Source: a phage
Reading direction: 5' to 3' (one strand)
Length of the DNA: 64,000 bases
Assembly (NCBI GenBank): GCA_024673055.1
Contig: GCA_024673055.1_4537.1
Both the position numbers and the translations under genes were made by a program. This document shows positions 1 through 64,000 of the stretch, piece after piece (positions within the stretch are counted from its first letter, which is position 1; each line of letters opens with the position of its first letter). The notes beneath the pieces are model-generated. The model was not told the DNA's origin and did no database searches. It saw nothing but the letters and a program-made list of their open reading frames with translations.

Positions 1-82
1 ATTATTTCCTTGTTAATGGGAAGGAGTATGCTGTAGCAAAGACCTTGGTTGATAAGGGTAAAACGTGGAAAGTGGAGGCACT

Positions 83-289
83 ATGATCCCTGTAGCTGGG
101 TGGGTGGTATTGGCAACACTTAATGGGAATGTTACTGTGGAGACTAAAACCATCTTCAAAGCACCAGAAGATTGCTATAACTCCTTGGTAACTTGGCCTC
201 GTGATGAGGATGATAAGGCAGAGTATCAGTGTTTTTACATTGAGGGTAAGCCTGTAGAATTTGAGGTTAAAGTGAAGGAGGAAAAATGA
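83..289 (+). CDS. hypothetical protein
   Basis: Track ORF 65..289; GGAGG at 74-78 favours ATG 83; stop overlaps next start (ATGA). Confidence 0.4.
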   Translation: MIPVAGWVVLATLNGNVTVETKTIFKAPEDCYNSLVTWPRDEDDKAEYQCFYIEGKPVEFEVKVKEEK

Positions 290-756
290 GAATTAAAGTA
301 ACTAAAGCTTACGATGATAACCCGAAGTTTATCTCTTTGAATAAGAGTTATGGTGTCGAAAACGGCGATGAGTTCGAGGTTATCGATCTTTTTGAGGATC
401 ACGGGTATATTGTCAAAGCCCCAATCACAGAGCAGGCTATTATCATCTTACGCACAGAGGCTGTTGAGGTAGGTTCTGATGAACCTCAATATGACAGCCC
501 ATACATGACAGAGTGGATTGTGGCTGTAGATGTTGGAGGCAGGGTTTCTGTATTGAAAGCTCCTAATCTCCATCCTAGTTTTACAGAGAACGGTTTGACA
601 GCTTTGGATTATGGGTTGCCAGAAGATGTTGAGAATACACCGCCAGGTATGTACCGTTGGATTTGCTCTTTCCATGAAGAGAAGGATTGGGAATCAGGAC
701 TTGTTGATGATTGGCATTTTGAAGTGGAAAGTTCTTTTTTGATCATGCCAGCTTAA
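286..756 (+). CDS. hypothetical protein
   Basis: 156-aa ORF, GGAGGA SD upstream, translationally coupled to neighbours. Confidence 0.55.
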   Translation: MRIKVTKAYDDNPKFISLNKSYGVENGDEFEVIDLFEDHGYIVKAPITEQAIIILRTEAVEVGSDEPQYDSPYMTEWIVAVDVGGRVSVLKAPNLHPSFTENGLTALDYGLPEDVENTPPGMYRWICSFHEEKDWESGLVDDWHFEVESSFLIMPA

Positions 757-766
757 AGGAGGCTAT

Positions 767-1111
767 ATGAAAGTTTGGATAGATGATATGCGGAACCCAG
801 CCGACTATGGACAGGAAGATGCAATTTGGTTTAAAACGTCACAAGAAGCTATGGCCTTTCTCAATGATCCTGCTAAACTGTATCGAAGAGTAACCGAGTG
901 GTCTTTTGACAATGATTTAGGTATGGAGTCAGACCAAGATGGGTATGATGTTTTCCTGCACCTGGAAGAACTTCTGGCGTTTGGTAAACCTTGCTTTGGT
1001 TCACCTACCATTTTCGTGCATACTTCTAATCCCGCCGCTGGGGATAAATTCATGCTTGCAAAAGAATCCATGCTGCGTTATGGTATTAAAATGATTCGTG
1101 TGCACTACTAA
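767..1111 (+). CDS. hypothetical protein
   Basis: 114-aa ORF with AAGGAGG SD 7 nt upstream of ATG. Confidence 0.55.
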   Translation: MKVWIDDMRNPADYGQEDAIWFKTSQEAMAFLNDPAKLYRRVTEWSFDNDLGMESDQDGYDVFLHLEELLAFGKPCFGSPTIFVHTSNPAAGDKFMLAKESMLRYGIKMIRVHY

Positions 1112-1120
1112 GGAGAAAAC

Positions 1121-1264
1121 ATGCATCATTCGGTTTGGTCGGAACAAGAAGAGGACGAAGGTTACTTTATCTACCGAGAAGAAGAGGATTGGCCCGACAC
1201 AAGTAATGATCTTTTACTTCCAGACACTAGTTTTTTCGAGGATAACTTAAGAGAGGAGGATTAG
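1121..1264 (+). CDS. small acidic hypothetical protein (47 aa)
   Basis: ATG 1121 preceded by AAGGAGAAAAC; fills gap between annotated ORFs; below 60-aa track cutoff. Confidence 0.3.
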   Translation: MHHSVWSEQEEDEGYFIYREEEDWPDTSNDLLLPDTSFFEDNLREED

Positions 1265-1270
1265 GAAACA

Positions 1271-1627
1271 ATGAGTGGTATTGAAAACAACATTTGTTAC
1301 CAACCTCTTACCTGGATTGGTGAGGGTCATTATGCGCAACGTGTTATCGTCTGTGCTGCGAATAAGTATATTTTGAATAATGGTGAAGAGTTAATTATTC
1401 CTTGTGTTCGACATGCAAATCCTGTACTATATGCACAGTTAAGCGTGTTGAAAGAAGCAGGTGTAATCAACAAAACTTTGTGCACACCAGATAATCAAGG
1501 CTTTATCGATCAGTATTACAATTGGTGGAGTCGTGCGGATGCTTACATCATCGCGGAAAATGCTGACCAGATCGACCATGAGCGTAATGGTCACGACCAT
1601 GAATTATTTAGCGAGGGATTATACTAA
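1271..1627 (+). CDS. hypothetical protein
   Basis: 118-aa ORF, GAGGAGGA SD, stop overlaps next start. Confidence 0.55.
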   Translation: MSGIENNICYQPLTWIGEGHYAQRVIVCAANKYILNNGEELIIPCVRHANPVLYAQLSVLKEAGVINKTLCTPDNQGFIDQYYNWWSRADAYIIAENADQIDHERNGHDHELFSEGLY

Positions 1628-2178
1628 TGTTTATTACAAGCGATTTGCATTTTATGCATAAACGTATTCGAGAGTTTGCTCCTGAATATCGTCCGTGGGA
1701 AGATATGGACCACATGACAGAAGCCTTGATCGAAGCATGGAACAAATGTGCTACTACTCCTGGTGTTAAGATGTGGCATTTGGGCGACTTCTGTTTCGGA
1801 ACTGAAGAAGATACCCGTAAAATTGCTTCCCGTCTCCAAGGAGATATCACCTACTGTGTTGGGAACCATGACTACAGCAAACACCGAGAAGTGCTTGCAG
1901 AGTATGGAGAAGTGGTGTATTATGACGAAGTGAAATATCAGAAGCTGTTCTTCGTCTTAAGCCATTACCCTATGGCCTCCTGGAATAAACAAGGTCGTGG
2001 ATCAATCATGCTACACGGGCATTCCCACGGATCTTTCCCTGATGAAGCTTATGGTAAAATGTTAGATGTGGGTTGGGATGCACACGGAAAAATCTTGCAT
2101 TTTGATGAGATAATTTCTATGATGAGTAAACGAGATATCGTGACTGTAGACCATCACAAAATAATCAAAGGAGAATAA
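1627..2178 (+). CDS. calcineurin-like metallophosphoesterase (candidate 2',3'/3'-phosphatase of RNA repair cassette)
   Basis: Motifs SDLHFMH (DxH), LGDFCFG, VGNHDY (GNHD), LHGHSHG (GHxH) typical of metallophosphoesterases; immediately upstream of RNA ligase. Confidence 0.7.
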   Translation: MFITSDLHFMHKRIREFAPEYRPWEDMDHMTEALIEAWNKCATTPGVKMWHLGDFCFGTEEDTRKIASRLQGDITYCVGNHDYSKHREVLAEYGEVVYYDEVKYQKLFFVLSHYPMASWNKQGRGSIMLHGHSHGSFPDEAYGKMLDVGWDAHGKILHFDEIISMMSKRDIVTVDHHKIIKGE

Positions 2179-2179
2179 T

Positions 2180-3112
2180 GTGGCTAAATTTAATTGCGAC
2201 GATTTGGTTGAAAAAGGTTTAGTTCATAAGAAAACATATAAAGAAGGAGAGTATTCTGGTCTATCTGTTCTTAAGTATAAGAACAAAGTTTTCTGGGATA
2301 ACTTATGGAGCATTGATTCTCGTCTTCTAGAATGTCGCGGAATCGTTGTTGATGCTGATGACAATGTTGTTATTTGGCCTTTCACTAAGATTTTTAATCG
2401 TTTTGAGAATGGCACAGATCTACCAGCGGATGAACTTGTAGATGTGGTTCGTAAAGTAAATGGTTTTATGGCCTCTGTAGGTGTATATAAAGGTCAACTT
2501 ATTGTATCGACAACAGGAAGCCTTGAATCAGATTTTGCAAGTATTGCAAAGAATCATATTGTTTCAGAGTGTGATGACATAGAACATTTCATCAAATGGA
2601 CAGAGAGTGCAAAAGCAACTTTCCTTTTTGAAATCTGTGATCCTTCTGATCCGCATATTGTCGAAGAAGAACCAGGTGCATACTTAATTGGTGCCAGAAT
2701 TCAAAATCCTGATGGGACAAGTTTTATGTTACCTGAAGGTGCTCTTGATGGAATTGCTTCTGTCACCAAATTTAAGCGTCCTGAAGTTCATCCAATGGTT
2801 AAGTTTTCAGATGTTGTTGAAATGTCTAAACATTGTAAACACGAAGGGTTTGTAGTTCGTGAAACAAACTATCCGTTCAACTTACTTTTAAAAATTAAAT
2901 CACCACACTATCTTACTAAGAAGTTTCTTATGCGCGGTGGAGATAAAAAGTGGGATCTGATTTGGGATAATCCAAAAAATGCCAAACAAATGGTTGACGA
3001 AGAATATTACGCTTTGTTAGAATGGATTCGAAATAATTTTACGAAGATTCAATGGGCTGCTTTAAATCAGCAAGAGCGACGTGAAAAAATCGAAAACTTT
3101 TTTGGAGGATAA
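2180..3112 (+). CDS. rnlA: RNA ligase 1 (T4 gp63/Rnl1 family)
   Basis: GTG start after AAGGAG; LECRGIVVD and KVNGFMASV (nucleotidyltransferase motif I lysine) and STTGSLESDFASIAKNHI align with recalled T4 Rnl1 LECRGIMFE / KEDGSLVST / KSKGSIKSEQALMANGIL. Confidence 0.7.
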   Translation: MAKFNCDDLVEKGLVHKKTYKEGEYSGLSVLKYKNKVFWDNLWSIDSRLLECRGIVVDADDNVVIWPFTKIFNRFENGTDLPADELVDVVRKVNGFMASVGVYKGQLIVSTTGSLESDFASIAKNHIVSECDDIEHFIKWTESAKATFLFEICDPSDPHIVEEEPGAYLIGARIQNPDGTSFMLPEGALDGIASVTKFKRPEVHPMVKFSDVVEMSKHCKHEGFVVRETNYPFNLLLKIKSPHYLTKKFLMRGGDKKWDLIWDNPKNAKQMVDEEYYALLEWIRNNFTKIQWAALNQQERREKIENFFGG

Positions 3113-3517
3113 ATGAAACAACTTATCATTTTACGTGGTGTTTCAGGTGCTGGTAAATCTACAGTAGCAGAAATTATTTCTGAAGGTTATTGGCCTATCT
3201 GTGAGGCAGATCAATATCATTACACAGAGAGTGGTGTTTACGATTGGAAGCCAGAAAATGTAGGTAAAGCACACGCATGGTGTCAGGGTATTGTTCGTGA
3301 TGCTATGGCATCTAATCTTAACAAGATTATTGTTTCTAATACTTCAACCACAGAGAAAGAACTTAAACCTTATCTAGCTCTTGCTGAAGAGTTTGGTTAT
3401 CAAGTTATCTCTTTAGTTGTTGAAAATAGGCACGGTAATGATTCAATTCACGAGGTTCCACAATATATCCGTGATCAGCAAGAGAAACGTCTTCGTGGTT
3501 CACTTAAACTTCAATAA
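3113..3517 (+). CDS. P-loop polynucleotide-kinase-like protein
   Basis: Walker A GVSGAGKST at N-terminus; 134 aa; resembles kinase domain of T4 Pnk; adjacent to Rnl1. Confidence 0.55.
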   Translation: MKQLIILRGVSGAGKSTVAEIISEGYWPICEADQYHYTESGVYDWKPENVGKAHAWCQGIVRDAMASNLNKIIVSNTSTTEKELKPYLALAEEFGYQVISLVVENRHGNDSIHEVPQYIRDQQEKRLRGSLKLQ

Positions 3518-3526
3518 GGAGAAATA

Positions 3527-3853
3527 ATGCAGATTTATACAGATGATCGTAAATATGAGACAATTTTAGATGAAGATACTGGACGAATTACCGTTCTCCG
3601 TCACGGTGAAGAGTGGCGTGATGAAACGGGAGACAATTATATCTTGTCTCTGATTCATCTTATTGAACAAATGCGTGATGATTACGCTGAACTGCATTAT
3701 GAAAATGAGGCTAATAAAGTAAAATTTGAAAATGAATTAGAAGAGAAAGAATCCGAAATGGTATATCTAAAAGAAGAGATCTCCCGTTTGGAGGAAGAGA
3801 TTGATGCTCTTCAAGAAGAGATTTACGAACTCAACAACGAACTTAACGCTTAA
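3527..3853 (+). CDS. hypothetical coiled-coil acidic protein
   Basis: 108-aa ORF, AAGGAG SD; C-terminal heptad-like EEEI repeats. Confidence 0.5.
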   Translation: MQIYTDDRKYETILDEDTGRITVLRHGEEWRDETGDNYILSLIHLIEQMRDDYAELHYENEANKVKFENELEEKESEMVYLKEEISRLEEEIDALQEEIYELNNELNA

Positions 3854-3862
3854 GGAGGGATT

Positions 3863-4054
3863 ATGAAAAAAGATATCGTTGTTGTTGGTTGGCTGACTTG
3901 CCCTTGTGGTAGTAATGACATAACTGTAAACACAGAGGGTGATAAAAATTATTTATTCTACGGGGATAAAATCACTTGCAATACCTGCGGACGTGTTGGT
4001 ATTATAGAAACCGATGATTGTTGTGCTTTTGAATCTTGGGATGAAGAAGAATGA
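3863..4054 (+). CDS. small zinc-ribbon protein
   Basis: CPCG...CNTCG paired Cys motifs; AAGGAGG SD. Confidence 0.45.
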   Translation: MKKDIVVVGWLTCPCGSNDITVNTEGDKNYLFYGDKITCNTCGRVGIIETDDCCAFESWDEEE

Positions 4055-4272
4055 GTACTGCATTTTATGTTCGTAGCGGAGACGAGGATTTTTTAGCTAC
4101 TTTTGATGACGGTGATCTTGAAGATATGTATGAAGATATGCTTGACTATGCCAAAGGGCAAGGTTTCACAAGCATTGATTACATGTTGGCAACATCTACA
4201 ACGTTACTCGACGCAGATTTGGATGAAGTGTGTAACAGATTGAAAATTTCAGTTTTTAAATGGGAGGACTAA
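4051..4272 (+). CDS. hypothetical acidic protein
   Basis: 73-aa ORF overlapping stop/start with neighbours. Confidence 0.4.
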   Translation: MSTAFYVRSGDEDFLATFDDGDLEDMYEDMLDYAKGQGFTSIDYMLATSTTLLDADLDEVCNRLKISVFKWED

Positions 4273-5387
4273 TGCAACAAACAAATCAAACGCTGTATGG
4301 TAAAGATTCAAAAGGAAAACTTAAACAGTGGACAGTGTATACAGATGGTGCAGTTGTTACTGTAGCTCATGGAAGAGTAGGTGGAAAAATCACAGAAAAA
4401 TCTTATACAGCAGAAGCAAAAAACATTGGTCGCTCCAATGAAACAACACCGGAAGAACAAGCTGAACTTGAAGCTTTTGCCAAATGGACAAAACAGTTAA
4501 AGAATGGTTATTATAAAACAAAAGAAGAAGCTGAAAACCATGTTCCTTCCACACCAATGAAATGCCAGGATTATAAAGATTATCCTGAAAGGGTTGTGTT
4601 CCCTGGTTATGCACAATACAAACTGAACGGGTTACGTTCTATGATTAACATGAAAGGAGAGTGTTTATCAAAAGCTGGGGAAGTGTATAACCTGCCACCT
4701 CATTGGAAAGGTATTCCAAACTTTATTAGTGAAGTTGTTGGTCATCCTCTTGATGGTGAAGTGTTTGCTGGGTTAGGTGTCCTTAGTCTGCAACAAATTA
4801 ACAGCGCCTGGAAGAAGCATAATGCAAATACACCTTTGCTGAATTATTACGTATACGATATTCCAGTTCCAGATCTACCGTTTGAAAAACGTGTTGATGT
4901 TCTTGCTGCTCTTAAGGCAGTAGTTGAAGATTATGGTCTTAATGAGCTTATTTGTGTAGTTCATACAGAGTATATTGAAAACCAAGAACAGTTTGATGCT
5001 TTCTATGAAAAAGCTTTACTTGAGAAAGCTGAAGGTGTAGTATATCGTAATGCTCACGGAGTTTACGAATTTGATAAACGTTCTTATGACGTTATTAAAC
5101 GTAAGCCTCGCCATACCCTTGAAGTTAAAGTAACAAATTCAAAAAGTGATAAAAATGGCGATGGAGTGTTGACAGGTGAGATGGAAAATGGTAAAGTAGT
5201 CGAATTCTTAATGCGTAAAGATGCTCATGAGACTATCAATTATCGTAAAGCAGAGAATGCTTCTACCTTGATTAATCAGTTTGTTGAAATAGAGTATGAA
5301 GAATTTTCAGATGAAGGTATTCCAACAAAACCTGTTGGTGTTCGTATTCGAGAAATGATCCCAGGCACTTGGGAACCAGCAGAATAA
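4272..5387 (+). CDS. ATP-dependent ligase-family nucleotidyltransferase (probable DNA ligase)
   Basis: Start ATG 4272 after GGGAGGA; motif I variant KLNGLR (KxDG-type), LDGEV, EGVVYR, DVIKRK spaced as in covalent nucleotidyltransferases. Confidence 0.5.
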   Translation: MQQTNQTLYGKDSKGKLKQWTVYTDGAVVTVAHGRVGGKITEKSYTAEAKNIGRSNETTPEEQAELEAFAKWTKQLKNGYYKTKEEAENHVPSTPMKCQDYKDYPERVVFPGYAQYKLNGLRSMINMKGECLSKAGEVYNLPPHWKGIPNFISEVVGHPLDGEVFAGLGVLSLQQINSAWKKHNANTPLLNYYVYDIPVPDLPFEKRVDVLAALKAVVEDYGLNELICVVHTEYIENQEQFDAFYEKALLEKAEGVVYRNAHGVYEFDKRSYDVIKRKPRHTLEVKVTNSKSDKNGDGVLTGEMENGKVVEFLMRKDAHETINYRKAENASTLINQFVEIEYEEFSDEGIPTKPVGVRIREMIPGTWEPAE

Positions 5388-5396
5388 GGAGGAAAA

Positions 5397-5591
5397 ATGT
5401 TCTTAGCCATTTTAATCGTTTTCAGTGTGCTTTCTTTTTATTGTATGAATGCTTCGGAAAGCTTTCCTAAGAATTCAAAGAAAAGAACCGTATGTATTGC
5501 GATTGATTCATGTATGTCTGGAGTTGGGTATGCGGTAGTTTCTTGTTTCTTAGCTTATCATTGTGCAAAATACCTGGAGGCATTTTTATGA
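5397..5591 (+). CDS. small hydrophobic protein
   Basis: 64-aa ORF with N-terminal hydrophobic segment; SD AGGAGG. Confidence 0.35.
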   Translation: MFLAILIVFSVLSFYCMNASESFPKNSKKRTVCIAIDSCMSGVGYAVVSCFLAYHCAKYLEAFL

Positions 5592-5770
5592 TAATTTTAG
5601 CAACAATTCTTATGATGTTGATAGCCATTGCTATTGTAATTCTGGCATCTTTTCCGGCGGATAAATGGTATTTCAATATTCCACGTATGCTTGTTTTCGG
5701 TTTCGCAGGAATTTACATGGGTGAGACTGTAGTAAATATTAGCAACTTTCTAGAAAGCTATTTTAAATAA
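5588..5770 (+). CDS. small membrane protein
   Basis: GGAGG SD then ATG 5588; two predicted TM helices (IILATILMMLIAIAIVILA, MLVFGFAGIYM). Confidence 0.4.
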   Translation: MIILATILMMLIAIAIVILASFPADKWYFNIPRMLVFGFAGIYMGETVVNISNFLESYFK

Positions 5771-5779
5771 GGAGTTATA

Positions 5780-6505
5780 ATGATCGAGAATTTTTTTAAA
5801 GATATTAAATTCGATACTGAATTTTTCAAAAATGCAGCAAAGCACGTAATTGATTGGAATGCCAAAGCACGAGGTGGTGAACAACCTGAATTCACTCAAG
5901 AGTTATTTATGTCCCAAATCGGGTTCGTTCGTGAAGAGCTTAAAGAGTATGAAACAGCCGCGAAAGTAAACGATCATGTAGAACTCTTGGATGCAGCAGC
6001 GGATATTTTTGTAGTATCTAGTTATCTTACTTACATGTTCTTTGGTGAAGAACATACGCTGAATTTCTTGGACTATGCTGTAGGCGATGTTTTTACTCCA
6101 ACTGTGTATACCGATTTCGATGCTTTGGAACAAACATTTACAGAGCCAGTTCAAATGGCGCTAATGGCTGCTGGTATTATGCGTATGTCTCGTGACACTC
6201 TGATCCGTTCAAAATATCCAGAAAAGAAAGTTATTAAAGAGGTATTGAAAAGTAATGATTCCAAGTATCCAACTAAACAACAGTTGCTGAAAACTTGGAA
6301 AACTTCAGATATCGATTCAGCCATTGCACAAGAATGCGCTGCAATTGAAGAACGAAATGCCAATCGTCCAGAAGGGGCATACACTGGTGTTCATGCCGTT
6401 TATAATGAAAAACAGAAAGTGTATGTGTTCTTTGATGATAAAGGTAAGATCATGAAGTGGTCAGGTTTCATTAAACCTAATATCGCAGGTATTATTAACA
6501 AGTAA
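5780..6505 (+). CDS. hypothetical protein (possible all-alpha MazG-like NTP pyrophosphohydrolase fold)
   Basis: 241-aa ORF; segment REELKEYETAAKVNDHVELLDAAADIFVV resembles MazG/HisE EExxE...D motif; weak. Confidence 0.45.
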   Translation: MIENFFKDIKFDTEFFKNAAKHVIDWNAKARGGEQPEFTQELFMSQIGFVREELKEYETAAKVNDHVELLDAAADIFVVSSYLTYMFFGEEHTLNFLDYAVGDVFTPTVYTDFDALEQTFTEPVQMALMAAGIMRMSRDTLIRSKYPEKKVIKEVLKSNDSKYPTKQQLLKTWKTSDIDSAIAQECAAIEERNANRPEGAYTGVHAVYNEKQKVYVFFDDKGKIMKWSGFIKPNIAGIINK

Positions 6506-6561
6506 TGTTGTAAGCAGCCCTTTACGGGCGGTAATGTGAGATGTATTAAATAGGAGGAAAC

Positions 6562-7440
6562 ATGTTTGTAAAATCTTTTAAATCTGCTCTGCCTATGGTT
6601 GTTGGTGACGATGCTTCTGTAGCATCCCTTAACAGCATTACAGATATTCCTCTGGAATTTGTAACAGCAGAAGGCTCCCAGTCACACACTATCGGTCTTG
6701 TTCGTTTCGAAGATGACTCTAAATTTGTAAAAGAGTTTTCAGATCTTGAACTGCTTAATGTAGGTCAATCTGTGAAGAAGGTAGATAAAAAGAAAGTTAA
6801 ACGTATTCTGAATGAACGTCTAGAAGAAATGCGTCAGGACATGGAGAGCGAAGGTAAAGAGTTTTATGTCGATAAAGAAGTAGTCAAAGCAATGAAGGAA
6901 GATATTGAATTTGCACTATTGCCTGAAACAGAACCTGAAGATTTCTTTAACTATGTTGTCTTGGATAAAACTACGAATCTTCTTTATGTTCTTAATGGAA
7001 GTAAAAAGGTCGCAGAAGAGATTACTTCTTTCCTCCGTTCCGTTCTGGGGACTTTCCCTTCGGTAGGTTTTAGTGTGCACGAAGAAGCTATTGTAAAAGG
7101 TTTTGGTGAATTGCTGGAGAATCATGAAGCAGATCGTATTACTCTCGGAAATTATATCAAAATGGAGGATAGCGAGGGCGTTGTTGTTTGGAGTAAAGAA
7201 TCCCTATACGAGTCTAAAGCTGTCGAACTAAAAGAGGATGGTAAAGATGTGGTTGCAATCGGTCTTGAATATGACGGTGTTGTAGATTTTGTAGTGGATA
7301 AAGAGTTTAAACTTTCTAAACTACGTTTTCCGAAATATTTTGCAGACGAAGAAGGTAGTATTGAAGCTTCAGTCCTTCTGTGCTTCAATGAGATTCGAGG
7401 TCTGATGGAAGATTTAACCAAAGCAACAATCCTTAAATAA
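6562..7440 (+). CDS. hypothetical acidic protein
   Basis: 292-aa ORF with AGGAGGA SD; no confident family assignment. Confidence 0.5.
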   Translation: MFVKSFKSALPMVVGDDASVASLNSITDIPLEFVTAEGSQSHTIGLVRFEDDSKFVKEFSDLELLNVGQSVKKVDKKKVKRILNERLEEMRQDMESEGKEFYVDKEVVKAMKEDIEFALLPETEPEDFFNYVVLDKTTNLLYVLNGSKKVAEEITSFLRSVLGTFPSVGFSVHEEAIVKGFGELLENHEADRITLGNYIKMEDSEGVVVWSKESLYESKAVELKEDGKDVVAIGLEYDGVVDFVVDKEFKLSKLRFPKYFADEEGSIEASVLLCFNEIRGLMEDLTKATILK

Positions 7441-7444
7441 GTTC

Positions 7445-7473
7445 TTGACTTGCGGGATTAGTTATGATATTAT
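7445..7473 (+). promoter_or_regulatory. sigma70-like early promoter (TTGACT-17-TATTAT)
   Basis: -35 TTGACT 7445-7450, 17-nt spacer, -10 TATTAT 7468-7473. Confidence 0.5.
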
Positions 7474-7502
7474 GCCTACCTACTTAATGAGGTAGGCTTT
7501 TT
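7474..7502 (+). terminator. stem-loop with U-tract overlapping promoter
   Basis: GCCTACC...GGTAGGC stem followed by TTTTT, directly after the -10 element. Confidence 0.45.
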
Positions 7503-7512
7503 AGGAGGCGTT

Positions 7513-7722
7513 ATGAAAAAGATTCTGACAGTCGTTCTTTTAGCTTTTAGTTTCACAGTAGCAGCAGGTCAAATTACTTTAATCTTGTCTGATTCTGAAG
7601 TTAATGGCAACACAAAATATTGCTACTATTCTAACGCTAACCAAGATGAAGTTATAGCAATCCCGAAAAGTCGTCAATGTCCGTATACTAAAACATTCTC
7701 AACAGAGGATGACGATGAATAA
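7513..7722 (+). CDS. small secreted protein (signal peptide)
   Basis: MKKILTVVLLAFSFTVAAG N-terminal signal-like sequence; AGGAGG SD. Confidence 0.5.
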   Translation: MKKILTVVLLAFSFTVAAGQITLILSDSEVNGNTKYCYYSNANQDEVIAIPKSRQCPYTKTFSTEDDDE

Positions 7723-8163
7723 TTAGGGGGAAATATTAGCGGTTATATTTTAATTAAACCTGAAGATCTTCATTTATATGTCAACGAAGAAACAATAGCT
7801 GCAATTGATTATGATCAGATCGCTTTCCAAGCAGCGTCTGCATTAGAGAAAAGAACAATCATTGCGAAGCACATCCCTTCAGGTGCTCAAAAGGAATTTA
7901 AAAATAAGACAGAGTTTTGGGGTAAAAGTAAGACTAAAATTGGAGGTTGGCTAGGAGATACAAATGCAGAAAGAGCCTCCAAAAACAAACGTCCCTTCAC
8001 AAAGGAAGAGTTCGAAATTATTGATAAGCAATACCCGCCAGAAGATATCGGACACACCTTCCAAGCAGCTAAAACAAAAGTCTTAGGTATTCTAAAACAT
8101 CTACGTTTAGAAAAATATTGCGGAGTTATTGGCGTAGGAAAAACTTTCAGACACGCCTTCAAA

Positions 8164-8853
8164 ATGCCTGTAGAATATAAGTCTGAACGATTAGATATCA
8201 AACCACTTCAGCTTTCAGAAACCAAAGATTATCTTGTGGAGTTCCACAATGGTGATGTTGTTACTGTAATAGAGGCTGACGATGAGTTAGAGAAGTATGG
8301 TTTCCAAGGTTATAAAGATTATAAAAGGACGGGTAAATTTTCTTATATCGTAGTGTCTATAGATAAAGATAGTTTACATACTCCTAGTATCCTTTTTAAT
8401 TTCTACAAAGAGGATGGAGTATTTAAAAATCCAGATATAATTCTTATTGACGAGTCTATTGGCGACATATGGATCGTAGATAAAGGTAAAAAGAAAGAAG
8501 TTAAAGGTTGGGGAAGTTATTGGTTAGCCTATCAGATGCTAATGGGAGATAAAACAGATAGTATCCGACCTTATCAAGATTTTGATATTAAGTTCGGAGA
8601 TATTACTTGTTTTAATCTTCTTTCAGCTTGTAAAACTCAAGCAGAACTTTTCCAAACAGTTAAAGATACTTACTACTCGTGGTTCCCAGATGGTGTTAAT
8701 TTTACTTCTTGGGATGGAGAAGAAGTCCATATGACAACAGATGAATGGATAGAAACAATTTTCCAGTTGGTATACATGAAACGCTGGGATAATGACGATA
8801 CAACATTTGAGAGTATGCTTCAGTCATACATCTCACAACAGGAGGCAGAGTGA
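8164..8853 (+). CDS. hypothetical protein; 5' end uncertain (open frame continues upstream to 7723 without ATG/GTG/TTG)
   Basis: Track ORF; ATG 8164 lacks SD; same frame stays open for 147 codons upstream. Confidence 0.45.
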   Translation: MPVEYKSERLDIKPLQLSETKDYLVEFHNGDVVTVIEADDELEKYGFQGYKDYKRTGKFSYIVVSIDKDSLHTPSILFNFYKEDGVFKNPDIILIDESIGDIWIVDKGKKKEVKGWGSYWLAYQMLMGDKTDSIRPYQDFDIKFGDITCFNLLSACKTQAELFQTVKDTYYSWFPDGVNFTSWDGEEVHMTTDEWIETIFQLVYMKRWDNDDTTFESMLQSYISQQEAE

Positions 8854-9809
8854 GCAGATTAACAGAAGAGCAGAAAGCAGATATCCTTAGTATGAGTGCA
8901 GAGGGTATGTCTTCTCGCAATATTGCAGCAATTGTTTTAGGTAGTCCAACAAGAAAAAGCACAGTAAATGATTTCCTTGCACGTTTCGGTGCAAGTAAAC
9001 AAGAGCCAGTTAAAAAGAAACAACCAGTTATTAAAATTATTGATGTTGAAACTGCACCAGAGATTGCATATACTTTCCGTCGATTCAAAGCCTTCATTTC
9101 TCCAGACCAGGTAATTCGTAGGGGTTATTTGTTATCTTACTCTTCTGCTGATTTGTATACAGGTGAAGTAGAAGGTAAGAACTTATCTTCTTATCCTCTT
9201 TTCGATATCGATCATACAGATGATTGGGAACTTTGCCAAGATCTTTGGAATCTTCTGAATGAAGCTGATGTTGTTGTGGCTCATAATGGATACAAGTTTG
9301 ACCGTGCATACATTAACCAACGCTTCGCATATCATGATATGGCTCCACCTTCTAACTATGTAGTTGTTGATACCTTGAAGGCAGCTAAGAAACAGTTTGC
9401 ACTTCCTTCCAATTCTCTTAAAGAAATGGGAGCGTATTTTGAAACAGAAAGTGAAAAACTGGATAACGAGGGGTTCCCTTTATGGAAAGCATGTTGTGAA
9501 GGTGATCGTGATGCTTTTGAACGTATGCAGATTTACAATGATGGTGATGTTGTTTCACTTCGTGATTTGTATATGAAAATCCTTCCGTGGATTCCACAGC
9601 ATCCTAACTTATCCGCTTATTACCCAGATGAGAAAGTCCGTTGTTCTCGTTGCGGCAGTGATCATGTTCACGTTGTTACTGGTAAGCAATACCACACTGC
9701 GGTAAGTTCTTTCGATATCATTCGTTGTGAATCTTGTGGAGGTTTGTCACGTAGTAGAGCAAACACCAGATCCAAAGATAAACGAGCAGCAACTATTATT
9801 GGAATCTAA
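8850..9809 (+). CDS. DnaQ/DEDD-family 3'-5' exonuclease with N-terminal HTH and C-terminal zinc ribbon
   Basis: Exo motifs IIDVETAP (DxE), VVVAHNGYKFDRAYIN, YNDGDVV; CSRCG...CESCGG Cys pairs. Confidence 0.6.
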   Translation: MSRLTEEQKADILSMSAEGMSSRNIAAIVLGSPTRKSTVNDFLARFGASKQEPVKKKQPVIKIIDVETAPEIAYTFRRFKAFISPDQVIRRGYLLSYSSADLYTGEVEGKNLSSYPLFDIDHTDDWELCQDLWNLLNEADVVVAHNGYKFDRAYINQRFAYHDMAPPSNYVVVDTLKAAKKQFALPSNSLKEMGAYFETESEKLDNEGFPLWKACCEGDRDAFERMQIYNDGDVVSLRDLYMKILPWIPQHPNLSAYYPDEKVRCSRCGSDHVHVVTGKQYHTAVSSFDIIRCESCGGLSRSRANTRSKDKRAATIIGI

Positions 9810-9815
9810 TAATCA

Positions 9816-9838
9816 GGGAGCTTATTGCTCCCTTTTTT
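9816..9838 (+). terminator. intrinsic terminator
   Basis: GGGAGC-TTAT-GCTCCC hairpin followed by TTTTTT. Confidence 0.6.
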
Positions 9839-9839
9839 A

Positions 9840-9868
9840 TTGACAAAAATTTGATATTAGTGTATACT
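9840..9868 (+). promoter_or_regulatory. sigma70-like promoter (TTGACA-17-TATACT)
   Basis: -35 TTGACA 9840-9845, spacer 17, -10 TATACT 9863-9868. Confidence 0.55.
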
Positions 9869-9895
9869 CTGCTAACCACAATAAAAGGAGGAAAT

Positions 9896-10123
9896 ATGAG
9901 CATTACATTAACAGGTAACGAAATTTTCGAACTGTTTGAAATGTTAGGTTTAAACTATACCATCGAGAAAGACCCAGATTTACTTGACGTTGAAATAACA
10001 ATTCAAGAAGATACAGCAATCTACAATGATGATGGTGATGTTATCTATCAAGGTAGGGTAGCTTATTATACAGATTACCCAGAAGAAGGCGCAGTAGGAA
10101 TTCAGGAGGAAAATTATGTCTAA
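9896..10123 (+). CDS. hypothetical protein
   Basis: ATG 9896 after AAGGAGGA; downstream of promoter. Confidence 0.5.
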   Translation: MSITLTGNEIFELFEMLGLNYTIEKDPDLLDVEITIQEDTAIYNDDGDVIYQGRVAYYTDYPEEGAVGIQEENYV

Positions 10124-10517
10124 TGCTTTTGATAATCAGGTTGACGGTGATCACTACACAAAAATGGCAATGCAACCTATTGAACTAGCTTATTTGGTTG
10201 GTGGCACACCTTGTTTTTGCAAATTGGCAAAATACGCAACACGTATTAAAGGTGAACGTCAGATTAACCTAGATAAAGCTATTCATTGTATTGAACTAGA
10301 AAGAACCCTTATGCAAAATAACACGTATATGGTTCGTGAAAATTATCCATCTATGACAAATGCAGCTAAACATGATCAAGCTATGCTTCTTATTGATTTC
10401 TTCACAAAAGATCCTTTAGTACGAGTAGCACTGAAACACATGTATAACTCTTCTTATGTAGATGCAGTTGAAGCTATTAAACAACTTAAGGAACGTATTA
10501 GTGGCGAGCAATACTAA
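10116..10517 (+). CDS. hypothetical protein
   Basis: 133-aa ORF, GGAGGA SD. Confidence 0.5.
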   Translation: MSNAFDNQVDGDHYTKMAMQPIELAYLVGGTPCFCKLAKYATRIKGERQINLDKAIHCIELERTLMQNNTYMVRENYPSMTNAAKHDQAMLLIDFFTKDPLVRVALKHMYNSSYVDAVEAIKQLKERISGEQY

Positions 10518-10605
10518 ACAATATGGAGCAGGAGAAGTTTATAAAATATTCAACCGAAAAGGTGATAAACTTTTACTAACTTTGACTATTCCAGAAACAA
10601 TGTGC

Positions 10606-10635
10606 AAGGCGGGGTTAGACCGCCTTTTGTTTTTT
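10606..10635 (+). terminator. intrinsic terminator
   Basis: AAGGCGG-GGTTAGA-CCGCCTT hairpin followed by TTTTGTTTTTT. Confidence 0.55.
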
Positions 10636-10705
10636 AAACACAATATCCCACCAGGGGAATATACAGCTAAAAAGGTGAGCAATATTGGCAGGTGAACCAA
10701 AAATA

Positions 10706-11260
10706 ATGTGGGGTGAAGGAACACCCTGGAAAACACAAGCTGAATTTTATACTTATCTTAGGGGATGTTTTAGAAAAGCATGGATGAGACACCCTAATAA
10801 AATTAAGGTTATCAATGCAAGGCGTTTTAAAGTTGATCGAGTAGATAAAGACGGCAATGTGATGATAGACAAGAAAACTGGAAAACCAAAACAAGTTTGG
10901 AATTGTGAGTGCGAAATATGTGGACATAGAGGAGGAATGAAAGACTTCCAAGTGGATCATATTCACGCAGCAAAACAACTTCAATGTTTTGATGATATTC
11001 CTCTTTTTGTTTTCCGTTTAATCTATGTGAAAGAAGAAGATTTGCGAATGGTTTGTAAATTGTGCAACTCTATTCTTGCTTATGCAGACAAGCAAGGCAT
11101 ATCTTTTGAAGAAGCAAAAGCTGAAAAAGAAGCGATAGCTTTGTGTAGAGCTAAGAAAGATAAAGCGTGGCTGAAGAAGCGTAAAATAGAACCTGAAAGC
11201 ACAGTAGCAAAACGCCGTAAACAAATAGTCAAAATCCTATTGCAGGAAATTGAAAGTTAG
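10706..11260 (+). CDS. HNH-family endonuclease
   Basis: CECEICGH...FQVDHIHAAKQ...CKLCNS His-Me finger/HNH-like Cys/His pattern. Confidence 0.5.
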   Translation: MWGEGTPWKTQAEFYTYLRGCFRKAWMRHPNKIKVINARRFKVDRVDKDGNVMIDKKTGKPKQVWNCECEICGHRGGMKDFQVDHIHAAKQLQCFDDIPLFVFRLIYVKEEDLRMVCKLCNSILAYADKQGISFEEAKAEKEAIALCRAKKDKAWLKKRKIEPESTVAKRRKQIVKILLQEIES

Positions 11261-11296
11261 TATAAGATAACTATACTGAAAGAGAGAGGAGGTTTT

Positions 11297-11905
11297 ATGC
11301 AGATAGTATGTGATTGGGATTTAGTTGTGGCTCCATTAGATGTTGCTTGGTTAGAATGGTTGAATAAGATTAGTGGACTTGGTGTTAAGATAGATACATT
11401 CACAAAAAATGCAGACTATGATCTTACCAACTACTTTCCTGGTTTCAGGGAGGAGTTCAATATAGATCCTTACGGATTTCTGGATAATCCTCATCTCTAT
11501 GATACAATGGGTTTTGTTTCAGGTATGCCAGATTTCTTAAAGTATGTTTCAAGGAAAGGTAGCAATCTTTTGATCGCAAGTGTGACAAAAGGTGGTCACT
11601 TAAGTTCTAAACATAAGCATGTTTTAAGAACGTTAGATACGATTGATTTTAGCAAAGGATCTGGTAACGGCTTTTTTGCTACGAAAGAAAAATACTTATT
11701 GCCTTGTGATATAGCAATAGATGACAGGGCTGATAACCTACTATATTTTCCAGATGAAGTGGTTAAAATATATTTTAATACGCCTTATAAAGATAACCAT
11801 CTAGAAGAACTAAAGAAAAAACCAAATGTTGTGATCACAGGTTTAGAAGATCAGTGGCTAACATGTTTGGATGTTTTTAACACTTTGAACAATTTTAAAA
11901 ACTAA
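11297..11905 (+). CDS. hypothetical protein (possible HAD-like nucleotidase)
   Basis: 202-aa ORF; N-terminal IVCDWDLV (DxD-like) and distal IDDRADN are weakly HAD-like. Confidence 0.4.
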   Translation: MQIVCDWDLVVAPLDVAWLEWLNKISGLGVKIDTFTKNADYDLTNYFPGFREEFNIDPYGFLDNPHLYDTMGFVSGMPDFLKYVSRKGSNLLIASVTKGGHLSSKHKHVLRTLDTIDFSKGSGNGFFATKEKYLLPCDIAIDDRADNLLYFPDEVVKIYFNTPYKDNHLEELKKKPNVVITGLEDQWLTCLDVFNTLNNFKN

Positions 11906-11914
11906 GGAGAAAAA

Positions 11915-12913
11915 ATGACAAAACAGATTTCGGCTAGTATTATTGCGCATTCCATCACTGAAGACGGAAAAGAGATTGTAACTTTTGAACTAGAATATCC
12001 ACGTATTATTCATTCAGAATTGATGACTCACCGCCTGTTCAGTCGTAATGCTGCTTCTAGCCGTGCTATACCTGTTAAAACACTGATTGAAATGGTGCGA
12101 AATCAACCTGCTCGTCCTTATCGTTTTGGGGCTAACCAACCTGGTATGCAGGATAAAGGTGTTGATCACGATGCTCTTATTGATGCAGGTTATACTGCTC
12201 AAGAGTGGTGGGATCTTGCCGCGCTTAGTGCAGCACGTTTTGCAGAAGAATTCTCTTTGGCAGGGTACCACAAACAAGTTGCAAACCGTCTTCTGGAACC
12301 TTTCCAACGAATTAAAACAGTTCTGACAGCAACAGAATATGAAAATTTCTGGTGGCTGCGTGATGACAAAGAAGCCGATCCTACTATCGAAGCTTTGGCT
12401 AAAGAGATGCACAAAGAGTATGAAGGATCTACACCAGAAGTGCTGAAACCAGGGCAATGGCACACACCTTATGTAGACCATTTCTATGATACTATTGGCA
12501 CAGAAGGTGACGATCATTTTGTTTTTGGTGGATACTACGTTCAAGATGAATCTGGAGAAGTTGTTGTGCTTACTTTGGAAGAAGCCAAAGCTATTTCAGC
12601 TTCGTGTTGTGCACAGGTTAGCTATCGTCGTTTGAATGCAACTAAAGATAAAGCTTTAGATATCTATGGTCGTTTGCTGACTGGGCGCAAGGTTCATGCT
12701 TCTCCGTTTGAACATCAAGCCACTCCAATGCAAGAAACATACGAACAATATGGAGAGAACTGTTTTGAAGATTTGTTTATCAATGCTCCTTGGGATTTTA
12801 ACTCTTGGGAGCCAGGCATTACCCATGTAGATCGTAATGGTAAGTTTTGGTCTGGCAATTTCAAAGGCTGGATTCAACATCGTCAACTTTTAACAAATCA
12901 TACTAAATGGTGA
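11915..12913 (+). CDS. thyX: ThyX-like flavin-dependent thymidylate synthase (divergent motif)
   Basis: THRLFSRNAASSR matches the ThyX RHRxxSxxxxSxR signature except R->T; occupies td position upstream of nrdA. Confidence 0.5.
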   Translation: MTKQISASIIAHSITEDGKEIVTFELEYPRIIHSELMTHRLFSRNAASSRAIPVKTLIEMVRNQPARPYRFGANQPGMQDKGVDHDALIDAGYTAQEWWDLAALSAARFAEEFSLAGYHKQVANRLLEPFQRIKTVLTATEYENFWWLRDDKEADPTIEALAKEMHKEYEGSTPEVLKPGQWHTPYVDHFYDTIGTEGDDHFVFGGYYVQDESGEVVVLTLEEAKAISASCCAQVSYRRLNATKDKALDIYGRLLTGRKVHASPFEHQATPMQETYEQYGENCFEDLFINAPWDFNSWEPGITHVDRNGKFWSGNFKGWIQHRQLLTNHTKW

Positions 12914-12929
12914 TCTGTTTAAATAGTTA

Positions 12930-12957
12930 TTGACTTTAGTATTAGTTTTAGTATAAT
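12930..12957 (+). promoter_or_regulatory. sigma70-like promoter (TTGACT-16-TATAAT)
   Basis: -35 TTGACT 12930-12935; -10 TATAAT 12952-12957. Confidence 0.55.
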
Positions 12958-12970
12958 ATAGCACAATACT

Positions 12971-12990
12971 GGGAGGAGGTGAGTCCTCCC
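12971..12990 (+). promoter_or_regulatory. leader stem-loop after promoter
   Basis: GGGAGGA-ggtgag-TCCTCCC perfect 7-bp stem immediately downstream of promoter. Confidence 0.45.
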
Positions 12991-13011
12991 ATTCAAAATG
13001 AAGGAGAAAAT

Positions 13012-13422
13012 ATGTCATTAGTAAATACTACAACTTGGGCTACCGTAAGCATGTCTACTGTAATGTCTACCCCTATCTGGAAACTAGAATCAAATAAACA
13101 CAATGGTAATATCCCACACGAGAAACAAAATGCTGTTATTAGAGCGTCGCTTGTAATGCTGGGTATGGCTGAAGATTCACACTATTCTGTTGAGCGTAAT
13201 GTGAATATCCGAAGCAATAACGATAAGCGAGTAGTGTTTGCAAATACAACGCTTTTCACTTTCCCTGTTTCACCTAATTGTGGTTTTAAACGAATCTACC
13301 AAGAAAATGATATTTTTCATTTTGGTGATGAAGAATTTACAGGTTGGGGTGCGTCACATATTAAGATGGATGATTTCGGTAACTCTTATGATCCTGCGAA
13401 AGCAGATGATACTAATCAATGA
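13012..13422 (+). CDS. hypothetical protein
   Basis: ATG 13012 after AAGGAG; track ORF 12979..13422 trimmed to SD-supported start. Confidence 0.5.
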   Translation: MSLVNTTTWATVSMSTVMSTPIWKLESNKHNGNIPHEKQNAVIRASLVMLGMAEDSHYSVERNVNIRSNNDKRVVFANTTLFTFPVSPNCGFKRIYQENDIFHFGDEEFTGWGASHIKMDDFGNSYDPAKADDTNQ

Positions 13423-13430
13423 GAGGGACA

Positions 13431-13673
13431 ATGACTGATAATAAATATGAAGGCTGTGAAATCGAAGTCTATTTTGATGAAACTGTTGGTTGTAATGTAA
13501 CTGTAATTCTAGACACTTCAAAACGTTTATCTCCTAAAAGACAAGAAGCAGACCGTCGAGCAAAAGCAAAAGGGTTTGATGACATAACTCATTTTGAAGG
13601 TTTTCTATATGCTAATGGACTTTTTAATGAAATGAAGTTCGGTTATGATGTAGATGTTTTGAATATGCATTAA
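13431..13673 (+). CDS. hypothetical protein
   Basis: ATG 13431 after GAGAGGGACA. Confidence 0.45.
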   Translation: MTDNKYEGCEIEVYFDETVGCNVTVILDTSKRLSPKRQEADRRAKAKGFDDITHFEGFLYANGLFNEMKFGYDVDVLNMH

Positions 13674-13689
13674 TAATAGGGAGGAGAAG

Positions 13690-15933
13690 TTGATTCGTTT
13701 TGTAACTAAATCTAACGGTAAGACAGAGGAGTTTAATCCAGAAAAACTTCGCAAGTGGTCTGAATTTGCAGCAGGTAAACTAAACTGGTCTGAAATTGAA
13801 TTAGAAGCTGTGAAGCGGTGTTATGACGGTGTGTCTACACGTGATCTGCATAAAGCAATGATTGCAGCGTGTATTGACAAGAAAACACAAGCTTACAGTG
13901 ATATGGCAGGAAGACTTCTTCTGGGTATGATTTACAAACAGGCTCATGGGGGATACCACAGTATCCCTTCACTGAATACCTTTTATCATGATATGGTAGA
14001 ACGTGGACATTGGGCTAAAATGGATTATACTGATGAAGAGATCAAAGAAATCGGTAAGATTGTAAAGCATAATAAAAATCTAACTTATGGTTATTCTGTT
14101 TTACGTCAGATGGTAGATAAATATCTTATTCGAGATGCAGTAAACGATGTTGTGCATGAGTCCCCACAGTTTCTTTTCATTGGTATCGCAATGAAGGTTA
14201 TGGAGATCCAACCAAAAGAACGCCGTATAGAAGATATTAAAAAACTTTATACTTATGTTAGCGATCTTAAGATTAATCTGCCATCGCCGTATCTGACAAC
14301 TCTACGAACTCCAATCAAAGGAAGTGCGTCTTGTTGTTTATTCCGTGCAGACGATACGGCAGAGTCTTTAGCCATTGCTAACTACTTAGCTCATGAGTAT
14401 ACGTTGAATAACGCAGGTATTGGTGTTAATCTTCAAACTCGTGCCACAGGTCAAGGTGTTAAGAATAATCGTATTATTCATGGTGGTCTTCTTCCGTATC
14501 TGAAATGGATGGAAGATAGTGTTGGAGCTTCGAAGCAAGCAAGCCGTGGAGGTAGTGCTACAGTTACCTTTACCATACTTGAACCAGATTTCGACGATCT
14601 GATTCGACTGAAGAATCCAACAACACCTATAGATAAACGAGTAGACAAACTGGATTATTCTATTGTTGTTAACCGTTCATTCTTGCGTCGAGCAGCAAAA
14701 AACGAAGATTGGATGTTAGTTAGTTGTGATGATGCTCCTGAACTTTATGAAGCTTTGTATAAAAGTGAAGAAGAGTTTGATGCAGTTTATGGCAAAGTAA
14801 GCCGTCGTCGCATTAAGAAAAAATTTGTTAAGGCTCGTGATCTTCTGACAGAGATTATTGTTCAACGTGCAGAAACAGGACGTATTTACATGTTCTTTGC
14901 TGACAACGTTAACAACCATACACCTTTCCTGGATACGGTGTATCAATCAAACCTGTGTCAAGAGATTTTCTTACCGACTAAAGCTTTCCACAATATGCCG
15001 GATCTCTTTACTGGTGAGAATACTGAAGATCAAGAATTGGCTTTATGTTTCTTATCTTCTATTGTTGCTGGTCGTGTATTACCTGAAGAATATGAAGATG
15101 TTGCATACTACACTGTATTGACAATTGACAACGTTATTGAAACAATGGATTATCCATTTAAACATAACGAAATAACTGCTAAAGCACGTAGATCTATTGG
15201 TGTAGGCATTACAAACTTAGCGCATTACTTGGCAAGTAATTTTGTAAATTATTCAGATGCTTATGCTAAAAAATTAATGCATGAACTTGCAGAACGTCAT
15301 TACTTTTGGTTGGCAAAAGCCTCTCTGCGTCTGGCTAAGGAAAAAGGTAATGCGGAGTGGATCGATAAGACCAAATGGCCTCAAGGTTGGCTACCAATTG
15401 ACACTTATGCTAAAACAGTAGATAGTATCGGTAATTTTGATCTTAAAATGGACTGGGAAGGCTTACGTGCTGAAATCATTGAACAAGGTGGTATCCGTAA
15501 CAGTGTCTTGGCTGCTATTGCACCCAATGAGTCCAGCAGTTTGGTAAGCAATACTACTAACTCTCTGTATCCTGTTCGTGATACCATTATGTATAAACAA
15601 AGTCAGAAAGGCAGTGTATTATTTATTGTTCCAGACTATGAAAAACTGAAAATGTTCTACCAATCTGCCTGGGATACTCCGGCTAAAGATCTTGCAGAAA
15701 TGTATGGTATCTTTACCAAGTTTACGGACCAAGGAATTTCTTGTGATTCTTGGTTAGATTATTCTAAATTGGTAGGGGGACGTTTATCAGTTAAAGAAGA
15801 GATGAAATTTATTTTGAACTTTGCTAGACTGGGTGGTAAGTCATTGTATTACCTTAATAGTAGAACAAAATCAGCAGACTCTTTAGCACAAGAAGATTCT
15901 GAAGACGAAGGATGTAGTGCCTGTAAAATGTAG
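13690..15933 (+). CDS. nrdA: ribonucleoside-diphosphate reductase large subunit (class Ia)
   Basis: 747 aa; N-terminal ATP-cone-like region; C-terminal CSAC tail; TTG start after GGGAGGAG. Confidence 0.9.
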   Translation: MIRFVTKSNGKTEEFNPEKLRKWSEFAAGKLNWSEIELEAVKRCYDGVSTRDLHKAMIAACIDKKTQAYSDMAGRLLLGMIYKQAHGGYHSIPSLNTFYHDMVERGHWAKMDYTDEEIKEIGKIVKHNKNLTYGYSVLRQMVDKYLIRDAVNDVVHESPQFLFIGIAMKVMEIQPKERRIEDIKKLYTYVSDLKINLPSPYLTTLRTPIKGSASCCLFRADDTAESLAIANYLAHEYTLNNAGIGVNLQTRATGQGVKNNRIIHGGLLPYLKWMEDSVGASKQASRGGSATVTFTILEPDFDDLIRLKNPTTPIDKRVDKLDYSIVVNRSFLRRAAKNEDWMLVSCDDAPELYEALYKSEEEFDAVYGKVSRRRIKKKFVKARDLLTEIIVQRAETGRIYMFFADNVNNHTPFLDTVYQSNLCQEIFLPTKAFHNMPDLFTGENTEDQELALCFLSSIVAGRVLPEEYEDVAYYTVLTIDNVIETMDYPFKHNEITAKARRSIGVGITNLAHYLASNFVNYSDAYAKKLMHELAERHYFWLAKASLRLAKEKGNAEWIDKTKWPQGWLPIDTYAKTVDSIGNFDLKMDWEGLRAEIIEQGGIRNSVLAAIAPNESSSLVSNTTNSLYPVRDTIMYKQSQKGSVLFIVPDYEKLKMFYQSAWDTPAKDLAEMYGIFTKFTDQGISCDSWLDYSKLVGGRLSVKEEMKFILNFARLGGKSLYYLNSRTKSADSLAQEDSEDEGCSACKM

Positions 15934-15944
15934 TAGGAGAACAG

Positions 15945-16601
15945 ATGAAGAAGGGTAAACGTAAAGTTACCGTTCTCACAGAGAGGGGAGAAATCCCCTT
16001 GATTGTGGATGTTGAACGTAGATTGTGGGAAGGTGGTGTTATCAATGGGAAAAGGGTTAATACATTCATAGACCCTTCCTATGCAGCTTGGAAAGGCATG
16101 TTTAATCGTGCATATCGTATGGAAAACATTAGACCAGGTTATAAAGATGTTACTGTGTGTGATGCTTGGTTCACCTTTTCAAACTTTGATAACTGGTATC
16201 AAGAACACAATGTGGAAGGCTTTGTTTTAGATAAAGATCTTGTTCTTGAAGGAAATACTGTTTATTGTCCTGAATATTGTAGGTTTGTTCCTCCTTATAT
16301 AAATACACTCTTAAATTATGCTAAGAGGTATGAAAGAAAATACTTACTAGGAGCACATGTTAGGAAAGATGGTAAGATTTATGCCAAAGCTTCTGGGAGT
16401 AAAGGAAAGCATTTAGGCTACTTCGCTACAGAGGAAGAGGCACACTTCGCTTGGCTAAAAGATAAAGCTAAGTCAATCAGGGAAACAGCGGATCGTTACA
16501 AAGAGGAAGAACATTTTTATCCAGAGGTGTACAACACTCTTGTAAACAAGGCGGATTTCTATTGGCACCTGGCGGAAACAAAAACAGTATTTCGAGGCTA
16601 A
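15945..16601 (+). CDS. HNH/AP2-type homing endonuclease inserted between nrdA and nrdB
   Basis: Position identical to T4 mobE; AP2-like GYFATEEEAHFAW segment; LDKDL...GN...PEYCRFV HNH-like core. Confidence 0.5.
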   Translation: MKKGKRKVTVLTERGEIPLIVDVERRLWEGGVINGKRVNTFIDPSYAAWKGMFNRAYRMENIRPGYKDVTVCDAWFTFSNFDNWYQEHNVEGFVLDKDLVLEGNTVYCPEYCRFVPPYINTLLNYAKRYERKYLLGAHVRKDGKIYAKASGSKGKHLGYFATEEEAHFAWLKDKAKSIRETADRYKEEEHFYPEVYNTLVNKADFYWHLAETKTVFRG

Positions 16602-16605
16602 ATAT

Positions 16606-16629
16606 AAAGGGGCTTCGGCCCCCTTTTAT
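16606..16629 (+). terminator. intrinsic terminator (UUCG tetraloop)
   Basis: GGGGC-TTCG-GCCCC followed by TTTTATT. Confidence 0.65.
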
Positions 16630-16644
16630 TGAGGAGAATTTTAA

Positions 16645-17730
16645 ATGGCAGCAATTAATTTACACAATGAAGTTTACAAAACAGGAAAATATCCAGTATT
16701 TTTGGGGGAGCAATTAGGGATCTTTGATTCTGTTAACGTAACTTATCCAGAAATGCACAAACTCTACAAACTTCAAAAAGCACAAGATTGGGATGAAAAC
16801 GAAGTTAATCTGGATCAGACACGTAAAGATTTCGTAGCTTGTTCTAAAAACAACTATGATGTTATGATTAAAAACTTATCGTTCCAATGGGAAAATGATT
16901 CTCTTGCAAAATCAATCATCACTTTGTTCTCTCCATTCTTGAGTAACAATGAAGCCTGTGCTATGATGATGAAGCAGAGTGAAATGGAAGTTCTCCATGC
17001 GTTAACGTATTCTGAAATAATCCGTCAATGTACTCCAGATCCAATTGAAGTCATCAATCAGATTATGATTAATGATAAAATTTTCAATCGTATGGGTATC
17101 ATTGCTGATATCATGGGTCAGTTGGAAGAAGCTGGTCATAAGTATGCTCTAGGATTGATTGAAGCTAACGATGAACTTCGATTACTGATTCTTAAAGGGA
17201 TGGTAGCCCTGATTGGATTAGAAGGTATTCAGTTTATATCTTCCTTCTCTGCTACTTTTGCTATGGCAGAACAACAACTGTTTGTTGGGGCTTGTAAACT
17301 GATCCAGAAAATTATGCTAGATGAAATCTTGCATGTTAAGATGGATTATGCTGTAATTGATGCATTGATGCATGACCCAATTTGGCGTAAAATTTACGAA
17401 GATAATATTGAAGAGTTGACTTTGATCCTCGACACTGTTGTTGAACAAGAGGAACAGTGGTGTGACTACCTGTTTAGTGAAGGTCGTTTTATTGTAGGTC
17501 TTAACGCCGAATTGTCTAAACAGTGGGTTTATTTCAATGCTGCTCCTATTTATCGTCGATTGAAAATGAAAGCCAAGTTTAAAGCACCTAAACATAGTCC
17601 TTTAGCTTGGATGGAAAAATGGTTGAATCCTGATTTGATTCAGTCAGCAGCCCAAGAGATTCAGTTAACTAATTACAAATTGAATTCAGCTAACAAAGAT
17701 CTCTCTGATGATGAGGAGCTTGACTTCTAA
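16645..17730 (+). CDS. nrdB: ribonucleoside-diphosphate reductase small subunit
   Basis: 361 aa; acidic C-terminal tail (LSDDEELDF); immediately downstream of nrdA/homing endonuclease. Confidence 0.85.
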   Translation: MAAINLHNEVYKTGKYPVFLGEQLGIFDSVNVTYPEMHKLYKLQKAQDWDENEVNLDQTRKDFVACSKNNYDVMIKNLSFQWENDSLAKSIITLFSPFLSNNEACAMMMKQSEMEVLHALTYSEIIRQCTPDPIEVINQIMINDKIFNRMGIIADIMGQLEEAGHKYALGLIEANDELRLLILKGMVALIGLEGIQFISSFSATFAMAEQQLFVGACKLIQKIMLDEILHVKMDYAVIDALMHDPIWRKIYEDNIEELTLILDTVVEQEEQWCDYLFSEGRFIVGLNAELSKQWVYFNAAPIYRRLKMKAKFKAPKHSPLAWMEKWLNPDLIQSAAQEIQLTNYKLNSANKDLSDDEELDF

Positions 17731-17939
17731 TGATTTTGAGATGTGTTGGTATAATCGACACATTCAAAGACGTTTTTGACAAAGAGGCTTCTTATGAAGC
17801 CTCCGAAATGAAGAATGGTTTTTGTGATGTATTCGGTAAACGCCTGAAGAAAAACGGCGATCCTTGGCTAGGAGTTATGTCTTGTGGTCATATTATTGTA
17901 AATGGTGTTGCCAAGTTTGAAATAATTAAGGAGGAATAA
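17730..17939 (+). CDS. hypothetical protein
   Basis: 69-aa ORF coupled to nrdB stop. Confidence 0.4.
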   Translation: MILRCVGIIDTFKDVFDKEASYEASEMKNGFCDVFGKRLKKNGDPWLGVMSCGHIIVNGVAKFEIIKEE

Positions 17940-18091
17940 TGGCTGAAAAACTTATTTTTTGTCCTGTGTGTGGTGGGACTGGACAGATGGAAGTGGAAAT
18001 TATGGTAACATTTCCTTGCCTGAATTGTCATGGTGAAGGACGAGTAGTAGTCTTTGAAAAAGAAGGGTTGGAGGTAGAAGATGGAGAGTGA
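17939..18091 (+). CDS. small zinc-ribbon protein (50 aa)
   Basis: AAGGAGGA SD; CPVCGG...CLNCHG; below track cutoff. Confidence 0.35.
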   Translation: MAEKLIFCPVCGGTGQMEVEIMVTFPCLNCHGEGRVVVFEKEGLEVEDGE

Positions 18092-18245
18092 AAAAGAGTA
18101 TGTCCGAATTCCACGAGAATTAACAGATCACATTGCAGAAGCAATAGCTTTCGAAGCTAGATGTTGTGGAGGCATTGCTTACGATATTTATGAAGCAATT
18201 ATTAAAGCTGCTCAAGAAGAGGAGGAGATGAAAAATGGGTATTGA
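18081..18245 (+). CDS. small hypothetical protein (54 aa)
   Basis: GGAGG SD then ATG 18081; fills otherwise empty coding gap. Confidence 0.3.
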   Translation: MESEKEYVRIPRELTDHIAEAIAFEARCCGGIAYDIYEAIIKAAQEEEEMKNGY

Positions 18246-18561
18246 TATCGAATGGCGTATGTTACAGGGTGCACCTTTTAATAAGTGGGAAGAGGTTGTA
18301 GGAGAAGATCCTAGAATTGAAGAAGAATTTGATGGAGATTTTAACTGGTTCTTACAAGAAGGTCTTGACTTAAGTCGCATCTCTCCTTTCTACGATGCTG
18401 ATGAGTCTTATTGCATATATGGTATTTATTTAGAAGGCGGAGAAGGAAGCGTAGCTGTAGATCTTGAGCAAGTAAATGAGAATGCAAAAGAAGCCTATGC
18501 AGAGCTACTTGAAAAATATAACATTAAAACGGAAACTATTATTTCTCAACATGTCTGGTAA
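18235..18561 (+). CDS. hypothetical acidic protein
   Basis: 108-aa ORF, GAGGAGGAG SD. Confidence 0.5.
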   Translation: MGIDIEWRMLQGAPFNKWEEVVGEDPRIEEEFDGDFNWFLQEGLDLSRISPFYDADESYCIYGIYLEGGEGSVAVDLEQVNENAKEAYAELLEKYNIKTETIISQHVW

Positions 18562-18570
18562 GGAGAGAAA

Positions 18571-19137
18571 ATGAAAGTAGAAAAAACAAAAATTGAAGGT
18601 GCGGTAATTATCAAACCAGACGTTTATAAAGATGATCGTGGTTTCTTTTTAGAAACATACAATGAACAAAAATACGAAGATATCATTGGTAAACAAACTT
18701 TCGTTCAAGATAATATGTCTAAATCAAACTTCGGTGTTTTGCGAGGAATGCACTTTCAAACAAATAACCCGCAAGGTAAGCTTGTTCGTTGTGTAAGTGG
18801 AGAAGTATTGGATTTCGCTGTAGATTTACGTAAAGATAGTCCAACTTACGGTGCTTGGGACGGTGTTGTTCTTCGTGCACGACACCATACGCAGTTTTGG
18901 CTTCCCCCTGGTTTGGCACATGGTTTTATAGTTTTGAGTATGGACGCTATCTTTGAATACAAATGCACAACTCCATACGACCCTTCTAGCGAACAAAGTT
19001 TACGTTGGGATGATCCTGACATAGGGATCGATTGGGGCTTCGATATGATTTTTGACGAAGGTTTTAAACCTATCTTATCAACAAAAGATGCAATGGCTAA
19101 ATCTTTTCAACAGTTGCGTAGTGAGGGTGTATGCTAA
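18571..19137 (+). CDS. rmlC: dTDP-4-dehydrorhamnose 3,5-epimerase
   Basis: Cupin-fold RmlC signature DDRGFFLET and GMHFQ; 188 aa. Confidence 0.8.
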   Translation: MKVEKTKIEGAVIIKPDVYKDDRGFFLETYNEQKYEDIIGKQTFVQDNMSKSNFGVLRGMHFQTNNPQGKLVRCVSGEVLDFAVDLRKDSPTYGAWDGVVLRARHHTQFWLPPGLAHGFIVLSMDAIFEYKCTTPYDPSSEQSLRWDDPDIGIDWGFDMIFDEGFKPILSTKDAMAKSFQQLRSEGVC

Positions 19138-19973
19138 CATATCTGGTATTGGGTGGTAATGGACAACTGGGACAAGCTTTACGTAAAGTGGTTCCTTCTA
19201 ATGTATCTTTAATTTATCCTAAAGAACGTGTAGATATTACAAATTTTGAAGCTGTGCGAAACGCTATTGTTGAAGATTATGTAGACGGTGTTATTAACTG
19301 CGCTGCTTATACGGCTGTAGATAAAGCAGAACATGATTTTGCTACTGCTTTGGCTGTTAATGCGTATGGACCTGCAAATATTGCGGCAGTGTGCAGCAAA
19401 CTTAAAATTGATTTTGTGCATATTTCTACAGACTATATTTTTAATTACTCTCACCCTATTTTTGAAGATACTACACCTAACCCAATAAACAATTATGGGT
19501 ATACGAAAGAACTTGGTGAAAAAATGGTGCGAGGAGTTAACCCAAATGCATATATTATTCGAACAGCCTCGGTATATAGCGAATTTGGAAATAACTTTCT
19601 AAAAACGATGTTGTCTCGCTATAATGATGGACAACGTGATTTTATTATTGTTGCTGATCAGTTCTCTTGTCCAACATATGCTCCAGATTTAGCAGAAGCT
19701 ATTTTTGAAGTATTAAAGACAGGTTGGTCAAGGTCTGTTAAGACTTACCATTTTGCAGGAAGCCATTTTATTTCTTGGGCGGAGTTTGCGGAAAAGATCT
19801 TGACACAGATGCCAGAACCTGTTAAGATATCGGCGGTATCAGCTTCAACCTATAATGCTCCAGCAGCACGTCCGGTGAAGTCACAACTAGTAACCAGTCA
19901 CTACCTTACAAAATCAGATTTAAATAAAGGTATTGAACAGTCTTTAGCAGTATTACTTAATAAGGAGAGGTAA
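19131..19973 (+). CDS. rmlD: dTDP-4-dehydrorhamnose reductase
   Basis: N-terminal GGNGQLG Rossmann motif; YTAVDKAE and STDYIF motifs characteristic of RmlD. Confidence 0.75.
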   Translation: MLTYLVLGGNGQLGQALRKVVPSNVSLIYPKERVDITNFEAVRNAIVEDYVDGVINCAAYTAVDKAEHDFATALAVNAYGPANIAAVCSKLKIDFVHISTDYIFNYSHPIFEDTTPNPINNYGYTKELGEKMVRGVNPNAYIIRTASVYSEFGNNFLKTMLSRYNDGQRDFIIVADQFSCPTYAPDLAEAIFEVLKTGWSRSVKTYHFAGSHFISWAEFAEKILTQMPEPVKISAVSASTYNAPAARPVKSQLVTSHYLTKSDLNKGIEQSLAVLLNKER

Positions 19974-20233
19974 TGGAATTTGTAATTTTTGGTAAACCTA
20001 ACTGTCAATTTTGCGAAATGTCAAAACAACTATTAACCATGCGCAATAAACAGTTTGAATATTTAAGTCTTGATCAAGACTATGATTTAGAATCAATGAC
20101 TAAAACAGTTGTTGATCTTACCGGAGTTCCTCCACGCACATTTCCACAAATTCTATCTGAAGTGAACGGGGAGGTAACATACGTAGGCGGTTTTACCGAA
20201 CTGCGTGATCTCATGGCTCAAATTGCGGAGTAA
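19973..20233 (+). CDS. nrdC: glutaredoxin-like protein (T4 NrdC-type)
   Basis: 86 aa; CQFC redox motif near N-terminus; size and layout as T4 NrdC. Confidence 0.7.
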   Translation: MEFVIFGKPNCQFCEMSKQLLTMRNKQFEYLSLDQDYDLESMTKTVVDLTGVPPRTFPQILSEVNGEVTYVGGFTELRDLMAQIAE

Positions 20234-20238
20234 CAATT

Positions 20239-20388
20239 ATGAAAAGTAAACAGAAACGTAAGATCTTTTCTCGTGCTTTGGCAAATGAGCTGAAGTCCAA
20301 CATAAAGAAAACGAAACCAAAACGTGAGACTTCTCCAGAACATCTGTTGTTTAACGAGTTGGATCACGGAGTAGGAGACGATGAATAG
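20239..20388 (+). CDS. small basic hypothetical protein (49 aa)
   Basis: ATG 20239 after GGAG; fills gap before lysozyme. Confidence 0.3.
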   Translation: MKSKQKRKIFSRALANELKSNIKKTKPKRETSPEHLLFNELDHGVGDDE

Positions 20389-20395
20389 GAAGTAA

Positions 20396-20896
20396 ATGGC
20401 TAAAGTAGTAGATGAGTTTGATATGCTACGAGTCGATGAAGGACTGAAGCTTACTGTTTACCAAGATCATCTTGGTTATTGGACAGTTGGCATAGGACAC
20501 CTTCTGACTAAAATAAAAGATAAAGCAAAGGCTATTCAAATCTTAGATAATCTTCTTGGTCGTAAGACTAATGGAGTTATCACAGAAAAAGAAGCCCGTC
20601 AAATCTTTGCTGACGATGTTGCAAAAGTGAAGAGAGACATAAAAAACAGTACTATCTTATCACCAATCTATGATAAGGTTAGTGATACTCGTAAATTGGG
20701 AATAATCAACATGGTTTTCCAGTTGGGGTTAAAAGGTGCTGAAGGGTTTCAAAATAGCTTGACTTTAATCAGCAATGCATATTATACTCAAGCAGGTAAA
20801 AACATGCGTAAAAGCCGATGGTATAGCCAGACGCCAAACCGTGCTGAACGAGTAATTAAAGTTCTGACTTCTGGAACTTTAGATGCTTACAACTAA
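20396..20896 (+). CDS. e: T4-type lysozyme (endolysin)
   Basis: MLRVDEGLKLTVYQD...GYWTVGIGHLLTK...NMVFQLG...KSRWYSQTPNRAERVI closely parallels T4 lysozyme including the catalytic Glu/Asp/Thr region. Confidence 0.9.
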   Translation: MAKVVDEFDMLRVDEGLKLTVYQDHLGYWTVGIGHLLTKIKDKAKAIQILDNLLGRKTNGVITEKEARQIFADDVAKVKRDIKNSTILSPIYDKVSDTRKLGIINMVFQLGLKGAEGFQNSLTLISNAYYTQAGKNMRKSRWYSQTPNRAERVIKVLTSGTLDAYN

Positions 20897-20898
20897 TA

Positions 20899-20920
20899 AA
20901 GGGGCTTCGGCCCCTTCTAA
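20899..20920 (+). terminator. stem-loop (UUCG tetraloop), weak U-tract
   Basis: GGGGC-TTCG-GCCCC followed by TTCTAAAA. Confidence 0.45.
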
Positions 20921-20933
20921 AAGGAGTGCTACT

Positions 20934-21692
20934 ATGGGAAATAAAACCGCAGCTAAAACACAACGGCAGAAACTGGCTAATTCAGCAAAGATTGAAAGCC
21001 GTTATGCAGCAAAAGCGGTAGGTAATGACGATTACCGTTTAGATGAATTTATGCCTGAAGGGGACCAAAATAAGATTGTTCAAAGCATGATTTGGAATGA
21101 TCTGACTGTTGTAAATGCTCCGGCAGGGACTGGTAAAACCTCTGTTGCTTTATGGAAAGCTTTGCAGATGCTTCGTTCAGGAGACTTCCGTAAACTACTT
21201 TTTATCAAGAACCCTACTGAAGTCGGAGATGATCAGATTGGTTTCTTGTCGGGGGATAAAACAGATAAACTAGCAGCACACTATGAATCTACAAAACGTA
21301 TTTTCCAGCAATTCATGACAGCCAACAAATTGGAAAACGATATTGGATCAGGTAAGATCGAATTGAATATTCCTAACTATTTGTTAGGGGCTACCCTGGA
21401 TAATACAATCGTCATTATTGACGAAGCACAACTTATGTCAACAGAAACACTTAAACTTCTTATTGAACGTGCAGGTATTAATACGCATGTTATTGTATTA
21501 GGCGATGTTCGCCAGACATATGCAATTAAAAAACGTAGCAATGGTCTGCATCAAATTTTGGAACTTTTATATCCAGAAAATGAAGAAGGTGTTCGTGAGC
21601 CAATTGTAGATTTTATTGGATACGTTGAACTGACAACGGACGATAATAAACGTGGACGTTTGTCTAAACTGATTACTGAAGTGTTTATTTAA
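20934..21692 (+). CDS. phoH: PhoH-like ATPase
   Basis: Walker A APAGTGKTS, Walker B IIDEAQ; start ATG 20934 after AAGGAG (track start 20883 overlaps lysozyme and terminator). Confidence 0.75.
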   Translation: MGNKTAAKTQRQKLANSAKIESRYAAKAVGNDDYRLDEFMPEGDQNKIVQSMIWNDLTVVNAPAGTGKTSVALWKALQMLRSGDFRKLLFIKNPTEVGDDQIGFLSGDKTDKLAAHYESTKRIFQQFMTANKLENDIGSGKIELNIPNYLLGATLDNTIVIIDEAQLMSTETLKLLIERAGINTHVIVLGDVRQTYAIKKRSNGLHQILELLYPENEEGVREPIVDFIGYVELTTDDNKRGRLSKLITEVFI

Positions 21693-21727
21693 TAACATGG
21701 CAGGGAAGCCATTTATAAGGAGGATTG

Positions 21728-22228
21728 ATGGGTGTAGCAACAATAGCTATCGGAAGAAGCGGTATAGATGAGTGCTATCAAACGGGACTCGTAAAACCTA
21801 ACGAATTTCGTCAAATTTGTGTAAACCATATTGAAAAAGAGATTGCTCTTACTTTAGAGAATATGACCCTCCGAGATAAACTGGAAATGTTTAAATGTTG
21901 GTGTCTAGGAGAAGATTGGCTTTTAAACCATTTTCAAGAACTTTCTGATAGTAAAGAAAGCTTGTTTGATTGTATAATAGGAATAGCTGGCTCCGATCCT
22001 AGCCTTCTGCACATAACAGAAGAAGAGGCGAAGTTACTGTTCTTAAGTAATTTGTTTAATAAGAAAGCACTGCTTGTTCGTGATTGCAGTGATCTTCTTA
22101 ATAACCCGCTCGCAACGTCTGATCAAATTTTTGTTGACAAAGAGACACTACGTGCGATAGAATACATCTGCAAATATGTGAATGGCGGGAAAGCGGTTCT
22201 TAAAACATTAACAGAGGAGGAAGAATAG
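21728..22228 (+). CDS. hypothetical protein
   Basis: AAGGAGGA SD then ATG 21728. Confidence 0.5.
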   Translation: MGVATIAIGRSGIDECYQTGLVKPNEFRQICVNHIEKEIALTLENMTLRDKLEMFKCWCLGEDWLLNHFQELSDSKESLFDCIIGIAGSDPSLLHITEEEAKLLFLSNLFNKKALLVRDCSDLLNNPLATSDQIFVDKETLRAIEYICKYVNGGKAVLKTLTEEEE

Positions 22229-22920
22229 TGACGACAATTATTGCAACCAAAAATAAGATTTTGAGTGACGGTAAGGTAACTTTTGGTGGACGTGTAGATT
22301 CTATTAATTTCAAAAAGGTCCGAAAAATTGGAGATTACCTTGTAGGTGGTGCTGGTCGTCTGACCTCCGTGCTTTCTTTCTTTCAATGGTTTGAACAAAA
22401 TCTACAGTGCGAAGCAGCACGTGATGCTGTCCCTGGTTTGATGATTCACTCTGATCCAGATAAAGAAGATGAAGAGTTTATTGCACTTGTTGTTCATCCA
22501 GACGGACGTATTTTCCTGCACGAAGGTAACAACCCAACACGTGCATATCCGATTGATGAAGAATATTATGCAGTAGGGAGTGGGTCAGATTTTGCTTTAG
22601 CTGCTCTTGATGCAGGGGCAACACCAGAACAGGCTATGGAAGTAGCTAAAAAGCGAGATGCTTTTTCTGGTGGTGAAACATTTATTGAAGAACAAGACGA
22701 GATTATTGAATTAACAGATGATGATTTAGAAAACTTCTCCAAAGAAGAATTGATCAATCTTTTGAAATTCGGTAATCCCTACGGTGAAGAAGAACCTCGT
22801 AACGTGGCAGGTAACGAGGCGGATACTGAAGAAAAATCTGTTGCAGAAAACAACTTGACTTCTAAATCTGAAAATATTAATCTCGTAAATGTGGCGGATT
22901 TCGAAGGAACCGCTATTTAA
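22228..22920 (+). CDS. HslV/proteasome-beta-like Ntn peptidase with acidic C-terminal extension
   Basis: N-terminal M-TTIIATK (Thr1 nucleophile after Met removal), GGAGRL, YYAVGSGSDFALAALDAG matches HslV GSGG/active-site region. Confidence 0.55.
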   Translation: MTTIIATKNKILSDGKVTFGGRVDSINFKKVRKIGDYLVGGAGRLTSVLSFFQWFEQNLQCEAARDAVPGLMIHSDPDKEDEEFIALVVHPDGRIFLHEGNNPTRAYPIDEEYYAVGSGSDFALAALDAGATPEQAMEVAKKRDAFSGGETFIEEQDEIIELTDDDLENFSKEELINLLKFGNPYGEEEPRNVAGNEADTEEKSVAENNLTSKSENINLVNVADFEGTAI

Positions 22921-22925
22921 CAAAC

Positions 22926-22945
22926 TGCCCCTTCGGGGGCATTTC
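22926..22945 (+). terminator. intrinsic terminator
   Basis: GCCCC-TTCG-GGGGC followed by ATTTCTT. Confidence 0.5.
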
Positions 22946-22965
22946 TTAAACATAGGAGATTAATA

Positions 22966-23400
22966 ATGTTACAAGTTCCTGCTAAGTTTGTTGAAGGCGC
23001 TATCCACTCTTACCGTCAAACATGTAAGAGGGCAAGAAACTGTTTAGATGGTCTGGTGGCAAAAACCTATACTGTTGAAAAGAAGAAACGTTGGTTTGGC
23101 AAAGATGTTTATGAAGTTAATATTTTTGGTGAACATAAACTAAACCATGACACTCCTGAAAACATGTTAGAAATATTTCTAAGAGATGACAAAATATCTC
23201 CTATGGATTACCAACTTTTAAAATTTTATGATTCTTCTTTGGCTATTGATAAGTTTGTTGAAGATATTCTGTCTAGAAAAACAGATAAAAACACTTATCC
23301 TCTAGAAGCTGATCAAATAGGATTATTAAACGAGATTTCATCCTTTAAAGAGTTGGATAATATTACAAAAGAGGAGATTTTAGATGGCATTAGATTATGA
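22966..23400 (+). CDS. hypothetical protein
   Basis: 144-aa ORF, AGGAGA SD. Confidence 0.5.
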   Translation: MLQVPAKFVEGAIHSYRQTCKRARNCLDGLVAKTYTVEKKKRWFGKDVYEVNIFGEHKLNHDTPENMLEIFLRDDKISPMDYQLLKFYDSSLAIDKFVEDILSRKTDKNTYPLEADQIGLLNEISSFKELDNITKEEILDGIRL

Positions 23401-23893
23401 TCGCCCAACGAGCGATTATTATCCGACACCGCAAAAAGCAATCAATAGTTTGTTTAGTGTTATAGATTTCAAAAATCTAAAGGAAGAAGGTTGGGTTTTT
23501 GCAGAACCTTGCAGAGGTGAAGCTGAAGCGATTTATCGCCATTTTCCTGAAGGTTCAGAATATTGCGAACTTGAAGAAGGTAAAGATTATTTTAGTCATG
23601 AATGGGAAAATCGTCCCGACATTATAATCACAAATCCTCCATTTAAGTTAGCAATGGAGTTCTTGGAAAAGAGCTTAAAAGAGGCGGATGTTTGTATTTA
23701 TCTTCTTCGGTTGGGTTTCTTGGAGTCAAAGAAACGACGAGAGTTCCATCAAAAGAATCCACCAACAAACCTTATAGTCCTTTCAGAACGGCCTTCGTTT
23801 GTTGCAGGTGGAACAGATAAGACAGCATACGCTTGGTATGTATACGACCCAAAGAATCGTTTGGGCCTCTCTCAACCATTTTATTTTGTTTAA
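23384..23893 (+). CDS. small amino-methyltransferase-like protein (phage Dam-like, NPPF motif)
   Basis: IIITNPPF (motif IV of N6A/N4C MTases) and FAEPCRGEAEA (SAM-binding-like); 169 aa. Confidence 0.5.
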   Translation: MALDYDRPTSDYYPTPQKAINSLFSVIDFKNLKEEGWVFAEPCRGEAEAIYRHFPEGSEYCELEEGKDYFSHEWENRPDIIITNPPFKLAMEFLEKSLKEADVCIYLLRLGFLESKKRREFHQKNPPTNLIVLSERPSFVAGGTDKTAYAWYVYDPKNRLGLSQPFYFV

Positions 23894-23905
23894 GGAGTGT
23901 GAACT

Positions 23906-24142
23906 ATGGGTAAACTAATTATGACAGTGGCTATTGATTTTGATGAAGTAGATGAAAGCCTCAACCTTTCACTTTCTACTGACGTAGATGGCGAAATGGA
24001 TAATATTGAAGCAGCTACTGCTCTTTTCTTCAAAAAAGCCATTGAAGTTTATGCCGAACATGCTGCAAATCAGGCAGTAGATTACGGTGGTATCGTGCGA
24101 GCTTTAGTTCACTCTACCGAGGGCAATGACTGGGAAGATTAA
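23906..24142 (+). CDS. hypothetical protein
   Basis: 78-aa ORF. Confidence 0.4.
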   Translation: MGKLIMTVAIDFDEVDESLNLSLSTDVDGEMDNIEAATALFFKKAIEVYAEHAANQAVDYGGIVRALVHSTEGNDWED

Positions 24143-24345
24143 TGGCTTACAATTATTACTGCATTTATGCACATGAAAAGAAAAAAGGTGACACTGGGAC
24201 TAACGTTTATGCAGAGTCCGAATCTCATGCAAAAGAGATTGGTGCTATCCTTTTATCACGCTGGACTGGAAATAATTACAGTGCAGAAGATATGTTTGCA
24301 GAAGTGGATTCTAGTATCCAAGAAGACAACATAACAACTACGTGA
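24142..24345 (+). CDS. hypothetical protein
   Basis: 67-aa ORF coupled to upstream stop. Confidence 0.4.
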   Translation: MAYNYYCIYAHEKKKGDTGTNVYAESESHAKEIGAILLSRWTGNNYSAEDMFAEVDSSIQEDNITTT

Positions 24346-24390
24346 TATACTTATACTCCCTTTTCGGAGGGAGTATTTTAAGGAGGGATT

Positions 24391-24585
24391 ATGCAGAGCG
24401 GAGAAGAACTTTTAGAGAAACAATTCTCAACGCGTCAACAAGCTTTAAGTTATATGGTTTTTCTAAGCAATCTTGATGTGAATGAGATACTTTTACGGCG
24501 CGAAGGTAATTTCTGGAGCGTTAAATATCATGCAACAAGGTCTGTAATCTACCTGGAAGAGGCGGAATTCTCTTTGGTAGAATGA
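24391..24585 (+). CDS. hypothetical protein
   Basis: AAGGAGGGA SD; preceded by stem-loop CTCCC-TTTTCG-GAGGGAG. Confidence 0.4.
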   Translation: MQSGEELLEKQFSTRQQALSYMVFLSNLDVNEILLRREGNFWSVKYHATRSVIYLEEAEFSLVE

Positions 24586-24599
24586 TCCGAGGAGTAGTT

Positions 24600-25172
24600 A
24601 TGCGTTCAACTTTCACTGGCAAAATAAATGCTGGTTTGATTTTTACAGCAGTAAGCATTCTTAGCAAAAAGTTTAAAGTTGTTAACTTACCTGTGTGTGT
24701 CGATTTCGATCATGTTTTTGATCCTTCGAACCCCACTCGTTGCATAGTAAGGAGCAATGTTGAAAACCCAACAGAAAATCTTTTTTATGTAACAAAACCA
24801 TCTCAAAGCATACTTAACCAGGTTGAGGCGAAATTGATACCTAACGGTAAATATTACTCCTTTTTACCTTGTAAGTCGGTTGAAGTAGAGAATAGCAGTA
24901 CTTTCGCTAACAACTTGTCTGTATTCGTTTTCTTTGTTTCACAGGAAGACGAAACAGATGAAATGGTAGCAACAGTGAGATCACTTTATGACTCTTTAGG
25001 GGTTGTTTATAGTCAACAAGTGTGCGAAAATAATAAAGCCTGTGTAGATTTCATTATCAACGGTATTTGTGTTTGTAGAGTAGAATCTTTTTGGCTGCAC
25101 GATACATATGTGACTGTAGCAGAGGTTATATCTGAACCAAGATTTAGTCATGCGGTTTCGTTAATAATTTGA
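24600..25172 (+). CDS. hypothetical protein
   Basis: GAGGAG SD then ATG 24600 (track start 24582 lacks SD). Confidence 0.5.
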   Translation: MRSTFTGKINAGLIFTAVSILSKKFKVVNLPVCVDFDHVFDPSNPTRCIVRSNVENPTENLFYVTKPSQSILNQVEAKLIPNGKYYSFLPCKSVEVENSSTFANNLSVFVFFVSQEDETDEMVATVRSLYDSLGVVYSQQVCENNKACVDFIINGICVCRVESFWLHDTYVTVAEVISEPRFSHAVSLII

Positions 25173-25182
25173 GGAGGAAGGA

Positions 25183-25512
25183 ATGGAAATTACTACAGAA
25201 CAAGCCCTTATCGACGAGGGTCGTAAAATCTTAGAAAAGTATTTAGGGGAGATTCATAAAACCCCTGGCTATTTGGGTTGGAGAATTGTTGAAGCTGTAG
25301 ATTTCCTTCCTCGTAACAGTAAAAACGTCGAAATGCGATCTCTTTTCTTATTAGTAAAGGTGGATGGGGATACACCTTTTAAAGATGCCGCAGAACATAT
25401 TGAAAAAGTTGAAGAGAAAGCTTATGCAGAATTTGCCGATCTTGTTTTAGAACAAGAGATTGAAGGAAAGGTGAATATTTTTATTTTCTTAGATTTTGAG
25501 GAGGATAAGTGA
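25183..25512 (+). CDS. hypothetical protein
   Basis: 109-aa ORF, GAGGAGGAAGG SD. Confidence 0.5.
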   Translation: MEITTEQALIDEGRKILEKYLGEIHKTPGYLGWRIVEAVDFLPRNSKNVEMRSLFLLVKVDGDTPFKDAAEHIEKVEEKAYAEFADLVLEQEIEGKVNIFIFLDFEEDK

Positions 25513-26252
25513 TCATACACAGAGAAATTACTGTTGAAAGCGATCAAGATCTTTTTATAATTGGAGATCTACACGGTTGTTATAATTTGTATGAAAAAGG
25601 AAAGGCAAAGTTAGGTATCCGAGATACAGATGTGGTTGTATCTCTAGGAGATCTTACTGACCGTGGAAAGCAAAACTTTCGTTGTGTTTTAGAATTTACT
25701 CGTAAACACAATCGCTACGCTATTCGTGGAAATCATGAAGACATGATGATTAAAGGTATGCTGGAAGGAGATCGTAGCTACTACGAGTGTTGGTATCAAA
25801 ATGGAGGATATACGGTCTTTGAAGAATGTGGTGAAGAAGGAGCTACAGCCTTAGCAATGATGACAGAAGATTTACCTGTTGTTCTCATTGTTAACTACAG
25901 AGGCATGAAACTTGCGTTTATTCATGGTGGGTATCCATCTTCTTTGGAATATCTCCCTGTAACAGATATTCCAGAATACATTTCGAAGATGACAAAAACA
26001 CAGGAAAACCGTTTTGCTGAAGCACTTATGTGGGACAGAGATATGGTAGACTGTGCTAAAGAGGGAATGAAACTTCCTGTTGTGATGGGTGTGGATTATG
26101 TGTTTCATGGACACTCTTATGTAAAAACACCTATTATCAATGCGAATCGTGTTTATATGGATACTGGATCTGTGTTCAATAATAACTTAACATTTGCTTA
26201 TTTCGATATGGACGGTGGTCTTCAATTTTATTCAACTCTTGAGGAGGATTAA
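25509..26252 (+). CDS. Ser/Thr protein phosphatase (lambda PPase-like metallophosphatase)
   Basis: GDLHG, GDLTDRG, RGNHE motifs in canonical order; GTG start after GAGGAGGA. Confidence 0.75.
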   Translation: MIIHREITVESDQDLFIIGDLHGCYNLYEKGKAKLGIRDTDVVVSLGDLTDRGKQNFRCVLEFTRKHNRYAIRGNHEDMMIKGMLEGDRSYYECWYQNGGYTVFEECGEEGATALAMMTEDLPVVLIVNYRGMKLAFIHGGYPSSLEYLPVTDIPEYISKMTKTQENRFAEALMWDRDMVDCAKEGMKLPVVMGVDYVFHGHSYVKTPIINANRVYMDTGSVFNNNLTFAYFDMDGGLQFYSTLEED

Positions 26253-26560
26253 TGTATAAGATTACAATTATTCAAAGTGTAGGTAATATCCGTAAAGAAG
26301 TTATCTTAGAAACAGAAGATGTTAATCTTGTTCGTGAGATTGTTCTTAAGGAAGATAACCTGCAAGCTGTAGAATCAGATGCACCGAATCTTATGGTGGA
26401 TCAAGAATATTCTGAACTTCGTCGTATTTTTGAAGAGATTCAGAAGAAAGAAACACAACCGACCATAAAACCTTTTGGTCCTTATGATCCGAGCAATCCT
26501 AGCAGTCCTTGGATCATGAGAAATACGGAACCGTATACACCTTTTGAAATTACTTGTTGA
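26252..26560 (+). CDS. hypothetical protein
   Basis: 102-aa ORF. Confidence 0.45.
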   Translation: MYKITIIQSVGNIRKEVILETEDVNLVREIVLKEDNLQAVESDAPNLMVDQEYSELRRIFEEIQKKETQPTIKPFGPYDPSNPSSPWIMRNTEPYTPFEITC

Positions 26561-26567
26561 GGTGATT

Positions 26568-27149
26568 ATGGCAGAACTGTTCTATACGGGAGTTGGAAGT
26601 AGAGACATATCCGAAGAAGAGTGGGCTTTGATGGTAGGCATAGGGAAATGGCTTTCAAACCTTGGGTTTAAATTAAGGTCTGGGAAGGCAGAGGGTAGTG
26701 ATTCTGCTTTTGAAACAGGTGTCCAAGAGTCTGAAAATCCTACTAACAAGGAGATTTATGTTCCTTGGGAAAATTTCAAAGGTAATCAGATTCCAGGGGA
26801 TGTTATTGTTCTTGCAAAACCAGATACAATGAACTATGCTATCTCTGTGCAATGGATCAAAGATGTTCACCCAGCCTATGAAAAGCTTAAGCAGGGTGCT
26901 AGAAAATTGCACCAACGTAATGTGCATCAAGTGTTAGGTAGAGATTTGGAAAATCCTGCTCCATCATGTTTCTTGTTGGCTTGTGCTAATACTGATAAAC
27001 ATGGAGATGCAAAAGGTGGAACAGCTACGGCTTGGAAGATAGCTAAAGCCAATAATGTTCCTTGTTTAAACATTCGTGGGAAAACAAAACAAGAGATTTA
27101 CGATTTTCTACGACCTTTGGTAATGAGGGCAATAACAAGTGATTCCTAA
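26568..27149 (+). CDS. SLOG/DprA-like Rossmann-fold protein
   Basis: GVGSRD and RSGKAEGSDSAFETG resemble DprA/SLOG SGxAxGxD nucleotide-binding motif; weak. Confidence 0.35.
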   Translation: MAELFYTGVGSRDISEEEWALMVGIGKWLSNLGFKLRSGKAEGSDSAFETGVQESENPTNKEIYVPWENFKGNQIPGDVIVLAKPDTMNYAISVQWIKDVHPAYEKLKQGARKLHQRNVHQVLGRDLENPAPSCFLLACANTDKHGDAKGGTATAWKIAKANNVPCLNIRGKTKQEIYDFLRPLVMRAITSDS

Positions 27150-27651
27150 ACGTAAACGTGGTGAACAAAGAACAAACTTGGCAGAAATCTTAGATTACAA
27201 CATGGTTAATGATGTGACAAAAGAAATTCTGCCTGTTGTAGAAGATATTCTTCAAAGAGGGTTACGATTCTGCTCGGATCGGGTGCATTTCATGTGGACA
27301 CATAAAAGTGACTCCGCTTTGAATTTCTATCCTTTGGATTATACTCTGAACAATACAGAGATGAAAGATATCAACAAATACTTAATGGGATATAAAGATA
27401 TAACCGAAACTGTTCTTGGAGAATTGGCAGAAATCTTGGCTAACGATATTCTTAGAAATATTAATAAGGCTCTTGACAGAAGCCCAGCAGGAGTAGTAGT
27501 ATCTTTTGCTGTGCCAGATATGGTTAAATATGAGTCTACAATACCTAATAAAGCTTATGCCTTTCTTCGGAGAGACGTTCGTGGAAATGTGTTGGAGATG
27601 GAGTCAAACTACAAGATTGAGGAGGTTTTATGGCAGAGTTCGGATCAGTAA
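27139..27651 (+). CDS. hypothetical protein
   Basis: 170-aa ORF; start uncertain (GTG 27139 or ATG 27199). Confidence 0.4.
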   Translation: MIPKRKRGEQRTNLAEILDYNMVNDVTKEILPVVEDILQRGLRFCSDRVHFMWTHKSDSALNFYPLDYTLNNTEMKDINKYLMGYKDITETVLGELAEILANDILRNINKALDRSPAGVVVSFAVPDMVKYESTIPNKAYAFLRRDVRGNVLEMESNYKIEEVLWQSSDQ

Positions 27652-27920
27652 CAAGTTTTGAAAGTAACTTCGTTACCGCTTGGGAAGCTTGGGATGAAAT
27701 GGGTGTTGGGGAACTTTATTTTTACAATGTAACACTACGTCCAGAGTATGCTTACCTGGTACCAGAAGGAACAGTTCAAATTGGCATGTATCTGTCTTCT
27801 CAAGATGGTGTTGTTCAATTTGAGTTTTATTCAAACACAACGGACAACGAATTTACATATCGTGCATTTCATGTCAACATGTCTTTAGGAGAGGAGAAAT
27901 TTTATGACGACCAAGTTTAA
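27630..27920 (+). CDS. hypothetical protein
   Basis: 96-aa ORF, GAGGAGG SD. Confidence 0.45.
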   Translation: MAEFGSVTSFESNFVTAWEAWDEMGVGELYFYNVTLRPEYAYLVPEGTVQIGMYLSSQDGVVQFEFYSNTTDNEFTYRAFHVNMSLGEEKFYDDQV

Positions 27921-28101
27921 AACAGTAGAAGAAGCCGTAAAAGCAGCTTATGAGGCTTTAGCGGAAGCAGAGCAGTTAGCAGATGAGACTGGTAAAGGTT
28001 TCCGTTTCTCCCCTGAATATGGGATGGGTGGCTATTATGATCCAGAAGATGAAAATGAGAATACTGGAACAAATTGGCATCCATCTTCTTTAAGTTGTTA
28101 A
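27904..28101 (+). CDS. hypothetical protein
   Basis: 65-aa ORF, GGAGAGGAG SD. Confidence 0.4.
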   Translation: MTTKFKTVEEAVKAAYEALAEAEQLADETGKGFRFSPEYGMGGYYDPEDENENTGTNWHPSSLSC

Positions 28102-28112
28102 TAGGAGGTAAA

Positions 28113-28388
28113 GTGGGAATCGAAGATATCAAAGGTTATAAGGCGCATACTGACGATAAGATTGGCAAGGTTAACGCTATTAAAGATGCAGAAGAGCGTT
28201 TAGGTTTAATCTTCAAAGCTTTAGAGGAAGAGTATTGTGAAGCATATCATGGGTCTTTTGACGGCACAGAAAAAGAATTAGATCTTGCATACGAACGTAT
28301 TGATCAAATCCGTTGTGCTATTAAACATTTAAAAGAAGCTAGTATGTGGGCTTGTCGTTCAGTTTTCCAACCAGAGGAGAAATACTAA
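28113..28388 (+). CDS. hypothetical protein
   Basis: AGGAGG then GTG 28113. Confidence 0.4.
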   Translation: MGIEDIKGYKAHTDDKIGKVNAIKDAEERLGLIFKALEEEYCEAYHGSFDGTEKELDLAYERIDQIRCAIKHLKEASMWACRSVFQPEEKY

Positions 28389-28606
28389 TGAGTGATCGTA
28401 ATGTTGAAGAATTAACTGAAAAAGCCCAAGCTATTATGGCTTTAGTGGACGAACTTACAAAAGAAGCTGAAGATGCTGGTTTTGGTCTTAGTTTAGAAAA
28501 TGACGCAATCTGTTTTGAAGATTGGCAATCCTCTTCTTGTTATGGTGAAGGTGATGATGGTTTCGTCGTTAATTCTCAAGGCGTTTGGCACAGTAGTAGC
28601 TGTTAA
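28388..28606 (+). CDS. hypothetical protein
   Basis: GAGGAGAAATACTA then ATG 28388. Confidence 0.4.
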   Translation: MSDRNVEELTEKAQAIMALVDELTKEAEDAGFGLSLENDAICFEDWQSSSCYGEGDDGFVVNSQGVWHSSSC

Positions 28607-28615
28607 GGAGAGATT

Positions 28616-28888
28616 GTGGAGTCTGAAGGCGAACTGCTGATAAAAAAGAAAGTTAAAGAGATGGAACAAGCACAAAGAAAGTTTCGTAAGGAGATTGAAG
28701 AACTTTGTGAACAGTTTCAGGAACAAGCTTGGATAGGTGACTACGGTAACGGAGAAACTTATTACCCTACAGGAACGCCAGCCGCAGATCACTATATTGA
28801 TTTCATTTGTGAAGATTATGGTGTAGAGTTGGATGAAAATGGTTTAACCACAAGAGGTGTTTGGATCTCTTCTTCCTTAATGTGTTAG
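28616..28888 (+). CDS. hypothetical protein
   Basis: GGAGAGATT then GTG 28616. Confidence 0.4.
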   Translation: MESEGELLIKKKVKEMEQAQRKFRKEIEELCEQFQEQAWIGDYGNGETYYPTGTPAADHYIDFICEDYGVELDENGLTTRGVWISSSLMC

Positions 28889-28897
28889 TAAATAATA

Positions 28898-28919
28898 ACC
28901 CGCTTCGGCGGGTTTTTTA
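28898..28919 (+). terminator. intrinsic terminator (UUCG tetraloop)
   Basis: ACCCGC-TTCG-GCGGGT followed by TTTTTT. Confidence 0.65.
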
Positions 28920-28922
28920 TTG

Positions 28923-28951
28923 ACAGGAATCTGGAAGCTTGATAAACTTAA
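28923..28951 (+). promoter_or_regulatory. sigma70-like promoter (TTGACA-17-TAAACT)
   Basis: -35 TTGACA 28923-28928 immediately after terminator; -10 TAAACT. Confidence 0.45.
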
Positions 28952-28978
28952 CCTATCAACCAATAGAGGAGAAATATT

Positions 28979-29920
28979 ATGGTGTTAATTGGTAGCCGTG
29001 CATTGCAAATTCATGCTATGGACATGGGAAAAGACTTGTATCGCCCTTGTGTAGATTTAGATTACCTGTGTACAGAACAAGAGTGGGAAGAATTATTAAA
29101 AATGTTCTCTCAAGAGGAGTTTGTTGAACTTGTAGAACGTAAAGGAAACAAAGGCCATGTCAAAATGATAGCTGGTGCACATTTGGAATACGATATTGCT
29201 TCTCAAGGAGATAGCACAGAAGCTTTGATTAGTTATTGTGAAGATTCTGATGATGTTCGTCGAACTTACGCTGGACATGTTGTTGCTCCTTTAGATGTGC
29301 TCTACCTTCTTAAAATGAGTCATCGTTTTAAAAAGGATAGTCCTCACTTCTTTAAAACTATGAAAGATATTCATTTCATGCGGTCACTGGGCGCAAAGAT
29401 CCCAGAAAATCTTAAGAGTATTTATGAGTTGCGTGAGAAAGAAACATACACTTACTCTCATCCGAACTTAAACGTAAAAAGTAAAGACTTCTTTAAAGGT
29501 GATGAGGTTCCGTATGTTTATGATCATGATTCTATCCATGAAGCAATCTCGGTAATGGATGCTCCAGCATATAAATCTTATATGAAAGATGGAAGTGAAG
29601 TTATGACCAGCAAAGAAAAGTTTTTTGCTCAACCAAAACATGTGCGCCTGTTAGGTGTTTATGAAGAAGCGTGTGTTTTGGCTTTGGAACGTTCACAAAT
29701 CCCTTTCGGTGAAGAGATCGGAGGTCCAACCCCTAAGCAAAGTTTTATAATGGCTTTATCTAAAGTCTGCACATCCATCACTAGTGGTTGGTTTAGGGAA
29801 TATGCTTGGGAAAACTTTTATGTTGTTACTAAGCTATATGAAAACATGGGCGAAAACGATTATGTTGAACGTTTTAAAGCTAATCAACATGTAGTTAAGC
29901 CTTTTGAAGGAGGTTATTAA
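28979..29920 (+). CDS. hypothetical protein (possible minimal nucleotidyltransferase fold)
   Basis: 313-aa ORF; N-terminal LIGSRAL...DLD loosely resembles pol-beta-type NTase GS...DxD; weak. Confidence 0.45.
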   Translation: MVLIGSRALQIHAMDMGKDLYRPCVDLDYLCTEQEWEELLKMFSQEEFVELVERKGNKGHVKMIAGAHLEYDIASQGDSTEALISYCEDSDDVRRTYAGHVVAPLDVLYLLKMSHRFKKDSPHFFKTMKDIHFMRSLGAKIPENLKSIYELREKETYTYSHPNLNVKSKDFFKGDEVPYVYDHDSIHEAISVMDAPAYKSYMKDGSEVMTSKEKFFAQPKHVRLLGVYEEACVLALERSQIPFGEEIGGPTPKQSFIMALSKVCTSITSGWFREYAWENFYVVTKLYENMGENDYVERFKANQHVVKPFEGGY

Positions 29921-29921
29921 T

Positions 29922-30317
29922 ATGTGTGGATATCTTTCAGAAAGTTATTTCAAAGTGACCCATGAGGATTTAGAAAAAGCACGATTGAAACTGACAGCTA
30001 TTATTGAATACTCTAATACTGTTGATCACAGATTAAAGACTACTAAAGTATCTGTTCCTTGTTGGTTAGGTTTACGGCATAAAACAATGTCTCAGCATGA
30101 CCATGTTGTTCGAGAGATGCATGGTTGGTGTTGGTTTCACGATGTGGCTCTGCATTTTGGTTATATTACAGAAGAAGAGCATAGATTCTGTGAACTAACA
30201 TATCGTATTCCAACCCTTCACGATTTAGATTTGTGGAAGAAAGCAAACGAGATTTTTCTTACAGAAAGTGATTGGCGTAAAGTTATGGCTTGTCTTGAAT
30301 GGAGGGGTAATGAGTAA
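29922..30317 (+). CDS. hypothetical protein
   Basis: AAGGAGG then ATG 29922. Confidence 0.45.
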   Translation: MCGYLSESYFKVTHEDLEKARLKLTAIIEYSNTVDHRLKTTKVSVPCWLGLRHKTMSQHDHVVREMHGWCWFHDVALHFGYITEEEHRFCELTYRIPTLHDLDLWKKANEIFLTESDWRKVMACLEWRGNE

Positions 30318-30993
30318 AACAGTTTTGTCTATGTTTGACGGATCTGGGATCATGGTGTTACGTTATGCCGAAGCAGGTCACAAGTGTTTTTGTGTAAACG
30401 CTGATGAAGGGGATCACGGTAAATACGAGGTTAGGATGGAGCACCCAAACATAACCTATGTGAATGCCTGGATAGATTCTACATTCAACCCTGAAGATCA
30501 TGGGATACCTAAACCCGATATTATTTTTGGATTTCCACCCTGCACTATGTTAGCAGGTAGTGGTAGCAAACACGAACGTAGCACAGAGGAATTAGATGAA
30601 GCTTTAGCTAATATTCGTGTAGTGGAAGCTTTGGGTAACAAATATAATGTTCCTTGGATGATTGAGAACCCAGTAGGTAAACTTTCAACCTTATGGCGTA
30701 AACCCGATTTTTACTTTGATCCTTATGAGTATGGTGGGTATTTGTTTGAAGAGGAAGGAAGCTTTCATCCTAAAATGCCTACCCGTGATGGGTATACAAA
30801 GAAAACTTGTATTTGGCACGGCAATGGTTTTGTTCAACCAGTGAAGAAACCAGTAGATCATATAGGCTGCTTCTGGGGTTGGAAAAGCTTAGGTGGAGCT
30901 AGTGCAAAAACAAAACAACTTAGATCACTAACCGCACGTGGTTTTGCTCGTGCAGTGTTTTTGTCTAACAATCTTCTAGATAAGGAGAAATAA
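30310..30993 (+). CDS. cytosine-C5 methyltransferase-like protein (minimal, PCT variant)
   Basis: Start ATG 30310 after GGAGG; FDGSG (motif I-like), FGFPPCTMLAG (motif IV PC(Q)-like), IENPVGKL (motif VI ENV-like); no obvious target-recognition domain. Confidence 0.45.
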   Translation: MSKTVLSMFDGSGIMVLRYAEAGHKCFCVNADEGDHGKYEVRMEHPNITYVNAWIDSTFNPEDHGIPKPDIIFGFPPCTMLAGSGSKHERSTEELDEALANIRVVEALGNKYNVPWMIENPVGKLSTLWRKPDFYFDPYEYGGYLFEEEGSFHPKMPTRDGYTKKTCIWHGNGFVQPVKKPVDHIGCFWGWKSLGGASAKTKQLRSLTARGFARAVFLSNNLLDKEK

Positions 30994-31646
30994 TGTCAAA
31001 TTCAAAACCAGTGGTTGCTTATCAAGTAGATCGTAATGATGGTGAAGGAAGTGTTGTTATTTTCAGTACACACGGTCTTGAGGCTCGTCGAAAAGGTGCA
31101 TATCGTTTAGAATGTGAGTTTGAAGACTGCACAAGCCACCGTGTCAAACAATTCGATCAATATGCTGATAAAGGCTTCGTCCCTATCAAAGCGTTACTGG
31201 AAGATGGTTGGTGGGTATATTCTGCTTTTGATTACTCAAAACTGGAGGAGTCAGCTTCGTGCGCCTCCGAGATCGAATATGATGATTACTATGACACTCT
31301 ATACCTTCCAGAATGGCTTGTCTTTTCTCCTGATGAGAGAAGTGTCTGGAAAACGTGGGAAGAAATGGAGAGACATGCGTATAGCATCAATGAAGCTTTA
31401 GATCGTAAAGCTTGGTTTATTGAGGCAGTAAAGGCGGCATACCCCCAATTCTCATTCTGTGATTTCACTGGTGGCCCAGGATACATTACACATACAGCCT
31501 CTTTTGAGTTTCCTGGTTCACGTTATAAGGGTAATGTTTATTGGGACTGGGATGAAAATAAACAACCTTCGGCTCAAGACTTCCGTTGCTATGTTTGTCA
31601 AGGTGATCAAGAAGCCCTTGACAAATACCTTGAAAGTCTGGTATAG
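30993..31646 (+). CDS. hypothetical protein
   Basis: 217-aa ORF, AAGGAGAAATA SD. Confidence 0.5.
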   Translation: MSNSKPVVAYQVDRNDGEGSVVIFSTHGLEARRKGAYRLECEFEDCTSHRVKQFDQYADKGFVPIKALLEDGWWVYSAFDYSKLEESASCASEIEYDDYYDTLYLPEWLVFSPDERSVWKTWEEMERHAYSINEALDRKAWFIEAVKAAYPQFSFCDFTGGPGYITHTASFEFPGSRYKGNVYWDWDENKQPSAQDFRCYVCQGDQEALDKYLESLV

Positions 31647-31654
31647 TGCCGATA

Positions 31655-31690
31655 TCTGAACAAAGCCTCCTGTTTCAGGGGGCTTTTCTT
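31655..31690 (+). terminator. probable intrinsic terminator
   Basis: GCCTCC-tgtttca-GGGGGC stem-loop followed by TTTTCTTTT. Confidence 0.45.
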
Positions 31691-31704
31691 TTATAGGAGG
31701 GAAT

Positions 31705-32190
31705 ATGTTTCAAGTAAATGTCAATGTGCATAATAGTTACTCTGATTGTGAAACGTGTGGCTATAATTCATCTAATGTTATTCGTATTAGTGGCGATTTA
31801 GGAGAAGCTTCTTTTGGAGAAGAAGCAAGTTGCTTTAGTGGTATGGATGCAGAATGGAATGATATTGCACATTGGTTAGTGAGCAAACTAAAAGAAAAAG
31901 AGAAACCATTTCCTACTCTGCTTGATCGTTCTCTTGTGGAAGATGCAGGTAAAGCATATGCAGACTATGCGTATGCAGACGGGAAATATTTGGAAGATGA
32001 TAAGGCTAACCATTTGCTTTATGTTTACTATGAAGCTGAATCTGCCTACGATAATTATTACAGCATGTCTAACATCCTACGTCTGTTTGCAGAGTTTGAT
32101 ATTTATTTCGAAGTAGAATTTTCAGAAGATGATACTTACGAGTACAATTCTTATGATCCATTTGAGGAGGAAGAATGCCAAGACGAGTGA
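31705..32190 (+). CDS. hypothetical acidic protein
   Basis: 161-aa ORF, AGGAGGGAATATG. Confidence 0.5.
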   Translation: MFQVNVNVHNSYSDCETCGYNSSNVIRISGDLGEASFGEEASCFSGMDAEWNDIAHWLVSKLKEKEKPFPTLLDRSLVEDAGKAYADYAYADGKYLEDDKANHLLYVYYEAESAYDNYYSMSNILRLFAEFDIYFEVEFSEDDTYEYNSYDPFEEEECQDE

Positions 32191-32990
32191 TTTTTGTAAG
32201 TGGTGCAGGTTTAAGTGCAGACAGTGGGATTCGAACATTTAGAACAGACACAGATAGTGGTCGTGCTTTATGGGAAGAATATGATTTAGAAGAGGTCTGC
32301 GATATTGGAGCTTTCCAAGCAGGTTATCGTGTTAGAACATCTCCAGATCTTCCAGTGGTCGGTGGTGTAGACGAGAACGGTATGGATTTGTATGCCAAAA
32401 CACACGAATTTTATAACAAAAGACGTGTTGAGCTTAAAGATGTACAACCTAATGCTGCACATATTCAAATAGCAAAGTGGTTTAAGGAATATCCTAACCA
32501 AATAGTAAACTTGACAACAAACGTTGATGATCTACTAGAGCGAGCAGGTGTAGACAGAGATTCTGTTATTCACGTACACGGATATCTTCCTGAAGTAGTT
32601 TACCGTATGCATCCTGGAGATTACAAAACACTGGTAGATATTGGTTACAATAGTATAAACATAGATGATTATAACTGGGTGAAGCCTAATGTTGTATTTT
32701 TTGGTGAGGCTGCACCTTTGTATGCAGATATGGCTCACTTGTTCGATACTTTGACCATGCAAGATTTGGTTGTAGTAGTAGGATGTTCAAACCAAGTTAT
32801 CAATTTTAATTGGGAATTATTTCCTGCACTTAGTATGGGTACAAAAATGGTTGTAGTTAACCCTGGAGTTAATTACGAAGAAACACTTCTCTATGAAGAT
32901 CGTGGAGTTTTTGTTTACCGAGAAAAAGCTGCAACAGCCTTCAGCAATGAAGGTTTCATTAAAATGGTCGAAGACCACTTAAACAAATAA
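32175..32990 (+). CDS. SIR2-family (sirtuin-like) NAD-binding protein lacking zinc module
   Basis: FVSGAGLSADSGIRTFR matches sirtuin GAGxSxxSGIPxFR; NVDDLLERAG and HVHG motifs present; no CxxC zinc ribbon. Confidence 0.65.
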   Translation: MPRRVIFVSGAGLSADSGIRTFRTDTDSGRALWEEYDLEEVCDIGAFQAGYRVRTSPDLPVVGGVDENGMDLYAKTHEFYNKRRVELKDVQPNAAHIQIAKWFKEYPNQIVNLTTNVDDLLERAGVDRDSVIHVHGYLPEVVYRMHPGDYKTLVDIGYNSINIDDYNWVKPNVVFFGEAAPLYADMAHLFDTLTMQDLVVVVGCSNQVINFNWELFPALSMGTKMVVVNPGVNYEETLLYEDRGVFVYREKAATAFSNEGFIKMVEDHLNK

Positions 32991-32998
32991 ACCACTCA

Positions 32999-33024
32999 AG
33001 GGGGCTTCGGCCCCTTTCTTATTA
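32999..33024 (+). terminator. intrinsic terminator (UUCG tetraloop)
   Basis: GGGGC-TTCG-GCCCC followed by TTTCTTATT. Confidence 0.6.
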
Positions 33025-33034
33025 GGAGAATAAA

Positions 33035-33307
33035 ATGACTGAAGAAATCCGTGATTACTACCTTGCACATTACGTTTACTACTTTGCCAATGCTACACAA
33101 AAAGGGGAAGGTAATCTTTACTTGGCAACAGGACATGGAACAGGCGTTAGGAAATCAAATATTGATAATGCCTTGGCTCAAGTGGCTGCGGGGCTAGAAG
33201 ATAAACTTCAAACACCTGTAGTTGTAGTGATGCAAAATATAAGTTACCTAGCAAGTTGTACTGAAACCGAATTTAACGCGTCTGAGACGCAATCTAACGA
33301 AGAATAA
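33035..33307 (+). CDS. hypothetical protein
   Basis: 90-aa ORF, AGGAGAATAAA SD; last + strand gene before strand switch. Confidence 0.45.
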   Translation: MTEEIRDYYLAHYVYYFANATQKGEGNLYLATGHGTGVRKSNIDNALAQVAAGLEDKLQTPVVVVMQNISYLASCTETEFNASETQSNEE

Positions 33308-33310
33308 AAC

Positions 33311-33337
33311 AAAGGCACCCAAGTGGGTGCCTTTTCT
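33311..33337. terminator. bidirectional terminator at convergence point
   Basis: GGCACCC-AAGT-GGGTGCC hairpin flanked by T-tracts on both strands between converging gene blocks. Confidence 0.6.
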
Positions 33338-33376
33338 ATTTTAGAGCGTCTCTGTTCGATTTAGGTGGGTTCTAGC

Positions 33377-33607
33377 TTACTTGTGTAGTGCTCTCTCGTA
33401 TAACTCAATGATCAATTCATCCTCTACTGTAATACGCGCCATTTGATCCGTCTTAAGTATTGTTGGTTGGTAGTGGTGCATTTCACTATTGATACTACAA
33501 TCCCATTCGTCATAACCTAAATACTCTCCTACATGGACCTTAACCATAAAGGGAAACGGGTTATCTACCAAAAATGCCATACAACCTTCTTCGATTTTAT
33601 TTAACAC
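33377..33607 (-). CDS. hypothetical protein
   Basis: Track ORF; start ambiguous. Confidence 0.35.
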   Translation of the reverse strand: MLNKIEEGCMAFLVDNPFPFMVKVHVGEYLGYDEWDCSINSEMHHYQPTILKTDQMARITVEDELIIELYERALHK

Positions 33608-33698
33608 ACGACCTCCTATTGCTACAGATATGAAAAAACCCGCCGAAGCGGGTTCTATTGCTACGATAGGATCACTATCCTATAGTATTGTTTCTGTG

Positions 33699-33980
33699 TC
33701 AAGCCTTAGCGTAGAAAAACTTCTCATATTCAGATTTTGTTACGATTGTGGGGCAATCTTTTGTTCCATCCTCGATAACAGGGGCTTCTACCATTCTGGT
33801 GTTGAATAAGCAATAAGTTCCACGCATGTAAATACCCAGTTTTGTTTCTACGATGTGCTCTTTACTTACACTTGAAAACTTAATCTCACCATCGGAGTCT
33901 CTTATAGCAATAAGCGCATGTTCAGGCCAATCTTTTCCTTTTGCTCCTAAAGCATTATACAATTCTTGAACGAGTTCCAT
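33699..33980 (-). CDS. hypothetical protein
   Basis: 93-aa track ORF in same-strand array. Confidence 0.45.
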   Translation of the reverse strand: MELVQELYNALGAKGKDWPEHALIAIRDSDGEIKFSSVSKEHIVETKLGIYMRGTYCLFNTRMVEAPVIEDGTKDCPTIVTKSEYEKFFYAKA

Positions 33981-33992
33981 ATGACCTCCTTA

Positions 33993-34166
33993 TTAAATAA
34001 CAAATTTTTCTTCTTCTGGCTTATCGTAATCTGGAGAATAAACATGTGCGGGATTAAAACCTTTAAAATTTCCGCGACCTTTACGTGGACAGTTGAATGT
34101 GCGAGCTTGATGATCCCCAAAAGATTTCCCACAATGCATACATTTAAAATCAGTGCGTTTAGTCAT
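33993..34166 (-). CDS. small zinc-ribbon protein
   Basis: AAGGAGA SD then ATG 34166; CMHCG...CPRKG Cys pairs. Confidence 0.4.
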   Translation of the reverse strand: MTKRTDFKCMHCGKSFGDHQARTFNCPRKGRGNFKGFNPAHVYSPDYDKPEEEKFVI

Positions 34167-34218
34167 GCCATATCTCCTTTTAAAAGGCTGCACCTATTGA
34201 AGATGCAGCTTTGATAGA

Positions 34219-34320
34219 TTATTTAGATGAGTCTAAAATGTCTTTTACTTTTGCCGTGATAACGTCTTGATATTTGTTAATAAGATAGCCTACAACTACA
34301 CCTACGATAAATGAAACCAT
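34219..34320 (-). CDS. small membrane protein (33 aa)
   Basis: AAGGAGAAATA then ATG; single hydrophobic helix; below track cutoff. Confidence 0.3.
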   Translation of the reverse strand: MVSFIVGVVVGYLINKYQDVITAKVKDILDSSK

Positions 34321-34329
34321 TATTTCTCC

Positions 34330-34938
34330 TTATTTAAGTGGTGAGAGAACAATCTCTCGGTTTTTTAAGAACCAAAGCACGTCATCTTGATCATAGTCTG
34401 ATCCCTCTGTAGTAGAATTTTTGATAGAATCAAAAAACCAACGAGGTATACCAAAACAACTTCCAGATGACTGCATGTCTTTCTGCGACATTTTAAATGT
34501 GATTGGAAAATCACAATTATCAATCTCTCGGATATCTGCTGAAGATAAGATTGTAACTTCGACCAGTTCGTCGTTAGATGTAGTATCGTTGTCTTCCTGA
34601 ATAATGTCAAATGCTTTTTGCACATCTTTTGCATCTAATGTTAAACCTGTGGCTTTCTGAAAAGCCGAAACAAAAATTAGAGCTTCTTCAGAGCAAGGGG
34701 CTTCCAGCAAATGAGCCATAATAGGTGACAAGCAAATGTTAAGATCTTTGTCATACCAACGAACAATCCACACAGGCGTTGCTCCGTTTTGTTTGTCACG
34801 AGCCAAAATTGTAACGTGCTGACCTTCTTCTGGTATATGATACAAACCAGAAAAACCAGGACCCGTAGTAGATTTTTTGACACGCGCTACGTGTCCAACT
34901 TCTAAAGGATCTTTACCATCCCAAATCTTCTCTTCCAT
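34330..34938 (-). CDS. hypothetical protein
   Basis: 202-aa ORF with AGGAGG SD. Confidence 0.55.
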   Translation of the reverse strand: MEEKIWDGKDPLEVGHVARVKKSTTGPGFSGLYHIPEEGQHVTILARDKQNGATPVWIVRWYDKDLNICLSPIMAHLLEAPCSEEALIFVSAFQKATGLTLDAKDVQKAFDIIQEDNDTTSNDELVEVTILSSADIREIDNCDFPITFKMSQKDMQSSGSCFGIPRWFFDSIKNSTTEGSDYDQDDVLWFLKNREIVLSPLK

Positions 34939-34946
34939 ATAACCTC

Positions 34947-35210
34947 CTAAATAACATCTTTGAAATAGTGAATCACTTCAATATTATGGTACAAAGTGCT
35001 TCGCTCTTTTGTGTACTCTGTTTTAGTAACAAACACTTTTGCAATACCGTACTTATGCGCTGGTAGGCTTGGATTGGTTTGCATAATTTCTTTCACTACA
35101 CTTATAGTTTCGTGCTCGGATTCCCAATAAGTGAAGTAACCCTCACTATCAACGATTAAAGACTCGTTTTCAAGATCTACAAAACAGAAAAATATTGACG
35201 GATGGCTCAT
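34947..35210 (-). CDS. hypothetical protein
   Basis: 87-aa track ORF. Confidence 0.45.
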   Translation of the reverse strand: MSHPSIFFCFVDLENESLIVDSEGYFTYWESEHETISVVKEIMQTNPSLPAHKYGIAKVFVTKTEYTKERSTLYHNIEVIHYFKDVI

Positions 35211-35374
35211 TCTTTTTCTTCAACCTTCCTCAAAGCTTTTTGATCGAATATAGCGTGTTGCAACTCCCCGTTTTCATCAAACCAAGTTACTTTACAAGAT
35301 TCACCATAACTTTCTATTACTGTCATTTGTTTGTTTGCACCTTTAAGACAAACAACATCACCTACTTGCATCAT
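35207..35374 (-). CDS. small hypothetical protein (55 aa)
   Basis: AAGGAAC then ATG 35374; fills gap between ORFs. Confidence 0.3.
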   Translation of the reverse strand: MMQVGDVVCLKGANKQMTVIESYGESCKVTWFDENGELQHAIFDQKALRKVEEKE

Positions 35375-35820
35375 GATTGAGTTCCTTTTTGTTTTTCAAT
35401 AGCTGCACGAATTTCTGCTAAAGGCTCTGCTACCAGATCTTCAACTTCTTGGATTTGTTCATTCATTACGTCACGAACCATTTGAATCCGCTCTTCAAGG
35501 GAAACAGCAAGTTCATCTGCATAAGCCATATTAAGAACGTGGTAGAAATTTTCTTGTGCACTTAAAGCACCAGATAACAAATAATCCTGATCTTCCTCTG
35601 GTAAAAGCATGTGTTGCTCATATTCAGCAAAAGTGTTTTTGTTAATCTCAAGTAAAGCACCCATCATAACATCATACTGATAATCTTTATGACCAGGGTT
35701 GTTTAAAATAACATCTTCAAAGATATTAAGAAGAATCTTAGTAACAAAAGCATTGTTTTCGGCACCTTCCATCTGACGGATTACCGTGATTACTTCTTTT
35801 TCTTTAGCGTTTTGGCTCAT
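35371..35820 (-). CDS. hypothetical protein
   Basis: 149-aa track ORF. Confidence 0.5.
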   Translation of the reverse strand: MSQNAKEKEVITVIRQMEGAENNAFVTKILLNIFEDVILNNPGHKDYQYDVMMGALLEINKNTFAEYEQHMLLPEEDQDYLLSGALSAQENFYHVLNMAYADELAVSLEERIQMVRDVMNEQIQEVEDLVAEPLAEIRAAIEKQKGTQS

Positions 35821-36010
35821 AGTGTTTCTCCTCTGATTCTATTTGGATATAACCTGTGGTTTTGCACGGGTTACACTCGTAAATTTGACCTACGTCCGCC
35901 ATAACATATCCTGCACCACCACAATAGGGGCAAGGCATAGGAGGACAAGGTATGGACGTAGTGATTGTTACGACATTATCAATTTCCAACATTTTCGCCA
36001 TTACTACCAT
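35804..36010 (-). CDS. small zinc-ribbon protein
   Basis: CPPMPCPYCGG...CNPCKTTG. Confidence 0.45.
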   Translation of the reverse strand: MVVMAKMLEIDNVVTITTSIPCPPMPCPYCGGAGYVMADVGQIYECNPCKTTGYIQIESEEKHYEPKR

Positions 36011-36252
36011 TCCGCTATTAACGTCAAACCAAGTGCATCGTTAAAACGCTCAACATTTGAGTATAGGTATGGAGGGGTTATTTGCTCTAAAATTTGTGCT
36101 GCTTCCACTTGGTGTTCTATGTTTTGAGAAGTTCGGGCATAAACTAAGACACCCATTTTATTCAAAATAAAAACAGAATCAGACCCATCCAGCTTATCAA
36201 CGGCTGCATACATTTTAGTCATATTTTCTCCTGGATTACCATTCAGCAACAA
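36004..36252 (-). CDS. hypothetical protein
   Basis: 82-aa track ORF; C-terminal ...LIAEW shared with next ORF. Confidence 0.4.
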   Translation of the reverse strand: MLLNGNPGENMTKMYAAVDKLDGSDSVFILNKMGVLVYARTSQNIEHQVEAAQILEQITPPYLYSNVERFNDALGLTLIAEW

Positions 36253-36451
36253 GATTAGGATTCATAGCAAAAGCTTTGAAAGTTGTTATGTCATGACTAA
36301 CATTAAAACTAACACCTTTTACTTTCTCTAATATTTGAACTTTCGTCTCTCCGTCCCACGGTAGGATGATAACACCATCTTCTGTGATCAACCACCAATG
36401 GTTCTCTCCATCTCGTGAATCTTTTGCTTTGTATAGAAAATTGGAACTCAT
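36236..36451 (-). CDS. hypothetical protein
   Basis: 71-aa track ORF; C-terminal ...LVAEW. Confidence 0.4.
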   Translation of the reverse strand: MSSNFLYKAKDSRDGENHWWLITEDGVIILPWDGETKVQILEKVKGVSFNVSHDITTFKAFAMNPNLVAEW

Positions 36452-36811
36452 TCTTCCTCCTGTTCGGTATTATTCACCTGTGAGACACAATGTAACACAA
36501 GCTTTGTGAGTTTGTCAAGGATCTAATTACATTCTATAGAAGAAGAGGGTTAATAACTATAGGAATAGTCTGACTATACGTGCAATACTAGTTAAGAGTT
36601 AGATTGATAGGTAAGACTTATCTTAAACGGATAATTGATAGGTGAGTCAGCATTGACTTTTTCAAAAAAATATGGTACCCTAAACATATGTTTACGAGCG
36701 ATAGCGAGTAGTAGATTTCTATATAATAATGTTTCATGTTACTCACGATAGTGAGGTATGAAACGTAAGTGAAGGTAGATAAACTATGATCATCTATCTA
36801 CCATCTATTAA

Positions 36812-37021
36812 TCAATATAGATCTAATGTTAGACTAACAGTTATCCAACAAACAATAGCAGTCCATATAACAAGTAATGATCTACAAACTACATCCCATT
36901 CAAATACATTGTATGTTAACCATTCTCCCATCACAACAGAAGAACCCAACCAACATCCAACAACAACTATAATCCAATAAAAGAATCCTACAGTAGAGTA
37001 TACAGCAAAAGCTTTTAACAT
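36812..37021 (-). CDS. small membrane protein
   Basis: GGAGGA SD; two hydrophobic helices. Confidence 0.35.
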   Translation of the reverse strand: MLKAFAVYSTVGFFYWIIVVVGCWLGSSVVMGEWLTYNVFEWDVVCRSLLVIWTAIVCWITVSLTLDLY

Positions 37022-37434
37022 CTTTCCTCCAGAAGTTGTTCAACAGTTTGACGAGTATGATTGTCCCAGTAAACCTTAGTGAAGTCAAGAGTTCCTTGTT
37101 CGTTTCTCTTAGTTTCGAAGAAGTATCCGCCTTCTCTTTCTACTCTGTCTCTAATGTGCTCTATGAGGTGCTTTTTACAAGATGCTGATAAACAATAGTC
37201 ATATTCCCCACGAAGCAATGCTATAGCTGCAAGTCTGTTATCACCAACTTGAGATATTGTCCAAGAAAGCATACTACCTTTTATACCTAAAGGTGTTTGT
37301 CGAATGGAATATCCACCATGCCGACTGATAGAAATTATGGCAAGTGGTTCTCCTGTTAGAGATCTTCCTAATGCACCTTCTGTTGGACTTCCTTCAACAA
37401 TACGTTTGAAAAAAGCTTTGATCTTACCTAACAT
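37015..37434 (-). CDS. hypothetical protein
   Basis: 139-aa track ORF. Confidence 0.5.
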   Translation of the reverse strand: MLGKIKAFFKRIVEGSPTEGALGRSLTGEPLAIISISRHGGYSIRQTPLGIKGSMLSWTISQVGDNRLAAIALLRGEYDYCLSASCKKHLIEHIRDRVEREGGYFFETKRNEQGTLDFTKVYWDNHTRQTVEQLLEERC

Positions 37435-37453
37435 AAGTCCCCCTTAAAACTTA

Positions 37454-37585
37454 CTTGTTTAAAGTATCTCTTACTTGTTCTGCTTGACGTTTAGTAATAA
37501 AAGTCCCAACCGAAACGTTAAATTCATTGACTACAGAGAACGATCCATCACGATTCTCACGAATATTAAACAATTTCTTACTCAT
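37454..37585 (-). CDS. small hypothetical protein (43 aa)
   Basis: GAAGGAGG SD then ATG 37585. Confidence 0.3.
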
Positions 37586-37781
37586 TTCTACCTCCTTCGA
37601 TGCTTTGTGCCGTACCATCCCAAGCCATTAGAATATTTGCCAATAGTTCACGAGGCTCTTTAAACCAAACTTCCATTTCATCAAGAATCTCGTCCGTGTC
37701 GTAAGTATAACCTGGAACACCAAGTTCGCATTTCTTAAGATAGCTTTCTAACCAGCGGTGATAATTCTTAACCCCATTCAT
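37578..37781 (-). CDS. hypothetical protein
   Basis: 67-aa track ORF. Confidence 0.4.
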   Translation of the reverse strand: MNGVKNYHRWLESYLKKCELGVPGYTYDTDEILDEMEVWFKEPRELLANILMAWDGTAQSIEGGRNE

Positions 37782-38154
37782 ACTGTGCTACCTTTTCTTT
37801 TACCCAATCTACACGATCTTTATCATAATGTTGAGTGCCAAGGAAAAGACCATTGTGGAAACTTTCCTCACCGAAAGGATAAATCGGATCTAAACCATCT
37901 TCTTCAAATAACATTTTTAGTCTCTGTGATGTAGATTTCTTAGTTTCTGAGTTGTAGTTTGTGGTTATAAGCCAATCTTCCAAACAACGACACAAACCTT
38001 GACGAGAATCCCAAGGAAAAACACAATCTCCAACAGGAGCTTTTTCCGCCCATTCTAACCAACCTTTAAAAAAGTTATACAATATGTAGTCTTCAGTGTA
38101 ATACATTAGCGCCTCCTTTACATATACAATAACACCCCGCAGAACGGGGTGCAA
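37768..38154 (-). CDS. paralog family A (GLC...YPF...WVK family)
   Basis: Shares GLCRCL, IYPFG, RVDWVKEKV motifs with six other ORFs. Confidence 0.5.
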   Translation of the reverse strand: MHPVLRGVIVYVKEALMYYTEDYILYNFFKGWLEWAEKAPVGDCVFPWDSRQGLCRCLEDWLITTNYNSETKKSTSQRLKMLFEEDGLDPIYPFGEESFHNGLFLGTQHYDKDRVDWVKEKVAQYEWG

Positions 38155-38157
38155 CTG

Positions 38158-38769
38158 TTATTTAATCTGTTTAAAAATTTCGTTTGGAACGGTACCGTTT
38201 AAAATACCTTCTACGATCTCTTGTGCAGACGTGTAAGAGAGTCCAAAAGAAGCTACGCCTAAAATTGCCTCCTTTAAAGGATCTGGCAGGGGTTCAAAAT
38301 TACCTGCAACAAAGCCACCTGCACAAGCAGCACCTTCATCATCCCAGAAAACAACTGCTACGTCGTTACCATGCGAAGTTGTGCGATGTGCAATAACTTC
38401 AACTTCTGTTCCTTCTTTAGGAACAGAATAAGAACTGTCCCAAGAATATCTTTCCAAATCAGGAACAAAGATAACCTTTTCACCTACTGGCGGCAGTTCA
38501 CAACGATAATACCAAGAATTTTTTTCGTTCATTGTTTTATTTTCCTCCGCGTCTTCAAAAGTAACGATCCAATCGTAGCCGTAAGAAAACGGATATTTTA
38601 GATCTAAAGAATAAGTTTGACCTAGATCGTCCTCAACAAGAACCATCCTGTCAAAGTTTGCGATGTTAGGATTATGTTTAATGATAGGGTATGTTTCCCC
38701 TACAGTAAATTGCCCCAAATGGTAAAGTTCATCTCTCCAAGTAATTTGGATATGAGTGCATTGAATCAT
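38158..38769 (-). CDS. hypothetical protein
   Basis: 203-aa track ORF. Confidence 0.55.
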   Translation of the reverse strand: MIQCTHIQITWRDELYHLGQFTVGETYPIIKHNPNIANFDRMVLVEDDLGQTYSLDLKYPFSYGYDWIVTFEDAEENKTMNEKNSWYYRCELPPVGEKVIFVPDLERYSWDSSYSVPKEGTEVEVIAHRTTSHGNDVAVVFWDDEGAACAGGFVAGNFEPLPDPLKEAILGVASFGLSYTSAQEIVEGILNGTVPNEIFKQIK

Positions 38770-38773
38770 AAAA

Positions 38774-39046
38774 TCACCCCCAAGAAATATTTATATATCT
38801 TACAATGTTTGCACTGTCTAAAGCCATGTTTGCACCACACCCACGCTCGCGCCAGTAACTAACAATACCTTCACAGATACTCTCTTGTATCTTCTTATCA
38901 CTTGGCATTTCTAGTATAAGACTTGGGTTGTGGATGTTTATGTTATAATATCCTTCCTCTGCGGCTTGAGCTACCAATTTACTTACTTTTTCAAAGTACG
39001 GGGAATTAGTGGCATCTGCCATTGTTTTTAAGGTTTGTCTATCCAT
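38774..39046 (-). CDS. hypothetical protein
   Basis: 90-aa track ORF. Confidence 0.45.
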   Translation of the reverse strand: MDRQTLKTMADATNSPYFEKVSKLVAQAAEEGYYNINIHNPSLILEMPSDKKIQESICEGIVSYWRERGCGANMALDSANIVRYINISWG

Positions 39047-39444
39047 TATTCTGCCTCATCGTAGAAGAAATCCAACTCTTGTTCCAGTTGTTTAACTTGA
39101 TCCTTAACCCACTGTACACGTTTTTCATTAAACATGCAACGTTTTTCCTTACACTCTTGCTCAAAAGATTTTGCTGTGTTAAATGGGAAAGTTGTATCTA
39201 AACCAGCGTTTTCAAAACTGGCTAATTGCATACCATAAACAGAATATGCTAAAGAATGCTCTGCCCGAAATTCATCACTTATATACATACGCAGACCTCG
39301 GCATAAGCCAACATCAGCGTAACCACTTTCTCTTGGAAAGAGACGGAGGTGTTCTAACCAATTATTATAGAAATCTAAAAGAATCCTTTTACACTTCAAA
39401 TCGATTGTCATAAAAAGTTTCTCCTTCATCAAACAAGTTGGCAA
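39046..39444 (-). CDS. paralog family B (GLC...PF...WVK family)
   Basis: VGLCRGL, TFPFN, RVQWVKDQV motifs; start uncertain. Confidence 0.45.
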   Translation of the reverse strand: MPTCLMKEKLFMTIDLKCKRILLDFYNNWLEHLRLFPRESGYADVGLCRGLRMYISDEFRAEHSLAYSVYGMQLASFENAGLDTTFPFNTAKSFEQECKEKRCMFNEKRVQWVKDQVKQLEQELDFFYDEAE

Positions 39445-39811
39445 GATTGTTCACGGCAATCTGGGTGGAAAGAAGACAACTGTTTGCAGACACATAAGCA
39501 CGAGCTATTTTGTAAACATAGGCTTTCGTATTACAATTGTCTAGGATCGGAAGACTTTCGTCGATAGCATCTATAACACTAAACATCACATCTAAAACTT
39601 TAATGGTGAGTGTTGTATTTGTATCTTCGTAACCTTTTTCAATCAGACCTGAATAGAAAGTATAGTCCTCAACAGTTCGTCGTTTAAATTGGCGCATAAA
39701 ATCGGAACCATCTGTAGCAGAATTGAACAAATTTTCAAAAAATACGTCCCATCCGGCAAAAAGTGCTGACAGCATGATTAAGTGATCTACAGATTCATTT
39801 TCTTGTTTCAT
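39389..39811 (-). CDS. hypothetical protein
   Basis: 140-aa track ORF. Confidence 0.45.
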   Translation of the reverse strand: MKQENESVDHLIMLSALFAGWDVFFENLFNSATDGSDFMRQFKRRTVEDYTFYSGLIEKGYEDTNTTLTIKVLDVMFSVIDAIDESLPILDNCNTKAYVYKIARAYVSANSCLLSTQIAVNNLANLFDEGETFYDNRFEV

Positions 39812-39819
39812 ATCCTCTC

Positions 39820-40497
39820 CTATTTAATGTTCAGTCTGGCACACAAACGAGAAACAGTTTTAGCATCCCATTTACCACCACGTGCTGTTGCTATTTTCTT
39901 ACTATTGAATTTTTCAGCAATAGTTTTGTAAGGTGTATTTAAATCTCTAAGGATCTCCAAACGTTCACGGAATGTCTCTGCAAAAGCGTCTGCTTTAACA
40001 GAGTTGTATTCCATTTTTCCTTTTCTACGTGCAGCGGCAGTTTTAGGATTAGCACTGCCTAATAAAACACCTTTGCTTTTTGCTACAGCAAGACCCTTTT
40101 TAATACGATCAGCAATACCTCTAACTTCTTGTTCAGCCAGAACAGACAGAAGCTGTATAACCATTTTATCTGCGTCTGGCATGATGGCTATCTTAACATC
40201 GATCATTTCTAGAAGAGTTGCTACGGAGGCGTTGTTACGACCCAAGCGGTCAACTTTAGCTACCAATAAAGTTGCTCCGGTAGCTTTACACATTTCAACC
40301 GCTTTAACCAGTTCCTTACGTTGCTTCCAATCGCCCTTACCCGAATAGTATTCAGAAAATTGACCAATAACTTCCGCATCAGGCACAGAGTCTAAGAAGT
40401 AACGGATATCGTTCTCCTGGCTCTGCATACCATACTGGGCTTCACCTTTCTTCTGTTTAGACAAACGGCTGTAAACAACAAACTTTTTCATGATCAA
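39820..40497 (-). CDS. serine recombinase (resolvase/invertase family)
   Basis: VYSRLSKQ (catalytic Ser region), LLVAKVDRLGRN, LLSVLAEQEVRGIADRIKKGLAVAKSKG align with Hin/Gin/resolvase core; C-terminal HTH-like tail. Confidence 0.7.
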   Translation of the reverse strand: MIMKKFVVYSRLSKQKKGEAQYGMQSQENDIRYFLDSVPDAEVIGQFSEYYSGKGDWKQRKELVKAVEMCKATGATLLVAKVDRLGRNNASVATLLEMIDVKIAIMPDADKMVIQLLSVLAEQEVRGIADRIKKGLAVAKSKGVLLGSANPKTAAARRKGKMEYNSVKADAFAETFRERLEILRDLNTPYKTIAEKFNSKKIATARGGKWDAKTVSRLCARLNIK

Positions 40498-40501
40498 CTC
40501 C

Positions 40502-40729
40502 TCAATCGTTATCAGGATTCCATTTTACAAACTTGAAGCAGTTATTGTCAAGGAATTTATTGGCATCTTTTTCCTGTTTCCAAACGGTGCATTGTTCTTT
40601 AAGGGCTATCTGCTCATTCTGCACGTCTGATACCGCATTAGCAAAGAGGATCAGAAATCCCAAAAAGACCAACATCAATAACAGATTAAAGAAAGTTTGA
40701 AAACTCATGCATCCTCCCATTTGATCCAC
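40502..40729 (-). CDS. small membrane protein (paralog of 46911..47147)
   Basis: TM helix; WKQEKDANKFLDNNC matches LKHERNAEKFLDLEC in the paralog. Confidence 0.4.
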   Translation of the reverse strand: MDQMGGCMSFQTFFNLLLMLVFLGFLILFANAVSDVQNEQIALKEQCTVWKQEKDANKFLDNNCFKFVKWNPDND

Positions 40730-40956
40730 AGAATCATTTCTTCAACGTAAACCTCTTTACCTTTGTTATTGATGAAAGTGTATTCTATGAACTCCGCTGT
40801 ATACTTTTTGTTGTATTGCTCCGCTGCTGGGATCGGACACTTTGTCATACGTGTCTCAACCCATTGACGATGAATCGTTGCCTTGTTTTTGGGGTCAAAC
40901 GGGTGTAAATAGTGCGGTTCTCCCTCTTGACTATGCCCCATTTTATTCTTCTTCGC
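40705..40956 (-). CDS. hypothetical protein
   Basis: Track ORF trimmed to ATG with GGAGGAGG SD (40956). Confidence 0.4.
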   Translation of the reverse strand, partial: AKKNKMGHSQEGEPHYLHPFDPKNKATIHRQWVETRMTKCPIPAAEQYNKKYTAEFIEYTFINNKGKEVYVEEMILWIKWEDA

Positions 40957-41287
40957 CATGCTGCACCTCCTCCAGACGGTCATACACCCAAGCAAGACGA
41001 TCGAAGTTTTTGTGTTGGGTGCCGGACTTCTTCTCAATCCAATAACAAGGAATCCAACCTGACAGATCCCACTCGCCATCGAACGGATAGTTCCATTCTA
41101 AACCTTCCGCTTCAAACTGCTCTACCATTTCATCAGAGAGGGAAAGATACAAATCTTGGTCTTCCCCGCAATACACTTCCACTGCATGACACAAACCGCA
41201 AGCTTTGATGTTTTCGGGTGGATTTTGACTCATAGCTTGATCCAACCACCACTCATAGAATTCCAACAACATGATACTTGATTTCAT
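40943..41287 (-). CDS. paralog family C (GLC...YPF family)
   Basis: LLEFYEWWL, CGLCHAV, NYPFDG motifs. Confidence 0.5.
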   Translation of the reverse strand: MKSSIMLLEFYEWWLDQAMSQNPPENIKACGLCHAVEVYCGEDQDLYLSLSDEMVEQFEAEGLEWNYPFDGEWDLSGWIPCYWIEKKSGTQHKNFDRLAWVYDRLEEVQHGEEE

Positions 41288-41655
41288 TTGTCTTCCCCTT
41301 TCTCCATAAGCGGCGAAGCCGCGATCATCGACTTATAGACAACTTCGGCTGTTCGGGTTAGCCCCGTCCAGTCCTTCGCTGCCTCCAACATTTCTGAGGT
41401 AGGCTCTTTCGGGACCAAGACATACCCTTCTGGGATACACATTCCACTCTCTTTCTTTTCAGCTTCTTCCGACATAACTTGCCACACTCCGTAGCTGCAA
41501 TTCTCGAACAAACAATAGAGTTCAGATCCTTCATCATCCACGACAATGAAACAGTTCTCATCTGCTACTTTGGCGTTGTAAATCCGACCTATGGTCAAAT
41601 AGTCTCGGACATTAATAAACTTAGAGGCAAGAAACTTCACACGAATGTTTTTCAT
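41284..41655 (-). CDS. hypothetical protein
   Basis: 123-aa track ORF. Confidence 0.5.
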   Translation of the reverse strand: MKNIRVKFLASKFINVRDYLTIGRIYNAKVADENCFIVVDDEGSELYCLFENCSYGVWQVMSEEAEKKESGMCIPEGYVLVPKEPTSEMLEAAKDWTGLTRTAEVVYKSMIAASPLMEKGEDK

Positions 41656-41891
41656 TTCTTAAACTCCGAAAAGCAACCCAAAGAGATGACCCCGCCATTA
41701 TAGACGATAGCAAACTGGCACCCTGTTTTTGTGTCTGTGATGATGTAATCTAAAGCCCCAGTCATGCCAGTTTGAACAAAGCGATCCTTGGTTACAACTT
41801 TTGAGTCCGAGAAGCCGTTAACTTTCGGCACAGTGTCTGCCATAACAGCAGGAGTCACCAGAAACAATGCAATCAGTAATGCCTTTTTCAT
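41652..41891 (-). CDS. small secreted protein (signal peptide)
   Basis: MKKALLIALFLVTPAVMA signal-like N-terminus. Confidence 0.5.
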   Translation of the reverse strand: MKKALLIALFLVTPAVMADTVPKVNGFSDSKVVTKDRFVQTGMTGALDYIITDTKTGCQFAIVYNGGVISLGCFSEFKK

Positions 41892-41902
41892 AAATCCTCC
41901 AG

Positions 41903-42217
41903 TTAGCCTTGAAATGAATTGCGACGACCAATACGGGCACAGCGATCACCTTCATAAGAGGTGAAATCCAAACTCACTCGGAAGCCAGGGTGGGTATCAG
42001 AGATCCCCACATTCTTCACCCACATCTCGAAACTGCCGATATGTAAGGTCATAATGTTTACATACCATTCCAGCGTCACTTCTGTGCCGTCTACACCTGT
42101 GATGTAAAACTCACGAGCGAAATGGGTGTCGTGCTTCTCTTTCTGACGCTCATACTTAGCGATTGCACCTTTCTCAACAGCCGCTTTCAGGATCACTTCT
42201 AATTCTTCTATTTGCAT
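41903..42217 (-). CDS. hypothetical protein
   Basis: 104-aa track ORF. Confidence 0.5.
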   Translation of the reverse strand: MQIEELEVILKAAVEKGAIAKYERQKEKHDTHFAREFYITGVDGTEVTLEWYVNIMTLHIGSFEMWVKNVGISDTHPGFRVSLDFTSYEGDRCARIGRRNSFQG

Positions 42218-42272
42218 GTTCTCTCTCCTCTTGTTGTTGATGCAATCACTATAATATGTCTGACACTCTCTG

Positions 42273-42488
42273 TCAAATGTTTTCTGCTTCCAGTACTACT
42301 CTCTGGATCTGCACATCGTCAATGTTTGCAAGACAAGTCCCTAAGATAAGCCCTGCTCGGAAAGGGGCTTGGAATTTGGAGGAAGCCCCCACTCGAATAG
42401 AATACTCCACACCGCACATAACATAATCTACACGGTACATATTCAAGCCCATGAACATGAGTTCTTCTTCCGACTCTTCGATTTGCAT
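42273..42488 (-). CDS. hypothetical protein
   Basis: 71-aa track ORF (preferred over overlapping 42319..42510). Confidence 0.4.
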   Translation of the reverse strand: MQIEESEEELMFMGLNMYRVDYVMCGVEYSIRVGASSKFQAPFRAGLILGTCLANIDDVQIQRVVLEAENI

Positions 42489-42500
42489 TTTTATCTCCTC

Positions 42501-43055
42501 TTAGTTCCAACTAACGATGATGTGTTTGATAACCCCAAAAACGCTATATTCCGCTGTTGTCAACGTTACATCTAAACCTTTTGCACGCAACATTGTGGCT
42601 ACTACATTCACCCCTTCTTTCTGTTTATCCATCTCTTCGTAAGAAGAAGGGCTGTTACACAAACCAAAACTCGAAGGTTCAAAATATTTTTGGAATTTCC
42701 CCTGTTCTGCATAATCTTCAATCTCCGGCAGAATACAGTCTACCATTTCAGTAAAATGGGAATTTGCTTGCAGTGCTTTACTACGTAGTTTATCACGTAA
42801 ACTTCCCACAAACCCTTCCTGATCTTCTGTTTGCTCTTCTTCACAGAAAGGATGAAGTTCAGCCCAGTCCCAAACGTCTCCCTCTAAAGCAAACGTTGTG
42901 TTGTAGTTGAAGAAGGTGCAACGTGGAAGTTCCCCGTTGAAAGAGTCCTTCAGCAAAATGTATTTCTTACCATTTGCGTGGAAGAGTTCCCCTTTGATAA
43001 CCTTGCCTTTCTCGATATCGCTGTTGGTGGAACGGGTGCAGATAAACTGTTTCAT
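42501..43055 (-). CDS. hypothetical protein
   Basis: 184-aa track ORF. Confidence 0.55.
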   Translation of the reverse strand: MKQFICTRSTNSDIEKGKVIKGELFHANGKKYILLKDSFNGELPRCTFFNYNTTFALEGDVWDWAELHPFCEEEQTEDQEGFVGSLRDKLRSKALQANSHFTEMVDCILPEIEDYAEQGKFQKYFEPSSFGLCNSPSSYEEMDKQKEGVNVVATMLRAKGLDVTLTTAEYSVFGVIKHIIVSWN

Positions 43056-43109
43056 GATTTTCTCCTCTCTGTTTCGATGAGATGATTATGACAAAGACAG
43101 ATCCCTCTG

Positions 43110-43436
43110 TCAACCAATTATTTCTTCTGCTACACGTTCTTTTACCCAGTTCACGCGATCCACATTCAAATGACAACGGCTTCTTTCTGCTTCTAAGGTG
43201 TACTTTCCAAAATTACTGTTGAAAGGCAGCACCATAACCAAACCTTTGTGGTAGAACTGCTCATGCATTTCATCCAGTACAGGTTCGTATCGTTCGCTTT
43301 CTCCCATATCGTAAAAATCATAGAGGTTCGTGCACAAACCTGTGCAACGGGTGAACGGTTCGCCTTCAGGAGCACCAGCTTCCAACCATGCCAAATACGT
43401 GCGGTAAAATGTTAATAGTTCTTCGCTCATTTCCAC
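43110..43436 (-). CDS. paralog family D
   Basis: LTFYRTYLAWLEAGAP, TGLCTNL, VLPFN, RVNWVKERV. Confidence 0.5.
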   Translation of the reverse strand: MEMSEELLTFYRTYLAWLEAGAPEGEPFTRCTGLCTNLYDFYDMGESERYEPVLDEMHEQFYHKGLVMVLPFNSNFGKYTLEAERSRCHLNVDRVNWVKERVAEEIIG

Positions 43437-43639
43437 TCTCCTTCATGATAGTAAACCTCAAAAGAATAGTAAGTGAACATGCTCATTGTAACACCTGCCA
43501 TTTCTGGATCAAAGGGAGTGTTGTTATACATGTCAACCACTGCCTGACCCGCTGCTTTGGCATGTGCTGCCGAATCACAGGCACAAACATCTTTCTCCCA
43601 CGGAAACTTGCCATCGTACTTAAGACGGACAATCCACAT
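43427..43639 (-). CDS. hypothetical protein
   Basis: 70-aa track ORF. Confidence 0.45.
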   Translation of the reverse strand: MWIVRLKYDGKFPWEKDVCACDSAAHAKAAGQAVVDMYNNTPFDPEMAGVTMSMFTYYSFEVYYHEGEWK

Positions 43640-43641
43640 GC

Positions 43642-43869
43642 TTATTCCTCCATCTCAAACCATTCAGGGAACACTTTACGGAAGACACGGGTTGTTTCCA
43701 AAAGGAATTCCAATTCTTTTTCCAGATCTGCGTTCCAATCGTGCACTTTAACATTGATTGCCAATGCACTTGCACGGCGACTTAATTCTTGACAGATTGG
43801 ATCACGCAGAACTATTGAGTCGTAAAACTGACAAACGGCCTCAAGTTCATACCAGTTATAATCCGACAT
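43642..43869 (-). CDS. hypothetical protein
   Basis: 75-aa track ORF. Confidence 0.45.
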   Translation of the reverse strand: MSDYNWYELEAVCQFYDSIVLRDPICQELSRRASALAINVKVHDWNADLEKELEFLLETTRVFRKVFPEWFEMEE

Positions 43870-44195
43870 TATTCATCCTCCTCTGCAATACGATCTCTTA
43901 CCCAATTAATCCTGTCCACGTTCAGGTGACATACCTCTGCATCTGATTCTAAGACATATGCATCGTAGTTCTCATTGAAAGGGAGTTCTTGACTCAACCC
44001 TTTGTAGTAAAACTGTGAGTGCATTTCGTCTGACAAGGTTGTTATAAGGAGATTGTAGCCATCTGCGTGCACATAATCGAACAAGTTGGCACACAAACCG
44101 CAATCTCGCCGAAAAGGTTTACCATCAGGAGCACCAACATCAATCCATGCTAGATAAATTTTATAAAACTCCATCAACCCTGCGCTTGTTTTCAT
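43869..44195 (-). CDS. paralog family E
   Basis: MEFYKIYLAWIDVGAP, CGLCANL, LPFN, RINWVRDRI. Confidence 0.5.
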   Translation of the reverse strand: MKTSAGLMEFYKIYLAWIDVGAPDGKPFRRDCGLCANLFDYVHADGYNLLITTLSDEMHSQFYYKGLSQELPFNENYDAYVLESDAEVCHLNVDRINWVRDRIAEEDE

Positions 44196-44433
44196 TTAGC
44201 CACCTCGTTAGTTTTTCTTGCTCTTTGTTTGCGCGTTCTAAGCTTCTAAACTTTAAACAAAGGGAACGAGAATCCCTACCCATGCACAAGCTTTCATCTA
44301 AGCTGTGCTCCCCAACCAACCAAAGAGAATATGTTTGAACATCTAACCCATAGTTTCTGTCTTTCCATAATCTCACCCCAAGAACATCAAAAGGCGCTTC
44401 CGCGACTAAAGAAAGAAACCGATCTTTATTCAT
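44161..44433 (-). CDS. hypothetical protein
   Basis: 90-aa track ORF. Confidence 0.4.
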   Translation of the reverse strand: MNKDRFLSLVAEAPFDVLGVRLWKDRNYGLDVQTYSLWLVGEHSLDESLCMGRDSRSLCLKFRSLERANKEQEKLTRWLNENKRRVDGVL

Positions 44434-44495
44434 ATTACACCACCTTTCTCACGTTGATAATGTATGTATACCATACATAAAATAAATGTCAAGGC

Positions 44496-44696
44496 TTATC
44501 GACACAGATAGTTGTAACGATCTGCTTTATCCTCTGCTTCAGCAAAGTCAGCAATCAAGGAAGTTTTGAGTTCTTCCAACTCTTTCACCCAAGAGTCGTA
44601 ATCGTTCTGTGTTTCTCCAATAGTTTGGAGAAAACAATCGTCGTAGCCAATAGACATGGCTAACTCGATAATACGTTCCAGTTTTTCTTCCATCAC
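44496..44696 (-). CDS. hypothetical protein
   Basis: 66-aa track ORF. Confidence 0.4.
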   Translation of the reverse strand: MMEEKLERIIELAMSIGYDDCFLQTIGETQNDYDSWVKELEELKTSLIADFAEAEDKADRYNYLCR

Positions 44697-45055
44697 TTCT
44701 CTCCTTCTACAGACTTCTGTTTAACATAGAAGTAAGCACCACGAGCAAGATACAAATCATGTTCAATATCGCTCACAGGAAAACCATCTGGATTTTTAAA
44801 ACCATCTTCTACAGCCAAAATGAGAGATCGTAAACTGATAGCTAACAACTCCATTTGATCTTGTAGTTTTCTATTTTCTGCGTAAAGGTTTTTGCATTTT
44901 TGTTCTGCATTTTTCCATTGTTCTAATGCATGATCATAGCGGTGCATAAGAATAGCTTTTTCTTGTTCACGCTTAAAAGTTTCTTCACAAATGAAATCCG
45001 TGCCTAAACCAGTTTCTTCATCTTTGACAAATACTTCAACAAAATCTTTAGACAT
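44693..45055 (-). CDS. hypothetical protein
   Basis: Track ORF trimmed to ATG 45055 with AGGAGA SD. Confidence 0.45.
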   Translation of the reverse strand: MSKDFVEVFVKDEETGLGTDFICEETFKREQEKAILMHRYDHALEQWKNAEQKCKNLYAENRKLQDQMELLAISLRSLILAVEDGFKNPDGFPVSDIEHDLYLARGAYFYVKQKSVEGEK

Positions 45056-45056
45056 A

Positions 45057-45320
45057 TTATCTCCTATTTGCTTTTGGATACTCCCAACCCTCTGGGAGAT
45101 CTTCTTTACACATCCACTCAAAAGGCCAGCGACAATAACTGTGCCACTTCCCATCGAGATACAAGCAATCTTCATCTACTGGTCCACAAGGGTTGATAAC
45201 TACAACACACCCTTTCGCTCGCCAATATTGAACTATTTCAGGGTAAAAACAAGAAACGTCGGTCCACTCCCAAATACGCTCATCATTCAAACGATATGCT
45301 GCTGGCAATGTTTCTTCCAT
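45057..45320 (-). CDS. hypothetical protein
   Basis: 87-aa track ORF. Confidence 0.45.
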   Translation of the reverse strand: MEETLPAAYRLNDERIWEWTDVSCFYPEIVQYWRAKGCVVVINPCGPVDEDCLYLDGKWHSYCRWPFEWMCKEDLPEGWEYPKANRR

Positions 45321-45324
45321 ATTA

Positions 45325-45771
45325 TTAAACCTCTGTCAAAGAGAACCGCCAATCCTTACTACTACCTACACCAAGGAAGATATAGTCTCCGGTACTAACG
45401 GAATATCTCCAAGCGGGAATCCAATCAGGAATCTCTGGCTTATGGCTGTAGCCATAACGCTCGCCACTCGAATCTGTTGCAATATAATTAACAAATTCAG
45501 GAACCTCTAAAATTTCACCTTGATACTCTACACGCTTGAAGCCATCTTCCACTTCTTTCTCACCTTCTACCAGACAAGCAAGAAGTTTGATGTGAGGGCA
45601 AGTGAAATCTTGTCCTGGATAACGTGAACGGATATCAGTTAACAATGCGATCACAGCATCCGATAACTCTTTATAATCCTCATATCTTACAAATGTGCCT
45701 TCTGTCGGATCATCAGGACATAAACGCCAAACATCGTTGCAGTTTACAGCATAATGTCGCATTTTAGTCAT
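45325..45771 (-). CDS. hypothetical protein
   Basis: 148-aa track ORF. Confidence 0.5.
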   Translation of the reverse strand: MTKMRHYAVNCNDVWRLCPDDPTEGTFVRYEDYKELSDAVIALLTDIRSRYPGQDFTCPHIKLLACLVEGEKEVEDGFKRVEYQGEILEVPEFVNYIATDSSGERYGYSHKPEIPDWIPAWRYSVSTGDYIFLGVGSSKDWRFSLTEV

Positions 45772-45781
45772 AAATACCCCC

Positions 45782-46180
45782 TTATCGTTGCGTACAATCA
45801 GCTTCTAGAGTAAGAACATTCGTTATTGTTTTATCATTTTTTAGAAATGCAAACCAAGCCAAAGTGTCTCGATACTCTGTGCGCATCATTACTACTTCAG
45901 TAGTGCCAATAAACTGTTGTGAACCGTACATAGCACTACCATCTTTACTTTTTTCTCCTGTGTATTGCAGAATGCCACTCATCAAAGCACCACCTGAATT
46001 TTTAAGGATAAAGGAGTTATCTTTATTAATGACAACAGAAGCCATTTTCTTAGGACCAGAAATCACTTCACCTTTCAGATTTTTAACAACCACATCTGAC
46101 ACACACTCATAAACTTGAGACGCATTTGCTGTTCCAAGTGATGCAATGAGTAACAATAAACCTACAATGATCTTTTTCAT
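45782..46180 (-). CDS. secreted protein (signal peptide)
   Basis: MKKIIVGLLLLIASLGTANA signal peptide. Confidence 0.5.
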   Translation of the reverse strand: MKKIIVGLLLLIASLGTANASQVYECVSDVVVKNLKGEVISGPKKMASVVINKDNSFILKNSGGALMSGILQYTGEKSKDGSAMYGSQQFIGTTEVVMMRTEYRDTLAWFAFLKNDKTITNVLTLEADCTQR

Positions 46181-46275
46181 ATAAACTCTCCTCTTTATTT
46201 ACCCGACGCGCCCCTGTTGGGCGGAAAGGGTTGTACGCAAAATTTTTAGCTCCAATCGTCGGGTGTCCCGACTCC

Positions 46276-46482
46276 TTACGCTTTTAATGTTTTAACAGAA
46301 TGACAAGCTTTGCAAACCATAACCGGAACAAGTTCATCTCCATTATCCGCATAAATCACTGTTTTCTTCATTCTGCCACCACATGAACAATACTCCGTAT
46401 GATCCACTGGAATATTAAATATTCCGTAATCACTTTCATACTGTTTCTTACATATGGACACTGCTTTTGTAAAACAAGACAT
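46276..46482 (-). CDS. small zinc-ribbon protein
   Basis: CKKQ...CSCGG...CKAC. Confidence 0.45.
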   Translation of the reverse strand: MSCFTKAVSICKKQYESDYGIFNIPVDHTEYCSCGGRMKKTVIYADNGDELVPVMVCKACHSVKTLKA

Positions 46483-46484
46483 AC

Positions 46485-46706
46485 CTACTCCGAAAGAACA
46501 TTCACTTCATCAGAGAAAAATACGTAATCACAACCTTCCCAAACATCTTCTTCAAACCACTCCCATCCCTCAACTTTGGACATTTCTTCTATCGTAACAA
46601 AGAATGTTGTCATATCATCGCTAACAAGATGTGCTTCAACAACAAAAGGAATCTGAACATTCTCAAAACCAACATAACCCAATACATCGCAAACTCTAAT
46701 TTTCAT
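46485..46706 (-). CDS. DYVFF-family small protein (paralog of 49962..50192)
   Basis: Shares W-rich acidic C-terminus ...EGCDYVFFSDE with ...EGEDYVFFPHE. Confidence 0.45.
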   Translation of the reverse strand: MKIRVCDVLGYVGFENVQIPFVVEAHLVSDDMTTFFVTIEEMSKVEGWEWFEEDVWEGCDYVFFSDEVNVLSE

Positions 46707-46707
46707 A

Positions 46708-46908
46708 TTATGCTCCTTTGTAGATTATGTTGGTGCGTTCACACTCTGCCACCAGCAAGCGATTAGCGATGTTGTCCATAGGAACATCAATCTCTACGCT
46801 CCAGGCATTGATATACACTTCTTCAATCTTTGCTCCAAGCGTTTGTGCGATCAGGGCAACAGCCCCAGCATATTCAAGTTTAATCTCTATTACCATTTTG
46901 CACCTCAA
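46708..46908 (-). CDS. hypothetical protein
   Basis: 66-aa track ORF. Confidence 0.4.
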   Translation of the reverse strand: MRCKMVIEIKLEYAGAVALIAQTLGAKIEEVYINAWSVEIDVPMDNIANRLLVAECERTNIIYKGA

Positions 46909-46910
46909 GG

Positions 46911-47147
46911 TTATTTATCTTGCTTGTATCTTACAAGGCGATCACACTCTAGGTCAAGAAATTTCTCCGCATTTCGTTCATGTTTGAGCACAATACATTG
47001 TTCTTTCCAGTCTGTAGCTCTTTGCTGCGCTGCTCCTGGGTCAAAATCCCAAAGCCATGCCGCGAAAAGAACAACCATAACAATTATCAAGAAACTAAAC
47101 ACTATTGGCATTGCACATCCTCCTGTGTAGCATGATCTTTTACCCAT
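46911..47147 (-). CDS. small membrane protein (paralog of 40502..40729)
   Basis: TM helix plus conserved KEQC...AEKFLDLEC segment. Confidence 0.4.
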   Translation of the reverse strand: MGKRSCYTGGCAMPIVFSFLIIVMVVLFAAWLWDFDPGAAQQRATDWKEQCIVLKHERNAEKFLDLECDRLVRYKQDK

Positions 47148-47416
47148 TTTATACGGGCAGCATTCAAATGTAATAGCCCGTTTCTTTGTGCAAAATCATA
47201 TTTAAACCAGTCTCCGTCATCAAACGGGTATTCTTCAGACAACCCTGCTTCTCGAAATTGCATTTGCATTTCATAATTTAGATCATCGTAACCACCAGTC
47301 CAAAGGTAGAGGCAACTACATAATCCTTTATCGTGCCAGAAAGGATTATTATCTGGAGCACCAGCTAATAGCCAGTTATGATATGCCTGATAAAATTCTT
47401 TAAGTTCTTCTGACAT
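47102..47416 (-). CDS. paralog family F
   Basis: LKEFYQAYHNWLLAGAP, KGLCSCL, EYPFD, RIKWVKDH. Confidence 0.5.
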   Translation of the reverse strand: MSEELKEFYQAYHNWLLAGAPDNNPFWHDKGLCSCLYLWTGGYDDLNYEMQMQFREAGLSEEYPFDDGDWFKYDFAQRNGLLHLNAARIKWVKDHATQEDVQCQ

Positions 47417-47614
47417 TTAACCTCCTGTATACAGTGTTGAAAGATACACAGCAAAAGCATTCTCGGCTGTTTTCACCTCCTCTTCAAGATCTTCACGCTC
47501 TGCTGGCGTTAATGCATTCCGCACAGCAGCGTCTGCTTCTCGGATTTTTCTTACTAAACGTGAAACATCTTTCAATTGTTGAAAAGTAGCCATAATCTTT
47601 CTCCTTTTAGTCAA
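47417..47614 (-). CDS. hypothetical protein
   Basis: 65-aa track ORF. Confidence 0.4.
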   Translation of the reverse strand: MTKRRKIMATFQQLKDVSRLVRKIREADAAVRNALTPAEREDLEEEVKTAENAFAVYLSTLYTGG

Positions 47615-47858
47615 ACCAGTTGTATTCAGAAGGGTAACGAGCGTAGTTTGGCTTGTACCCCAGCCTTTTCATCTTGACAGACATACGAGTGAAGCCAAAG
47701 GTTGTTTTGCCCTTAGACATAAACTTCTTCCCACTCTTCATTGGCTTCTTAGGGTCTTTGATCGTCTGGTGTAACGCTCGCGCAAGCCATAAAGTGTATG
47801 CGCTCGGCACTTGATTAACTTTCATCTTGTTACCTTTCATCATTTCACCTCGGACCAA
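47607..47858 (-). CDS. hypothetical basic protein
   Basis: 83-aa track ORF; lysine-rich. Confidence 0.4.
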   Translation of the reverse strand: MVRGEMMKGNKMKVNQVPSAYTLWLARALHQTIKDPKKPMKSGKKFMSKGKTTFGFTRMSVKMKRLGYKPNYARYPSEYNWFD

Positions 47859-48139
47859 TCAATAGTGATCCACTCGTATGCCCCGTTCAGATCCATTTCT
47901 TTATAAACAATAAGCCCACGCTCACGAAGAATTGCTACTGCTTCATCCATCCATTTCACCTGATTGTAGATTTCCCCTGGGTGAGTAGGAGAATTATCCA
48001 AACCAAAATCGGATGGCGTGAAATTCCTTGAAGAGTTTCCCGCTCGTGCTTCAGCAAAACAAGTCTCGATCACTTCTTCAACAGGGAAGTTGAAGGAAGC
48101 TTCTTTTGCAATACGGCGTAACTGTTCGGTCAGATTCAT
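47840..48139 (-). CDS. hypothetical protein
   Basis: 99-aa track ORF. Confidence 0.45.
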   Translation of the reverse strand: MNLTEQLRRIAKEASFNFPVEEVIETCFAEARAGNSSRNFTPSDFGLDNSPTHPGEIYNQVKWMDEAVAILRERGLIVYKEMDLNGAYEWITIDWSEVK

Positions 48140-48166
48140 CTTATTCTCCTTTCGTTGTGCGAAACA

Positions 48167-48604
48167 TTATAACAGATCTAATGCTTTCAACTCTTCTTTC
48201 AATGATTCAGGCAGGTCACATTCAATGTCAATCAGAGATAACAAGTGACCAACAATGCCTTCCAGATGTTGATACTCACTATAACTTATAAATTCAGAAT
48301 TGTAAACAGAAACATCCTTAGTTTCTTTCACAACTTCCCCCGCAGACACGCACATAAAAAAGTTACGCTCTCCGCGAGCTAACAATATCTCCCAACTTCT
48401 GAACGGATACTGTCCAGCTTCAATAATATCCCCGCTGTCCAATAAAGTCAATGAGCAAACAGACCCTGATTCACTAACATCTTCGACGCGGAAACAAGAC
48501 CCTTCAATCAAAGCTGCCATTTTGAAATTTTCATCCGAGATCACAGAGAAAGCTTCACAGGCAGCTTTACTTTTGAAACAGTAAACAGCATTAACTTTAA
48601 ACAT
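48167..48604 (-). CDS. hypothetical protein
   Basis: 145-aa track ORF. Confidence 0.5.
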   Translation of the reverse strand: MFKVNAVYCFKSKAACEAFSVISDENFKMAALIEGSCFRVEDVSESGSVCSLTLLDSGDIIEAGQYPFRSWEILLARGERNFFMCVSAGEVVKETKDVSVYNSEFISYSEYQHLEGIVGHLLSLIDIECDLPESLKEELKALDLL

Positions 48605-48616
48605 AACATTCCCCTT

Positions 48617-49153
48617 TTAAACAAAAGATACTCCGATGGTAGCAACAACCAAACGTTTATAAACTTCAACCTCTTCTGTAGGATTAGCCATTTTATGCTC
48701 TGCTGCTTCTTTCAAAGCTTCTTCATAACTTTCAAATCCAGAAATACAGGTGTCATCAGTCATTACAACATACCACTCTTCTTTTGTTGTATCAACAGGT
48801 TCTTCTTGGGGTTTTCCACGACCACCACGAATACCACCGTCAACAAAATAATCTATATGAGCAGAATTGATTATGTAACGATCCCCATCACTAGCAGTGA
48901 TAATACCGTCTCTCCCTATCACAACAATTGACAAGATATTACCATTTGCATCAGTGCTCAACACCTCGAAAAAATTCTCTCCGATGATAGCCGCAATACT
49001 GTTATCAAAGGTAGAATATAGTCGCATATAATCCTCATCCTGGAAACGGTAGACATGACCTTCTTTAAACATTGTATGCTCCTTCTTGTTCAAGAGTGAA
49101 AGGAATGATTTCACCATAGCTGTATCGCATAGCATCAACTTCTGCTTCTGCAC
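48617..49153 (-). CDS. hypothetical protein
   Basis: 178-aa track ORF. Confidence 0.5.
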   Translation of the reverse strand: MQKQKLMLCDTAMVKSFLSLLNKKEHTMFKEGHVYRFQDEDYMRLYSTFDNSIAAIIGENFFEVLSTDANGNILSIVVIGRDGIITASDGDRYIINSAHIDYFVDGGIRGGRGKPQEEPVDTTKEEWYVVMTDDTCISGFESYEEALKEAAEHKMANPTEEVEVYKRLVVATIGVSFV

Positions 49154-49259
49154 GTTGTGCTAGTTCTAATGTTGCACAGATCTTGTAAGGGACAGTGCTG
49201 CATTGGCTCCAGCCTGGGGTATTCTTTGTTACTAAATATACAGTAGTTCCTTTATTCAT
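49065..49259 (-). CDS. hypothetical protein
   Basis: 64-aa track ORF; overlaps upstream gene by 89 nt, uncertain. Confidence 0.3.
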   Translation of the reverse strand: MNKGTTVYLVTKNTPGWSQCSTVPYKICATLELAQRAEAEVDAMRYSYGEIIPFTLEQEGAYNV

Positions 49260-49713
49260 AACTTTCTCCTCCTAGTTCATCATACCATTTCAAAGCGTCT
49301 TTTGGAAGCATACCAAAATCTTCTTTCAGTTCTTTTTCAATCTCTTCTTGCATTTCCATCAGCGTTTTCAGTTGACGGACTTTTTTGTGCATAGCCACAT
49401 TCCTTTCATTAAGGTTTGTCACTACATTATTTGCACGACTCGGTGGGAATGACAAAGGTTTCACGGGAAGATAATCTTCAATATTATCTAATGCATTACG
49501 AAAATTATGATCCAAGAAACGCACATCTACACGATTGTAATCGGCAGCTACAACAGTGAACACTTTAAACGGCACATTGGATAAAGTATGTTGCACACAG
49601 ACAGTACCCATATTGCCTTCAATTTTACTATTAACTTCCAGCAAACCTGTATGAGCACTAACATAATCGTGAACACATTGCACATAAGCTGCCAGTATAG
49701 TGAATTGTCTCAT
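49252..49713 (-). CDS. hypothetical protein
   Basis: 153-aa track ORF. Confidence 0.5.
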   Translation of the reverse strand: MRQFTILAAYVQCVHDYVSAHTGLLEVNSKIEGNMGTVCVQHTLSNVPFKVFTVVAADYNRVDVRFLDHNFRNALDNIEDYLPVKPLSFPPSRANNVVTNLNERNVAMHKKVRQLKTLMEMQEEIEKELKEDFGMLPKDALKWYDELGGESYE

Positions 49714-49958
49714 TTTCTACCTCCCCATAATGCTAACATTTTATTGAAAATGGAAACGCGTCGTGCGCGAGATGCCATATCATAATTCATTCTTTCCGTC
49801 TCTGCAAGAAATTGATCTACTGTAATCAACGCTTCCGTCTTCTCTTTCAGAGTTTGCACATTCATCCATTCACATTCAGAGTACCAGTTATCGAAATACA
49901 AACTATCAAGAAGATCCATTGCTGCTTCATTCTGTTGTGGTGTGATCATTGCACACAA
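49710..49958 (-). CDS. hypothetical protein
   Basis: 82-aa track ORF. Confidence 0.45.
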   Translation of the reverse strand: MCAMITPQQNEAAMDLLDSLYFDNWYSECEWMNVQTLKEKTEALITVDQFLAETERMNYDMASRARRVSIFNKMLALWGGRK

Positions 49959-49961
49959 CCT

Positions 49962-50192
49962 TTAATAGACAATTTCATATTCGTGAGGAAAGAAAACATA
50001 ATCTTCCCCTTCTCGTGCATCTATCTCGTCCCAAAACCATTCCTGCACTTCCATCATCTTCGAGAATCGCACATGAGCAAGCCCACTGTATTCCACTGTA
50101 GCTTCCAACACAAGTGGAAATTTTGCATGTGCCAATCCTTTATAACCACCATCATTCTCAATACGAATTTTCATGCGTTTCATGTTATGCAT
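49962..50192 (-). CDS. DYVFF-family small protein
   Basis: Paralog of 46485..46706. Confidence 0.45.
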   Translation of the reverse strand: MHNMKRMKIRIENDGGYKGLAHAKFPLVLEATVEYSGLAHVRFSKMMEVQEWFWDEIDAREGEDYVFFPHEYEIVY

Positions 50193-50394
50193 CCTTCAGA
50201 CCCTTAATGAAGTAACGACTAACCGGATTCCCTCGGAAGTATTCGTTAATGAAATCGATAACACACGTTTCACTGCCTGTCACAACGGACGGCTTACAGT
50301 TTTGGAATTCTACAGCTACACGGCTGGCTTTAGCCAGTGCTTGCACACGTGTAGGATCAGTCAAGAACATTGTGACAGTTTTCAAATTCTTCAT
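50185..50394 (-). CDS. hypothetical protein
   Basis: 69-aa track ORF. Confidence 0.4.
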   Translation of the reverse strand: MKNLKTVTMFLTDPTRVQALAKASRVAVEFQNCKPSVVTGSETCVIDFINEYFRGNPVSRYFIKGLKDA

Positions 50395-50443
50395 TTCATC
50401 TCCTCATTGGCTATCTGTTATGTCATCCATTATACAAACATCT

Positions 50444-50818
50444 TTATTCAATGCAAGCATTATTTGCATCTTCAATTCTGTCTTTCACCCACTGAAGACG
50501 TAACGTGTTGGTATGACACGCCAAGTTTATACACTCTGAAAGGTAATCCATGCAATCTGCATTGAACGGAAGATTGTAGTCCAACCCTGCACATGTAAAT
50601 TGTTTCCTCATTTCATATTTCAAACGGTCCAACAAACTATCCCGCCATCTTCTATCTTCTTCTCTAGTTGTCTCACCAACAAAATCATCTACATAATCTA
50701 CCAGACAACCGCATAAGCCACTCGTTGTGCGATTCATTGCAGGATAGTTGGCAATCCATGCTTTATAGAAGCGAAGTAATGTTGCACTACTCAACGGAAC
50801 ATTTTTACTCTCTTGCAT
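50444..50818 (-). CDS. paralog family G (first gene of the minus-strand block)
   Basis: LLRFYKAWI, SGLCGCL, NLPFN, RLQWVKDRI. Confidence 0.5.
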   Translation of the reverse strand: MQESKNVPLSSATLLRFYKAWIANYPAMNRTTSGLCGCLVDYVDDFVGETTREEDRRWRDSLLDRLKYEMRKQFTCAGLDYNLPFNADCMDYLSECINLACHTNTLRLQWVKDRIEDANNACIE

Positions 50819-51157
50819 GATAATCTCCTCTCATCGTTAGCCATCTTTCATGGCAATCATCAATCACCAACATCATACGATCAATCTTAAGGAATTACAA
50901 TCGAATTATCATAGGGGATTCCTATCAATTATCCTATATATACCGATTATTTTTGACACCCCACTCTTGTATAAAAAGTAACCCAAAATATCTACGGGGA
51001 GAGATTATTTCGACACACCCTGTTTCATGGCAATCATGGCAAGAATATCTAATAGAATCAATATGATATGGCAAAAATCATGGCGCATACGTAAGAAGTG
51101 CTTAACGCGAATTTTCGGGCCGTCAGGTCCACGCAGCGACAATTCCCAAATATCATG

Positions 51158-51181
51158 CGAATGAGAATAATTATCATTCGT
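51158..51181. repeat. palindromic operator-like box (Fur-box-like)
   Basis: GCGAATGAGAATAATTATCATTCG near-perfect inverted repeat. Confidence 0.45.
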
Positions 51182-51336
51182 ATTCAATGACTTATGCAAG
51201 GCTCATGCCAACATAGCGACAAGGTGGGCCACTTGATTATAAATCACACAAACACTTATTTATCAATGGTTTGGCAACTTCATCATATGACGGAACAATG
51301 TCAACTAATCCCGCCCATGACAGACGGACTATTATT

Positions 51337-51358
51337 TATATGAGAATGATTATTATTT
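51337..51358. repeat. palindromic operator-like box
   Basis: ATATGAGAATGATTATTATTTA, same core as 63829 repeats. Confidence 0.4.
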
Positions 51359-52247
51359 AAACGTTTATTAACATAAAAACCAGAATAAATCAAGAATTTT
51401 CTGATTTTATTTACGTTTAAGAGAACGTGCTCAACATCCTACCGGATCGCCGTTGGCAATCCTCGGGTATTTACGCCCCCATAATTATTGCCATGCTAAT
51501 TATTTCCTTATGTAATTACCACAATGATTATTGTTATTGCGCTAATGTTATGATCTTGGTAATTACATATAATGCTAATAATAAGCCAGCGCAATAAGTG
51601 TAAGCGTCATTACGCTTGCAATTATTGCAAGCTACGCAGTAACAAGAAATAACCATCACCGATGGTTATGATTGTTGGGGTGTAGTTGGCTTATTATTAG
51701 CTCGCTATGTGTCCGGCATAGCGTGCTAATGATAATCCTGGGAATGATTCGTTTTGTAATGATTTCATTCAGTCACTATTATGGCAATAGTTATTATTTT
51801 AATGGTTTCGTTTGTTATTGTTCGTTAGTTGGTTGTTTTGTCGTGTTATCGTTATCTTGCTTAGTATTCATCATGGTTTGATTGTTTGTCGTTATCAATC
51901 ATCTTGCTATTATTCCTTTGATTATGATTAGTTTGCTTATTGTTTTAGGTTGTTGGTTAGTTAGTTGTTGCGAACTATTATCAACATTATAGTTATGCAC
52001 TTATATTGCATAGATAAACATGGATAGATGATAATGGTTATCATTGCACTAGAAAGGAGGTAAAAGGGTGTTTTTGATGGTTTGTTGTTGGTTGTTGATC
52101 GATTTTAACCGCTATAAATGGCTCTCTAACAGCCTGTTACCCTGGGAGGTATGGTTATTCGTTTAATGGTTGATTAGCTCGATACCGCGATTTATTCAAT
52201 TTTGTTCTGTGTCGGTTTTTCATAGGCGAAAGCTATCAACATTGTTC

Positions 52248-52277
52248 GGGCAAAAAGAAAGGGCGCTTGGTGCGCCC
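52248..52277 (-). terminator. intrinsic terminator ending the small-gene array
   Basis: GGGCGC-ACCAA-GCGCCC hairpin (read on - strand) followed by TTTCTTTTT; same hairpin recurs at 52826 and 58301. Confidence 0.55.
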
Positions 52278-52293
52278 CTTGTTTTGTTGTCGC

Positions 52294-52713
52294 TTATAAC
52301 GCTTCATAGATTGAGTAGATCCGGTTTGCAAGGTCATTACGAAAGCGGAATTTTTCATCACGTTTGATCATCAGATCCTTAAAACCGCATTCTTTCAGTG
52401 CTTCATTAACTTTATGGCGGCAAACGTTCATATTATCCTGCGCGTCACCAATAAACTTATTACTGTGATGCATTGCTTTGATCTCTTCCTCCAATACCAG
52501 GGCAACTACACGGATCGGATCAAGCTGATATGCGGTAACATCCATGCGGCATTGTAAACGGCTTTTAACATCGTTTACCGGATACACTGCAACCTCTTCC
52601 CCGTCAACGTTCACGATAACCAATTTACCATCGATTTCGAAGCCTTTGGCGGCGCTACCGTGACAAAAAGCGTTATCGAAGGAGTAAGCTGGATTATTTG
52701 ATTTAATGTTCAT
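52294..52713 (-). CDS. hypothetical protein
   Basis: 139-aa track ORF. Confidence 0.5.
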   Translation of the reverse strand: MNIKSNNPAYSFDNAFCHGSAAKGFEIDGKLVIVNVDGEEVAVYPVNDVKSRLQCRMDVTAYQLDPIRVVALVLEEEIKAMHHSNKFIGDAQDNMNVCRHKVNEALKECGFKDLMIKRDEKFRFRNDLANRIYSIYEAL

Positions 52714-52825
52714 GGTGTTGTCCTTTGTTTCGTTTCGTTGTTTGCTGCCAGTGAGTTAAATATAATATAACGCCGATCCCCTGTCAATAGGGGATAGCGC
52801 ATTATTTACATTTCTTTACGTTAAA

Positions 52826-52842
52826 GGGCGCTTGGTGCGCCC
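52826..52842 (-). terminator. stem-loop (copy of GGGCGCTTGGTGCGCCC)
   Basis: Identical 17-bp hairpin downstream of 52853..53221. Confidence 0.4.
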
Positions 52843-52852
52843 TTGTATAATC

Positions 52853-53221
52853 TTACTTTGTGCTGTTGTAAACGTTATCGCGTTCAACCATCACGGCAAG
52901 GCGGATCAGTTGATCAGTTGTATCGCGTAAATTGTCGGGCCATGTTTTACTGTTCCAGCTATCCAGGTTTGACTGTATATAGGTTTCAATGGCTTGATCC
53001 ATATTATCAAACAAGTTTTCCTCCAGGCTCTCGGCTGTTTCACACTGGAAAGCATTAGCGACACTATTAATCAATAAGCAAGCCAGTAAATCAGCATTAC
53101 GCCAATTTTTACGGATAGTTTCATCTGTCAGATAACCAACGAGATTAACCTTTGCGCCAGTGGTTGACGTTGCGATCACTTCTTGTGCTTTTTCAAGTGC
53201 TTTAATTGCTGATTTGCTCAT
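52853..53221 (-). CDS. hypothetical protein
   Basis: 122-aa track ORF. Confidence 0.5.
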   Translation of the reverse strand: MSKSAIKALEKAQEVIATSTTGAKVNLVGYLTDETIRKNWRNADLLACLLINSVANAFQCETAESLEENLFDNMDQAIETYIQSNLDSWNSKTWPDNLRDTTDQLIRLAVMVERDNVYNSTK

Positions 53222-53299
53222 CTTCTTTTCCTCTTTGTGGGCTTGCTGTATTGCTCGCCCTACGCAATAACTATAAGTTAACAGGAGAAATAAAGCAAG

Positions 53300-53533
53300 C
53301 TATTTTTTATAAAATTTTTCTGCTGTGATATTCTTCCCAGTAGGCTTAACCACTTGCAAGATCTTATCATGTGCCGAACGTCCAAAAGAGTAAGATCCGT
53401 ACACGGTAAACCAATAATCCCCGTTCGGTTGAACGGTTACGGCGGCGTACGGTGTACCTCTTTCATTATCCCCGATAAAGTGAGAAACATTACCGTTAAC
53501 ATTTGGTTTAGTGCTTTTAATTTGTTCGATCAT
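53300..53533 (-). CDS. hypothetical protein
   Basis: 77-aa track ORF. Confidence 0.45.
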   Translation of the reverse strand: MIEQIKSTKPNVNGNVSHFIGDNERGTPYAAVTVQPNGDYWFTVYGSYSFGRSAHDKILQVVKPTGKNITAEKFYKK

Positions 53534-53551
53534 GATATAACTCCTAAATCA

Positions 53552-53610
53552 GGCGGGAAACATTCCCGCCCTACGTGATAAATGATAATGTAAGCGTGAT
53601 CCGGTGTCAA
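53552..53610 (-). promoter_or_regulatory. promoter + stem-loop cassette (PeSL-like)
   Basis: On - strand: TTGACA (53605-53610) ... -10 ... hairpin GGCGGGAA-tgt-TTCCCGCC (53552-53570) in leader. Confidence 0.5.
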
Positions 53611-53785
53611 TAGGTAGGATTGTAAAGATTTGATAGTTTATCTCTTTGATGTTTTGTTGTTTGATAGATGTTAGCTATCAATATATAGCGGGGTCGTCCG
53701 GTGATTATCTTCCCCTGCTCCCAGGTGCCGCCCGTTCAATAAGTATAACAAAAAACAGGACAAAAACAAGCCCTGTTTATTTATC

Positions 53786-53920
53786 TTAAAACCAGTTGCC
53801 AACCGTTTCCAATAGGTCACTGACTACCAGGACAACATTAATCAGCACATGTTCAACCATGAAAGGGATAAGCGCCAGCGTTGCTACTACGATCCCCATT
53901 GTGATGATTACCTTTCTCAT
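53786..53920 (-). CDS. small membrane protein (44 aa)
   Basis: ATG 53920; hydrophobic helix; below track cutoff. Confidence 0.3.
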   Translation of the reverse strand: MRKVIITMGIVVATLALIPFMVEHVLINVVLVVSDLLETVGNWF

Positions 53921-53922
53921 GG

Positions 53923-54207
53923 TTAGCGGCTTACGTAAGCTTTACCGTTTACGGTCATCGGTATGGCCTCAAGGTCTGGATCTTCCTTAAGGTCGCGTGC
54001 AAGCTCACCGCAGCGGATACCCTCGAATCCGTAGTACTCTGTTGTGCCGTCCTGGAAAGTTTTAGCGGCAAGGCATAGGCGATAATTAACGCCGATCCGG
54101 TTCACTGCGTTAATATCGGTTAACGTGATGGATTCTGGCAACTCTTTCGCCATTACAGGCGCGTTAATACCAACAACCAGGGCAACTACTGCGATCATCT
54201 TTTTCAT
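53923..54207 (-). CDS. secreted protein (signal peptide)
   Basis: MKKMIAVVALVVGINAPVMA signal peptide. Confidence 0.5.
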   Translation of the reverse strand: MKKMIAVVALVVGINAPVMAKELPESITLTDINAVNRIGVNYRLCLAAKTFQDGTTEYYGFEGIRCGELARDLKEDPDLEAIPMTVNGKAYVSR

Positions 54208-54262
54208 GCTTTCTAGCCTCTTCCTATTGCGTTTAATGGGGCGTTACCGCCGCGCTTATGGT

Positions 54263-54499
54263 TTATTGATTGATGTTATAATGAAAATTATTTTCTTCAA
54301 TAGCTTTTAAAATAAAAGCCGTGATCGCTTTCGTGTCTACTTGTTCGAACGTATCGGAATAGCACCAATAATGATCATCCCCTACTTTCGGCGGGTAAAC
54401 CTGGACAAGGAGATCGCCACCTGGTTGATCTATAAGCTCAACATGCAAGCCGGATGATTCAGCGGTTTTAACGGCGGTTAATACTGTTGCAATACTCAT
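54263..54499 (-). CDS. hypothetical protein
   Basis: 78-aa track ORF. Confidence 0.45.
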   Translation of the reverse strand: MSIATVLTAVKTAESSGLHVELIDQPGGDLLVQVYPPKVGDDHYWCYSDTFEQVDTKAITAFILKAIEENNFHYNINQ

Positions 54500-54543
54500 A
54501 ATCTTTTCCTTTCTGATGTGGGGCGTTGCCGCCCCTTTGTTGA

Positions 54544-54843
54544 TTAGATCGCTGTTTCCAGTAGTTCGGCTAACGTCTTACCGCCTGATAGTTGGTCTAA
54601 CGTTTGCTCTTCTGGCAAGAAATTAGCTGATATTAATCCGACTTGATTTCCTTTGTGCCAATTAGCTTGACGGATGATTCCATCCTTTAAAGATTTTACC
54701 GCCATTGTGCAACCGTCGCCAAATGATTCATTTTTATGATCCATCACTTCATAAGCGCCCAGCTTGCTACTGTTAGGCACCATTAACGCGAATACATCAC
54801 CAACAACCAGTTTTTCTACGGTAATAATAGCGATAGTTTCCAT
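54544..54843 (-). CDS. hypothetical protein
   Basis: 99-aa track ORF. Confidence 0.45.
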   Translation of the reverse strand: METIAIITVEKLVVGDVFALMVPNSSKLGAYEVMDHKNESFGDGCTMAVKSLKDGIIRQANWHKGNQVGLISANFLPEEQTLDQLSGGKTLAELLETAI

Positions 54844-54921
54844 TTTACTTTCCTCATTATCGGCGGCACCATTGCCGCCCTACGCATTAAATATAAGTTA
54901 TCTAAGAGATTAGATCAAGGA

Positions 54922-55113
54922 TTATTTTGTAAAGATTACAGCTTCATCAAAATTTTCAACATAGTAAGCAAGCTCTTCATTTGCTGCAACCATTCCTAAA
55001 AGTTGGCTATAAGATAAACCTTTGATCCCTTCCTCGTTGTTTAATGCTTCGATGATTTCATCAACGGGCGCAAAAAACATGTTATTCGATTCCAGATAGG
55101 TGATAGTTTTCAT
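54922..55113 (-). CDS. hypothetical protein
   Basis: 63-aa track ORF. Confidence 0.4.
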   Translation of the reverse strand: MKTITYLESNNMFFAPVDEIIEALNNEEGIKGLSYSQLLGMVAANEELAYYVENFDEAVIFTK

Positions 55114-55134
55114 AATGTTTACCTTTTACAGTGA

Positions 55135-55190
55135 GCGGCACCATTGCCGCCCTACGTGGTAAATATTAGCACACTGGCGATCTGTGTCAA
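55135..55190 (-). promoter_or_regulatory. promoter + stem-loop cassette (PeSL-like)
   Basis: - strand TTGACA (55185-55190), -10 near 55162-55167, hairpin GCGGCA-ATGG-TGCCGC (55135-55150). Confidence 0.55.
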
Positions 55191-55196
55191 TACTTT

Positions 55197-55583
55197 TTAT
55201 TCAATATAAATCAAATTATCTTCACCAATGTAAGCCGACACGTCCGGCATGAATTTAGCGGCATTTGTTAGGCGGTTCGCCGTGTTAGTGGTGTATATTT
55301 CAGGTCGATCCCAAAAGCCTACGCCGTGACTGTTACGGGTAAAATGTAAATCATTTCCGATCTGGTTGGCTGTTGCGCCGTCGCTCATTGCCTCAGAGAT
55401 AGCGGCAAGATTAGCATTAATAAAGGCTGTTACATCCTGGGCGATCCGTTTGTCCGCGCTAGGAGAAAAATCATAATCGTCTAAGTTATCAATAAAATTA
55501 CCTTCATGATCCCTTGCTGATTCAGCAAAAATAAAGGCTTCTTTATAGCCGTTGATGACTTCGTTAATGATTTCTGTTTTCAT
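55197..55583 (-). CDS. hypothetical protein
   Basis: 128-aa track ORF. Confidence 0.5.
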   Translation of the reverse strand: MKTEIINEVINGYKEAFIFAESARDHEGNFIDNLDDYDFSPSADKRIAQDVTAFINANLAAISEAMSDGATANQIGNDLHFTRNSHGVGFWDRPEIYTTNTANRLTNAAKFMPDVSAYIGEDNLIYIE

Positions 55584-55804
55584 GCTGTACGCTCGACAAT
55601 AATAATGGTTTGCGGGATCTCGTTTTCTGCAACTATCAAGGCTTTTTTCTGCGTAATAGATATTTTAACACGTTGTAAACTAGCGGTAAAGTCTTTCATT
55701 TCATTGTGTGCGGACTTCGTGCAATGCCAGATCTCAGGCTTACCAATTTGTAAGCCGCGTAAAAATTCCGTTTTTCCTATTTTGTTCGTGATCATTTGTT
55801 TCAC
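55580..55804 (-). CDS. hypothetical protein
   Basis: 74-aa track ORF. Confidence 0.45.
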   Translation of the reverse strand: MKQMITNKIGKTEFLRGLQIGKPEIWHCTKSAHNEMKDFTASLQRVKISITQKKALIVAENEIPQTIIIVERTA

Positions 55805-55805
55805 C

Positions 55806-55910
55806 TTAACCGATACCGTGGGAAGATAGGATCATGTTAGCCATAGTTGCAACCACTCCAACCGATAACGCCAGGCCCACTATTACAACCGTGAAAATTT
55901 TCTCTAACAT
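55806..55910 (-). CDS. small membrane protein (34 aa)
   Basis: ATG 55910; hydrophobic; below cutoff. Confidence 0.3.
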   Translation of the reverse strand: MLEKIFTVVIVGLALSVGVVATMANMILSSHGIG

Positions 55911-55928
55911 GATTCTACCCTCATTAAT

Positions 55929-55990
55929 GGGCGTTGCCTTATTGCCCCGCCCTACGAAATACATTCTACCCGATTTATAATTGTTGTCAA
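55929..55990 (-). promoter_or_regulatory. promoter + stem-loop cassette (degenerate)
   Basis: TTGACA at 55985-55990 (- strand); imperfect GC-rich hairpin. Confidence 0.4.
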
Positions 55991-55991
55991 A

Positions 55992-56261
55992 TTATTTTTT
56001 CAAGCTTGACCACTCAAAACACGGGGCGATCTCGTTAAAACTTGCACCCTGTAAAGCACATAATTTTTTAGCAATAGCCGCCGTAACCTGGCGTTGTACG
56101 CGCGGATCTGCTACTGATTGGAGAAAGTAGGCGGCTTTATATGTGATCATGCTTTCGCCTGTTTCCTTGTTAACATGATGCACTATTTTAGCCTTATCAT
56201 CTTTTACCAGGATGTAACCGGATTCGATGGCCTTGATTGCAACGTCCAATGATATTTTCAT
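55992..56261 (-). CDS. hypothetical protein
   Basis: 89-aa track ORF. Confidence 0.45.
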   Translation of the reverse strand: MKISLDVAIKAIESGYILVKDDKAKIVHHVNKETGESMITYKAAYFLQSVADPRVQRQVTAAIAKKLCALQGASFNEIAPCFEWSSLKK

Positions 56262-56308
56262 GATTTACCTCTTTATTGACGGCGGGGAATACTCCCCCGC
56301 CTCATTAA

Positions 56309-56479
56309 TTATTCTTCATCGTCGCTGTTATAGTATTCAATGCCATTTTCATCGGTTACGGTGATGTTAACGCCACCGATAGCAACACGATCACGGGCAA
56401 ACGTCATAGCTTCATTTAAATCTTCAGACCAAAAAATATTGTGACCTTTGCGCGATACATAAAACATAGTCGGGATCAT
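56309..56479 (-). CDS. hypothetical protein (56 aa)
   Basis: Track ORF 56309..56563 trimmed: N-terminal 28 codons are translation of the conserved cassette hairpin (YHIGRRNGP). Confidence 0.4.
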   Translation of the reverse strand: MIPTMFYVSRKGHNIFWSEDLNEAMTFARDRVAIGGVNITVTDENGIEYYNSDDEE

Positions 56480-56498
56480 GATTTGTTTCTCTTCTGTT

Positions 56499-56563
56499 GT
56501 GAGCGGTGGACCATTCCGCCGCCCTATGTGGTAAACTTTACTACGTTGTTTGCGTGCTGTCAA
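56499..56563 (-). promoter_or_regulatory. promoter + stem-loop cassette
   Basis: TTGACA 56558-56563 (- strand); hairpin GGCGGTGGACCATTCCGCCGCC. Confidence 0.5.
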
Positions 56564-56564
56564 A

Positions 56565-56849
56565 TTATTTTTTAATGTTTTGCCCTACAAAATTAATCAT
56601 TTCCTTAAGCTGTCTCTCTGTCATGATCGTACCTGGTAACTCTTCTTTAATTTCTTCCGGTAAATAGATATTACCGCGCCAGGTTAACAAACAACCGTTT
56701 TGATCTTCGCAGATAGAATAAGAAAACATCCACTCGCAATCATTTTCAAGCTCCCAAAAACACAAAAAGTCTTCTTTCCCTAAGTTTTCAACGGTTAAAC
56801 ATAATCCGCGACGTGCTGCATAATTAGTTAGGCTTTTTGTAATTTTCAT
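56565..56849 (-). CDS. hypothetical protein
   Basis: 94-aa track ORF. Confidence 0.45.
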   Translation of the reverse strand: MKITKSLTNYAARRGLCLTVENLGKEDFLCFWELENDCEWMFSYSICEDQNGCLLTWRGNIYLPEEIKEELPGTIMTERQLKEMINFVGQNIKK

Positions 56850-56870
56850 GATTTTTCTCTCTTCTTGTGA

Positions 56871-56926
56871 GCGGCACCATTGCCGCCCTACAAGATATAT
56901 ATTATCAGACTAGGCGGACTTGTCAA
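56871..56926 (-). promoter_or_regulatory. promoter + stem-loop cassette
   Basis: Hairpin GCGGCA-CCAT-TGCCGC 56871-56886; TTGACA 56921-56926 (- strand). Confidence 0.55.
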
Positions 56927-56927
56927 A

Positions 56928-57038
56928 CTATTTTTTCTTTTTCTTTGCTTCCAACCGTCTAAAGTTACGGCTTGACTTATTGCGCAAGGCGCTTAGATCG
57001 TCGTACCCTTTCCATGCTTGCATATCTTTCGGATTCAT
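56928..57038 (-). CDS. small basic protein (36 aa)
   Basis: AAGGGGATAAC then ATG 57038; lysine-rich C-terminus. Confidence 0.3.
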   Translation of the reverse strand: MNPKDMQAWKGYDDLSALRNKSSRNFRRLEAKKKKK

Positions 57039-57047
57039 GTTATCCCC

Positions 57048-57209
57048 TTACTTGTTAGCCGGATCATATACCAGGACCGCGCCGCTTGCTTTCACGCTTT
57101 CCGCTTCATAGTTGCGCAGATCGTTTTCTGTAAGATTGAGCGCGATCACTTCCTCGATCTCAACGCCAGCGGCAAGGGCGATCTCTTTGATAATATCTGT
57201 TGTTTTCAT
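57048..57209 (-). CDS. small hypothetical protein (53 aa)
   Basis: ATG 57209; no internal stops. Confidence 0.3.
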   Translation of the reverse strand: MKTTDIIKEIALAAGVEIEEVIALNLTENDLRNYEAESVKASGAVLVYDPANK

Positions 57210-57219
57210 GGTGTGCACC

Positions 57220-57339
57220 TTATAAGATGATTAATAAGATAGTGACAACGAAAGCGATTATACTGATGGCAAATGTCATCTTTTTACCTTCGGATACTGC
57301 CGGATTCTCTACCGTGTATTCTACTGTGTACTTGCTCAT
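57220..57339 (-). CDS. small membrane protein (39 aa)
   Basis: GAGGATTACACG then ATG 57339; C-terminal TM helix. Confidence 0.3.
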   Translation of the reverse strand: MSKYTVEYTVENPAVSEGKKMTFAISIIAFVVTILLIIL

Positions 57340-57362
57340 CGTGTAATCCTCTCGTTTGCTTT

Positions 57363-57420
57363 GGGAACTATTCCCGCCGCCCTATGAATTAAATATACAC
57401 TATCTCAAAATGATTGCAAG
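57363..57420 (-). promoter_or_regulatory. promoter + stem-loop cassette (TTGCAA -35 variant)
   Basis: Hairpin GGGAACTATTCCC; TTGCAA at 57415-57420 (- strand). Confidence 0.4.
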
Positions 57421-57436
57421 CCTTTTTCTAAATTAT

Positions 57437-57721
57437 TTATGCAGTAAACAAACCATCATTTACAACGGCGGCGATGATCTCCCGTGCCATTGATTCAGGG
57501 AAAGGGGCGCTATAATCCTGGCTTGTCTCATCGGTATCGGTGATCCAATGATAAGCTAACGAGTAAAAGCCTTTACTAACTGTTTTCAGTGAGATGATGA
57601 TCACTCGGTCAAGCTTATTGGTGAATGTTGCCGTTAATGTGTTACCCTCCTGCGTCATGTTGGACAAGTAAGCTGGATCATTAATCAGGGAAAACATTAG
57701 CACGGTGTTAGCTTTACTCAT
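57437..57721 (-). CDS. hypothetical protein
   Basis: Track ORF trimmed to second ATG (57721) downstream of cassette hairpin. Confidence 0.45.
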   Translation of the reverse strand: MSKANTVLMFSLINDPAYLSNMTQEGNTLTATFTNKLDRVIIISLKTVSKGFYSLAYHWITDTDETSQDYSAPFPESMAREIIAAVVNDGLFTA

Positions 57722-57741
57722 GATTGCATCCTCAAAGGGGC

Positions 57742-57795
57742 GCGGCACCATTGCCGCCCTACACGATAACTATAACACAATGTAAAACAGGATCA
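57742..57795 (-). promoter_or_regulatory. promoter + stem-loop cassette (TTGATC -35 variant)
   Basis: Hairpin GCGGCA-CCAT-TGCCGC 57742-57757. Confidence 0.4.
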
Positions 57796-57999
57796 ACCTT
57801 TATTTTTCCACGGTGTTAGTTTGTTAATCATTGGTGATAAATAGCGTTTACCAACGTAAAACAGCACGCCAACTGATGCAACGGCGGCGACCTCATGCAT
57901 AGCCGACGGGAAACGGGTATCATAATAAGATCCAATAATAGCAATAGCGGCAACGGCTGCAACGTCGATAATGATTTTCTCTTGTTTTGCGGTGATCAT
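57793..57999 (-). CDS. small membrane protein
   Basis: 68 aa; two hydrophobic helices. Confidence 0.45.
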   Translation of the reverse strand: MITAKQEKIIIDVAAVAAIAIIGSYYDTRFPSAMHEVAAVASVGVLFYVGKRYLSPMINKLTPWKNKG

Positions 58000-58021
58000 A
58001 ATATTTACCTTTTTGTATGGT

Positions 58022-58078
58022 GGGGAACTATTCCCCGCCTGATGTAATACAGTTTAACAGGTCCGGTTATGGTGTCAA
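58022..58078 (-). promoter_or_regulatory. promoter + stem-loop cassette
   Basis: Hairpin GGGGAACTATTCCCC; TTGACA 58073-58078 (- strand). Confidence 0.5.
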
Positions 58079-58084
58079 CCACTT

Positions 58085-58270
58085 TTAAAGATATTTTATG
58101 CTAATGACGTTTTCAGGTTTTACCTTGTTATGATGTGCATCAACATAGATTAAACCATCGTCAGAAAAGCCCAGGATCACGCCCTGCGCGATAAAACCGT
58201 ACTCGTCACGGTAACGCACGGCTATTTTTAATGTTGCGTTGTAGGCTGTTTTAAGCTCGTTTAAAGTCAT
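58085..58270 (-). CDS. hypothetical protein
   Basis: 61-aa track ORF. Confidence 0.4.
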   Translation of the reverse strand: MTLNELKTAYNATLKIAVRYRDEYGFIAQGVILGFSDDGLIYVDAHHNKVKPENVISIKYL

Positions 58271-58300
58271 TTTTGTTTATCCTCTACATGTAAAAAGAAA

Positions 58301-58317
58301 GGGCGCTTGATGCGCCC
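58301..58317 (-). terminator. stem-loop (third copy of GGGCGCTTGATGCGCCC) with U-tract
   Basis: Hairpin followed on - strand by TTTCTTTTT. Confidence 0.45.
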
Positions 58318-58325
58318 TTGTTATG

Positions 58326-58472
58326 TTAATCCTCTAAATCCATCCAATTATATTTGTCACTCTTCCCGCGCTTTGTTTTATTGCGCTTGTCGCCTTTGCG
58401 GATCACTTCCTCGTTCCAGGCCTTGCGGATCTTGGAAGATTGGATTTTTTCTGCGCGATTAGATGTATTCAT
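58326..58472 (-). CDS. small basic protein (48 aa)
   Basis: ATG 58472 downstream of cassette; lysine/arginine-rich. Confidence 0.3.
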   Translation of the reverse strand: MNTSNRAEKIQSSKIRKAWNEEVIRKGDKRNKTKRGKSDKYNWMDLED

Positions 58473-58492
58473 TTTGTTTCCTCTTTATATGA

Positions 58493-58545
58493 GCGGCACC
58501 ATTGCCGCTATATTATTAATTTAAACTTTTTTGTAAAATTGTCAA
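58493..58545 (-). promoter_or_regulatory. promoter + stem-loop cassette
   Basis: Hairpin GCGGCA-CCAT-TGCCGC 58493-58508; TTGACA 58540-58545. Confidence 0.5.
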
Positions 58546-58551
58546 GGTTTA

Positions 58552-58905
58552 TCATTCATAAGAGCAAGCAAGGATCACGCCTGCAATATAAAGCCAATAA
58601 TTTTCCCTTTCTCGTTGGATTTTATCATCGCTGCTATTCTCTTTAATGTATCCCCAGGATGTTAACAAGCGATCAATTTCCCAATATTCGAAAGCGATAT
58701 TAATATCTGATGGCAAACCTTGTAACCATGATGCAAGTGCTTTAACAATACTATAATTAAAACGTGATTGGTTATCAGGGTACCAGTACTCGGAATTAAA
58801 ACGGCGCATCAATTCCGCGATCTTCTCTTTTTCGGTTGTAATACCGTAATCATTAAAATCGATAGCGGCAAGGATGTACTCTTTAATTGCATTTTGTGCT
58901 TTCAT
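58552..58905 (-). CDS. hypothetical protein
   Basis: 117-aa track ORF. Confidence 0.5.
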   Translation of the reverse strand: MKAQNAIKEYILAAIDFNDYGITTEKEKIAELMRRFNSEYWYPDNQSRFNYSIVKALASWLQGLPSDINIAFEYWEIDRLLTSWGYIKENSSDDKIQRERENYWLYIAGVILACSYE

Positions 58906-58923
58906 GGTTTTTCTCTCTTTTTA

Positions 58924-58980
58924 GCGGGAACTATTCCCGCCCTACGTGTAACAGTTTACTGAAAATTAAATCCGTGTCAA
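58924..58980 (-). promoter_or_regulatory. promoter + stem-loop cassette
   Basis: Hairpin GCGGGAA-CTA-TTCCCGC; TTGACA 58975-58980. Confidence 0.5.
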
Positions 58981-58983
58981 GCT

Positions 58984-59205
58984 TTATTTTGTTACTACCA
59001 TTTGGTACCCTGTCTCAATGTTAGTAAACACTGTTATCCCGTCCTGGCGTTCACTCATTAACATACAAGGCGCTAACATCCTTTCTACTGCCTTGCACTC
59101 GTTGTAAACGGCGGTTATATCTCCTGCGGCCTTGTCTTCTGTGGTGAATGTATCGTTTACGTAAACTTGACCAGCAACAACGGTGACAATAGCGAAAGTG
59201 ATCAT
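58984..59205 (-). CDS. hypothetical protein
   Basis: 73-aa track ORF; shares first 5 codons (MITFA) and upstream 20 nt with next gene. Confidence 0.45.
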   Translation of the reverse strand: MITFAIVTVVAGQVYVNDTFTTEDKAAGDITAVYNECKAVERMLAPCMLMSERQDGITVFTNIETGYQMVVTK

Positions 59206-59279
59206 GGTGTTTCCTTGTCAGTAGTGGTTTCTCTTCTCTATAGCGCCCATTATAAGGCGCTATAACGAAAAGTCAACGA

Positions 59280-59447
59280 TTATTTTTTAAGGCTTAAAGT
59301 GCCTAGCTTATCAGCGTGACGCAGACCAGGGAAGATCCATTTTCCTGATTCATCTTTTACAGGTGCTTTAAACGTAGCGCCCAGGTTGGCGGCGTTAACT
59401 TTACGGGCAACGTTGCGAGCGGCTTCACGGGTAGCGAAAGTGATCAT
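59280..59447 (-). CDS. small hypothetical protein (55 aa)
   Basis: ATG 59447; N-terminus MITFA duplicated from 58984..59205. Confidence 0.35.
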   Translation of the reverse strand: MITFATREAARNVARKVNAANLGATFKAPVKDESGKWIFPGLRHADKLGTLSLKK

Positions 59448-59472
59448 GGTGTTTTCCTCTTCTCTTTGTTAG

Positions 59473-59558
59473 GCGGTGGACCATTCCGCCGCCTTGATGT
59501 AATACAGTTTACTTTATTTTATTAAGATTGCAAGCGGTTTTATGAAATAATTGTCAAA
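59473..59558 (-). promoter_or_regulatory. promoter + stem-loop cassette
   Basis: Hairpin GGCGGTGGACCATTCCGCCGCC; TTGACA 59553-59558. Confidence 0.5.
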
Positions 59559-59755
59559 GTAAAATCATAAGACTGATTTAATTTATATTGTACTTTATTG
59601 CCGTAGTAGTCACCTTTACGTAAAGATCCGCGAATACCTATCACATCCTTTACATCTTTAAGATTTTTTACGCCTGTAATGTCTTTATTGAAATACTCGT
59701 CATCTGAAAATAAAACTTGACTTGCATTTTTTAACAGTGTGCGGATATTGGCCAT
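59540..59755 (-). CDS. hypothetical protein
   Basis: 71-aa track ORF. Confidence 0.4.
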   Translation of the reverse strand: MANIRTLLKNASQVLFSDDEYFNKDITGVKNLKDVKDVIGIRGSLRKGDYYGNKVQYKLNQSYDFTLTIIS

Positions 59756-59780
59756 CGTAATAATCTCTCTTCTGTTGTGA

Positions 59781-59836
59781 GCGGCACCATTGCCGCCCTA
59801 CGTAATACAGTTTACTCTTTTTCTTTCCGGTGTCAA
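59781..59836 (-). promoter_or_regulatory. promoter + stem-loop cassette
   Basis: Hairpin GCGGCA-CCAT-TGCCGC 59781-59796; TTGACA 59831-59836. Confidence 0.55.
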
Positions 59837-59845
59837 CAATCTTTT

Positions 59846-60073
59846 TCAGATTAATTCGTCCAGGCATAACAGGCGATCAACGTTGAGATCGGTTAGGCTG
59901 ATGGTTGGCACCTGGTAGGATTCGATGTACTCAACGCTTGCATATTCCCCAAAATTAGCAACAGCCCACTTATTCAAGATCTCACATACATCATTAATCT
60001 TTTTGTTTGTTACAACGGCAATGACCTGGGAAGTGCCAACGGTGCCAGATACGCGAACAATATTGATAGCCAT
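59846..60073 (-). CDS. hypothetical protein
   Basis: 75-aa track ORF. Confidence 0.45.
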   Translation of the reverse strand: MAINIVRVSGTVGTSQVIAVVTNKKINDVCEILNKWAVANFGEYASVEYIESYQVPTISLTDLNVDRLLCLDELI

Positions 60074-60085
60074 AATCTTTAATCT

Positions 60086-60154
60086 CTCTGTTTTGGCGGG
60101 AAACCACTTCCCGCCCTATGTGATACATCTTACACTAATTTTAAACGTTGTCAA
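60086..60154 (-). promoter_or_regulatory. promoter + stem-loop cassette
   Basis: Hairpin GGCGGGAA-ACCAC-TTCCCGCC 60086-60106; TTGACA 60149-60154. Confidence 0.55.
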
Positions 60155-60163
60155 CTGTTTTTA

Positions 60164-60403
60164 TTACATTCCAACCATCGCGGCACGGATCGCAGTAGTG
60201 CTATATTTGAAACCGTCTGGCGTTTTATCTTGTCCAGTTTGTTCCAGAAAAAGCATCATATCCCGCGCCGCATCATTACGATTAGCATTAGCGTTAATAA
60301 AATCTTGGGCCAACCGGTATAACGATTCATCGTTATTAATCCAAAGGCTTACATTCCAATGATTTTTGTTTTTGTGACCGTTGTACATTTTAGATTTAGC
60401 CAT
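60164..60403 (-). CDS. hypothetical protein
   Basis: 79-aa track ORF. Confidence 0.45.
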   Translation of the reverse strand: MAKSKMYNGHKNKNHWNVSLWINNDESLYRLAQDFINANANRNDAARDMMLFLEQTGQDKTPDGFKYSTTAIRAAMVGM

Positions 60404-60427
60404 GATTTTTCTCTCTTTTTCAGTGAG

Positions 60428-60486
60428 GCGGGAAGTGTTCCCGCTCTCTATGTAATATAGTTTACTCTTTCTATTCGTGCTGTCAA
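60428..60486 (-). promoter_or_regulatory. promoter + stem-loop cassette
   Basis: Hairpin GCGGGAAGTGTTCCCGC; TTGACA 60481-60486. Confidence 0.5.
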
Positions 60487-60492
60487 TGCTTT

Positions 60493-60876
60493 TTATAAAT
60501 CTTTTTTACGTTTTACATCGCTCGCATGACTGTATACAGTGATCCCATTGTCACGGCAAAAACGGGAAAGGTAGGCATAATTTGAAAACTCTTTACCTTC
60601 CAGGTTGATAACCTTGCTAAACTCTTCTAGGGCAACGGTATCAAAATGATCACCATAGCCATATTGAAACGGAACGTTAACCACCTCGATCAGTTTACCG
60701 CCGATCTCAACGTCAACCATTAAAGAAAAATATGTGTTACCGTAGGACCGTTGAAACCAGCGACGGGCGCTAATATGCACCGCCTCAATGCTGGATAATT
60801 CAATTTTAGCCGTGTTAGCCATGGTAGCATAAGCGGAAACATTAATATTAATAGCCATGATGATAACCTTTTTCAT
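60493..60876 (-). CDS. hypothetical protein
   Basis: 127-aa track ORF. Confidence 0.5.
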   Translation of the reverse strand: MKKVIIMAININVSAYATMANTAKIELSSIEAVHISARRWFQRSYGNTYFSLMVDVEIGGKLIEVVNVPFQYGYGDHFDTVALEEFSKVINLEGKEFSNYAYLSRFCRDNGITVYSHASDVKRKKDL

Positions 60877-60880
60877 TGTT

Positions 60881-60940
60881 GGCGGGAAACCACTTCCCGC
60901 CTTATGTGGTAAACTATACCAGAAGTTTAAACAGTGTCAA
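60881..60940 (-). promoter_or_regulatory. promoter + stem-loop cassette
   Basis: Hairpin GGCGGGAAACCACTTCCCGCC; TTGACA 60935-60940. Confidence 0.5.
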
Positions 60941-60946
60941 CCGTTT

Positions 60947-61309
60947 TTATTCGTAAATTTTACCGCTTTCGGCCCATACCATAACGCGGCGCATACTATC
61001 CCAAGTGTTTTGATCCAAGTTTAAGCCGTGCAACTCTTCGGTACTTCCCAGACCAGGTACCGCCTTGTTGTAAGTTGCATATAAGCGCCCTTGATACTCA
61101 TACGCCAGGGTGAGATCCGTTTGAATCATCTTTTTAAGCATAGCATTAAGCATCATATTAGCGGCATGTTGATCACGTTTTAGCGGTAACATATCAATAA
61201 GGGCGCGATAAGCTGAAACATGAATATCAACCGTTTCACGTGGTAAATTTTTCATATCATCGCGGAAAGATACCAGATTAAACATGATAGTATTGATTTG
61301 CTTGCTCAT
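60947..61309 (-). CDS. hypothetical protein
   Basis: 120-aa track ORF. Confidence 0.5.
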   Translation of the reverse strand: MSKQINTIMFNLVSFRDDMKNLPRETVDIHVSAYRALIDMLPLKRDQHAANMMLNAMLKKMIQTDLTLAYEYQGRLYATYNKAVPGLGSTEELHGLNLDQNTWDSMRRVMVWAESGKIYE

Positions 61310-61330
61310 TGTGTTACCCTTTTTTGTTTT

Positions 61331-61391
61331 GGCGGTGGACCATTCCGCCGCCCTATGTGATACATCTTATCAGATTAAAAAACGTTGTCAA
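61331..61391 (-). promoter_or_regulatory. promoter + stem-loop cassette
   Basis: Hairpin GGCGGTGGACCATTCCGCCGCC; TTGACA 61386-61391. Confidence 0.5.
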
Positions 61392-61400
61392 GAATATTTT

Positions 61401-61496
61401 TTAGAAAATAATAGCCGCTACTACAACCCAAAATGGAACGGCGAAAATGATAGCGTTAATCGTTCCAACCGTCAAGCTATTTTCTTTATTAATCAT
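61401..61496 (-). CDS. small membrane protein (31 aa)
   Basis: ATG 61496; hydrophobic C-terminal half. Confidence 0.3.
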   Translation of the reverse strand: MINKENSLTVGTINAIIFAVPFWVVVAAIIF

Positions 61497-61525
61497 TGCA
61501 AACCTCTTGCATAATTTCACTATGA

Positions 61526-61582
61526 GCGGCACCATTGCCGCCCTACGTGGTAAATATTATGCCAGTGGCGGCGATATGTCAA
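61526..61582 (-). promoter_or_regulatory. promoter + stem-loop cassette
   Basis: Hairpin GCGGCA-CCAT-TGCCGC 61526-61541; TTGACA 61577-61582. Confidence 0.55.
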
Positions 61583-62145
61583 AGACTATTTTCAAAGTTT
61601 TCTAGCGCGATCCTTTTTTCTTCCTCTGTCGGCTGATAATCAGGAAAAGCATCAACACACAACAACGGCGGGATCTCTTCGTACTCTTCCTCTTCCGTTG
61701 TCTCCTCGTCTTCCTCCTGGGCTATGGCTGCAATTTTGGCTAATTTTCTTTCAGCTTGAATCAATTTACCATCAAGTACGTTTTTTGCCATGTTGTAAGC
61801 GGTCCAGGTGATGCGCTTACTTTCCAGGGCTTGATCGAGCGCCGCTATCTTGCTGGGGTATTCATCCAGGACACGAAAAGCCGGATCAATTTTGTACAAA
61901 GGATTATCTTTCGCGCCGTCGCTCGCATCTTCCGCACTGGATAAATCAGCGTTACCATTTGCCAGCCAACCAGGGCGCACATAACGCGCTTTTACGTTGC
62001 CGTTACTACGTGCTAATCTGTTACCTATTTGCTCACCGCTATATCCCGTGGATTCATCGATAAGATGATCGGGAATGATGCGCGGATCATCTGCTTCATG
62101 TTTTACCCAAGACTGGATCACATATTCGCGGCCCATATTAACCAC
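61579..62145 (-). CDS. hypothetical protein with acidic C-terminal region
   Basis: 188-aa track ORF. Confidence 0.5.
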   Translation of the reverse strand: MVNMGREYVIQSWVKHEADDPRIIPDHLIDESTGYSGEQIGNRLARSNGNVKARYVRPGWLANGNADLSSAEDASDGAKDNPLYKIDPAFRVLDEYPSKIAALDQALESKRITWTAYNMAKNVLDGKLIQAERKLAKIAAIAQEEDEETTEEEEYEEIPPLLCVDAFPDYQPTEEEKRIALENFENSL

Positions 62146-62395
62146 CTTTTTTCAACAATTGGCATACTTTAAAAAGACTTGCTGAATCCTTGCAAGGGTA
62201 GAAAGATGTACGATAATCACGTACGCCAACCTTGCGGATCTCGATGTTTTCGCATGTTGTTTGATCAAAGATATTTATTTCATCCCGCCCCCTTATATAA
62301 ACATAGTGGGGATGTATTAACGCATATTTTGCTAATCTGTAAAAAGCGTTATCTTTGAACGCGATCACGTGACCTTTTAATTTGATGTAAAACAT
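62138..62395 (-). CDS. hypothetical protein
   Basis: 85-aa track ORF. Confidence 0.45.
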   Translation of the reverse strand: MFYIKLKGHVIAFKDNAFYRLAKYALIHPHYVYIRGRDEINIFDQTTCENIEIRKVGVRDYRTSFYPCKDSASLFKVCQLLKKGG

Positions 62396-62413
62396 TCTAC
62401 CACCTTACAAATA

Positions 62414-62468
62414 GCGGGAACTATTCCCGCTTTATGTAACATATTAACAAATTAGTCGTTAATGTCAA
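62414..62468 (-). promoter_or_regulatory. promoter + stem-loop cassette
   Basis: Hairpin GCGGGAA-CTA-TTCCCGC; TTGACA 62463-62468. Confidence 0.5.
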
Positions 62469-62471
62469 ACC

Positions 62472-62744
62472 TTAAAGCAAAAACGCTACATCTTGCGCTT
62501 TTAGTGTAGTGTCGATCATTTTCGGGCTTTTATAATCCACAAAGCGCGCGGTTTTTTCAATAGCAAAACCGAGATAATCTTGCTTGTTGAAATTACATTC
62601 TTTCTTAAATGTTTCCCGTGCAATGGCAATCGCTGCGTCCAGGGATAAACGCCCGTCAATATTGATATTAGCGAAAGATCCGCCACCGCTCATAGGTTTA
62701 CCAGTTGTGCCAGCTACGATCATTGTTGCGCTATATGATGCCAT
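62472..62744 (-). CDS. hypothetical protein
   Basis: Track ORF 62472..62801 trimmed: first 19 codons (MYHIGRRNGP...) are the translated cassette hairpin. Confidence 0.45.
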   Translation of the reverse strand: MASYSATMIVAGTTGKPMSGGGSFANINIDGRLSLDAAIAIARETFKKECNFNKQDYLGFAIEKTARFVDYKSPKMIDTTLKAQDVAFLL

Positions 62745-62766
62745 GATGATAATCTCTCTGTTGTGA

Positions 62767-62827
62767 GCGGCTGGACCATTCCGCCGCCCTATGTGATACA
62801 TCTTATCAGGTTGTTGTTTGTTGTCAA
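62767..62827 (-). promoter_or_regulatory. promoter + stem-loop cassette
   Basis: Hairpin GGCTGGACCATTCCGCCGCC; TTGACA 62822-62827. Confidence 0.5.
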
Positions 62828-62833
62828 TACTTT

Positions 62834-63031
62834 TTATTCTATCCCTGCAATTTGATTAACGCGCTTGCATTTTGTAGCGTGCTGGTCTTCTGTAATGACT
62901 CCCATTTCTAACAAGGAATCAATAAAAGATAAAACCGTTTCATGATCATCCTGGGGATGACTGAACTCAGTAAAACCATTTACCACGACGCTGATTTGTC
63001 CTGCTTTCGCTACTATGTGCAATGTTGCCAT
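62834..63031 (-). CDS. hypothetical protein
   Basis: 65-aa track ORF; first (most upstream) gene of the array. Confidence 0.4.
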   Translation of the reverse strand: MATLHIVAKAGQISVVVNGFTEFSHPQDDHETVLSFIDSLLEMGVITEDQHATKCKRVNQIAGIE

Positions 63032-63304
63032 GATTTTAACTCCAGGTGATGAATGATGTTTTTTGTTGGTGGACGGTGGATTATGGAGATCCTCACCTTT
63101 GCCCGTCCTGCATTGCGCCCGCCTGTTGTTTATTGTCGTTGTGCCGCGCCCCCCTCGACAAGATGAATACTACGCTACCAGGTGAGGAACGTCAACCACT
63201 TTTTCAATCTTTTTTATTTTCTTTTTGCTTGCTATGTATAAAGGAAAAGGCTATCATCTTTCTACCGCGCCAACCAGGGCGCACAACAAAGAAAGGGCGA
63301 CACC

Positions 63305-63571
63305 ATGACAAATACTACATTACACCTTATGCACTCATTGGGCTGGCAAGGCGGCACGGTGCACCAGGTCGCAAGCGCAACGGGCTTAAAGGTTGAAACC
63401 GTTCTCAACCTGGGCGATCATAAGGTGGAAGAAATAGAAAACTTTGATCCGTTCGCTGATGGTTATTTATGGGCTTGCAGTGGCGGCGGGGAAAGCAAGA
63501 TCCCACCAGGGGCGCGGGGCGATATGCATTTTTGGTTAGGTGTCCTATCCTGGCAAGAAAACAAAAAATAA
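63305..63571 (+). CDS. hypothetical protein (GC-rich ORF)
   Basis: 88-aa ORF; upstream AAAGGGCG weak SD; noticeably more GC-rich than the early module. Confidence 0.35.
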   Translation: MTNTTLHLMHSLGWQGGTVHQVASATGLKVETVLNLGDHKVEEIENFDPFADGYLWACSGGGESKIPPGARGDMHFWLGVLSWQENKK

Positions 63572-63575
63572 TCTT

Positions 63576-63605
63576 GACAAGCCCAGGGATCGGGCTTATA
63601 CTGTT
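63576..63605 (+). promoter_or_regulatory. sigma70-like promoter (TTGACA-17-TATACT)
   Basis: -35 TTGACA 63576-63581; -10 TATACT 63599-63604. Confidence 0.45.
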
Positions 63606-63828
63606 TTACATACAGAAGAGGAAGCGCCACCCCACGGCGTAAAGGCGGGGCTAACATACCAGGGCGCTGGTTGGAAGGTTGATCGCCGGTAGGCTGGGCG
63701 CTATATATTTGTAAAGAAATGTAAAGATAAAATAATCGCTTGCTTTCCTGGCTGGATCTGTTATTCTTATTACATGGCGAGGGGACACGGGAGCGCGAGA
63801 CAAACACCGCCCCTGCGCGTCATTCTCT

Positions 63829-63937
63829 AAATGAGAATGATTATCATTTACCTTATCAAATAAGAATCAATCTCATTTATAAACCTAAATGCGAATCATT
63901 ATCATTTGCATTTCCACATGAGAACTCTTCTCATTCT
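63829..63937. repeat. four tandem palindromic 22-bp boxes at 29-bp periodicity (iteron/operator-like, Fur-box-like)
   Basis: AAATGAGAATGATTATCATTTA (63829), AAATAAGAATCAATCTCATTTA (63858), AAATGCGAATCATTATCATTTG (63887), ACATGAGAACTCTTCTCATTCT (63916). Confidence 0.55.
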
Positions 63938-64000
63938 CACCTGCATAAAAATTTTTGTAAACTTTAAATTTTGGTTTTGTACTTTCATTTTTGTAAAAGC

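Follow-up and report, generated by a model that had tools for sequence, protein, structure and literature searches.

Phage-borne rmlC and rmlD genes between nrdB and a glutaredoxin gene are the remainder of an rmlBACD operon in a Phapecoctavirus

Genes for two steps of dTDP-L-rhamnose synthesis, rmlC and rmlD, lie within a nucleotide-metabolism gene block of a phage, raising the question of how a phage came to carry these two steps and what it uses the sugar for. The window analyzed here is a 64,000-nucleotide stretch of DNA from a phAPEC8-like member of Phapecoctavirus (99.6% to ECO340P1). Open reading frames (ORFs) at 18571 to 19137 and 19131 to 19973, both on the plus strand, coincide exactly with the span assigned to the pair in an earlier note on this DNA. 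The features of the locus are as follows.

13690 to 15933, plus strand: nrdA, class Ia ribonucleotide reductase large subunit, which opens the nucleotide-metabolism gene block (PF02867, E = 5.8e-97; PF00317; ATP-cone)
15945 to 16601, plus strand: variable 218-aa ORF in the nrdA/nrdB gap (no Pfam match; absent from anhysbys and ESCO25, present in phi92)
16645 to 17730, plus strand: nrdB, ribonucleotide reductase small subunit (PF00268, E = 6.3e-33)
17730 to 18561, plus strand: four small overlapping ORFs (69, 50, 54, and 108 aa), kept in relatives
18562 to 18570, plus strand: deletion scar and Shine-Dalgarno sequence GGAGAGAAA, from the stop of the 108-aa ORF to the rmlC start (junction alignment)
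18571 to 19137, plus strand: rmlC, dTDP-4-dehydrorhamnose 3,5-epimerase, 188 aa (PF00908, TIGR01221)
19131 to 19973, plus strand: rmlD, dTDP-4-dehydrorhamnose reductase, 280 aa (PF04321, TIGR01214)
19973 to 20233, plus strand: glutaredoxin-family (NrdC-like) redoxin (PF00462, E = 1.8e-09, 38 bits; phrog_22; CQFC motif)

rmlC and rmlD overlap by 7 nt (ATGCTAA), and the rmlD stop overlaps the start of the glutaredoxin gene by 1 nt (TAATG), which bears out the coupling to nrdC described earlier; "nrdC-like" is a fair label because the product of 19973 to 20233 belongs to the glutaredoxin family (PF00462, CQFC). Together with thyX and a 5′-deoxynucleotidase-like gene, nrdAB and the glutaredoxin gene form the surroundings of the pair. 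At the position of the 218-aa ORF, phi92 carries a gene of the same size annotated as an HNH endonuclease, and a terminator-like hairpin (16609 to 16622) follows this ORF on its 3′ side. Among the four small ORFs, a Pfam match was obtained solely for that of 50 aa, a weak one to a DnaJ-type zinc finger. A promoter scan gave 31 matches versus 29 expected from shuffled sequence, and therefore no promoter is claimed.

Both enzymes are readily recognizable, as had been noted, with scores above the NCBIfam equivalog cut-offs and with their catalytic residues kept. The profile matches are far beyond chance. RmlC scores 225.3 bits against TIGR01221 (cut-off, 155.75; profile positions 1 to 174 of 176) and E = 7.8e-67 against PF00908, while RmlD scores 239.1 bits against TIGR01214 (cut-off, 224.05, a narrow margin of 15 bits) and E = 2.8e-73 against PF04321. 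The RmlC catalytic residues His61, Lys70, Tyr130, and Asp173 are found in the motifs RGMH61FQ, QGK70LVR, EY130KC, and STKD173, which align with those of solved RmlC structures and of K-12 RfbC. In Salmonella RmlC the catalytic residues are His63, Lys73, Tyr133, and Asp170, comprising a His/Asp dyad, a Tyr acid, and a Lys. RmlD contains G8GNG11QLG14 (GxxGxxG nucleotide binding), ST100DY (catalytic Thr), and Y122GYTK126 (YxxxK). RmlC is thus predicted to be a double epimerase acting at C3 and C5 of dTDP-4-keto-6-deoxy-D-glucose; cupins related to it (PDB matches 4hmz and 2c0z) catalyze mono-epimerizations. RmlD is predicted to be a C4 reductase whose product would be L-rhamnose or 6-deoxy-L-talose, the stereochemistry not being readable from sequence. 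As judged from these profiles and motifs, the pair encodes the intact last two enzymes of predicted dTDP-L-rhamnose synthesis.

The absence of RmlA and RmlB from the window, also noted earlier, was confirmed by tblastn with phage RmlA and RmlB and with Escherichia coli RffH and RffG, which found no homologue across all 64 kb; a single weak match linked the Rossmann end of RmlB to rmlD itself. Neither rmlA nor rmlB is annotated in anhysbys, the closest annotated full genome, which has the same layout. Most relatives, in contrast, carry rmlB-rmlA-rmlC-rmlD at the same spot, as does the sister genus represented by phi92, in which the order is nrdA-HNH-nrdB-small ORFs-rmlB-rmlA-rmlC-rmlD-grx. In the GenBank phage collection, from which the counts of phage records were taken (IMG/VR viral contigs gave 2 RmlC loci, too few), rmlBA is present in 48 phage records, including the type phage phAPEC8, and the rmlCD-only layout of the window is found in 21 records plus WPEC1/4/6. 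The rmlCD pair is therefore the remainder of a phage-borne rmlBACD operon in the nrdB-to-glutaredoxin interval of Stephanstirmvirinae. The partial pathway of the earlier note stands insofar as rmlCD occurs without rmlA and rmlB; it is not a designed feature, being the product of a secondary rmlBA deletion, as most close relatives and the sister genus keep four genes.

The deletion can be placed precisely. In full-pathway relatives, rmlB directly follows the 108-aa ORF on its 3′ side, and rmlBA was lost through a deletion of ~1.88 kb between the microhomologous Shine-Dalgarno sequences (GGAGA) of rmlB and rmlC. The junction, TAAGGAGA|GAAAATG, is common to the window and anhysbys, and its left side matches the 5′ portion of the spacer preceding rmlB in ESCO25 and its right side the 3′ portion of the rmlA/rmlC spacer, the switch from one to the other falling within GGAGA. 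After the deletion, rmlC is still properly spaced behind a ribosome-binding site. An independent loss is seen in DIJ07P2, where an internal deletion of 802 bp has left rmlB truncated and rmlA destroyed. In MirsaeidiM_Esher1, rmlCD likewise stands alone, with a junction that differs from that of the window, and Klebsiella phage KP2025, from a distant lineage, is also rmlCD-only; these two layouts may represent further losses. Whether the deepest ancestor had two genes or four is ambiguous if the outgroup is formed by KP2025-like phages. In every case rmlCD is retained, with full-length ORFs and intact catalytic motifs in all genomes examined.

The two genes have been kept by strong purifying selection, also between rmlCD-only genomes. 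dN/dS ranges from 0.02 to 0.06 for rmlC and from 0.03 to 0.17 for rmlD, and the window and anhysbys, both rmlCD-only, differ by 14 synonymous and 2 nonsynonymous changes in rmlC and by 10 and 1 in rmlD. Synonymous differences among rmlCD-only genomes may predate the deletion or stem from recombination. RmlC shares 50% identity with K-12 RfbC and 98 to 100% protein identity with its Stephanstirmvirinae counterparts. RmlD shares 31% identity with K-12 RfbD and falls in a phage-specific clade with at least 51% identity, the closest cellular sequences being at most 44% identical, so that it was not captured recently from the host.

The host very likely performs the missing RmlA and RmlB steps. RffH and RffG carry out these same steps for enterobacterial common antigen, and among 5,426 complete E. 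coli genomes, 5,309 (98%) have rffG-rffH. phi92-like phages need wecB, i.e., enterobacterial common antigen is their primary receptor (PMC8594841), and a susceptible host should therefore have the pathway for it. Host rmlC and rmlD, counted by blastn, were found in 2,348 and 2,386 of the 5,426 genomes, respectively; this fraction (about 44%) is a lower bound, since blastn may miss very divergent alleles. Such limited occurrence in the host would explain why the phage retains rmlCD. In the model that we consider probable from the gene content, dTDP-4-keto-6-deoxy-D-glucose made by host RffH/RffG or RmlA/RmlB would be taken up by the phage pathway and converted by phage RmlC and RmlD to dTDP-L-rhamnose. 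More speculatively, soluble phage glycosyltransferases would then use the dTDP-rhamnose to assemble a glycan that contains rhamnose, and the acceptor would be an intracellular molecule produced in the course of lytic growth; a phage (virion) protein is the most likely candidate, ahead of DNA and the host envelope. With rmlBA lost repeatedly and rmlCD always kept, these phages offer a clean natural example of the discarding of steps already available in every susceptible host.

Candidate users of the sugar are encoded elsewhere in these genomes, where the earlier note had suggested looking for glycosyltransferases: anhysbys has four adjacent glycosyltransferase genes, and in close relatives this cluster lies ~30 kb beyond the window. 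It adjoins the primase/helicase and DNA polymerase genes. The glycosyltransferases occur in 135 to 137 phage records, about the same phage set as RmlC. However, rmlCD and the cluster are nonadjacent gene sets, and the link between them is confounded by common descent because they co-occur within one phage subfamily. Models have GT-A and GT-B folds (pLDDT, 89 and 93). Membrane segments were not detected in the glycosyltransferases, which indicates that they are soluble. Fold searches with the GT3 and GT1 models returned generic GT-A and GT4-type GT-B matches alone (TM of 0.4 to 0.6 versus PDB), so donor and acceptor specificity cannot be inferred; sequence searches of GT1, GT3, and GT4 against PDB gave nothing meaningful. 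A GT3-like and GT2-like pair is also present in temperate enterobacterial phages, in late-gene regions with lysis, terminase, and portal neighbors and with no rml genes in view.

Several other roles for the sugar were weighed. That rmlCD is functionless after the loss of rmlBA and on its way out could be argued from the missing half of the pathway and the repeated rmlBA loss in the genus, but a distant Klebsiella phage lineage keeps exactly rmlCD, and the dN/dS values of 0.02 to 0.17 (rmlCD-only pairs included), the full-length ORFs, and the intact motifs contradict decay, leaving it next to no probability. Alternatively, since dTDP-L-rhamnose feeds back to inhibit glucose-1-phosphate thymidylyltransferase (bacterial RmlA), the phage might make it to stop the host from producing dTDP-sugars and thereby save dTTP for its own DNA replication. 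The two-gene form would be sufficient for this, turning a host intermediate into the inhibitor, and the genes are embedded among thyX, the 5′-deoxynucleotidase-like gene, nrdAB, and the glutaredoxin gene. Such control of the thymidine pool is nevertheless very unlikely: the common form of the operon has its own RmlA, a dTTP consumer, and a conserved multigene glycosyltransferase cluster would go unexplained. The earlier note had proposed a sugar-based DNA hypermodification, an idea already in print (PMC7552041), in which the phage glycosyltransferases would rhamnosylate a modified base for protection from nucleases, in the manner of T-even hydroxymethylcytosine glucosylation. The location of rml genes inside a nucleotide-metabolism operon and of glycosyltransferases beside primase/helicase and DNA polymerase is as this would predict, and GT3 has subthreshold matches over ~40 residues each to PF20691, a TET-associated DNA glycosyltransferase (E = 1e-3; 19.3 bits; cut-off, 27.5), and to phrog_842, the T-even DNA glucosyltransferase (E of about 6e-6). 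However, the structure search ranked a TET-associated glycosyltransferase 42nd (TM, 0.50), after generic viral GT-A enzymes, and thymidylate synthesis is by an ordinary ThyX. No dCMP/dUMP hydroxymethylase or TET/JBP is annotated in anhysbys or was detected among the 37 proteins scanned with Pfam, and neither kind of enzyme was found among the window ORFs labeled "Dcm" or "DNA methyltransferase" or the large anhysbys hypothetical proteins. Small temperate phages share the glycosyltransferase cassette, with no base-modifying gene in the 9 to 21 kb of flanks retrieved. Finally, phi92-like relatives that share these genes have been described as "exceptionally susceptible" to restriction-modification (PMC8594841; see also PMC10844046). 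With its relatives restriction-sensitive, no hydroxymethylase or TET/JBP found, and glycosyltransferases that resemble generic GT-A and GT-B enzymes more than DNA glycosyltransferases, DNA as the acceptor is disfavored and in our view quite unlikely; a variant in which rhamnosyl groups would be placed sparsely, at particular motifs, and would confer no protection from the restriction systems examined to date is less likely than a protein acceptor. A glycan on DNA would represent a novel type of modification.

The second proposal, remodeling of the host surface, would have rmlCD drain dTDP-4-keto-6-deoxy-glucose from enterobacterial common antigen, or the glycosyltransferases attach rhamnose to lipid-linked host glycans; in both versions phages would no longer bind to the infected cell or its debris, an effect amounting to superinfection exclusion or receptor masking. 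Enterobacterial common antigen is indeed the primary receptor of phi92-like relatives, the Fuc4NAc precursor branches off at exactly the RmlC substrate (rffG, rffH, and wecE share one locus), and GT4-type GT-B enzymes often act on lipid-linked sugars. Yet the common four-gene form, with RmlA and RmlB, would raise rather than lower the shared intermediate, and a preexisting surface antigen would presumably not turn over in one lytic cycle. The annotation lists neither a flippase nor a polymerase, ligase, or membrane-bound glycosyltransferase, and the glycosyltransferases that are present have no membrane segments; of Gtr-type seroconversion genes (membrane flippase and bactoprenol and serotype-specific membrane glycosyltransferases), none is annotated in anhysbys. 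The phage appears virulent, as anhysbys has neither an annotated integrase nor an annotated repressor, and in temperate phages the cassette occupies late-gene regions, not the usual positions of lysogenic conversion genes. The proposal thus found no positive support, and we regard it as unlikely.

Glycosylation of a phage protein is left as the best guess for the use of the sugar, held with low confidence. In its fullest form, which is tentative and drawn from predicted gene functions, Stephanstirmvirinae might synthesize dTDP-L-rhamnose themselves and, by means of the soluble glycosyltransferases, decorate their virion proteins with a glycan that contains rhamnose. If so, these would be, as far as we found, the first phages of Gram-negative hosts with a glycosylated virion, paralleling the capsid glycosylation of chloroviruses and mimiviruses. 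A glycan on virions could change antibody recognition, stability, or adsorption. Phage JEP7 showed no virion glycoprotein staining; its taxonomic link to Stephanstirmvirinae is not stated, and it was left out as evidence. Therapy and biocontrol are often proposed uses of Phapecoctaviruses and phi92-like phages, which have a broad host range among E. coli, and immune recognition of widely used therapeutic phages could be affected if their virions are glycosylated. About 130 deposited records of the group carry the dTDP-rhamnose module and the glycosyltransferase cluster.

The gene pair in this window is itself an ordinary, already annotated feature. The rml genes at this locus have been annotated and discussed in print, and the lack of rmlA and rmlB was already noted in print for ESCO37; the searchable literature yielded nothing on how the genes were lost, on the repetition of the loss, or on host complementation as its rationale. 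The Stephanstirmvirinae rmlBACD operons (phAPEC8 and phi92; PMC7552041, PMC8594841, and PMC10269720) have the same locus and flanking genes, of which the window keeps the last two rml genes alone. The bacterial dTDP-L-rhamnose pathway (rfbBDAC, with rffG/rffH paralogues) uses the same enzyme families with conserved catalytic residues, but the phage genes lie in an nrd operon with no linked O-antigen flippase or polymerase. Giant viruses and chloroviruses likewise encode a deoxyhexose pathway and soluble glycosyltransferases independent of host machinery (PBCV-1 GMD/GMER and the A064R rhamnosyltransferase; PMC7019647). They differ in the sugar carrier (GDP/UDP versus dTDP) and the domain of the host and have no sequence relationship, and glycosylated virion proteins are proven in those viruses but predicted in the phages. 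T-even and TET-associated DNA glycosylation systems also have phage glycosyltransferases near replication and nucleotide-metabolism genes, but the present phages yielded no hydroxymethylating enzyme, their relatives are sensitive to restriction, and in structure the likeness is no closer than to any other GT-A enzyme. Mycobacteriophage Che8 gp108 to gp110 are reported to act in virion glycosylation (Freeman et al. 2023, via PMC12363180 and PMC11256854). Mycobacteriophages of this kind similarly have two to four glycosyltransferases clustered outside the structural module, but they use host sugar nucleotides and are not known to carry rml genes. GT3 was considered as an orthologue of the Che8 virion glycosyltransferases and rejected, since it aligns only weakly and generically with the GT-A domain of gp108 (23% over 147 aa) and not at all with gp110. 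In a tblastn search of the phage collection, the only matches to GT3 from nonrelatives were 256 mycobacteriophage glycosyltransferases.

Phapecoctavirus comprises phAPEC8-like myoviruses of ~150 kb in the subfamily Stephanstirmvirinae. The window region shares 99.6% identity with Escherichia phages ECO340P1/P2 and 98 to 99% with ~20 other members of the genus, and corresponds to positions 43.3 to 105.8 kb of the complete genome of the relative anhysbys, in reverse orientation. The rmlCD feature is known and annotated already: GenBank records of those relatives label the genes dTDP-4-dehydrorhamnose 3,5-epimerase and reductase, and the lack of rmlA and rmlB in phage ESCO37 has been remarked (PMC10269720). 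To this we add a deletion mechanism for rmlBA, evidence that these two genes are lost recurrently while rmlCD are kept by selection, a numerical case for host complementation, and an associated glycosyltransferase cassette that also occurs in late regions of temperate enterobacterial phages. The question worth experiment is what these phages rhamnosylate.

The genes concerned are as follows.
18571-19137, plus strand: rmlC, 188 aa (Pfam dTDP_sugar_isom, E 7.8e-67; NCBIfam equivalog rmlC, 225 bits, cut-off 156)
19131-19973, plus strand: rmlD, 280 aa (RmlD_sub_bind, E 2.8e-73; rmlD equivalog, 239 bits, cut-off 224)
19973-20233, plus strand: glutaredoxin-family gene, 86 aa, directly after rmlD

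The earlier note had recognized rmlC and rmlD at 18571-19973, coupled to the glutaredoxin gene (nrdC) and the nrd operon, with no rmlA or rmlB in the window, and all of this is confirmed; its interpretation of the genes finds support in part. The ORFs have exactly these coordinates and pass the equivalog cut-offs. Alignment to solved structures and the E. coli K-12 proteins shows that RmlC keeps its catalytic residues (His61, Lys70, Tyr130, and Asp173) and RmlD its motifs (GxxGxxG at 8-14, Thr100, and Tyr122-x3-Lys126). The rmlC stop and rmlD start overlap by 7 nt and the rmlD stop and glutaredoxin start by 1 nt. Since nrdB (16645), the glutaredoxin gene, and all genes between them abut or overlap their neighbors, and a scan of the window found no plus-strand terminator-like site in this stretch, it is reasonable to infer that rmlCD are cotranscribed with nrdB. 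A tblastn search of the 64 kb with phage RmlA/RmlB and E. coli RffH/RffG found no RmlA or RmlB homologue.

The search for rmlA/rmlB proposed in that note has a divided outcome among relatives. Both genes lie between a conserved 108-aa ORF and rmlC in 48 records, ESCO25 and the type phage phAPEC8 among them, while ~23 of the 65 records with RmlC at least 95% identical are rmlCD-only. The window junction reads TAA-GGAGA-GAAA-ATG and, when aligned, fuses the pre-rmlB spacer (TAAGGAGA/ACTGATG) to the rmlA/rmlC spacer (GCGGAGA/GAAAATG in phage DIJ07P2; GCGGAGG/GAAAATG in ESCO25), with the crossover inside a Shine-Dalgarno microhomology. The partial pathway in the window, which the earlier note described correctly, is thus evidently a secondary loss by deletion of rmlB-rmlA. 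The anhysbys junction is identical. DIJ07P2 carries an independent 802-bp deletion inside rmlB-rmlA (L013, 2372-3440), which truncates RmlB C-terminally at residue 305 of 330 (a 306-aa ORF), reduces RmlA to its final 53 residues, and spares rmlC and rmlD; MirsaeidiM_Esher1 has rmlCD alone, and its junction sequence differs. Loss of rmlBA is, on these comparisons, apparently recurrent.

In phi92, of the sister genus Justusliebigvirus, the order is nrdA, HNH, nrdB, small ORFs, rmlB, rmlA, rmlC, rmlD, glutaredoxin, lysozyme, and phoH. Because the nrdB and glutaredoxin homologues of the more distant PVP-SE1 are annotated as gp139 and gp141, and a phage collection search found no RmlC match in rV5-like phages, the rml genes represent an insertion peculiar to this subfamily. 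In Klebsiella phage KP2025, which is distant (RmlC 61.5% identical), nrdB is followed by two small ORFs and then by rmlC, rmlD, and glutaredoxin, without rmlBA. With KP2025-like phages as the outgroup, the deepest ancestral state would be ambiguous. The rmlCD-only state of the window itself is clearly derived, as its flanks are 96 to 98% identical to four-gene phages. Within the operon, phiWec186 has rmlBA 89% identical to those of ESCO25 at the DNA level and RmlC and RmlD proteins only 65% identical to those of the window. In comparisons of the window with these two phages (18571-20233), dS is 0.12 to 0.44 in rmlC, far above the 0.00 to 0.13 of rmlD and the glutaredoxin gene. Together these values point to recombination breakpoints inside the operon.

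Both rmlC and rmlD are full length in all eight genomes compared. Their dN/dS values (Nei-Gojobori, six close genomes, pairs both lacking rmlBA included) are 0.02 to 0.06 and 0.03 to 0.17, respectively, although some differences may predate the deletion or stem from recombination. The window and anhysbys differ by 14 synonymous and 2 nonsynonymous changes in rmlC; for rmlD the counts are 10 and 1. Both genes appear to be retained by selection. The genes were not recently captured from the host, since RmlD shares 31% identity with K-12 RfbD and at most 44% with its nearest cellular relatives, versus 51 to 99% within a phage clade on ~150-kb contigs.

The RmlC substrate, dTDP-4-keto-6-deoxy-D-glucose, is also the Fuc4NAc precursor of enterobacterial common antigen and is made by RffH and RffG. 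Their genes were located in the K-12 locus, and rffG-rffH occur in 5,309 of 5,426 complete E. coli genomes (97.8%). The same genomes yield rmlC in 2,348 (43%) and rmlD in 2,386 (44%), both minimum figures, as very divergent alleles can escape blastn. phi92-like phages need wecB, i.e., enterobacterial common antigen, as primary receptor (PMC8594841). Since the receptor pathway makes the RmlC substrate and rffGH are so widespread, an adsorbable host would be expected to provide the RmlA and RmlB steps, and fewer than half would provide the last two. Such complementation may account for the repeated loss of rmlBA and strict retention of rmlCD.

No nucleotide-sugar-using gene was found in the window. 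The search for glycosyltransferases elsewhere in the genome, also suggested earlier, was productive in the rmlCD-only anhysbys, where four consecutive genes (GT1 to GT4) adjoin primase/helicase ~30 kb past the window's right end. Homologues occur in 135 to 137 phage records, essentially the set with RmlC; this is weak evidence, as the records represent one subfamily. GT1 and GT2 are paralogues (41% identical), and the GT1 model (pLDDT 93) has a GT-B fold resembling the GT4-family enzymes GlgM, PglA, MshA, BshA, GtfC, and SdgB. GT3, modeled with pLDDT 89, is a small enzyme of the GT-A type whose DDD motif is invariant, and its best PDB match is the STIV viral glycosyltransferase A197. All four lack membrane segments. 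Related cassettes occur in temperate phages. A Serratia prophage has a colinear GT4-GT3-GT2-like set between lysis genes and terminase; a P22/Sf6-like contig has a GT3-like plus GT2-like pair flanked by terminase and portal, and in lambdoid contigs such a pair separates the Q antiterminator from the lysis genes.
L017, 5589-7670: GT3-like (GT-A) and GT2-like (GT-B) cassette beside lysis, terminase, or portal genes
L018, 10001-12019: the same type of cassette
L019, 9394-10969: the same type of cassette

No rml gene can be seen within these loci. The pair is a mobile cassette of temperate enterobacterial phages. Transcription at its positions is expected late in the lytic cycle, so a role in making virions or treating DNA before packaging would fit better than lysogenic conversion.

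Four acceptors of the sugar were weighed, ranking roughly as phage protein, host envelope, DNA, and metabolic control. Glycosylation of a phage protein is tentatively placed first, given the points against the others and two precedents. Chloroviruses encode sugar-nucleotide pathways and several soluble glycosyltransferases, best known from capsid glycosylation (PMC7019647); mycobacteriophage virions, as cited in PMC12363180 and PMC11256854, are glycosylated by phage-encoded glycosyltransferases. Remodeling of host envelope glycans, raised in the earlier note, is attractive because the pathway forks from the receptor's own precursor, but the common four-gene form would increase rather than drain that precursor, no membrane machinery is annotated, and the phage appears virulent, making this unlikely. 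The same note's suggestion of DNA hypermodification by a phage-made sugar, already put forward in PMC7552041 and repeated in PMC10844046, seems more doubtful still: the same literature finds these phages unusually vulnerable to restriction systems, neither the anhysbys annotation nor a Pfam scan of 37 proteins revealed a hydroxymethylase or a TET/JBP enzyme, GT3 matches DNA glycosyltransferase families only below threshold over ~40 residues, and a TET-associated glycosyltransferase ranks only 42nd in the GT3 structure search. A dTTP-sparing feedback, which leaves the glycosyltransferases unaccounted for, is very improbable.

Beside the glycosyltransferase cluster of relatives, outside the window, lies a tellurite-resistance-type set (anhysbys L003, 14761-25445; L021/L022; KP2025, L016) with Pfam matches to TerD, a vWA-TerF-like protein, a ComF-like phosphoribosyltransferase, and, weakly, a HAD hydrolase; TelA and TerC have Pfam matches in metagenomic relatives and are annotated in anhysbys. 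This combination of genes has been suggested to produce a nucleoside-like metabolite.

Three further genes of the window are listed here.
15945-16601, plus strand: 218-aa ORF between nrdA and nrdB, without Pfam match, followed by a GC-rich terminator-like hairpin (16609-16622)
28979-29920, plus strand: DUF7277+DUF7275 protein (E 4e-75)
32175-32990, plus strand: Sir2-family protein (E 2e-22)

Neither anhysbys nor ESCO25 has the 218-aa ORF (window 15903-16607 unaligned), and a gene of the same size and place in phi92 is annotated as an HNH endonuclease, so it looks like a mobile homing-type insertion. The latter two genes lie near ORFs called "Dcm" or "DNA methyltransferase" in other records, which lack Pfam support. 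A 2.3-kb stretch (40562-42834) is missing from anhysbys, and patchy 93 to 98% identity to that genome in many short alignments marks ~49000-57300 as a variable block of small minus-strand genes. At ~33000-34000, GC skew and coding strand change sign: genes to the left are on the plus strand, those to the right on the minus strand. Transcription units diverge or converge here.

Follow-up and report, generated by a model that had tools for sequence, protein, structure and literature searches.

A predicted proteasome-family peptidase of the phage PPH clade with a C-terminal extension, encoded near a PhoH-like ATPase gene in a phAPEC8-like phage

Virus-encoded proteasome-type peptidases have been catalogued, and the central questions about them are what they target, whether they form rings and whether they need an ATPase. 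In the survey of Fuchs et al. 2021, the clade termed PPH consists of compact phage proteins of ~140 residues from Caudovirales and from prophage-derived regions of host genomes, with WP_042125023.1 as its representative in the authors' CLANS map; no co-occurring AAA+ partner and no informative gene context was found for the PPH homologs (PMC8665760). The peptidase described here is, like PPH, phage-borne, a group I proteasome-like protein and a relative of HslV and BPH; it likewise has no propeptide and, in our AF2 prediction, has a compact core that lacks H2 and S12/H5. In contrast to the ~140 residues of PPH, it is 230 residues long and therefore not compact as a whole, with a core of 155 residues followed by an extension of 75 residues whose two-helix motif and acidic disordered end are not described for PPH in PMC8665760. 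Whereas the gene context of PPH was uninformative to Fuchs et al., the tail-bearing members are consistently found beside a gene for PhoH. Shorter relatives of 128-160 aa, at 35-44% identity and E 1e-10 to 1e-14, are consistent with the PPH of ~140 residues described there. Judged by the described marks of that clade, some of them read from a predicted structure, the peptidase probably belongs to PPH.

Three other described systems resemble it in part. RPC (Fuchs et al. 2021) also combines a PPH-like core without H2 with a C-terminal extension of unknown fold, but is listed for Proteobacteria only, whereas the family described here is phage-borne (PMC8665760). HslV (ClpQ) shares the (M)TTI N-terminus, the Thr1/Asp17/Lys33/GSG active site and the overall fold; the phage protein differs from it by a 4-residue deletion in the first hairpin, the predicted lack of H2, a pore cluster that is acidic where that of HslV is basic, the lack of an hslU partner gene, the additional C-terminal extension and scores far under the HslV equivalog cut-offs. 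BPH (PDB 5ovs/5ovt), which is the top Foldseek match to our model (E 1.2e-10), is a descendant of HslV that resembles the phage peptidase in its acidic pore-loop residues and in having no partner unfoldase (PMC5777263). However, BPH is bacterial, forms a tetradecamer, keeps H2, has a long acidic pore loop and no C-terminal extension, and is 21% identical to the phage protein. Proteasome-fold proteins encoded by phages are also represented, as BFVD matches, in the jumbo phages Ea35-70 and Special G of Erwinia and SPAsTU of Salmonella, but these phages encode an HslU-like ATPase as well, and none was found in this phage by the searches given below.

The window, by which we mean the whole stretch of 64,000 nucleotides that was analysed, comes from a Phapecoctavirus, a phAPEC8-like E. 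coli phage. The features of the locus are as follows.

20934..21692, + strand: gene for a PhoH-like P-loop ATPase (PF02562), which accompanies tail-bearing PPH genes more persistently than any other neighbour
21728..22228, + strand: upstream ORF (ORF167), 166-167 aa, phrog_14834, annotated without a function; its stop overlaps the peptidase start
22134..22163, + strand: sigma-70-like promoter match TTGACA-18-TAGAAT (11/12, a consensus match only), within the 3' end of the upstream ORF
22214..22220, + strand: Shine-Dalgarno sequence GAGGAGG, read from the sequence, 7 nt 5' of the peptidase GTG
22228..22920, + strand: complete CDS of the predicted proteasome-like N-terminal-threonine peptidase (long-form PPH), 230 aa plus stop
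22228..22692, + strand: predicted catalytic core, aa 1-155, alpha-beta-beta-alpha Ntn fold, from the AF2 model, Foldseek and conservation counts
22231..22233, + strand: codon of Thr2, which would be Thr1 and the predicted nucleophile after Met removal; T2 in 135/135 relatives
22711..22773, + strand: post-core two-helix motif, aa 162-182 (LTDDDLENFSKEELINLLKFG), from the AF2 helices and conservation
22774..22917, + strand: distal acidic disordered tail, aa 183-230, from low pLDDT and fast evolution
22926..22948, + strand: terminator-like hairpin TGCCCCTTCGGGGGCA (22926-22941), then TTTCTT, directly 3' of the peptidase stop

The ORF that the initial annotation had placed at 22228-22920, beginning M-TTIIA, is present as claimed in both the ORF listing and the raw sequence. 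It starts with GTG and comprises 230 codons plus the stop; its translation begins MTTIIATKNK, continues from M-TTIIA to GSGSDFALAALDAG and also contains AVGSGSDFALAALDAGATPEQA. Its GTG and the TAG that ends the upstream ORF run into each other (TAGTG at 22226-22230), an arrangement suggestive of translational coupling; the two ORFs were found together in 16 loci. A 'terminator' is annotated at the place equivalent to the 3' hairpin in Schickermooser and other records. The gene sits in the nucleotide-metabolism/early region, ~30 kb from the head genes. That it is a real gene and not a chance ORF is clear from its match to phrog_1040 (E 1.6e-63 across residues 1-229), its PF00227 score above the gathering threshold (25.6 bits, cut-off 22.4, E 1.1e-5), its 2334 relatives at E<=0.001 in a search of 1.84 billion cluster representatives, and the comparison with the 86%-identical gene of PsgM04F, in which the pN of the core (0.052) lies far below its pS (0.737), a contrast to be read qualitatively because most pairwise comparisons show saturation at synonymous sites. 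PADLOC returned no match to defence or anti-defence systems for the peptidase or for either neighbour.

As the product of a genome scan the gene is ordinary, since it is already annotated and the PPH family is already described. A relative is present in 234 phage records and also in 29 IMG/VR loci, and the same protein is labelled 'peptidase HslV family' in many records, including those of RefSeq. In a full-text literature search, phage PPH and HslV-like proteins turned up in annotations and in PMC8665760 but in no functional study. The family is restricted to phages, as far as can be told from a search of 185,579 genomes of bacteria and archaea with one peptide pattern; its sole return was a 425-bp contig with a 100%-identical sequence, which is probably phage contamination.

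The core is predicted to be a proteasome-fold N-terminal-threonine hydrolase. The AF2 model, which was built on a 26-sequence alignment, has a mean pLDDT of 82.7 and exceeds 90 over most of the core. It places H1 at residues 45-67, H3 at 120-128 and H4 at 133-143; H2 is absent, a feature that rests on this model, and residues 68-83 form an acidic loop instead. At E<=0.001 the model matches 894 PDB chains in Foldseek, and all 50 of the matches listed are BPH, HslV/ClpQ or the 20S proteasome, with E about 1e-10 for BPH, HslV and 20S beta. At the sequence level, PDB entries of HslV are matched down to E 4.9e-9. The initial annotation had proposed a phage-encoded proteasome/HslV-like N-terminal-nucleophile peptidase, with a structural comparison to HslV as the check; PF00227, the PDB matches and the predicted fold support that proposal, and the match of the model to HslV at E about 1e-10 indicates that an Ntn fold is present.

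The residues expected of the active site are T2, D14, K30, G40/G43, G117-S118-G119, D144 and S147, which together supply the proteasome-type set of N-terminal Thr, Asp17, Lys33, oxyanion Gly, Ser129 (GSG), Asp166 and Ser169. Conservation was counted in 135 relatives that are <=50% identical to one another: T2, K30 and G117 occur in all 135, G43 in 134, D14 in 133 (with E in the other two), G119 in 133, D144 in 122 and S118 in 117 (with T in a further 13). The threonine right behind the initiator Met, to which the initial annotation had drawn attention, is thus confirmed by the translation and by every one of these relatives, and the G-S-G motif is present at 117-119. There is no propeptide, and an M-T-[TVI] start is shared by 209 of the 233 relatives that were retrieved, as it is by E. 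coli hslV, (M)TTIV. Methionine aminopeptidase removes Met ahead of Thr. Judged from the sequences, the active site is intact and conserved, and purifying selection on the core is strong.

The extension (residues 156-230) contains 20 D/E against 5 K/R, for a net charge of -15. The description of it as an acidic tail of roughly 70 aa therefore stands as to charge and, at 75 aa, approximately as to length, but the tail is not simply acidic: a conserved two-helix motif precedes a disordered stretch. The family consensus of this motif is L-T-x-E-x-L-x-x-[LMF]-[ST]-K-E-E-L-[IL]-x-x-[LI]-F-G, its helices at 164-168 and 172-181 have block-mean pLDDT values of 84-89 in the AF2 model, and its pN/pS in the comparison with PsgM04F is intermediate. 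Of the 135 divergent representatives, 72 have an extension of 25 aa or more, and by eye most of these 72 show the two-helix motif; across these relatives the median net charge of the whole extension is -12.5, and it is negative in 62 of the 72. The distal tail has pLDDT values below 50 at residues 190-214, and its other 10-residue blocks average 40-48. Compared with PsgM04F, this region has nearly the same pN (0.20) as pS (0.20), for a dN/dS of about 1, and indels are frequent. Pfam recognised no domain in the tail of the peptidase nor in the longer tails of its relatives. The tail of one relative scored 21 bits against Rho_N, under the cut-off of 24.9, and a HeH/Rho_N-like reading of the two-helix motif may be taken as a weak lead.

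Our preferred reading, to which we give slightly better than an even chance, is that the protein is an active, HslU-independent N-terminal-threonine peptidase of the proteasome family, within the phage PPH clade. Its gene would be the last of a PhoH/ORF167/peptidase unit that is expressed from the early/middle nucleotide-metabolism region. Removal of Met1 by the host methionine aminopeptidase would turn the threonine into the nucleophile, which Asp14, Lys30 and the G-S-G loop would assist as they do in HslV and the 20S beta subunits. The peptidase most likely assembles by itself into a ring-shaped particle. Given that the apical face used by HslU is remodelled, it most likely also acts independently of host HslU. 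The C-terminal extension is predicted to point away from the core, with the conserved amphipathic two-helix motif probably being a docking or assembly element and the fast-evolving acidic disordered stretch behind it carrying variable extra domains in relatives. Its substrates during infection may be proteins or peptides of either the host or the phage. An intact active site is no guarantee of general proteolysis, since BPH, the nearest relative that lacks an unfoldase, displayed no activity in standard protease assays despite its reactive Thr1 (PMC5777263). HslV, a dodecamer of two hexameric rings that HslU activates, is a poor protease when alone, so a PPH acting by itself might likewise require an activator.

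The name HslV itself, used in the initial annotation, is not borne out: the peptidase scores 32.2 bits against a cut-off of 137 for the NCBIfam HslV equivalog NF003964 and 31.4 bits against 157.75 for TIGR03692, about a fifth of the cut-offs, and these scores together with the predicted lack of H2 and the acidic pore positions argue that it is not a true HslV. In HslV the pocket for the HslU C-tail is formed by F54/F57 of H1, Ala79/Lys80 of H2 and Q114 (PMC6429459); in our model the H2 part of this pocket is missing, and the H1 positions stay hydrophobic (L49/F52 for F54/F57). The basic pore cluster of HslV, R86/R89/K90, is needed for activity and is remodelled upon HslU binding (PMC5777263). 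These residues align to K79/E82/E83 of the phage protein, and most of the 135 relatives have D/E at positions 81-83. Canonical docking of HslU is thus disfavoured, because H2 is absent from the model and basic pore residues have given way to acidic ones. Both traits are marks of the PPH clade (PMC8665760).

The initial annotation had noted that no HslU ATPase is adjacent and had suggested that the host's HslU or ClpX might be hijacked. Its first point is correct, as no HslU-like gene is annotated near the peptidase, and tblastn with E. coli HslU at E<=10 found no match in the window or in positions 1-142,962 of Mt1B1_P17, a closely related genome whose last ~8 kb has its counterpart in the window. 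Its second point has the predicted structure against it as regards canonical docking. We consider it unlikely, although the best placed of the alternatives, that the phage peptidase docks on host HslU (ClpY), replaces or competes with HslV and redirects ATP-dependent degradation to targets useful to the phage. Such a mechanism would be in keeping with the finding that HslVs are the solved structures nearest to it in sequence (27% identity to E. coli HslV over 157 aa), with the presence of an HslU in E. coli and none found in the phage, and with the weakness of HslV-type peptidases that lack an activator (PMC6429459), and the hydrophobic H1 positions L49/F52 may offer a non-canonical contact. 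However, it has to contend with the missing H2 residues (PMC6429459), the K/E/E pore positions (PMC5777263), the low equivalog scores and the fact that HslU-like genes belong to different phages, namely the Erwinia and Salmonella jumbo phages. Since HslU is present, to our knowledge, in every known host of these phages, host distribution cannot discriminate between the models.

We also considered whether the phage brings its own unfoldase. The candidate was gp041 of Mt1B1_P17, a 379-aa classical AAA ATPase (PF00004, phrog_2376) with weak matches to Rix7, Cdc48 and VAT, whose counterpart lies outside the window. It was dropped for showing no specific co-occurrence with PPH: relatives of gp041 are found mostly in phages of Enterococcus, Bacillus, Staphylococcus and Lactococcus, which are absent among the PPH matches, and the Vibrio, Caulobacter and Rhizobium phages that carry PPH are not prominent among the gp041 matches.

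The most consistent neighbour is PhoH. The distance between a PhoH gene and an extension-bearing PPH is at most about 3.5 kb in 22 IMG/VR and GenBank loci and likewise in 8 further metagenomic loci (P0075, P0061, P0130, P0138, P0117, P0128, P0161 and P0100), in two of which it is directly adjacent and in one of which the order is swapped (PPH, small ORF, PhoH). The linkage holds for every tail-bearing relative whose flanks were readable, the genes between PhoH and PPH vary by lineage, and loci of the short-form PPH without the tail motif had no PhoH nearby. In phage VEcB, a single 1128-bp deletion takes parts of the PhoH, ORF167 and peptidase genes together. These observations would fit a module in which a tail-bearing PPH acts with the PhoH-like ATPase, and perhaps with ORF167, the tail helix docking or tethering the partner in a machine for ATP-dependent degradation or RNP remodelling. 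Against this, most PhoH-PPH loci share a larger syntenic block, NrdA-NrdB-glutaredoxin-lysozyme-PhoH-PPH, so PhoH and PPH may have stayed neighbours by descent within a single phage supergroup rather than through functional coupling. ATPases of the PhoH type resemble SF1 helicases and have links to RNA, and we know of no precedent for one serving as a protease partner. We regard the module as improbable, yet phoH is a very common phage gene, and its constant presence here makes for a concrete, testable hypothesis; if true, the module would be unrelated to HslUV and would give the widespread phage PhoH its first mechanistic partner.

About as doubtful as the PhoH module is a non-proteolytic or highly specific enzyme, which would have one specific target, from host or phage, and would subject it to a single cleavage, ligation or amidase reaction. 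The proteasome-like family does include connectase, a monomeric protein ligase (PMC8665760), and BPH combines a reactive Thr1 with the absence of general protease activity (PMC5777263); the remodelled apical face and the variation of C-terminal modules among relatives also speak for this reading. However, the full proteasome-type catalytic set is conserved, equivalents of Asp166 and Ser169 included, the AF2 model has no connectase-like S3/S4 insertion, and there is no pointer to a specific substrate.

A decoy, as also raised in the initial annotation, would be an inactive inhibitor: it would tie up a host unfoldase or protease, using the acidic tail as bait, and would catalyse nothing itself. 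The acidic, disordered nature of the tail and the lack of a partner ATPase gene beside the peptidase are compatible with this idea, but it conflicts with the invariance of the Thr and Lys, and near invariance of the Asp and G-S-G loop, in the 135 divergent relatives and with the purifying selection on the core, for which a decoy would have no need; moreover, the distal tail contains no conserved bait sequence, given its dN/dS of about 1 and its indels. We regard a decoy as very unlikely. Least probable of all is a head-maturation (prohead) protease, which we rejected: although none is annotated in the head module of Mt1B1_P17, where portal and capsid genes flank a 371-aa gene of no assigned function, ~30 kb separate the peptidase gene, in the nucleotide-metabolism/early region, from the head genes, the peptidase goes unmentioned in the phi92 virion structure paper, and the VEcB deletion, which removes the N-terminal 62 residues including Thr1 from a phage that is still viable and was propagated as an isolate, brings this reading close to being refuted.

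The occurrence of the gene in well-studied and easily grown E. coli phages of the phAPEC8- and phi92-like groups, which are used in phage-therapy collections, provides a practical entry point to these peptidases. VEcB and EmilieFrey, which are 99.9% identical across the compared flanks, form a natural control pair.

The open reading frame named in the initial annotation was recovered at its position, with a 230-aa product that begins MTTIIATKNK and contains the internal segment AVGSGSDFALAALDAGATPEQA. It is the last of three same-strand genes lying between the lysozyme gene and a terminator-like hairpin:

20934-21692, + strand: PhoH-like P-loop ATPase (PF02562)
Between PhoH and the peptidase, + strand: middle gene, 166 aa, phrog_14834, function not assigned; its stop overlaps the peptidase start
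22228..22920, + strand: peptidase, 230 aa, GTG start (ORF listing, raw sequence)

The GTG start overlaps the TAG stop of the upstream reading frame (TAGTG) and has a GAGGAGG ribosome-binding site 7 nt 5' of it, a sigma-70-like sequence 65 nt 5' of the start is a consensus match only, and directly 3' of the stop codon there is a G+C-rich hairpin followed by TTTCTT. The 166-aa protein gave a confident helical-bundle model, for which an informative structural match was not found. The peptidase lies among genes for nucleotide metabolism and replication (NrdAB, ligase, methyltransferases), about 30 kb from the head and tail genes.

The claim that this gene encodes a phage proteasome- or HslV-like peptidase held: the product scores 25.6 bits with Pfam PF00227 (Proteasome; gathering score 22.4), matches phrog_1040 over its whole length (E 1.6e-63), and has a threonine after the initiator methionine and a conserved active site. 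Among PDB sequences it matches HslVs best (T. maritima, E 4.9e-9; E. coli, about 5e-5). The AlphaFold2 (AF2) model, with a mean pLDDT of 82.7 and more than 90 over most of the core, has a proteasome-type strand order and helices H1 (45-67), H3 (120-128) and H4 (133-143); a Foldseek search of the PDB, the tool having been proposed for a comparison with HslV, matched this predicted fold to the Betaproteobacteria proteasome homolog (BPH), HslV and 20S beta subunits, grouped at E ~1e-10. In an alignment of 135 representatives with pairwise identity of at most 50%, T2, K30 and G117 are present in 135/135, G43 in 134, D14 in 133 (Glu in the other 2), G119 in 133, D144 in 122 and S118 in 117 (Thr in 13 more), and the S147 position is Ser or Thr in 123. 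The start M-T-[TVI], which E. coli HslV shares, was found in 209 of the 233 proteins retrieved by that stage, so there is no propeptide. The idea that the protein serves as a decoy conflicts with an active site that is invariant or nearly so across the 135 representatives, and is further contradicted by the comparison of the core with the 86%-identical gene of phage PsgM04F (pN 0.052, pS 0.737). On these comparisons, the peptidase is an enzyme maintained under selection and not a decayed copy.

The sequence and the model also indicate that the peptidase is not HslV. The NCBIfam HslV equivalog models gave 32.2 and 31.4 bits, far below their cut-offs of 137 and 157.75. In HslV, the pocket for the HslU C-terminal tail is formed by Phe54 and Phe57 of H1, Ala79 and Lys80 of H2, and Gln114 (PMC6429459). 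Helix H2 is absent from the AF2 model, in which residues 68-83 form a Pro/Gly/Asp-rich loop, and half of this pocket therefore has no counterpart in the peptidase. The basic pore cluster Arg86/Arg89/Lys90 of HslV, which is required for activity and is remodelled upon HslU binding (PMC5777263), aligns with Lys79/Glu82/Glu83 of the peptidase, and most of the 135 relatives have Asp or Glu at positions 81-83, which is reminiscent of the acidic pore loop of BPH, an HslV descendant that lacks an unfoldase. What HslU relies on in HslV is thus predicted to be missing or reversed in the peptidase, which argues against hijacking of host HslU by canonical docking. The accompanying statement that no HslU gene lies nearby was borne out: tblastn with E. 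coli HslU (E<=10) found no match in the window or in positions 1-142,962 of the related phage Mt1B1_P17, whose last ~8 kb have a counterpart in the window and were thus covered. HslU-like genes are present in other phage groups, chiefly Erwinia and Salmonella jumbo phages.

By the published description, the peptidase most likely belongs to a kind already described but uncharacterised, the phage proteasome homologs (PPH). Fuchs et al. 2021 reported PPH proteins of about 140 residues with no propeptide, no H2 and no identifiable AAA+ partner, and called them the first truly viral member of the family (PMC8665760). Short relatives of 128-160 aa (E 1e-10 to 1e-14) fit this description and have a core in common with the window protein. 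We found no functional study of any phage PPH member in the literature, and BPH, the nearest relative without an unfoldase, was inert in standard assays (PMC5777263). Dozens of genomes already carry an annotation for this gene; what our analysis adds is the anatomy of the tail, the constant PhoH neighbourhood and a natural deletion mutant.

The acidic C-terminal extension was confirmed: the last 75 residues contain 20 Asp/Glu and 5 Lys/Arg (net charge -15). Residues 162-182 (LTDDDLENFSKEELINLLKFG) form two short helices in the AF2 model (block-mean pLDDT 84-89). Past residue 183 the model becomes disordered (10-residue block means 40-48), and there the sequences differ widely and contain many indels. 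Of the 135 representatives, 72 have an extension of 25 residues or more, with a median net charge of -12.5 (negative in 62 of the 72), and most follow the same pattern of an acidic linker, the motif L-T-x-E-x-L-x-x-[LMF]-[ST]-K-E-E-L-[IL]-x-x-[LI]-F-G and a Glu-rich stretch. In longer relatives (up to 379 aa) the linker leads into extra C-terminal domains; neither these nor the two-helix motif matched anything in Pfam. The tail of one relative scored 21 bits with Rho_N, below the cut-off, so that an HeH-like reading of the motif is a lead only. Fuchs et al. noted that the C-termini of family members project away from the presumed ring and might serve in interactions (PMC8665760), and we infer that the two-helix motif may be a docking or assembly element and the remainder a flexible acidic spacer. 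The peptidase is most likely an HslU-independent threonine peptidase that would act, probably, as a ring, its tail recruiting a partner or a substrate. In the distal tail pN is about equal to pS against PsgM04F (0.20 vs 0.20; 43 codons); in the core pS is 0.74, and its fall towards the distal tail (window 22774-22917) may mark a recombination breakpoint within the gene.

Over the 3.5 kb around the peptidase, the window shares 99.5-99.8% identity with phAPEC8-like E. coli phages (Phapecoctavirus, Stephanstirmvirinae), and the RefSeq counterpart, 99.6% identical, is annotated "peptidase HslV family" (e.g. JR327_gp235 of Mt1B1_P17). Relatives were found by tblastn in 234 phage records, with identity of at least 99% in 64 and of 60-80% in 63, phi92-like phages among the latter; Aeromonas and Vibrio phage relatives are ~35% identical, and those of Caulobacter and Rhizobium phages ~32-35%, with the match confined to the first ~150 residues. 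When 185,579 bacterial and archaeal genomes were scanned with one peptide pattern, the single match was a 425-bp contig of Lysobacteraceae bacterium JHOS43. Its protein sequence shows 100% identity to residues 68-208 of the peptidase, and the contig most likely stems from phage DNA contaminating the assembly; the tail-bearing form therefore appears to be phage-borne. Five records labelled Campylobacter phage B15/A145/A150 (MG065650, MG065645, MG065639), Pseudomonas phage PsgM04F (OR584014) and Acinetobacter phage ABPW7 (OP562383) share 86-99.7% identity with E. coli Phapecoctavirus/Justusliebigvirus phages in the peptidase region or gp041; the hosts named may be incorrect, or these phages may infect an unexpectedly broad range.

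Mt1B1_P17 gp041 itself (16017-17156 of its comparison locus, minus strand, outside the window) is a 379-aa classical AAA ATPase (PF00004, phrog_2376) with weak similarity to Rix7, Cdc48 and VAT domains; it adjoins an endonuclease gene and is called 'FtsH-like protease' in some records. Relatives of this ATPase are frequent in phages of Enterococcus, Bacillus, Staphylococcus and Lactococcus, and it shows no specific co-occurrence with PPH. In Aeromonas phage 2L372D-type contigs (L022 5432-5983; also L023, L025, L026 and L027) a second proteasome-like gene lies directly 5' of the tail-bearing PPH. Its 183-aa product starts MTCIIAL, has GCG replacing GSG and matches BPH 5ovu (E 4e-5) and E. coli HslV (2e-5); the tandem arrangement suggests that the two products might form a hetero-oligomer. 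No counterpart of this gene exists in the window.

Fuchs et al. found no informative gene context for PPH (PMC8665760). When reading frames within 6 kb on either side of the peptidase were clustered for 31 loci, PhoH recurred more often than any other neighbour (22 loci, all carrying extension-bearing forms, one peptidase gene being cut by the contig end), with none to five genes between the two depending on lineage. PhoH also lies within 3 kb of the peptidase in eight more metagenomic loci, whose tail-bearing members are divergent (30-59% identity); it is directly adjacent in two, one of these intein-carrying, and downstream of the peptidase in one. A PhoH gene is found at most ~3.5 kb from every extension-bearing locus with readable flanks (PhoH-linked loci: window, L002, L008-L027, L039-L048), and none is nearby in the short-form loci examined. 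Most of the linked loci share the larger block NrdA-NrdB-glutaredoxin-lysozyme-PhoH-peptidase, so that the linkage may reflect a gene order inherited within one phage supergroup; a functional partnership between PhoH and the peptidase, for which the persistence of the pair would speak, seems to us improbable. In Vibrio phage 1.193.O a TnpB-like insertion lies between phoH and the PPH gene (L002 2767-3867), a 366-aa reading frame that by eye resembles a TnpB/OrfB-type transposon protein. It has a CxxC...CxxC motif towards its C-terminus, and its sole annotation is 'coil containing protein'. The PhoH gene beside a divergent PPH in two loci (L041 4084-5946 and L042 1165-3027; 620-aa product) contains an intein with a LAGLIDADG homing endonuclease, and the NrdA genes of L040 and L045 are intein-bearing.

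Phage VEcB carries one 267-aa coding sequence that fuses the start of PhoH to peptidase residues 63-221 (NC_052663.1 21495-22298; L037 2165-2968). In 54 other records of the 56 that matched, the alignment was in two pieces spanning ~2942 bp against 1814 bp in VEcB, and the region is intact in EmilieFrey, whose compared flanks show 99.9% identity to those of VEcB. The 1128-bp deletion took out the 3' part of phoH together with the middle gene and the N-terminus of the peptidase, Thr1 included, which makes VEcB a natural triple knockout. Since VEcB was isolated and propagated despite this loss, the module of PhoH, middle gene and peptidase is dispensable for laboratory growth, and a role of the peptidase in head maturation is all but ruled out because the deletion is tolerated.

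Follow-up and report, generated by a model that had tools for sequence, protein, structure and literature searches.

What does a 169-residue phage protein with an NPPF motif methylate, and could it shield the phage genome from restriction? A preliminary description of the 64,000-nucleotide stretch of phage DNA analysed here (the window) had presented the open reading frame at 23384..23893 as a small orphan methyltransferase of the compact phage Dam type, with a possible role in anti-restriction DNA modification. The open reading frame is a real gene and is placed as described. It lies on the plus strand, its coordinates include the stop codon, and its ATG start in the list of open reading frames is preceded, 7 nt to the 5′ side, by a Shine–Dalgarno-like GAGGAG that can be read directly in the sequence (23371..23376, plus strand); an identical public protein, a match to phrog_799 and a low dN/dS ratio also support the assignment. 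The start of the gene overlaps by 17 nt with an upstream open reading frame (22966..23400, plus strand) that encodes 144 residues of unknown function, with a match to phrog_15078 and none to Pfam, and the two are probably co-transcribed. Between this upstream frame and the gene for an HslV-like peptidase, directly 3′ of the latter, a consensus scan alone picked out a terminator-like, GC-rich hairpin followed by a run of T (22926..22941, plus strand; TGCCCCTTCGGGGGCA). The hairpin is likely to be an intrinsic terminator that separates transcription units, and may mark the 5′ limit of the unit that carries the methyltransferase gene.

The gene is already known, in that public databases carry it with a DNA methyltransferase annotation. 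The window region is 99.5–99.7% identical to many phAPEC8-like myophages of Escherichia coli (Phapecoctavirus, Stephanstirmvirinae), with Mt1B1_P17 as the best match (99.7%). In the RefSeq record the protein is YP_009987130.1, ‘DNA methyltransferase’, and its gene belongs to a co-directional block that runs from a PhoH-like protein through a hypothetical protein, the HslV-like peptidase and a second hypothetical protein to the methyltransferase and several small hypothetical proteins. The exact protein occurs on 424 public contigs, bears the UniRef name ‘DNA methyltransferase’ and matches phrog_799, named likewise (E = 2.8e-59, 202.5 bits, residues 4–163). Orthologs in phi92, rV5 and K139 are named similarly, and many GenBank records still say hypothetical. 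Using tblastn, we found the methyltransferase in 544 phage records, including phages of Escherichia, Vibrio, Klebsiella, Campylobacter, Aeromonas, Salmonella, Cronobacter and Staphylococcus; orthologs are also present in the BASEL-collection phages PaulScherrer (84.6% identity) and RudolfGeigy (47.6%). As it stands, this is routine annotation, and the amino-methyltransferase call is right. The 90%-identity cluster that holds the protein also lists proteins of 142–144 residues, which are encoded by the upstream neighbour (muut gp183 is one of them); because the upstream protein and the methyltransferase have no similarity (BLASTP E = 0.73), the shared cluster is a database clustering artefact.

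Beyond these close relatives, a HMMER search with a 53-sequence profile gathered 13,647 clusters (at 50% identity) at E ≤ 1e-3 and 7,140 at E ≤ 1e-10, almost all of them of 160–220 residues, and in bacterial genomes the family is spread over many phyla. No Pfam model reached its cut-off with the window protein: the best was PF13651 (EcoRI_methylase; E = 0.02, 14.7 bits against a cut-off of 26.4), MTS gave E = 0.29, and neither PF02384 (N6_Mtase) nor PF07669 (Eco57I) matched above cut-off. Nothing in NCBIfam reached its cut-off either, and PDB sequences gave no significant match to the single protein or to the 53-sequence profile. PADLOC returned a weak, generic type II methyltransferase match (E = 3.6e-4), and the record of a homolog in Campylobacter phage CP220 carries a PRINTS signature of N12-class N6-methyltransferases together with PS00092. 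Our literature search, which covered few subscription journals, found no experimental test, whether biochemical or by methylome, of the protein, its orthologs or its family. The family is abundant yet lacks a curated Pfam or NCBIfam model and a solved structure, and the methylome of one member would annotate thousands of phage genes.

Conservation was assessed in the alignment of 53 sequences, with identities down to 41%. The NPPF catalytic motif named in the preliminary description is present at residues 84–87 (motif IV; 23633..23644, plus strand), where the motif scan, the alignment and the structural model agree; it follows a strand at residues 80–83, in the context IIITNPPF. The pattern [DN]PP[FYW] matched only twice in the six frames of the window, and of these two matches only NPPF at 84–87 lies in a long open reading frame and has the hydrophobic-strand context typical of N6-methyltransferase signatures. 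It is not a chance match, because T83, N84, P85 and P86 are invariant in the alignment. The SAM-binding segment had been read as EPxxGxG. The element was correctly recognized; it follows a modelled strand at 39–41, and its E41, P42 and C43 are invariant. Its literal sequence is E41-P-C-R-G-E-A47 (motif I; 23504..23524, plus strand), which departs from that reading. Homologs outside the clade of Phapecoctavirus and Justusliebigvirus share the consensus EPCRGxGAIY, and the EPCRGxG in it fits the (D/E)PxxGxG loop of gamma-class enzymes; within this clade the second glycine is replaced by alanine and one residue is inserted.

The remaining elements fall into place around these two. An N-terminal, motif X-like Y13-P14-T15-P16 (23420..23431, plus strand) corresponds to a family consensus D-x-Y-P-T-P in which T15 is invariant. 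Motif II/III, E62-L-E-E-G-K-D-Y-F70 (23567..23593, plus strand), contains the near-invariant residues E62, G66, D68 and Y69, which by analogy with class I methyltransferases would be expected to contact the ribose and adenine of SAM. A motif VIII-like R136-P-S-F139 (23789..23800, plus strand) has R136, P137 and F139 invariant, and F139 is likely to provide aromatic stacking on the flipped base. F93, L107, R118 and W151 are also invariant among the 53 homologs, and D79 nearly so. The resulting order of X, I, II/III, IV and VIII is the unpermuted gamma (N12) order, with a spacing of only 38 residues between motifs I and IV. A dN/dS of 0.048 against the ortholog of phage muut (76% nucleotide and 85% amino acid identity) shows that purifying selection on the gene is strong.

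The AlphaFold2 model (pLDDT 90.2, pTM 0.87) consists only of the strands and helices of a Rossmann-type core; NPPF is followed by 82 further residues, and the protein lacks a DNA-binding domain. RNA enzymes are among its closest folds, with METTL5/PH1948 as the best matches. Among DNA N6-adenine enzymes the matches were MmeI (score 13.0), M.TaqI (12.9), M.BseCI (12.2), type I HsdM (12.0) and CamA (11.8), so similarity of fold to solved gamma-class (N12) members is present; Erm and KsgA matched with slightly lower scores. With an intact (D/N)PP(F/Y) motif and a SAM-binding Rossmann core, the fold class is established as that of an amino-methyltransferase, and the substrate class is not; the description of the protein as compact also holds. 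Like the gamma-class enzymes M.TaqI, MmeI, M.BseCI, CamA and type I HsdM, it has the unpermuted order X-I-IV-VIII, an NPP(F/Y) motif and a motif I that resembles the (D/E)PxCG type. Those enzymes, however, have a C-terminal recognition domain or an HsdS subunit, whereas this protein has neither.

We consider that the gene probably encodes an orphan SAM-dependent N6-adenine DNA methyltransferase that consists of the catalytic Rossmann core without a target-recognition domain. We infer its activity, adenine target and biological role, and, from homology and gene context, DNA as its substrate. The acidity of the protein, its lack of a DNA-binding domain, the RNA enzymes among its nearest folds and the missing second glycine of motif I all weigh against this reading to some degree and counsel caution. 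In such an enzyme, SAM would bind at the EPCRG loop and at E62 and D68–Y69, and the target adenine would flip out into the NPPF pocket, where F87 and F139 would stack on it as the methyl group passes to N6. Sequence recognition would come from loops of the core, namely the 137–150 loop and the C-terminal hairpin. In some relatives a Cys-rich, zinc-ribbon-like insert follows RPSF, at the position of this loop and hairpin, or a zinc ribbon is present at the C terminus. The enzyme would act at a short motif on replicating phage DNA. Specificity for N4-cytosine is unlikely, because the motif is of the NPP(F/Y) rather than the SPP(Y/F) kind.

Orphan status was borne out by the surroundings of the gene. 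The neighbours have no nuclease or specificity-subunit signature, the flanking open reading frames match PHROGs of unknown function and contain no Pfam domain, and no restriction endonuclease gene is adjacent to the methyltransferase at this locus or in rV5, muut and Kappa. The ortholog of rV5 keeps its place behind PhoH and a protease gene, and it is preceded by a ClpP gene in place of the 144-residue open reading frame. We considered that upstream frame as a specificity partner and rejected it, on the grounds that its product has no domains and does not resemble the methyltransferase, and that the frame is missing at the rV5 locus. Relatives sit in phage and prophage modules of replication and recombination, beside DnaB, DNA polymerase A, RecT, DnaC-like loaders and other DNA methyltransferases. 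The bacterial loci that we inspected are similarly prophage-like, and the neighbour there is a DnaB_2/DnaC-like loader, RecT, an HTH replication protein or a phage antirepressor.

Two other loci were recorded in this survey. On a metagenomic phage contig (ERZ761591 NODE_11; L066:1251-6538), a methyltransferase-rich cluster lies between a DnaB helicase gene and thyX, and holds a member of the present family together with a PF05869 Dam and two genes of the PF02086 kind, one a faint match and the other a strong methyltransferase match; their co-occurrence suggests that the families differ in specificity. In Bacteroides clarus YIT 12056 (L129:3947-7506), a protein bearing a Cap4 dsDNA endonuclease domain and an SMC/AAA_23-like ATPase comes directly after a family member. 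This locus may represent a defence setting instead of a replication module of a prophage.

How close the protein comes to the compact phage Dam enzymes can be judged from a comparison with those of the HP1 type (PF05869), a group whose HP1 and VT-2 representatives are listed in the literature as having been cloned (PMC7556043). The PF05869 model, which has a gathering score of 28.1 bits and gave 250.8 bits with the positive control HP1 orf13, did not match the window protein even at E ≤ 10; the CP220 homolog reached a sub-threshold 20.5 bits. Aligning the 53-sequence family by hhalign with 17 sequences of Haemophilus phage HP1 orf13 and its relatives nevertheless gave a probability of 94.2% (E = 1.2e-7) over 120 collinear columns at around 14% identity. 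This alignment pairs DxYPTP, the region of residues 13–16, with the DLWATP of the HP1 family, NPPFSLAxEF with NPPYSNPLPF, and the YLLRL strand with VVMLLN; RPSF pairs with the invariant RIPF of the HP1 family in the single-sequence comparison. Like the HP1-type enzymes (HP1 orf13 and VT-2), the protein has around 170 residues that form a core without a recognition domain, shares the element order (W/Y)xTP, D/E-x-C, NPP(Y/F), hydrophobic strand and R-x-x-F, and is encoded by a phage or prophage gene in a replication region. By contrast, PF05869 proteins have DxCA instead of the EPCRGxG glycine loop, and use NPPYSNP together with many invariant tryptophan residues. The family therefore stands outside the HP1-type mini-Dam enzymes, as their remote sister. 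The protein also differs from the E. coli and T4 Dam enzymes (alpha class, PF02086), which are likewise an orphan N6-adenine methyltransferase type that phages carry: those have the order motif I, recognition domain and motif IV with DPPY, whereas this protein has NPPF in an unrelated architecture and no PF02086 match. Of the earlier assignment to the compact phage Dam type, then, the remote, collinear homology to the HP1-type family stands, and membership of PF05869 or of the E. coli and T4 kind does not.

This homology bears on whether the enzyme could simply be another GATC methylase, isospecific with the compact Dam of phages HP1, VT-2 and T1, that tops up or replaces host Dam on phage DNA. 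The collinear alignment, the similar size and the shared lack of a recognition domain are consistent with that idea, as is the frequency of GATC in the window, which is not avoided (332 sites, observed/expected 1.07). Yet the GATC specificity of HP1 and VT-2 cannot be transferred to this protein, because the identity is only around 14% and the PF05869 model failed. Furthermore, the E. coli host already methylates GATC, and the metagenomic cluster places a family member beside a PF05869 Dam and both a strong and a faint PF02086 gene, pointing to a different, non-redundant specificity. We therefore regard GATC methylation as unlikely. The nearest experiment in the literature that we searched concerns Pectobacterium phage CB7, for which a ClaI digest was read by its authors as support for Dam methylation of CB7 DNA (PMC7344957). 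The host's own Dam could explain that result.

An N6-adenine DNA methyltransferase, our preferred reading, also has to be set against the RNA enzymes among the fold matches. METTL5 and PH1948, the 18S rRNA m6A methyltransferases, are of similar size at around 200 residues, and likewise have NPPF and a YPT near the N terminus. A protein of this kind, or one resembling RsmC/RsmD or PrmC, which share the same NPPF/NPPY pocket, could methylate rRNA or tRNA (m6A or m2G) or a protein amide, and so modify the host translation apparatus during infection. Consistent with this, hhalign against human METTL5 (the sequence used is identical to PDB 9ohl_C and 6h2u_A) gave a probability of 77%, a structural neighbour in BFVD is labelled ‘COG2263 predicted RNA methylase’, and the window protein is acidic (pI 5.2, net charge −6) and without a recognition domain. 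The METTL5 alignment, however, covers only 35 columns around motif IV (NPPF–helix–strand), against 120 for the DNA Dam family. METTL5 needs its partner TRMT112, according to the title of the PDB entry, and has no phage replication-module context, whereas relatives of the window protein lie among DNA replication genes and other DNA methyltransferases, not translation genes. An RNA or protein substrate is accordingly a doubtful proposition in our view.

Also improbable, but more far-reaching, would be a mode of recognition unlike that of classical DNA methyltransferases. With around 13,600 clusters at 50% identity, the family is very large, yet Pfam has no model for it and we found no characterized member; its proteins, which lack a recognition domain, might be obligate dimers that read a palindrome, or might act on single-stranded or replication-fork DNA, or on host rRNA or tRNA. 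Long relatives were checked for fusion partners that could reveal the substrate, and only tandem methyltransferase–methyltransferase fusions were apparent. The rare long proteins P0212 (560 residues) and P0245 (448 residues) contain two stretches that match the family profile, or one such stretch and a methyltransferase-like region (weak DUF6094), and look like tandem fusions of two methyltransferase cores. These hint that the small family proteins may work as dimers.

Whether the orphan methyltransferase confers protection can be considered in the light of restriction data on its relatives. Methylation to m6A at their sites, as far as is known, blocks all six of the restriction–modification (RM) systems used in the BASEL study. 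An adenine DNA methyltransferase with very little or no specificity, similar to M.EcoGII or Hia5, would explain why the chain ends 82 residues past NPPF with no target-recognition domain; HP1-type Dam, however, is reportedly site-specific without such a domain, according to work by Piekarowicz and Bujnicki in 1999. The BASEL study described Vequintavirinae and their relatives as ‘exceptionally susceptible’ to RM systems and without ‘any effective protection’, using EcoKI, EcoCFT_I, EcoRI, EcoRV, EcoP1_I and EcoCFT_II (PMC8594841). The phages tested there were isolates of Vequintavirus, whose ortholog is 48% identical, and phi92-like isolates of the sister genus Justusliebigvirus, with no Phapecoctavirus isolate among them, and the phi92-like phages, including PaulScherrer with its 85% identical ortholog, were strongly restricted as a group by the six systems (PMC8594841). 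Because relatives that carry an ortholog are highly sensitive, any methylation must miss the sites of these six systems and cannot be non-specific, and we consider a non-specific enzyme very improbable. For the same reason, the anti-restriction role proposed in the preliminary description is not supported as an effective general function, as groups that carry orthologs are highly sensitive to six RM systems (PMC8594841); at most, the enzyme may mask a narrow set of restriction sites, at some motif other than those of the six systems. Phapecoctavirus, Justusliebigvirus and Vequintavirus are popular candidates for phage therapy, and the relatives tested are unusually sensitive to restriction. 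The motif that the enzyme protects, if there is one, would help to predict host range.

It is equally hard to credit that the product is catalytically dead or has been repurposed, for example as a SAM-binding or regulatory protein. In favour of this is the GEAEA that stands where the family has GxGA, with one extra residue and without the second glycine. Imperfect glycine loops, however, occur in many active gamma-class enzymes (such as EPACAHG in M.TaqI), Phapecoctavirus and Justusliebigvirus both conserve the variant loop, the other invariant residues are all kept, and dN/dS is 0.048.

Some further features of the window were noted. Over positions 1..64000, four palindromes are depleted (observed/expected: GTAC, 0.36; GGCC, 0.35; CCGG, 0.40; CTAG, 0.51), and TGCA (1.09) and GCGC (1.05) are not. 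The depletion may reflect avoidance of restriction sites, and the target motif of the methyltransferase is not identifiable from palindrome statistics. Downstream of the methyltransferase gene, an open reading frame of 196 residues (24582..25172, plus strand) is labelled ‘histidyl tRNA synthetase’ in phrog_4806 and RefSeq; this label looks doubtful, because the product has no Pfam match and its length falls well short of a complete HisRS. Finally, a second compact methyltransferase-like gene (30310..30993, plus strand) encodes 227 residues with motifs of the C5-cytosine type (FDGSG, FPPC and ENP). Its product matches phrog_757 (‘DNA methyltransferase’; E = 1.8e-84) and Pfam PF00145 only at E = 0.18, and seems to leave no room for a recognition domain of normal size.
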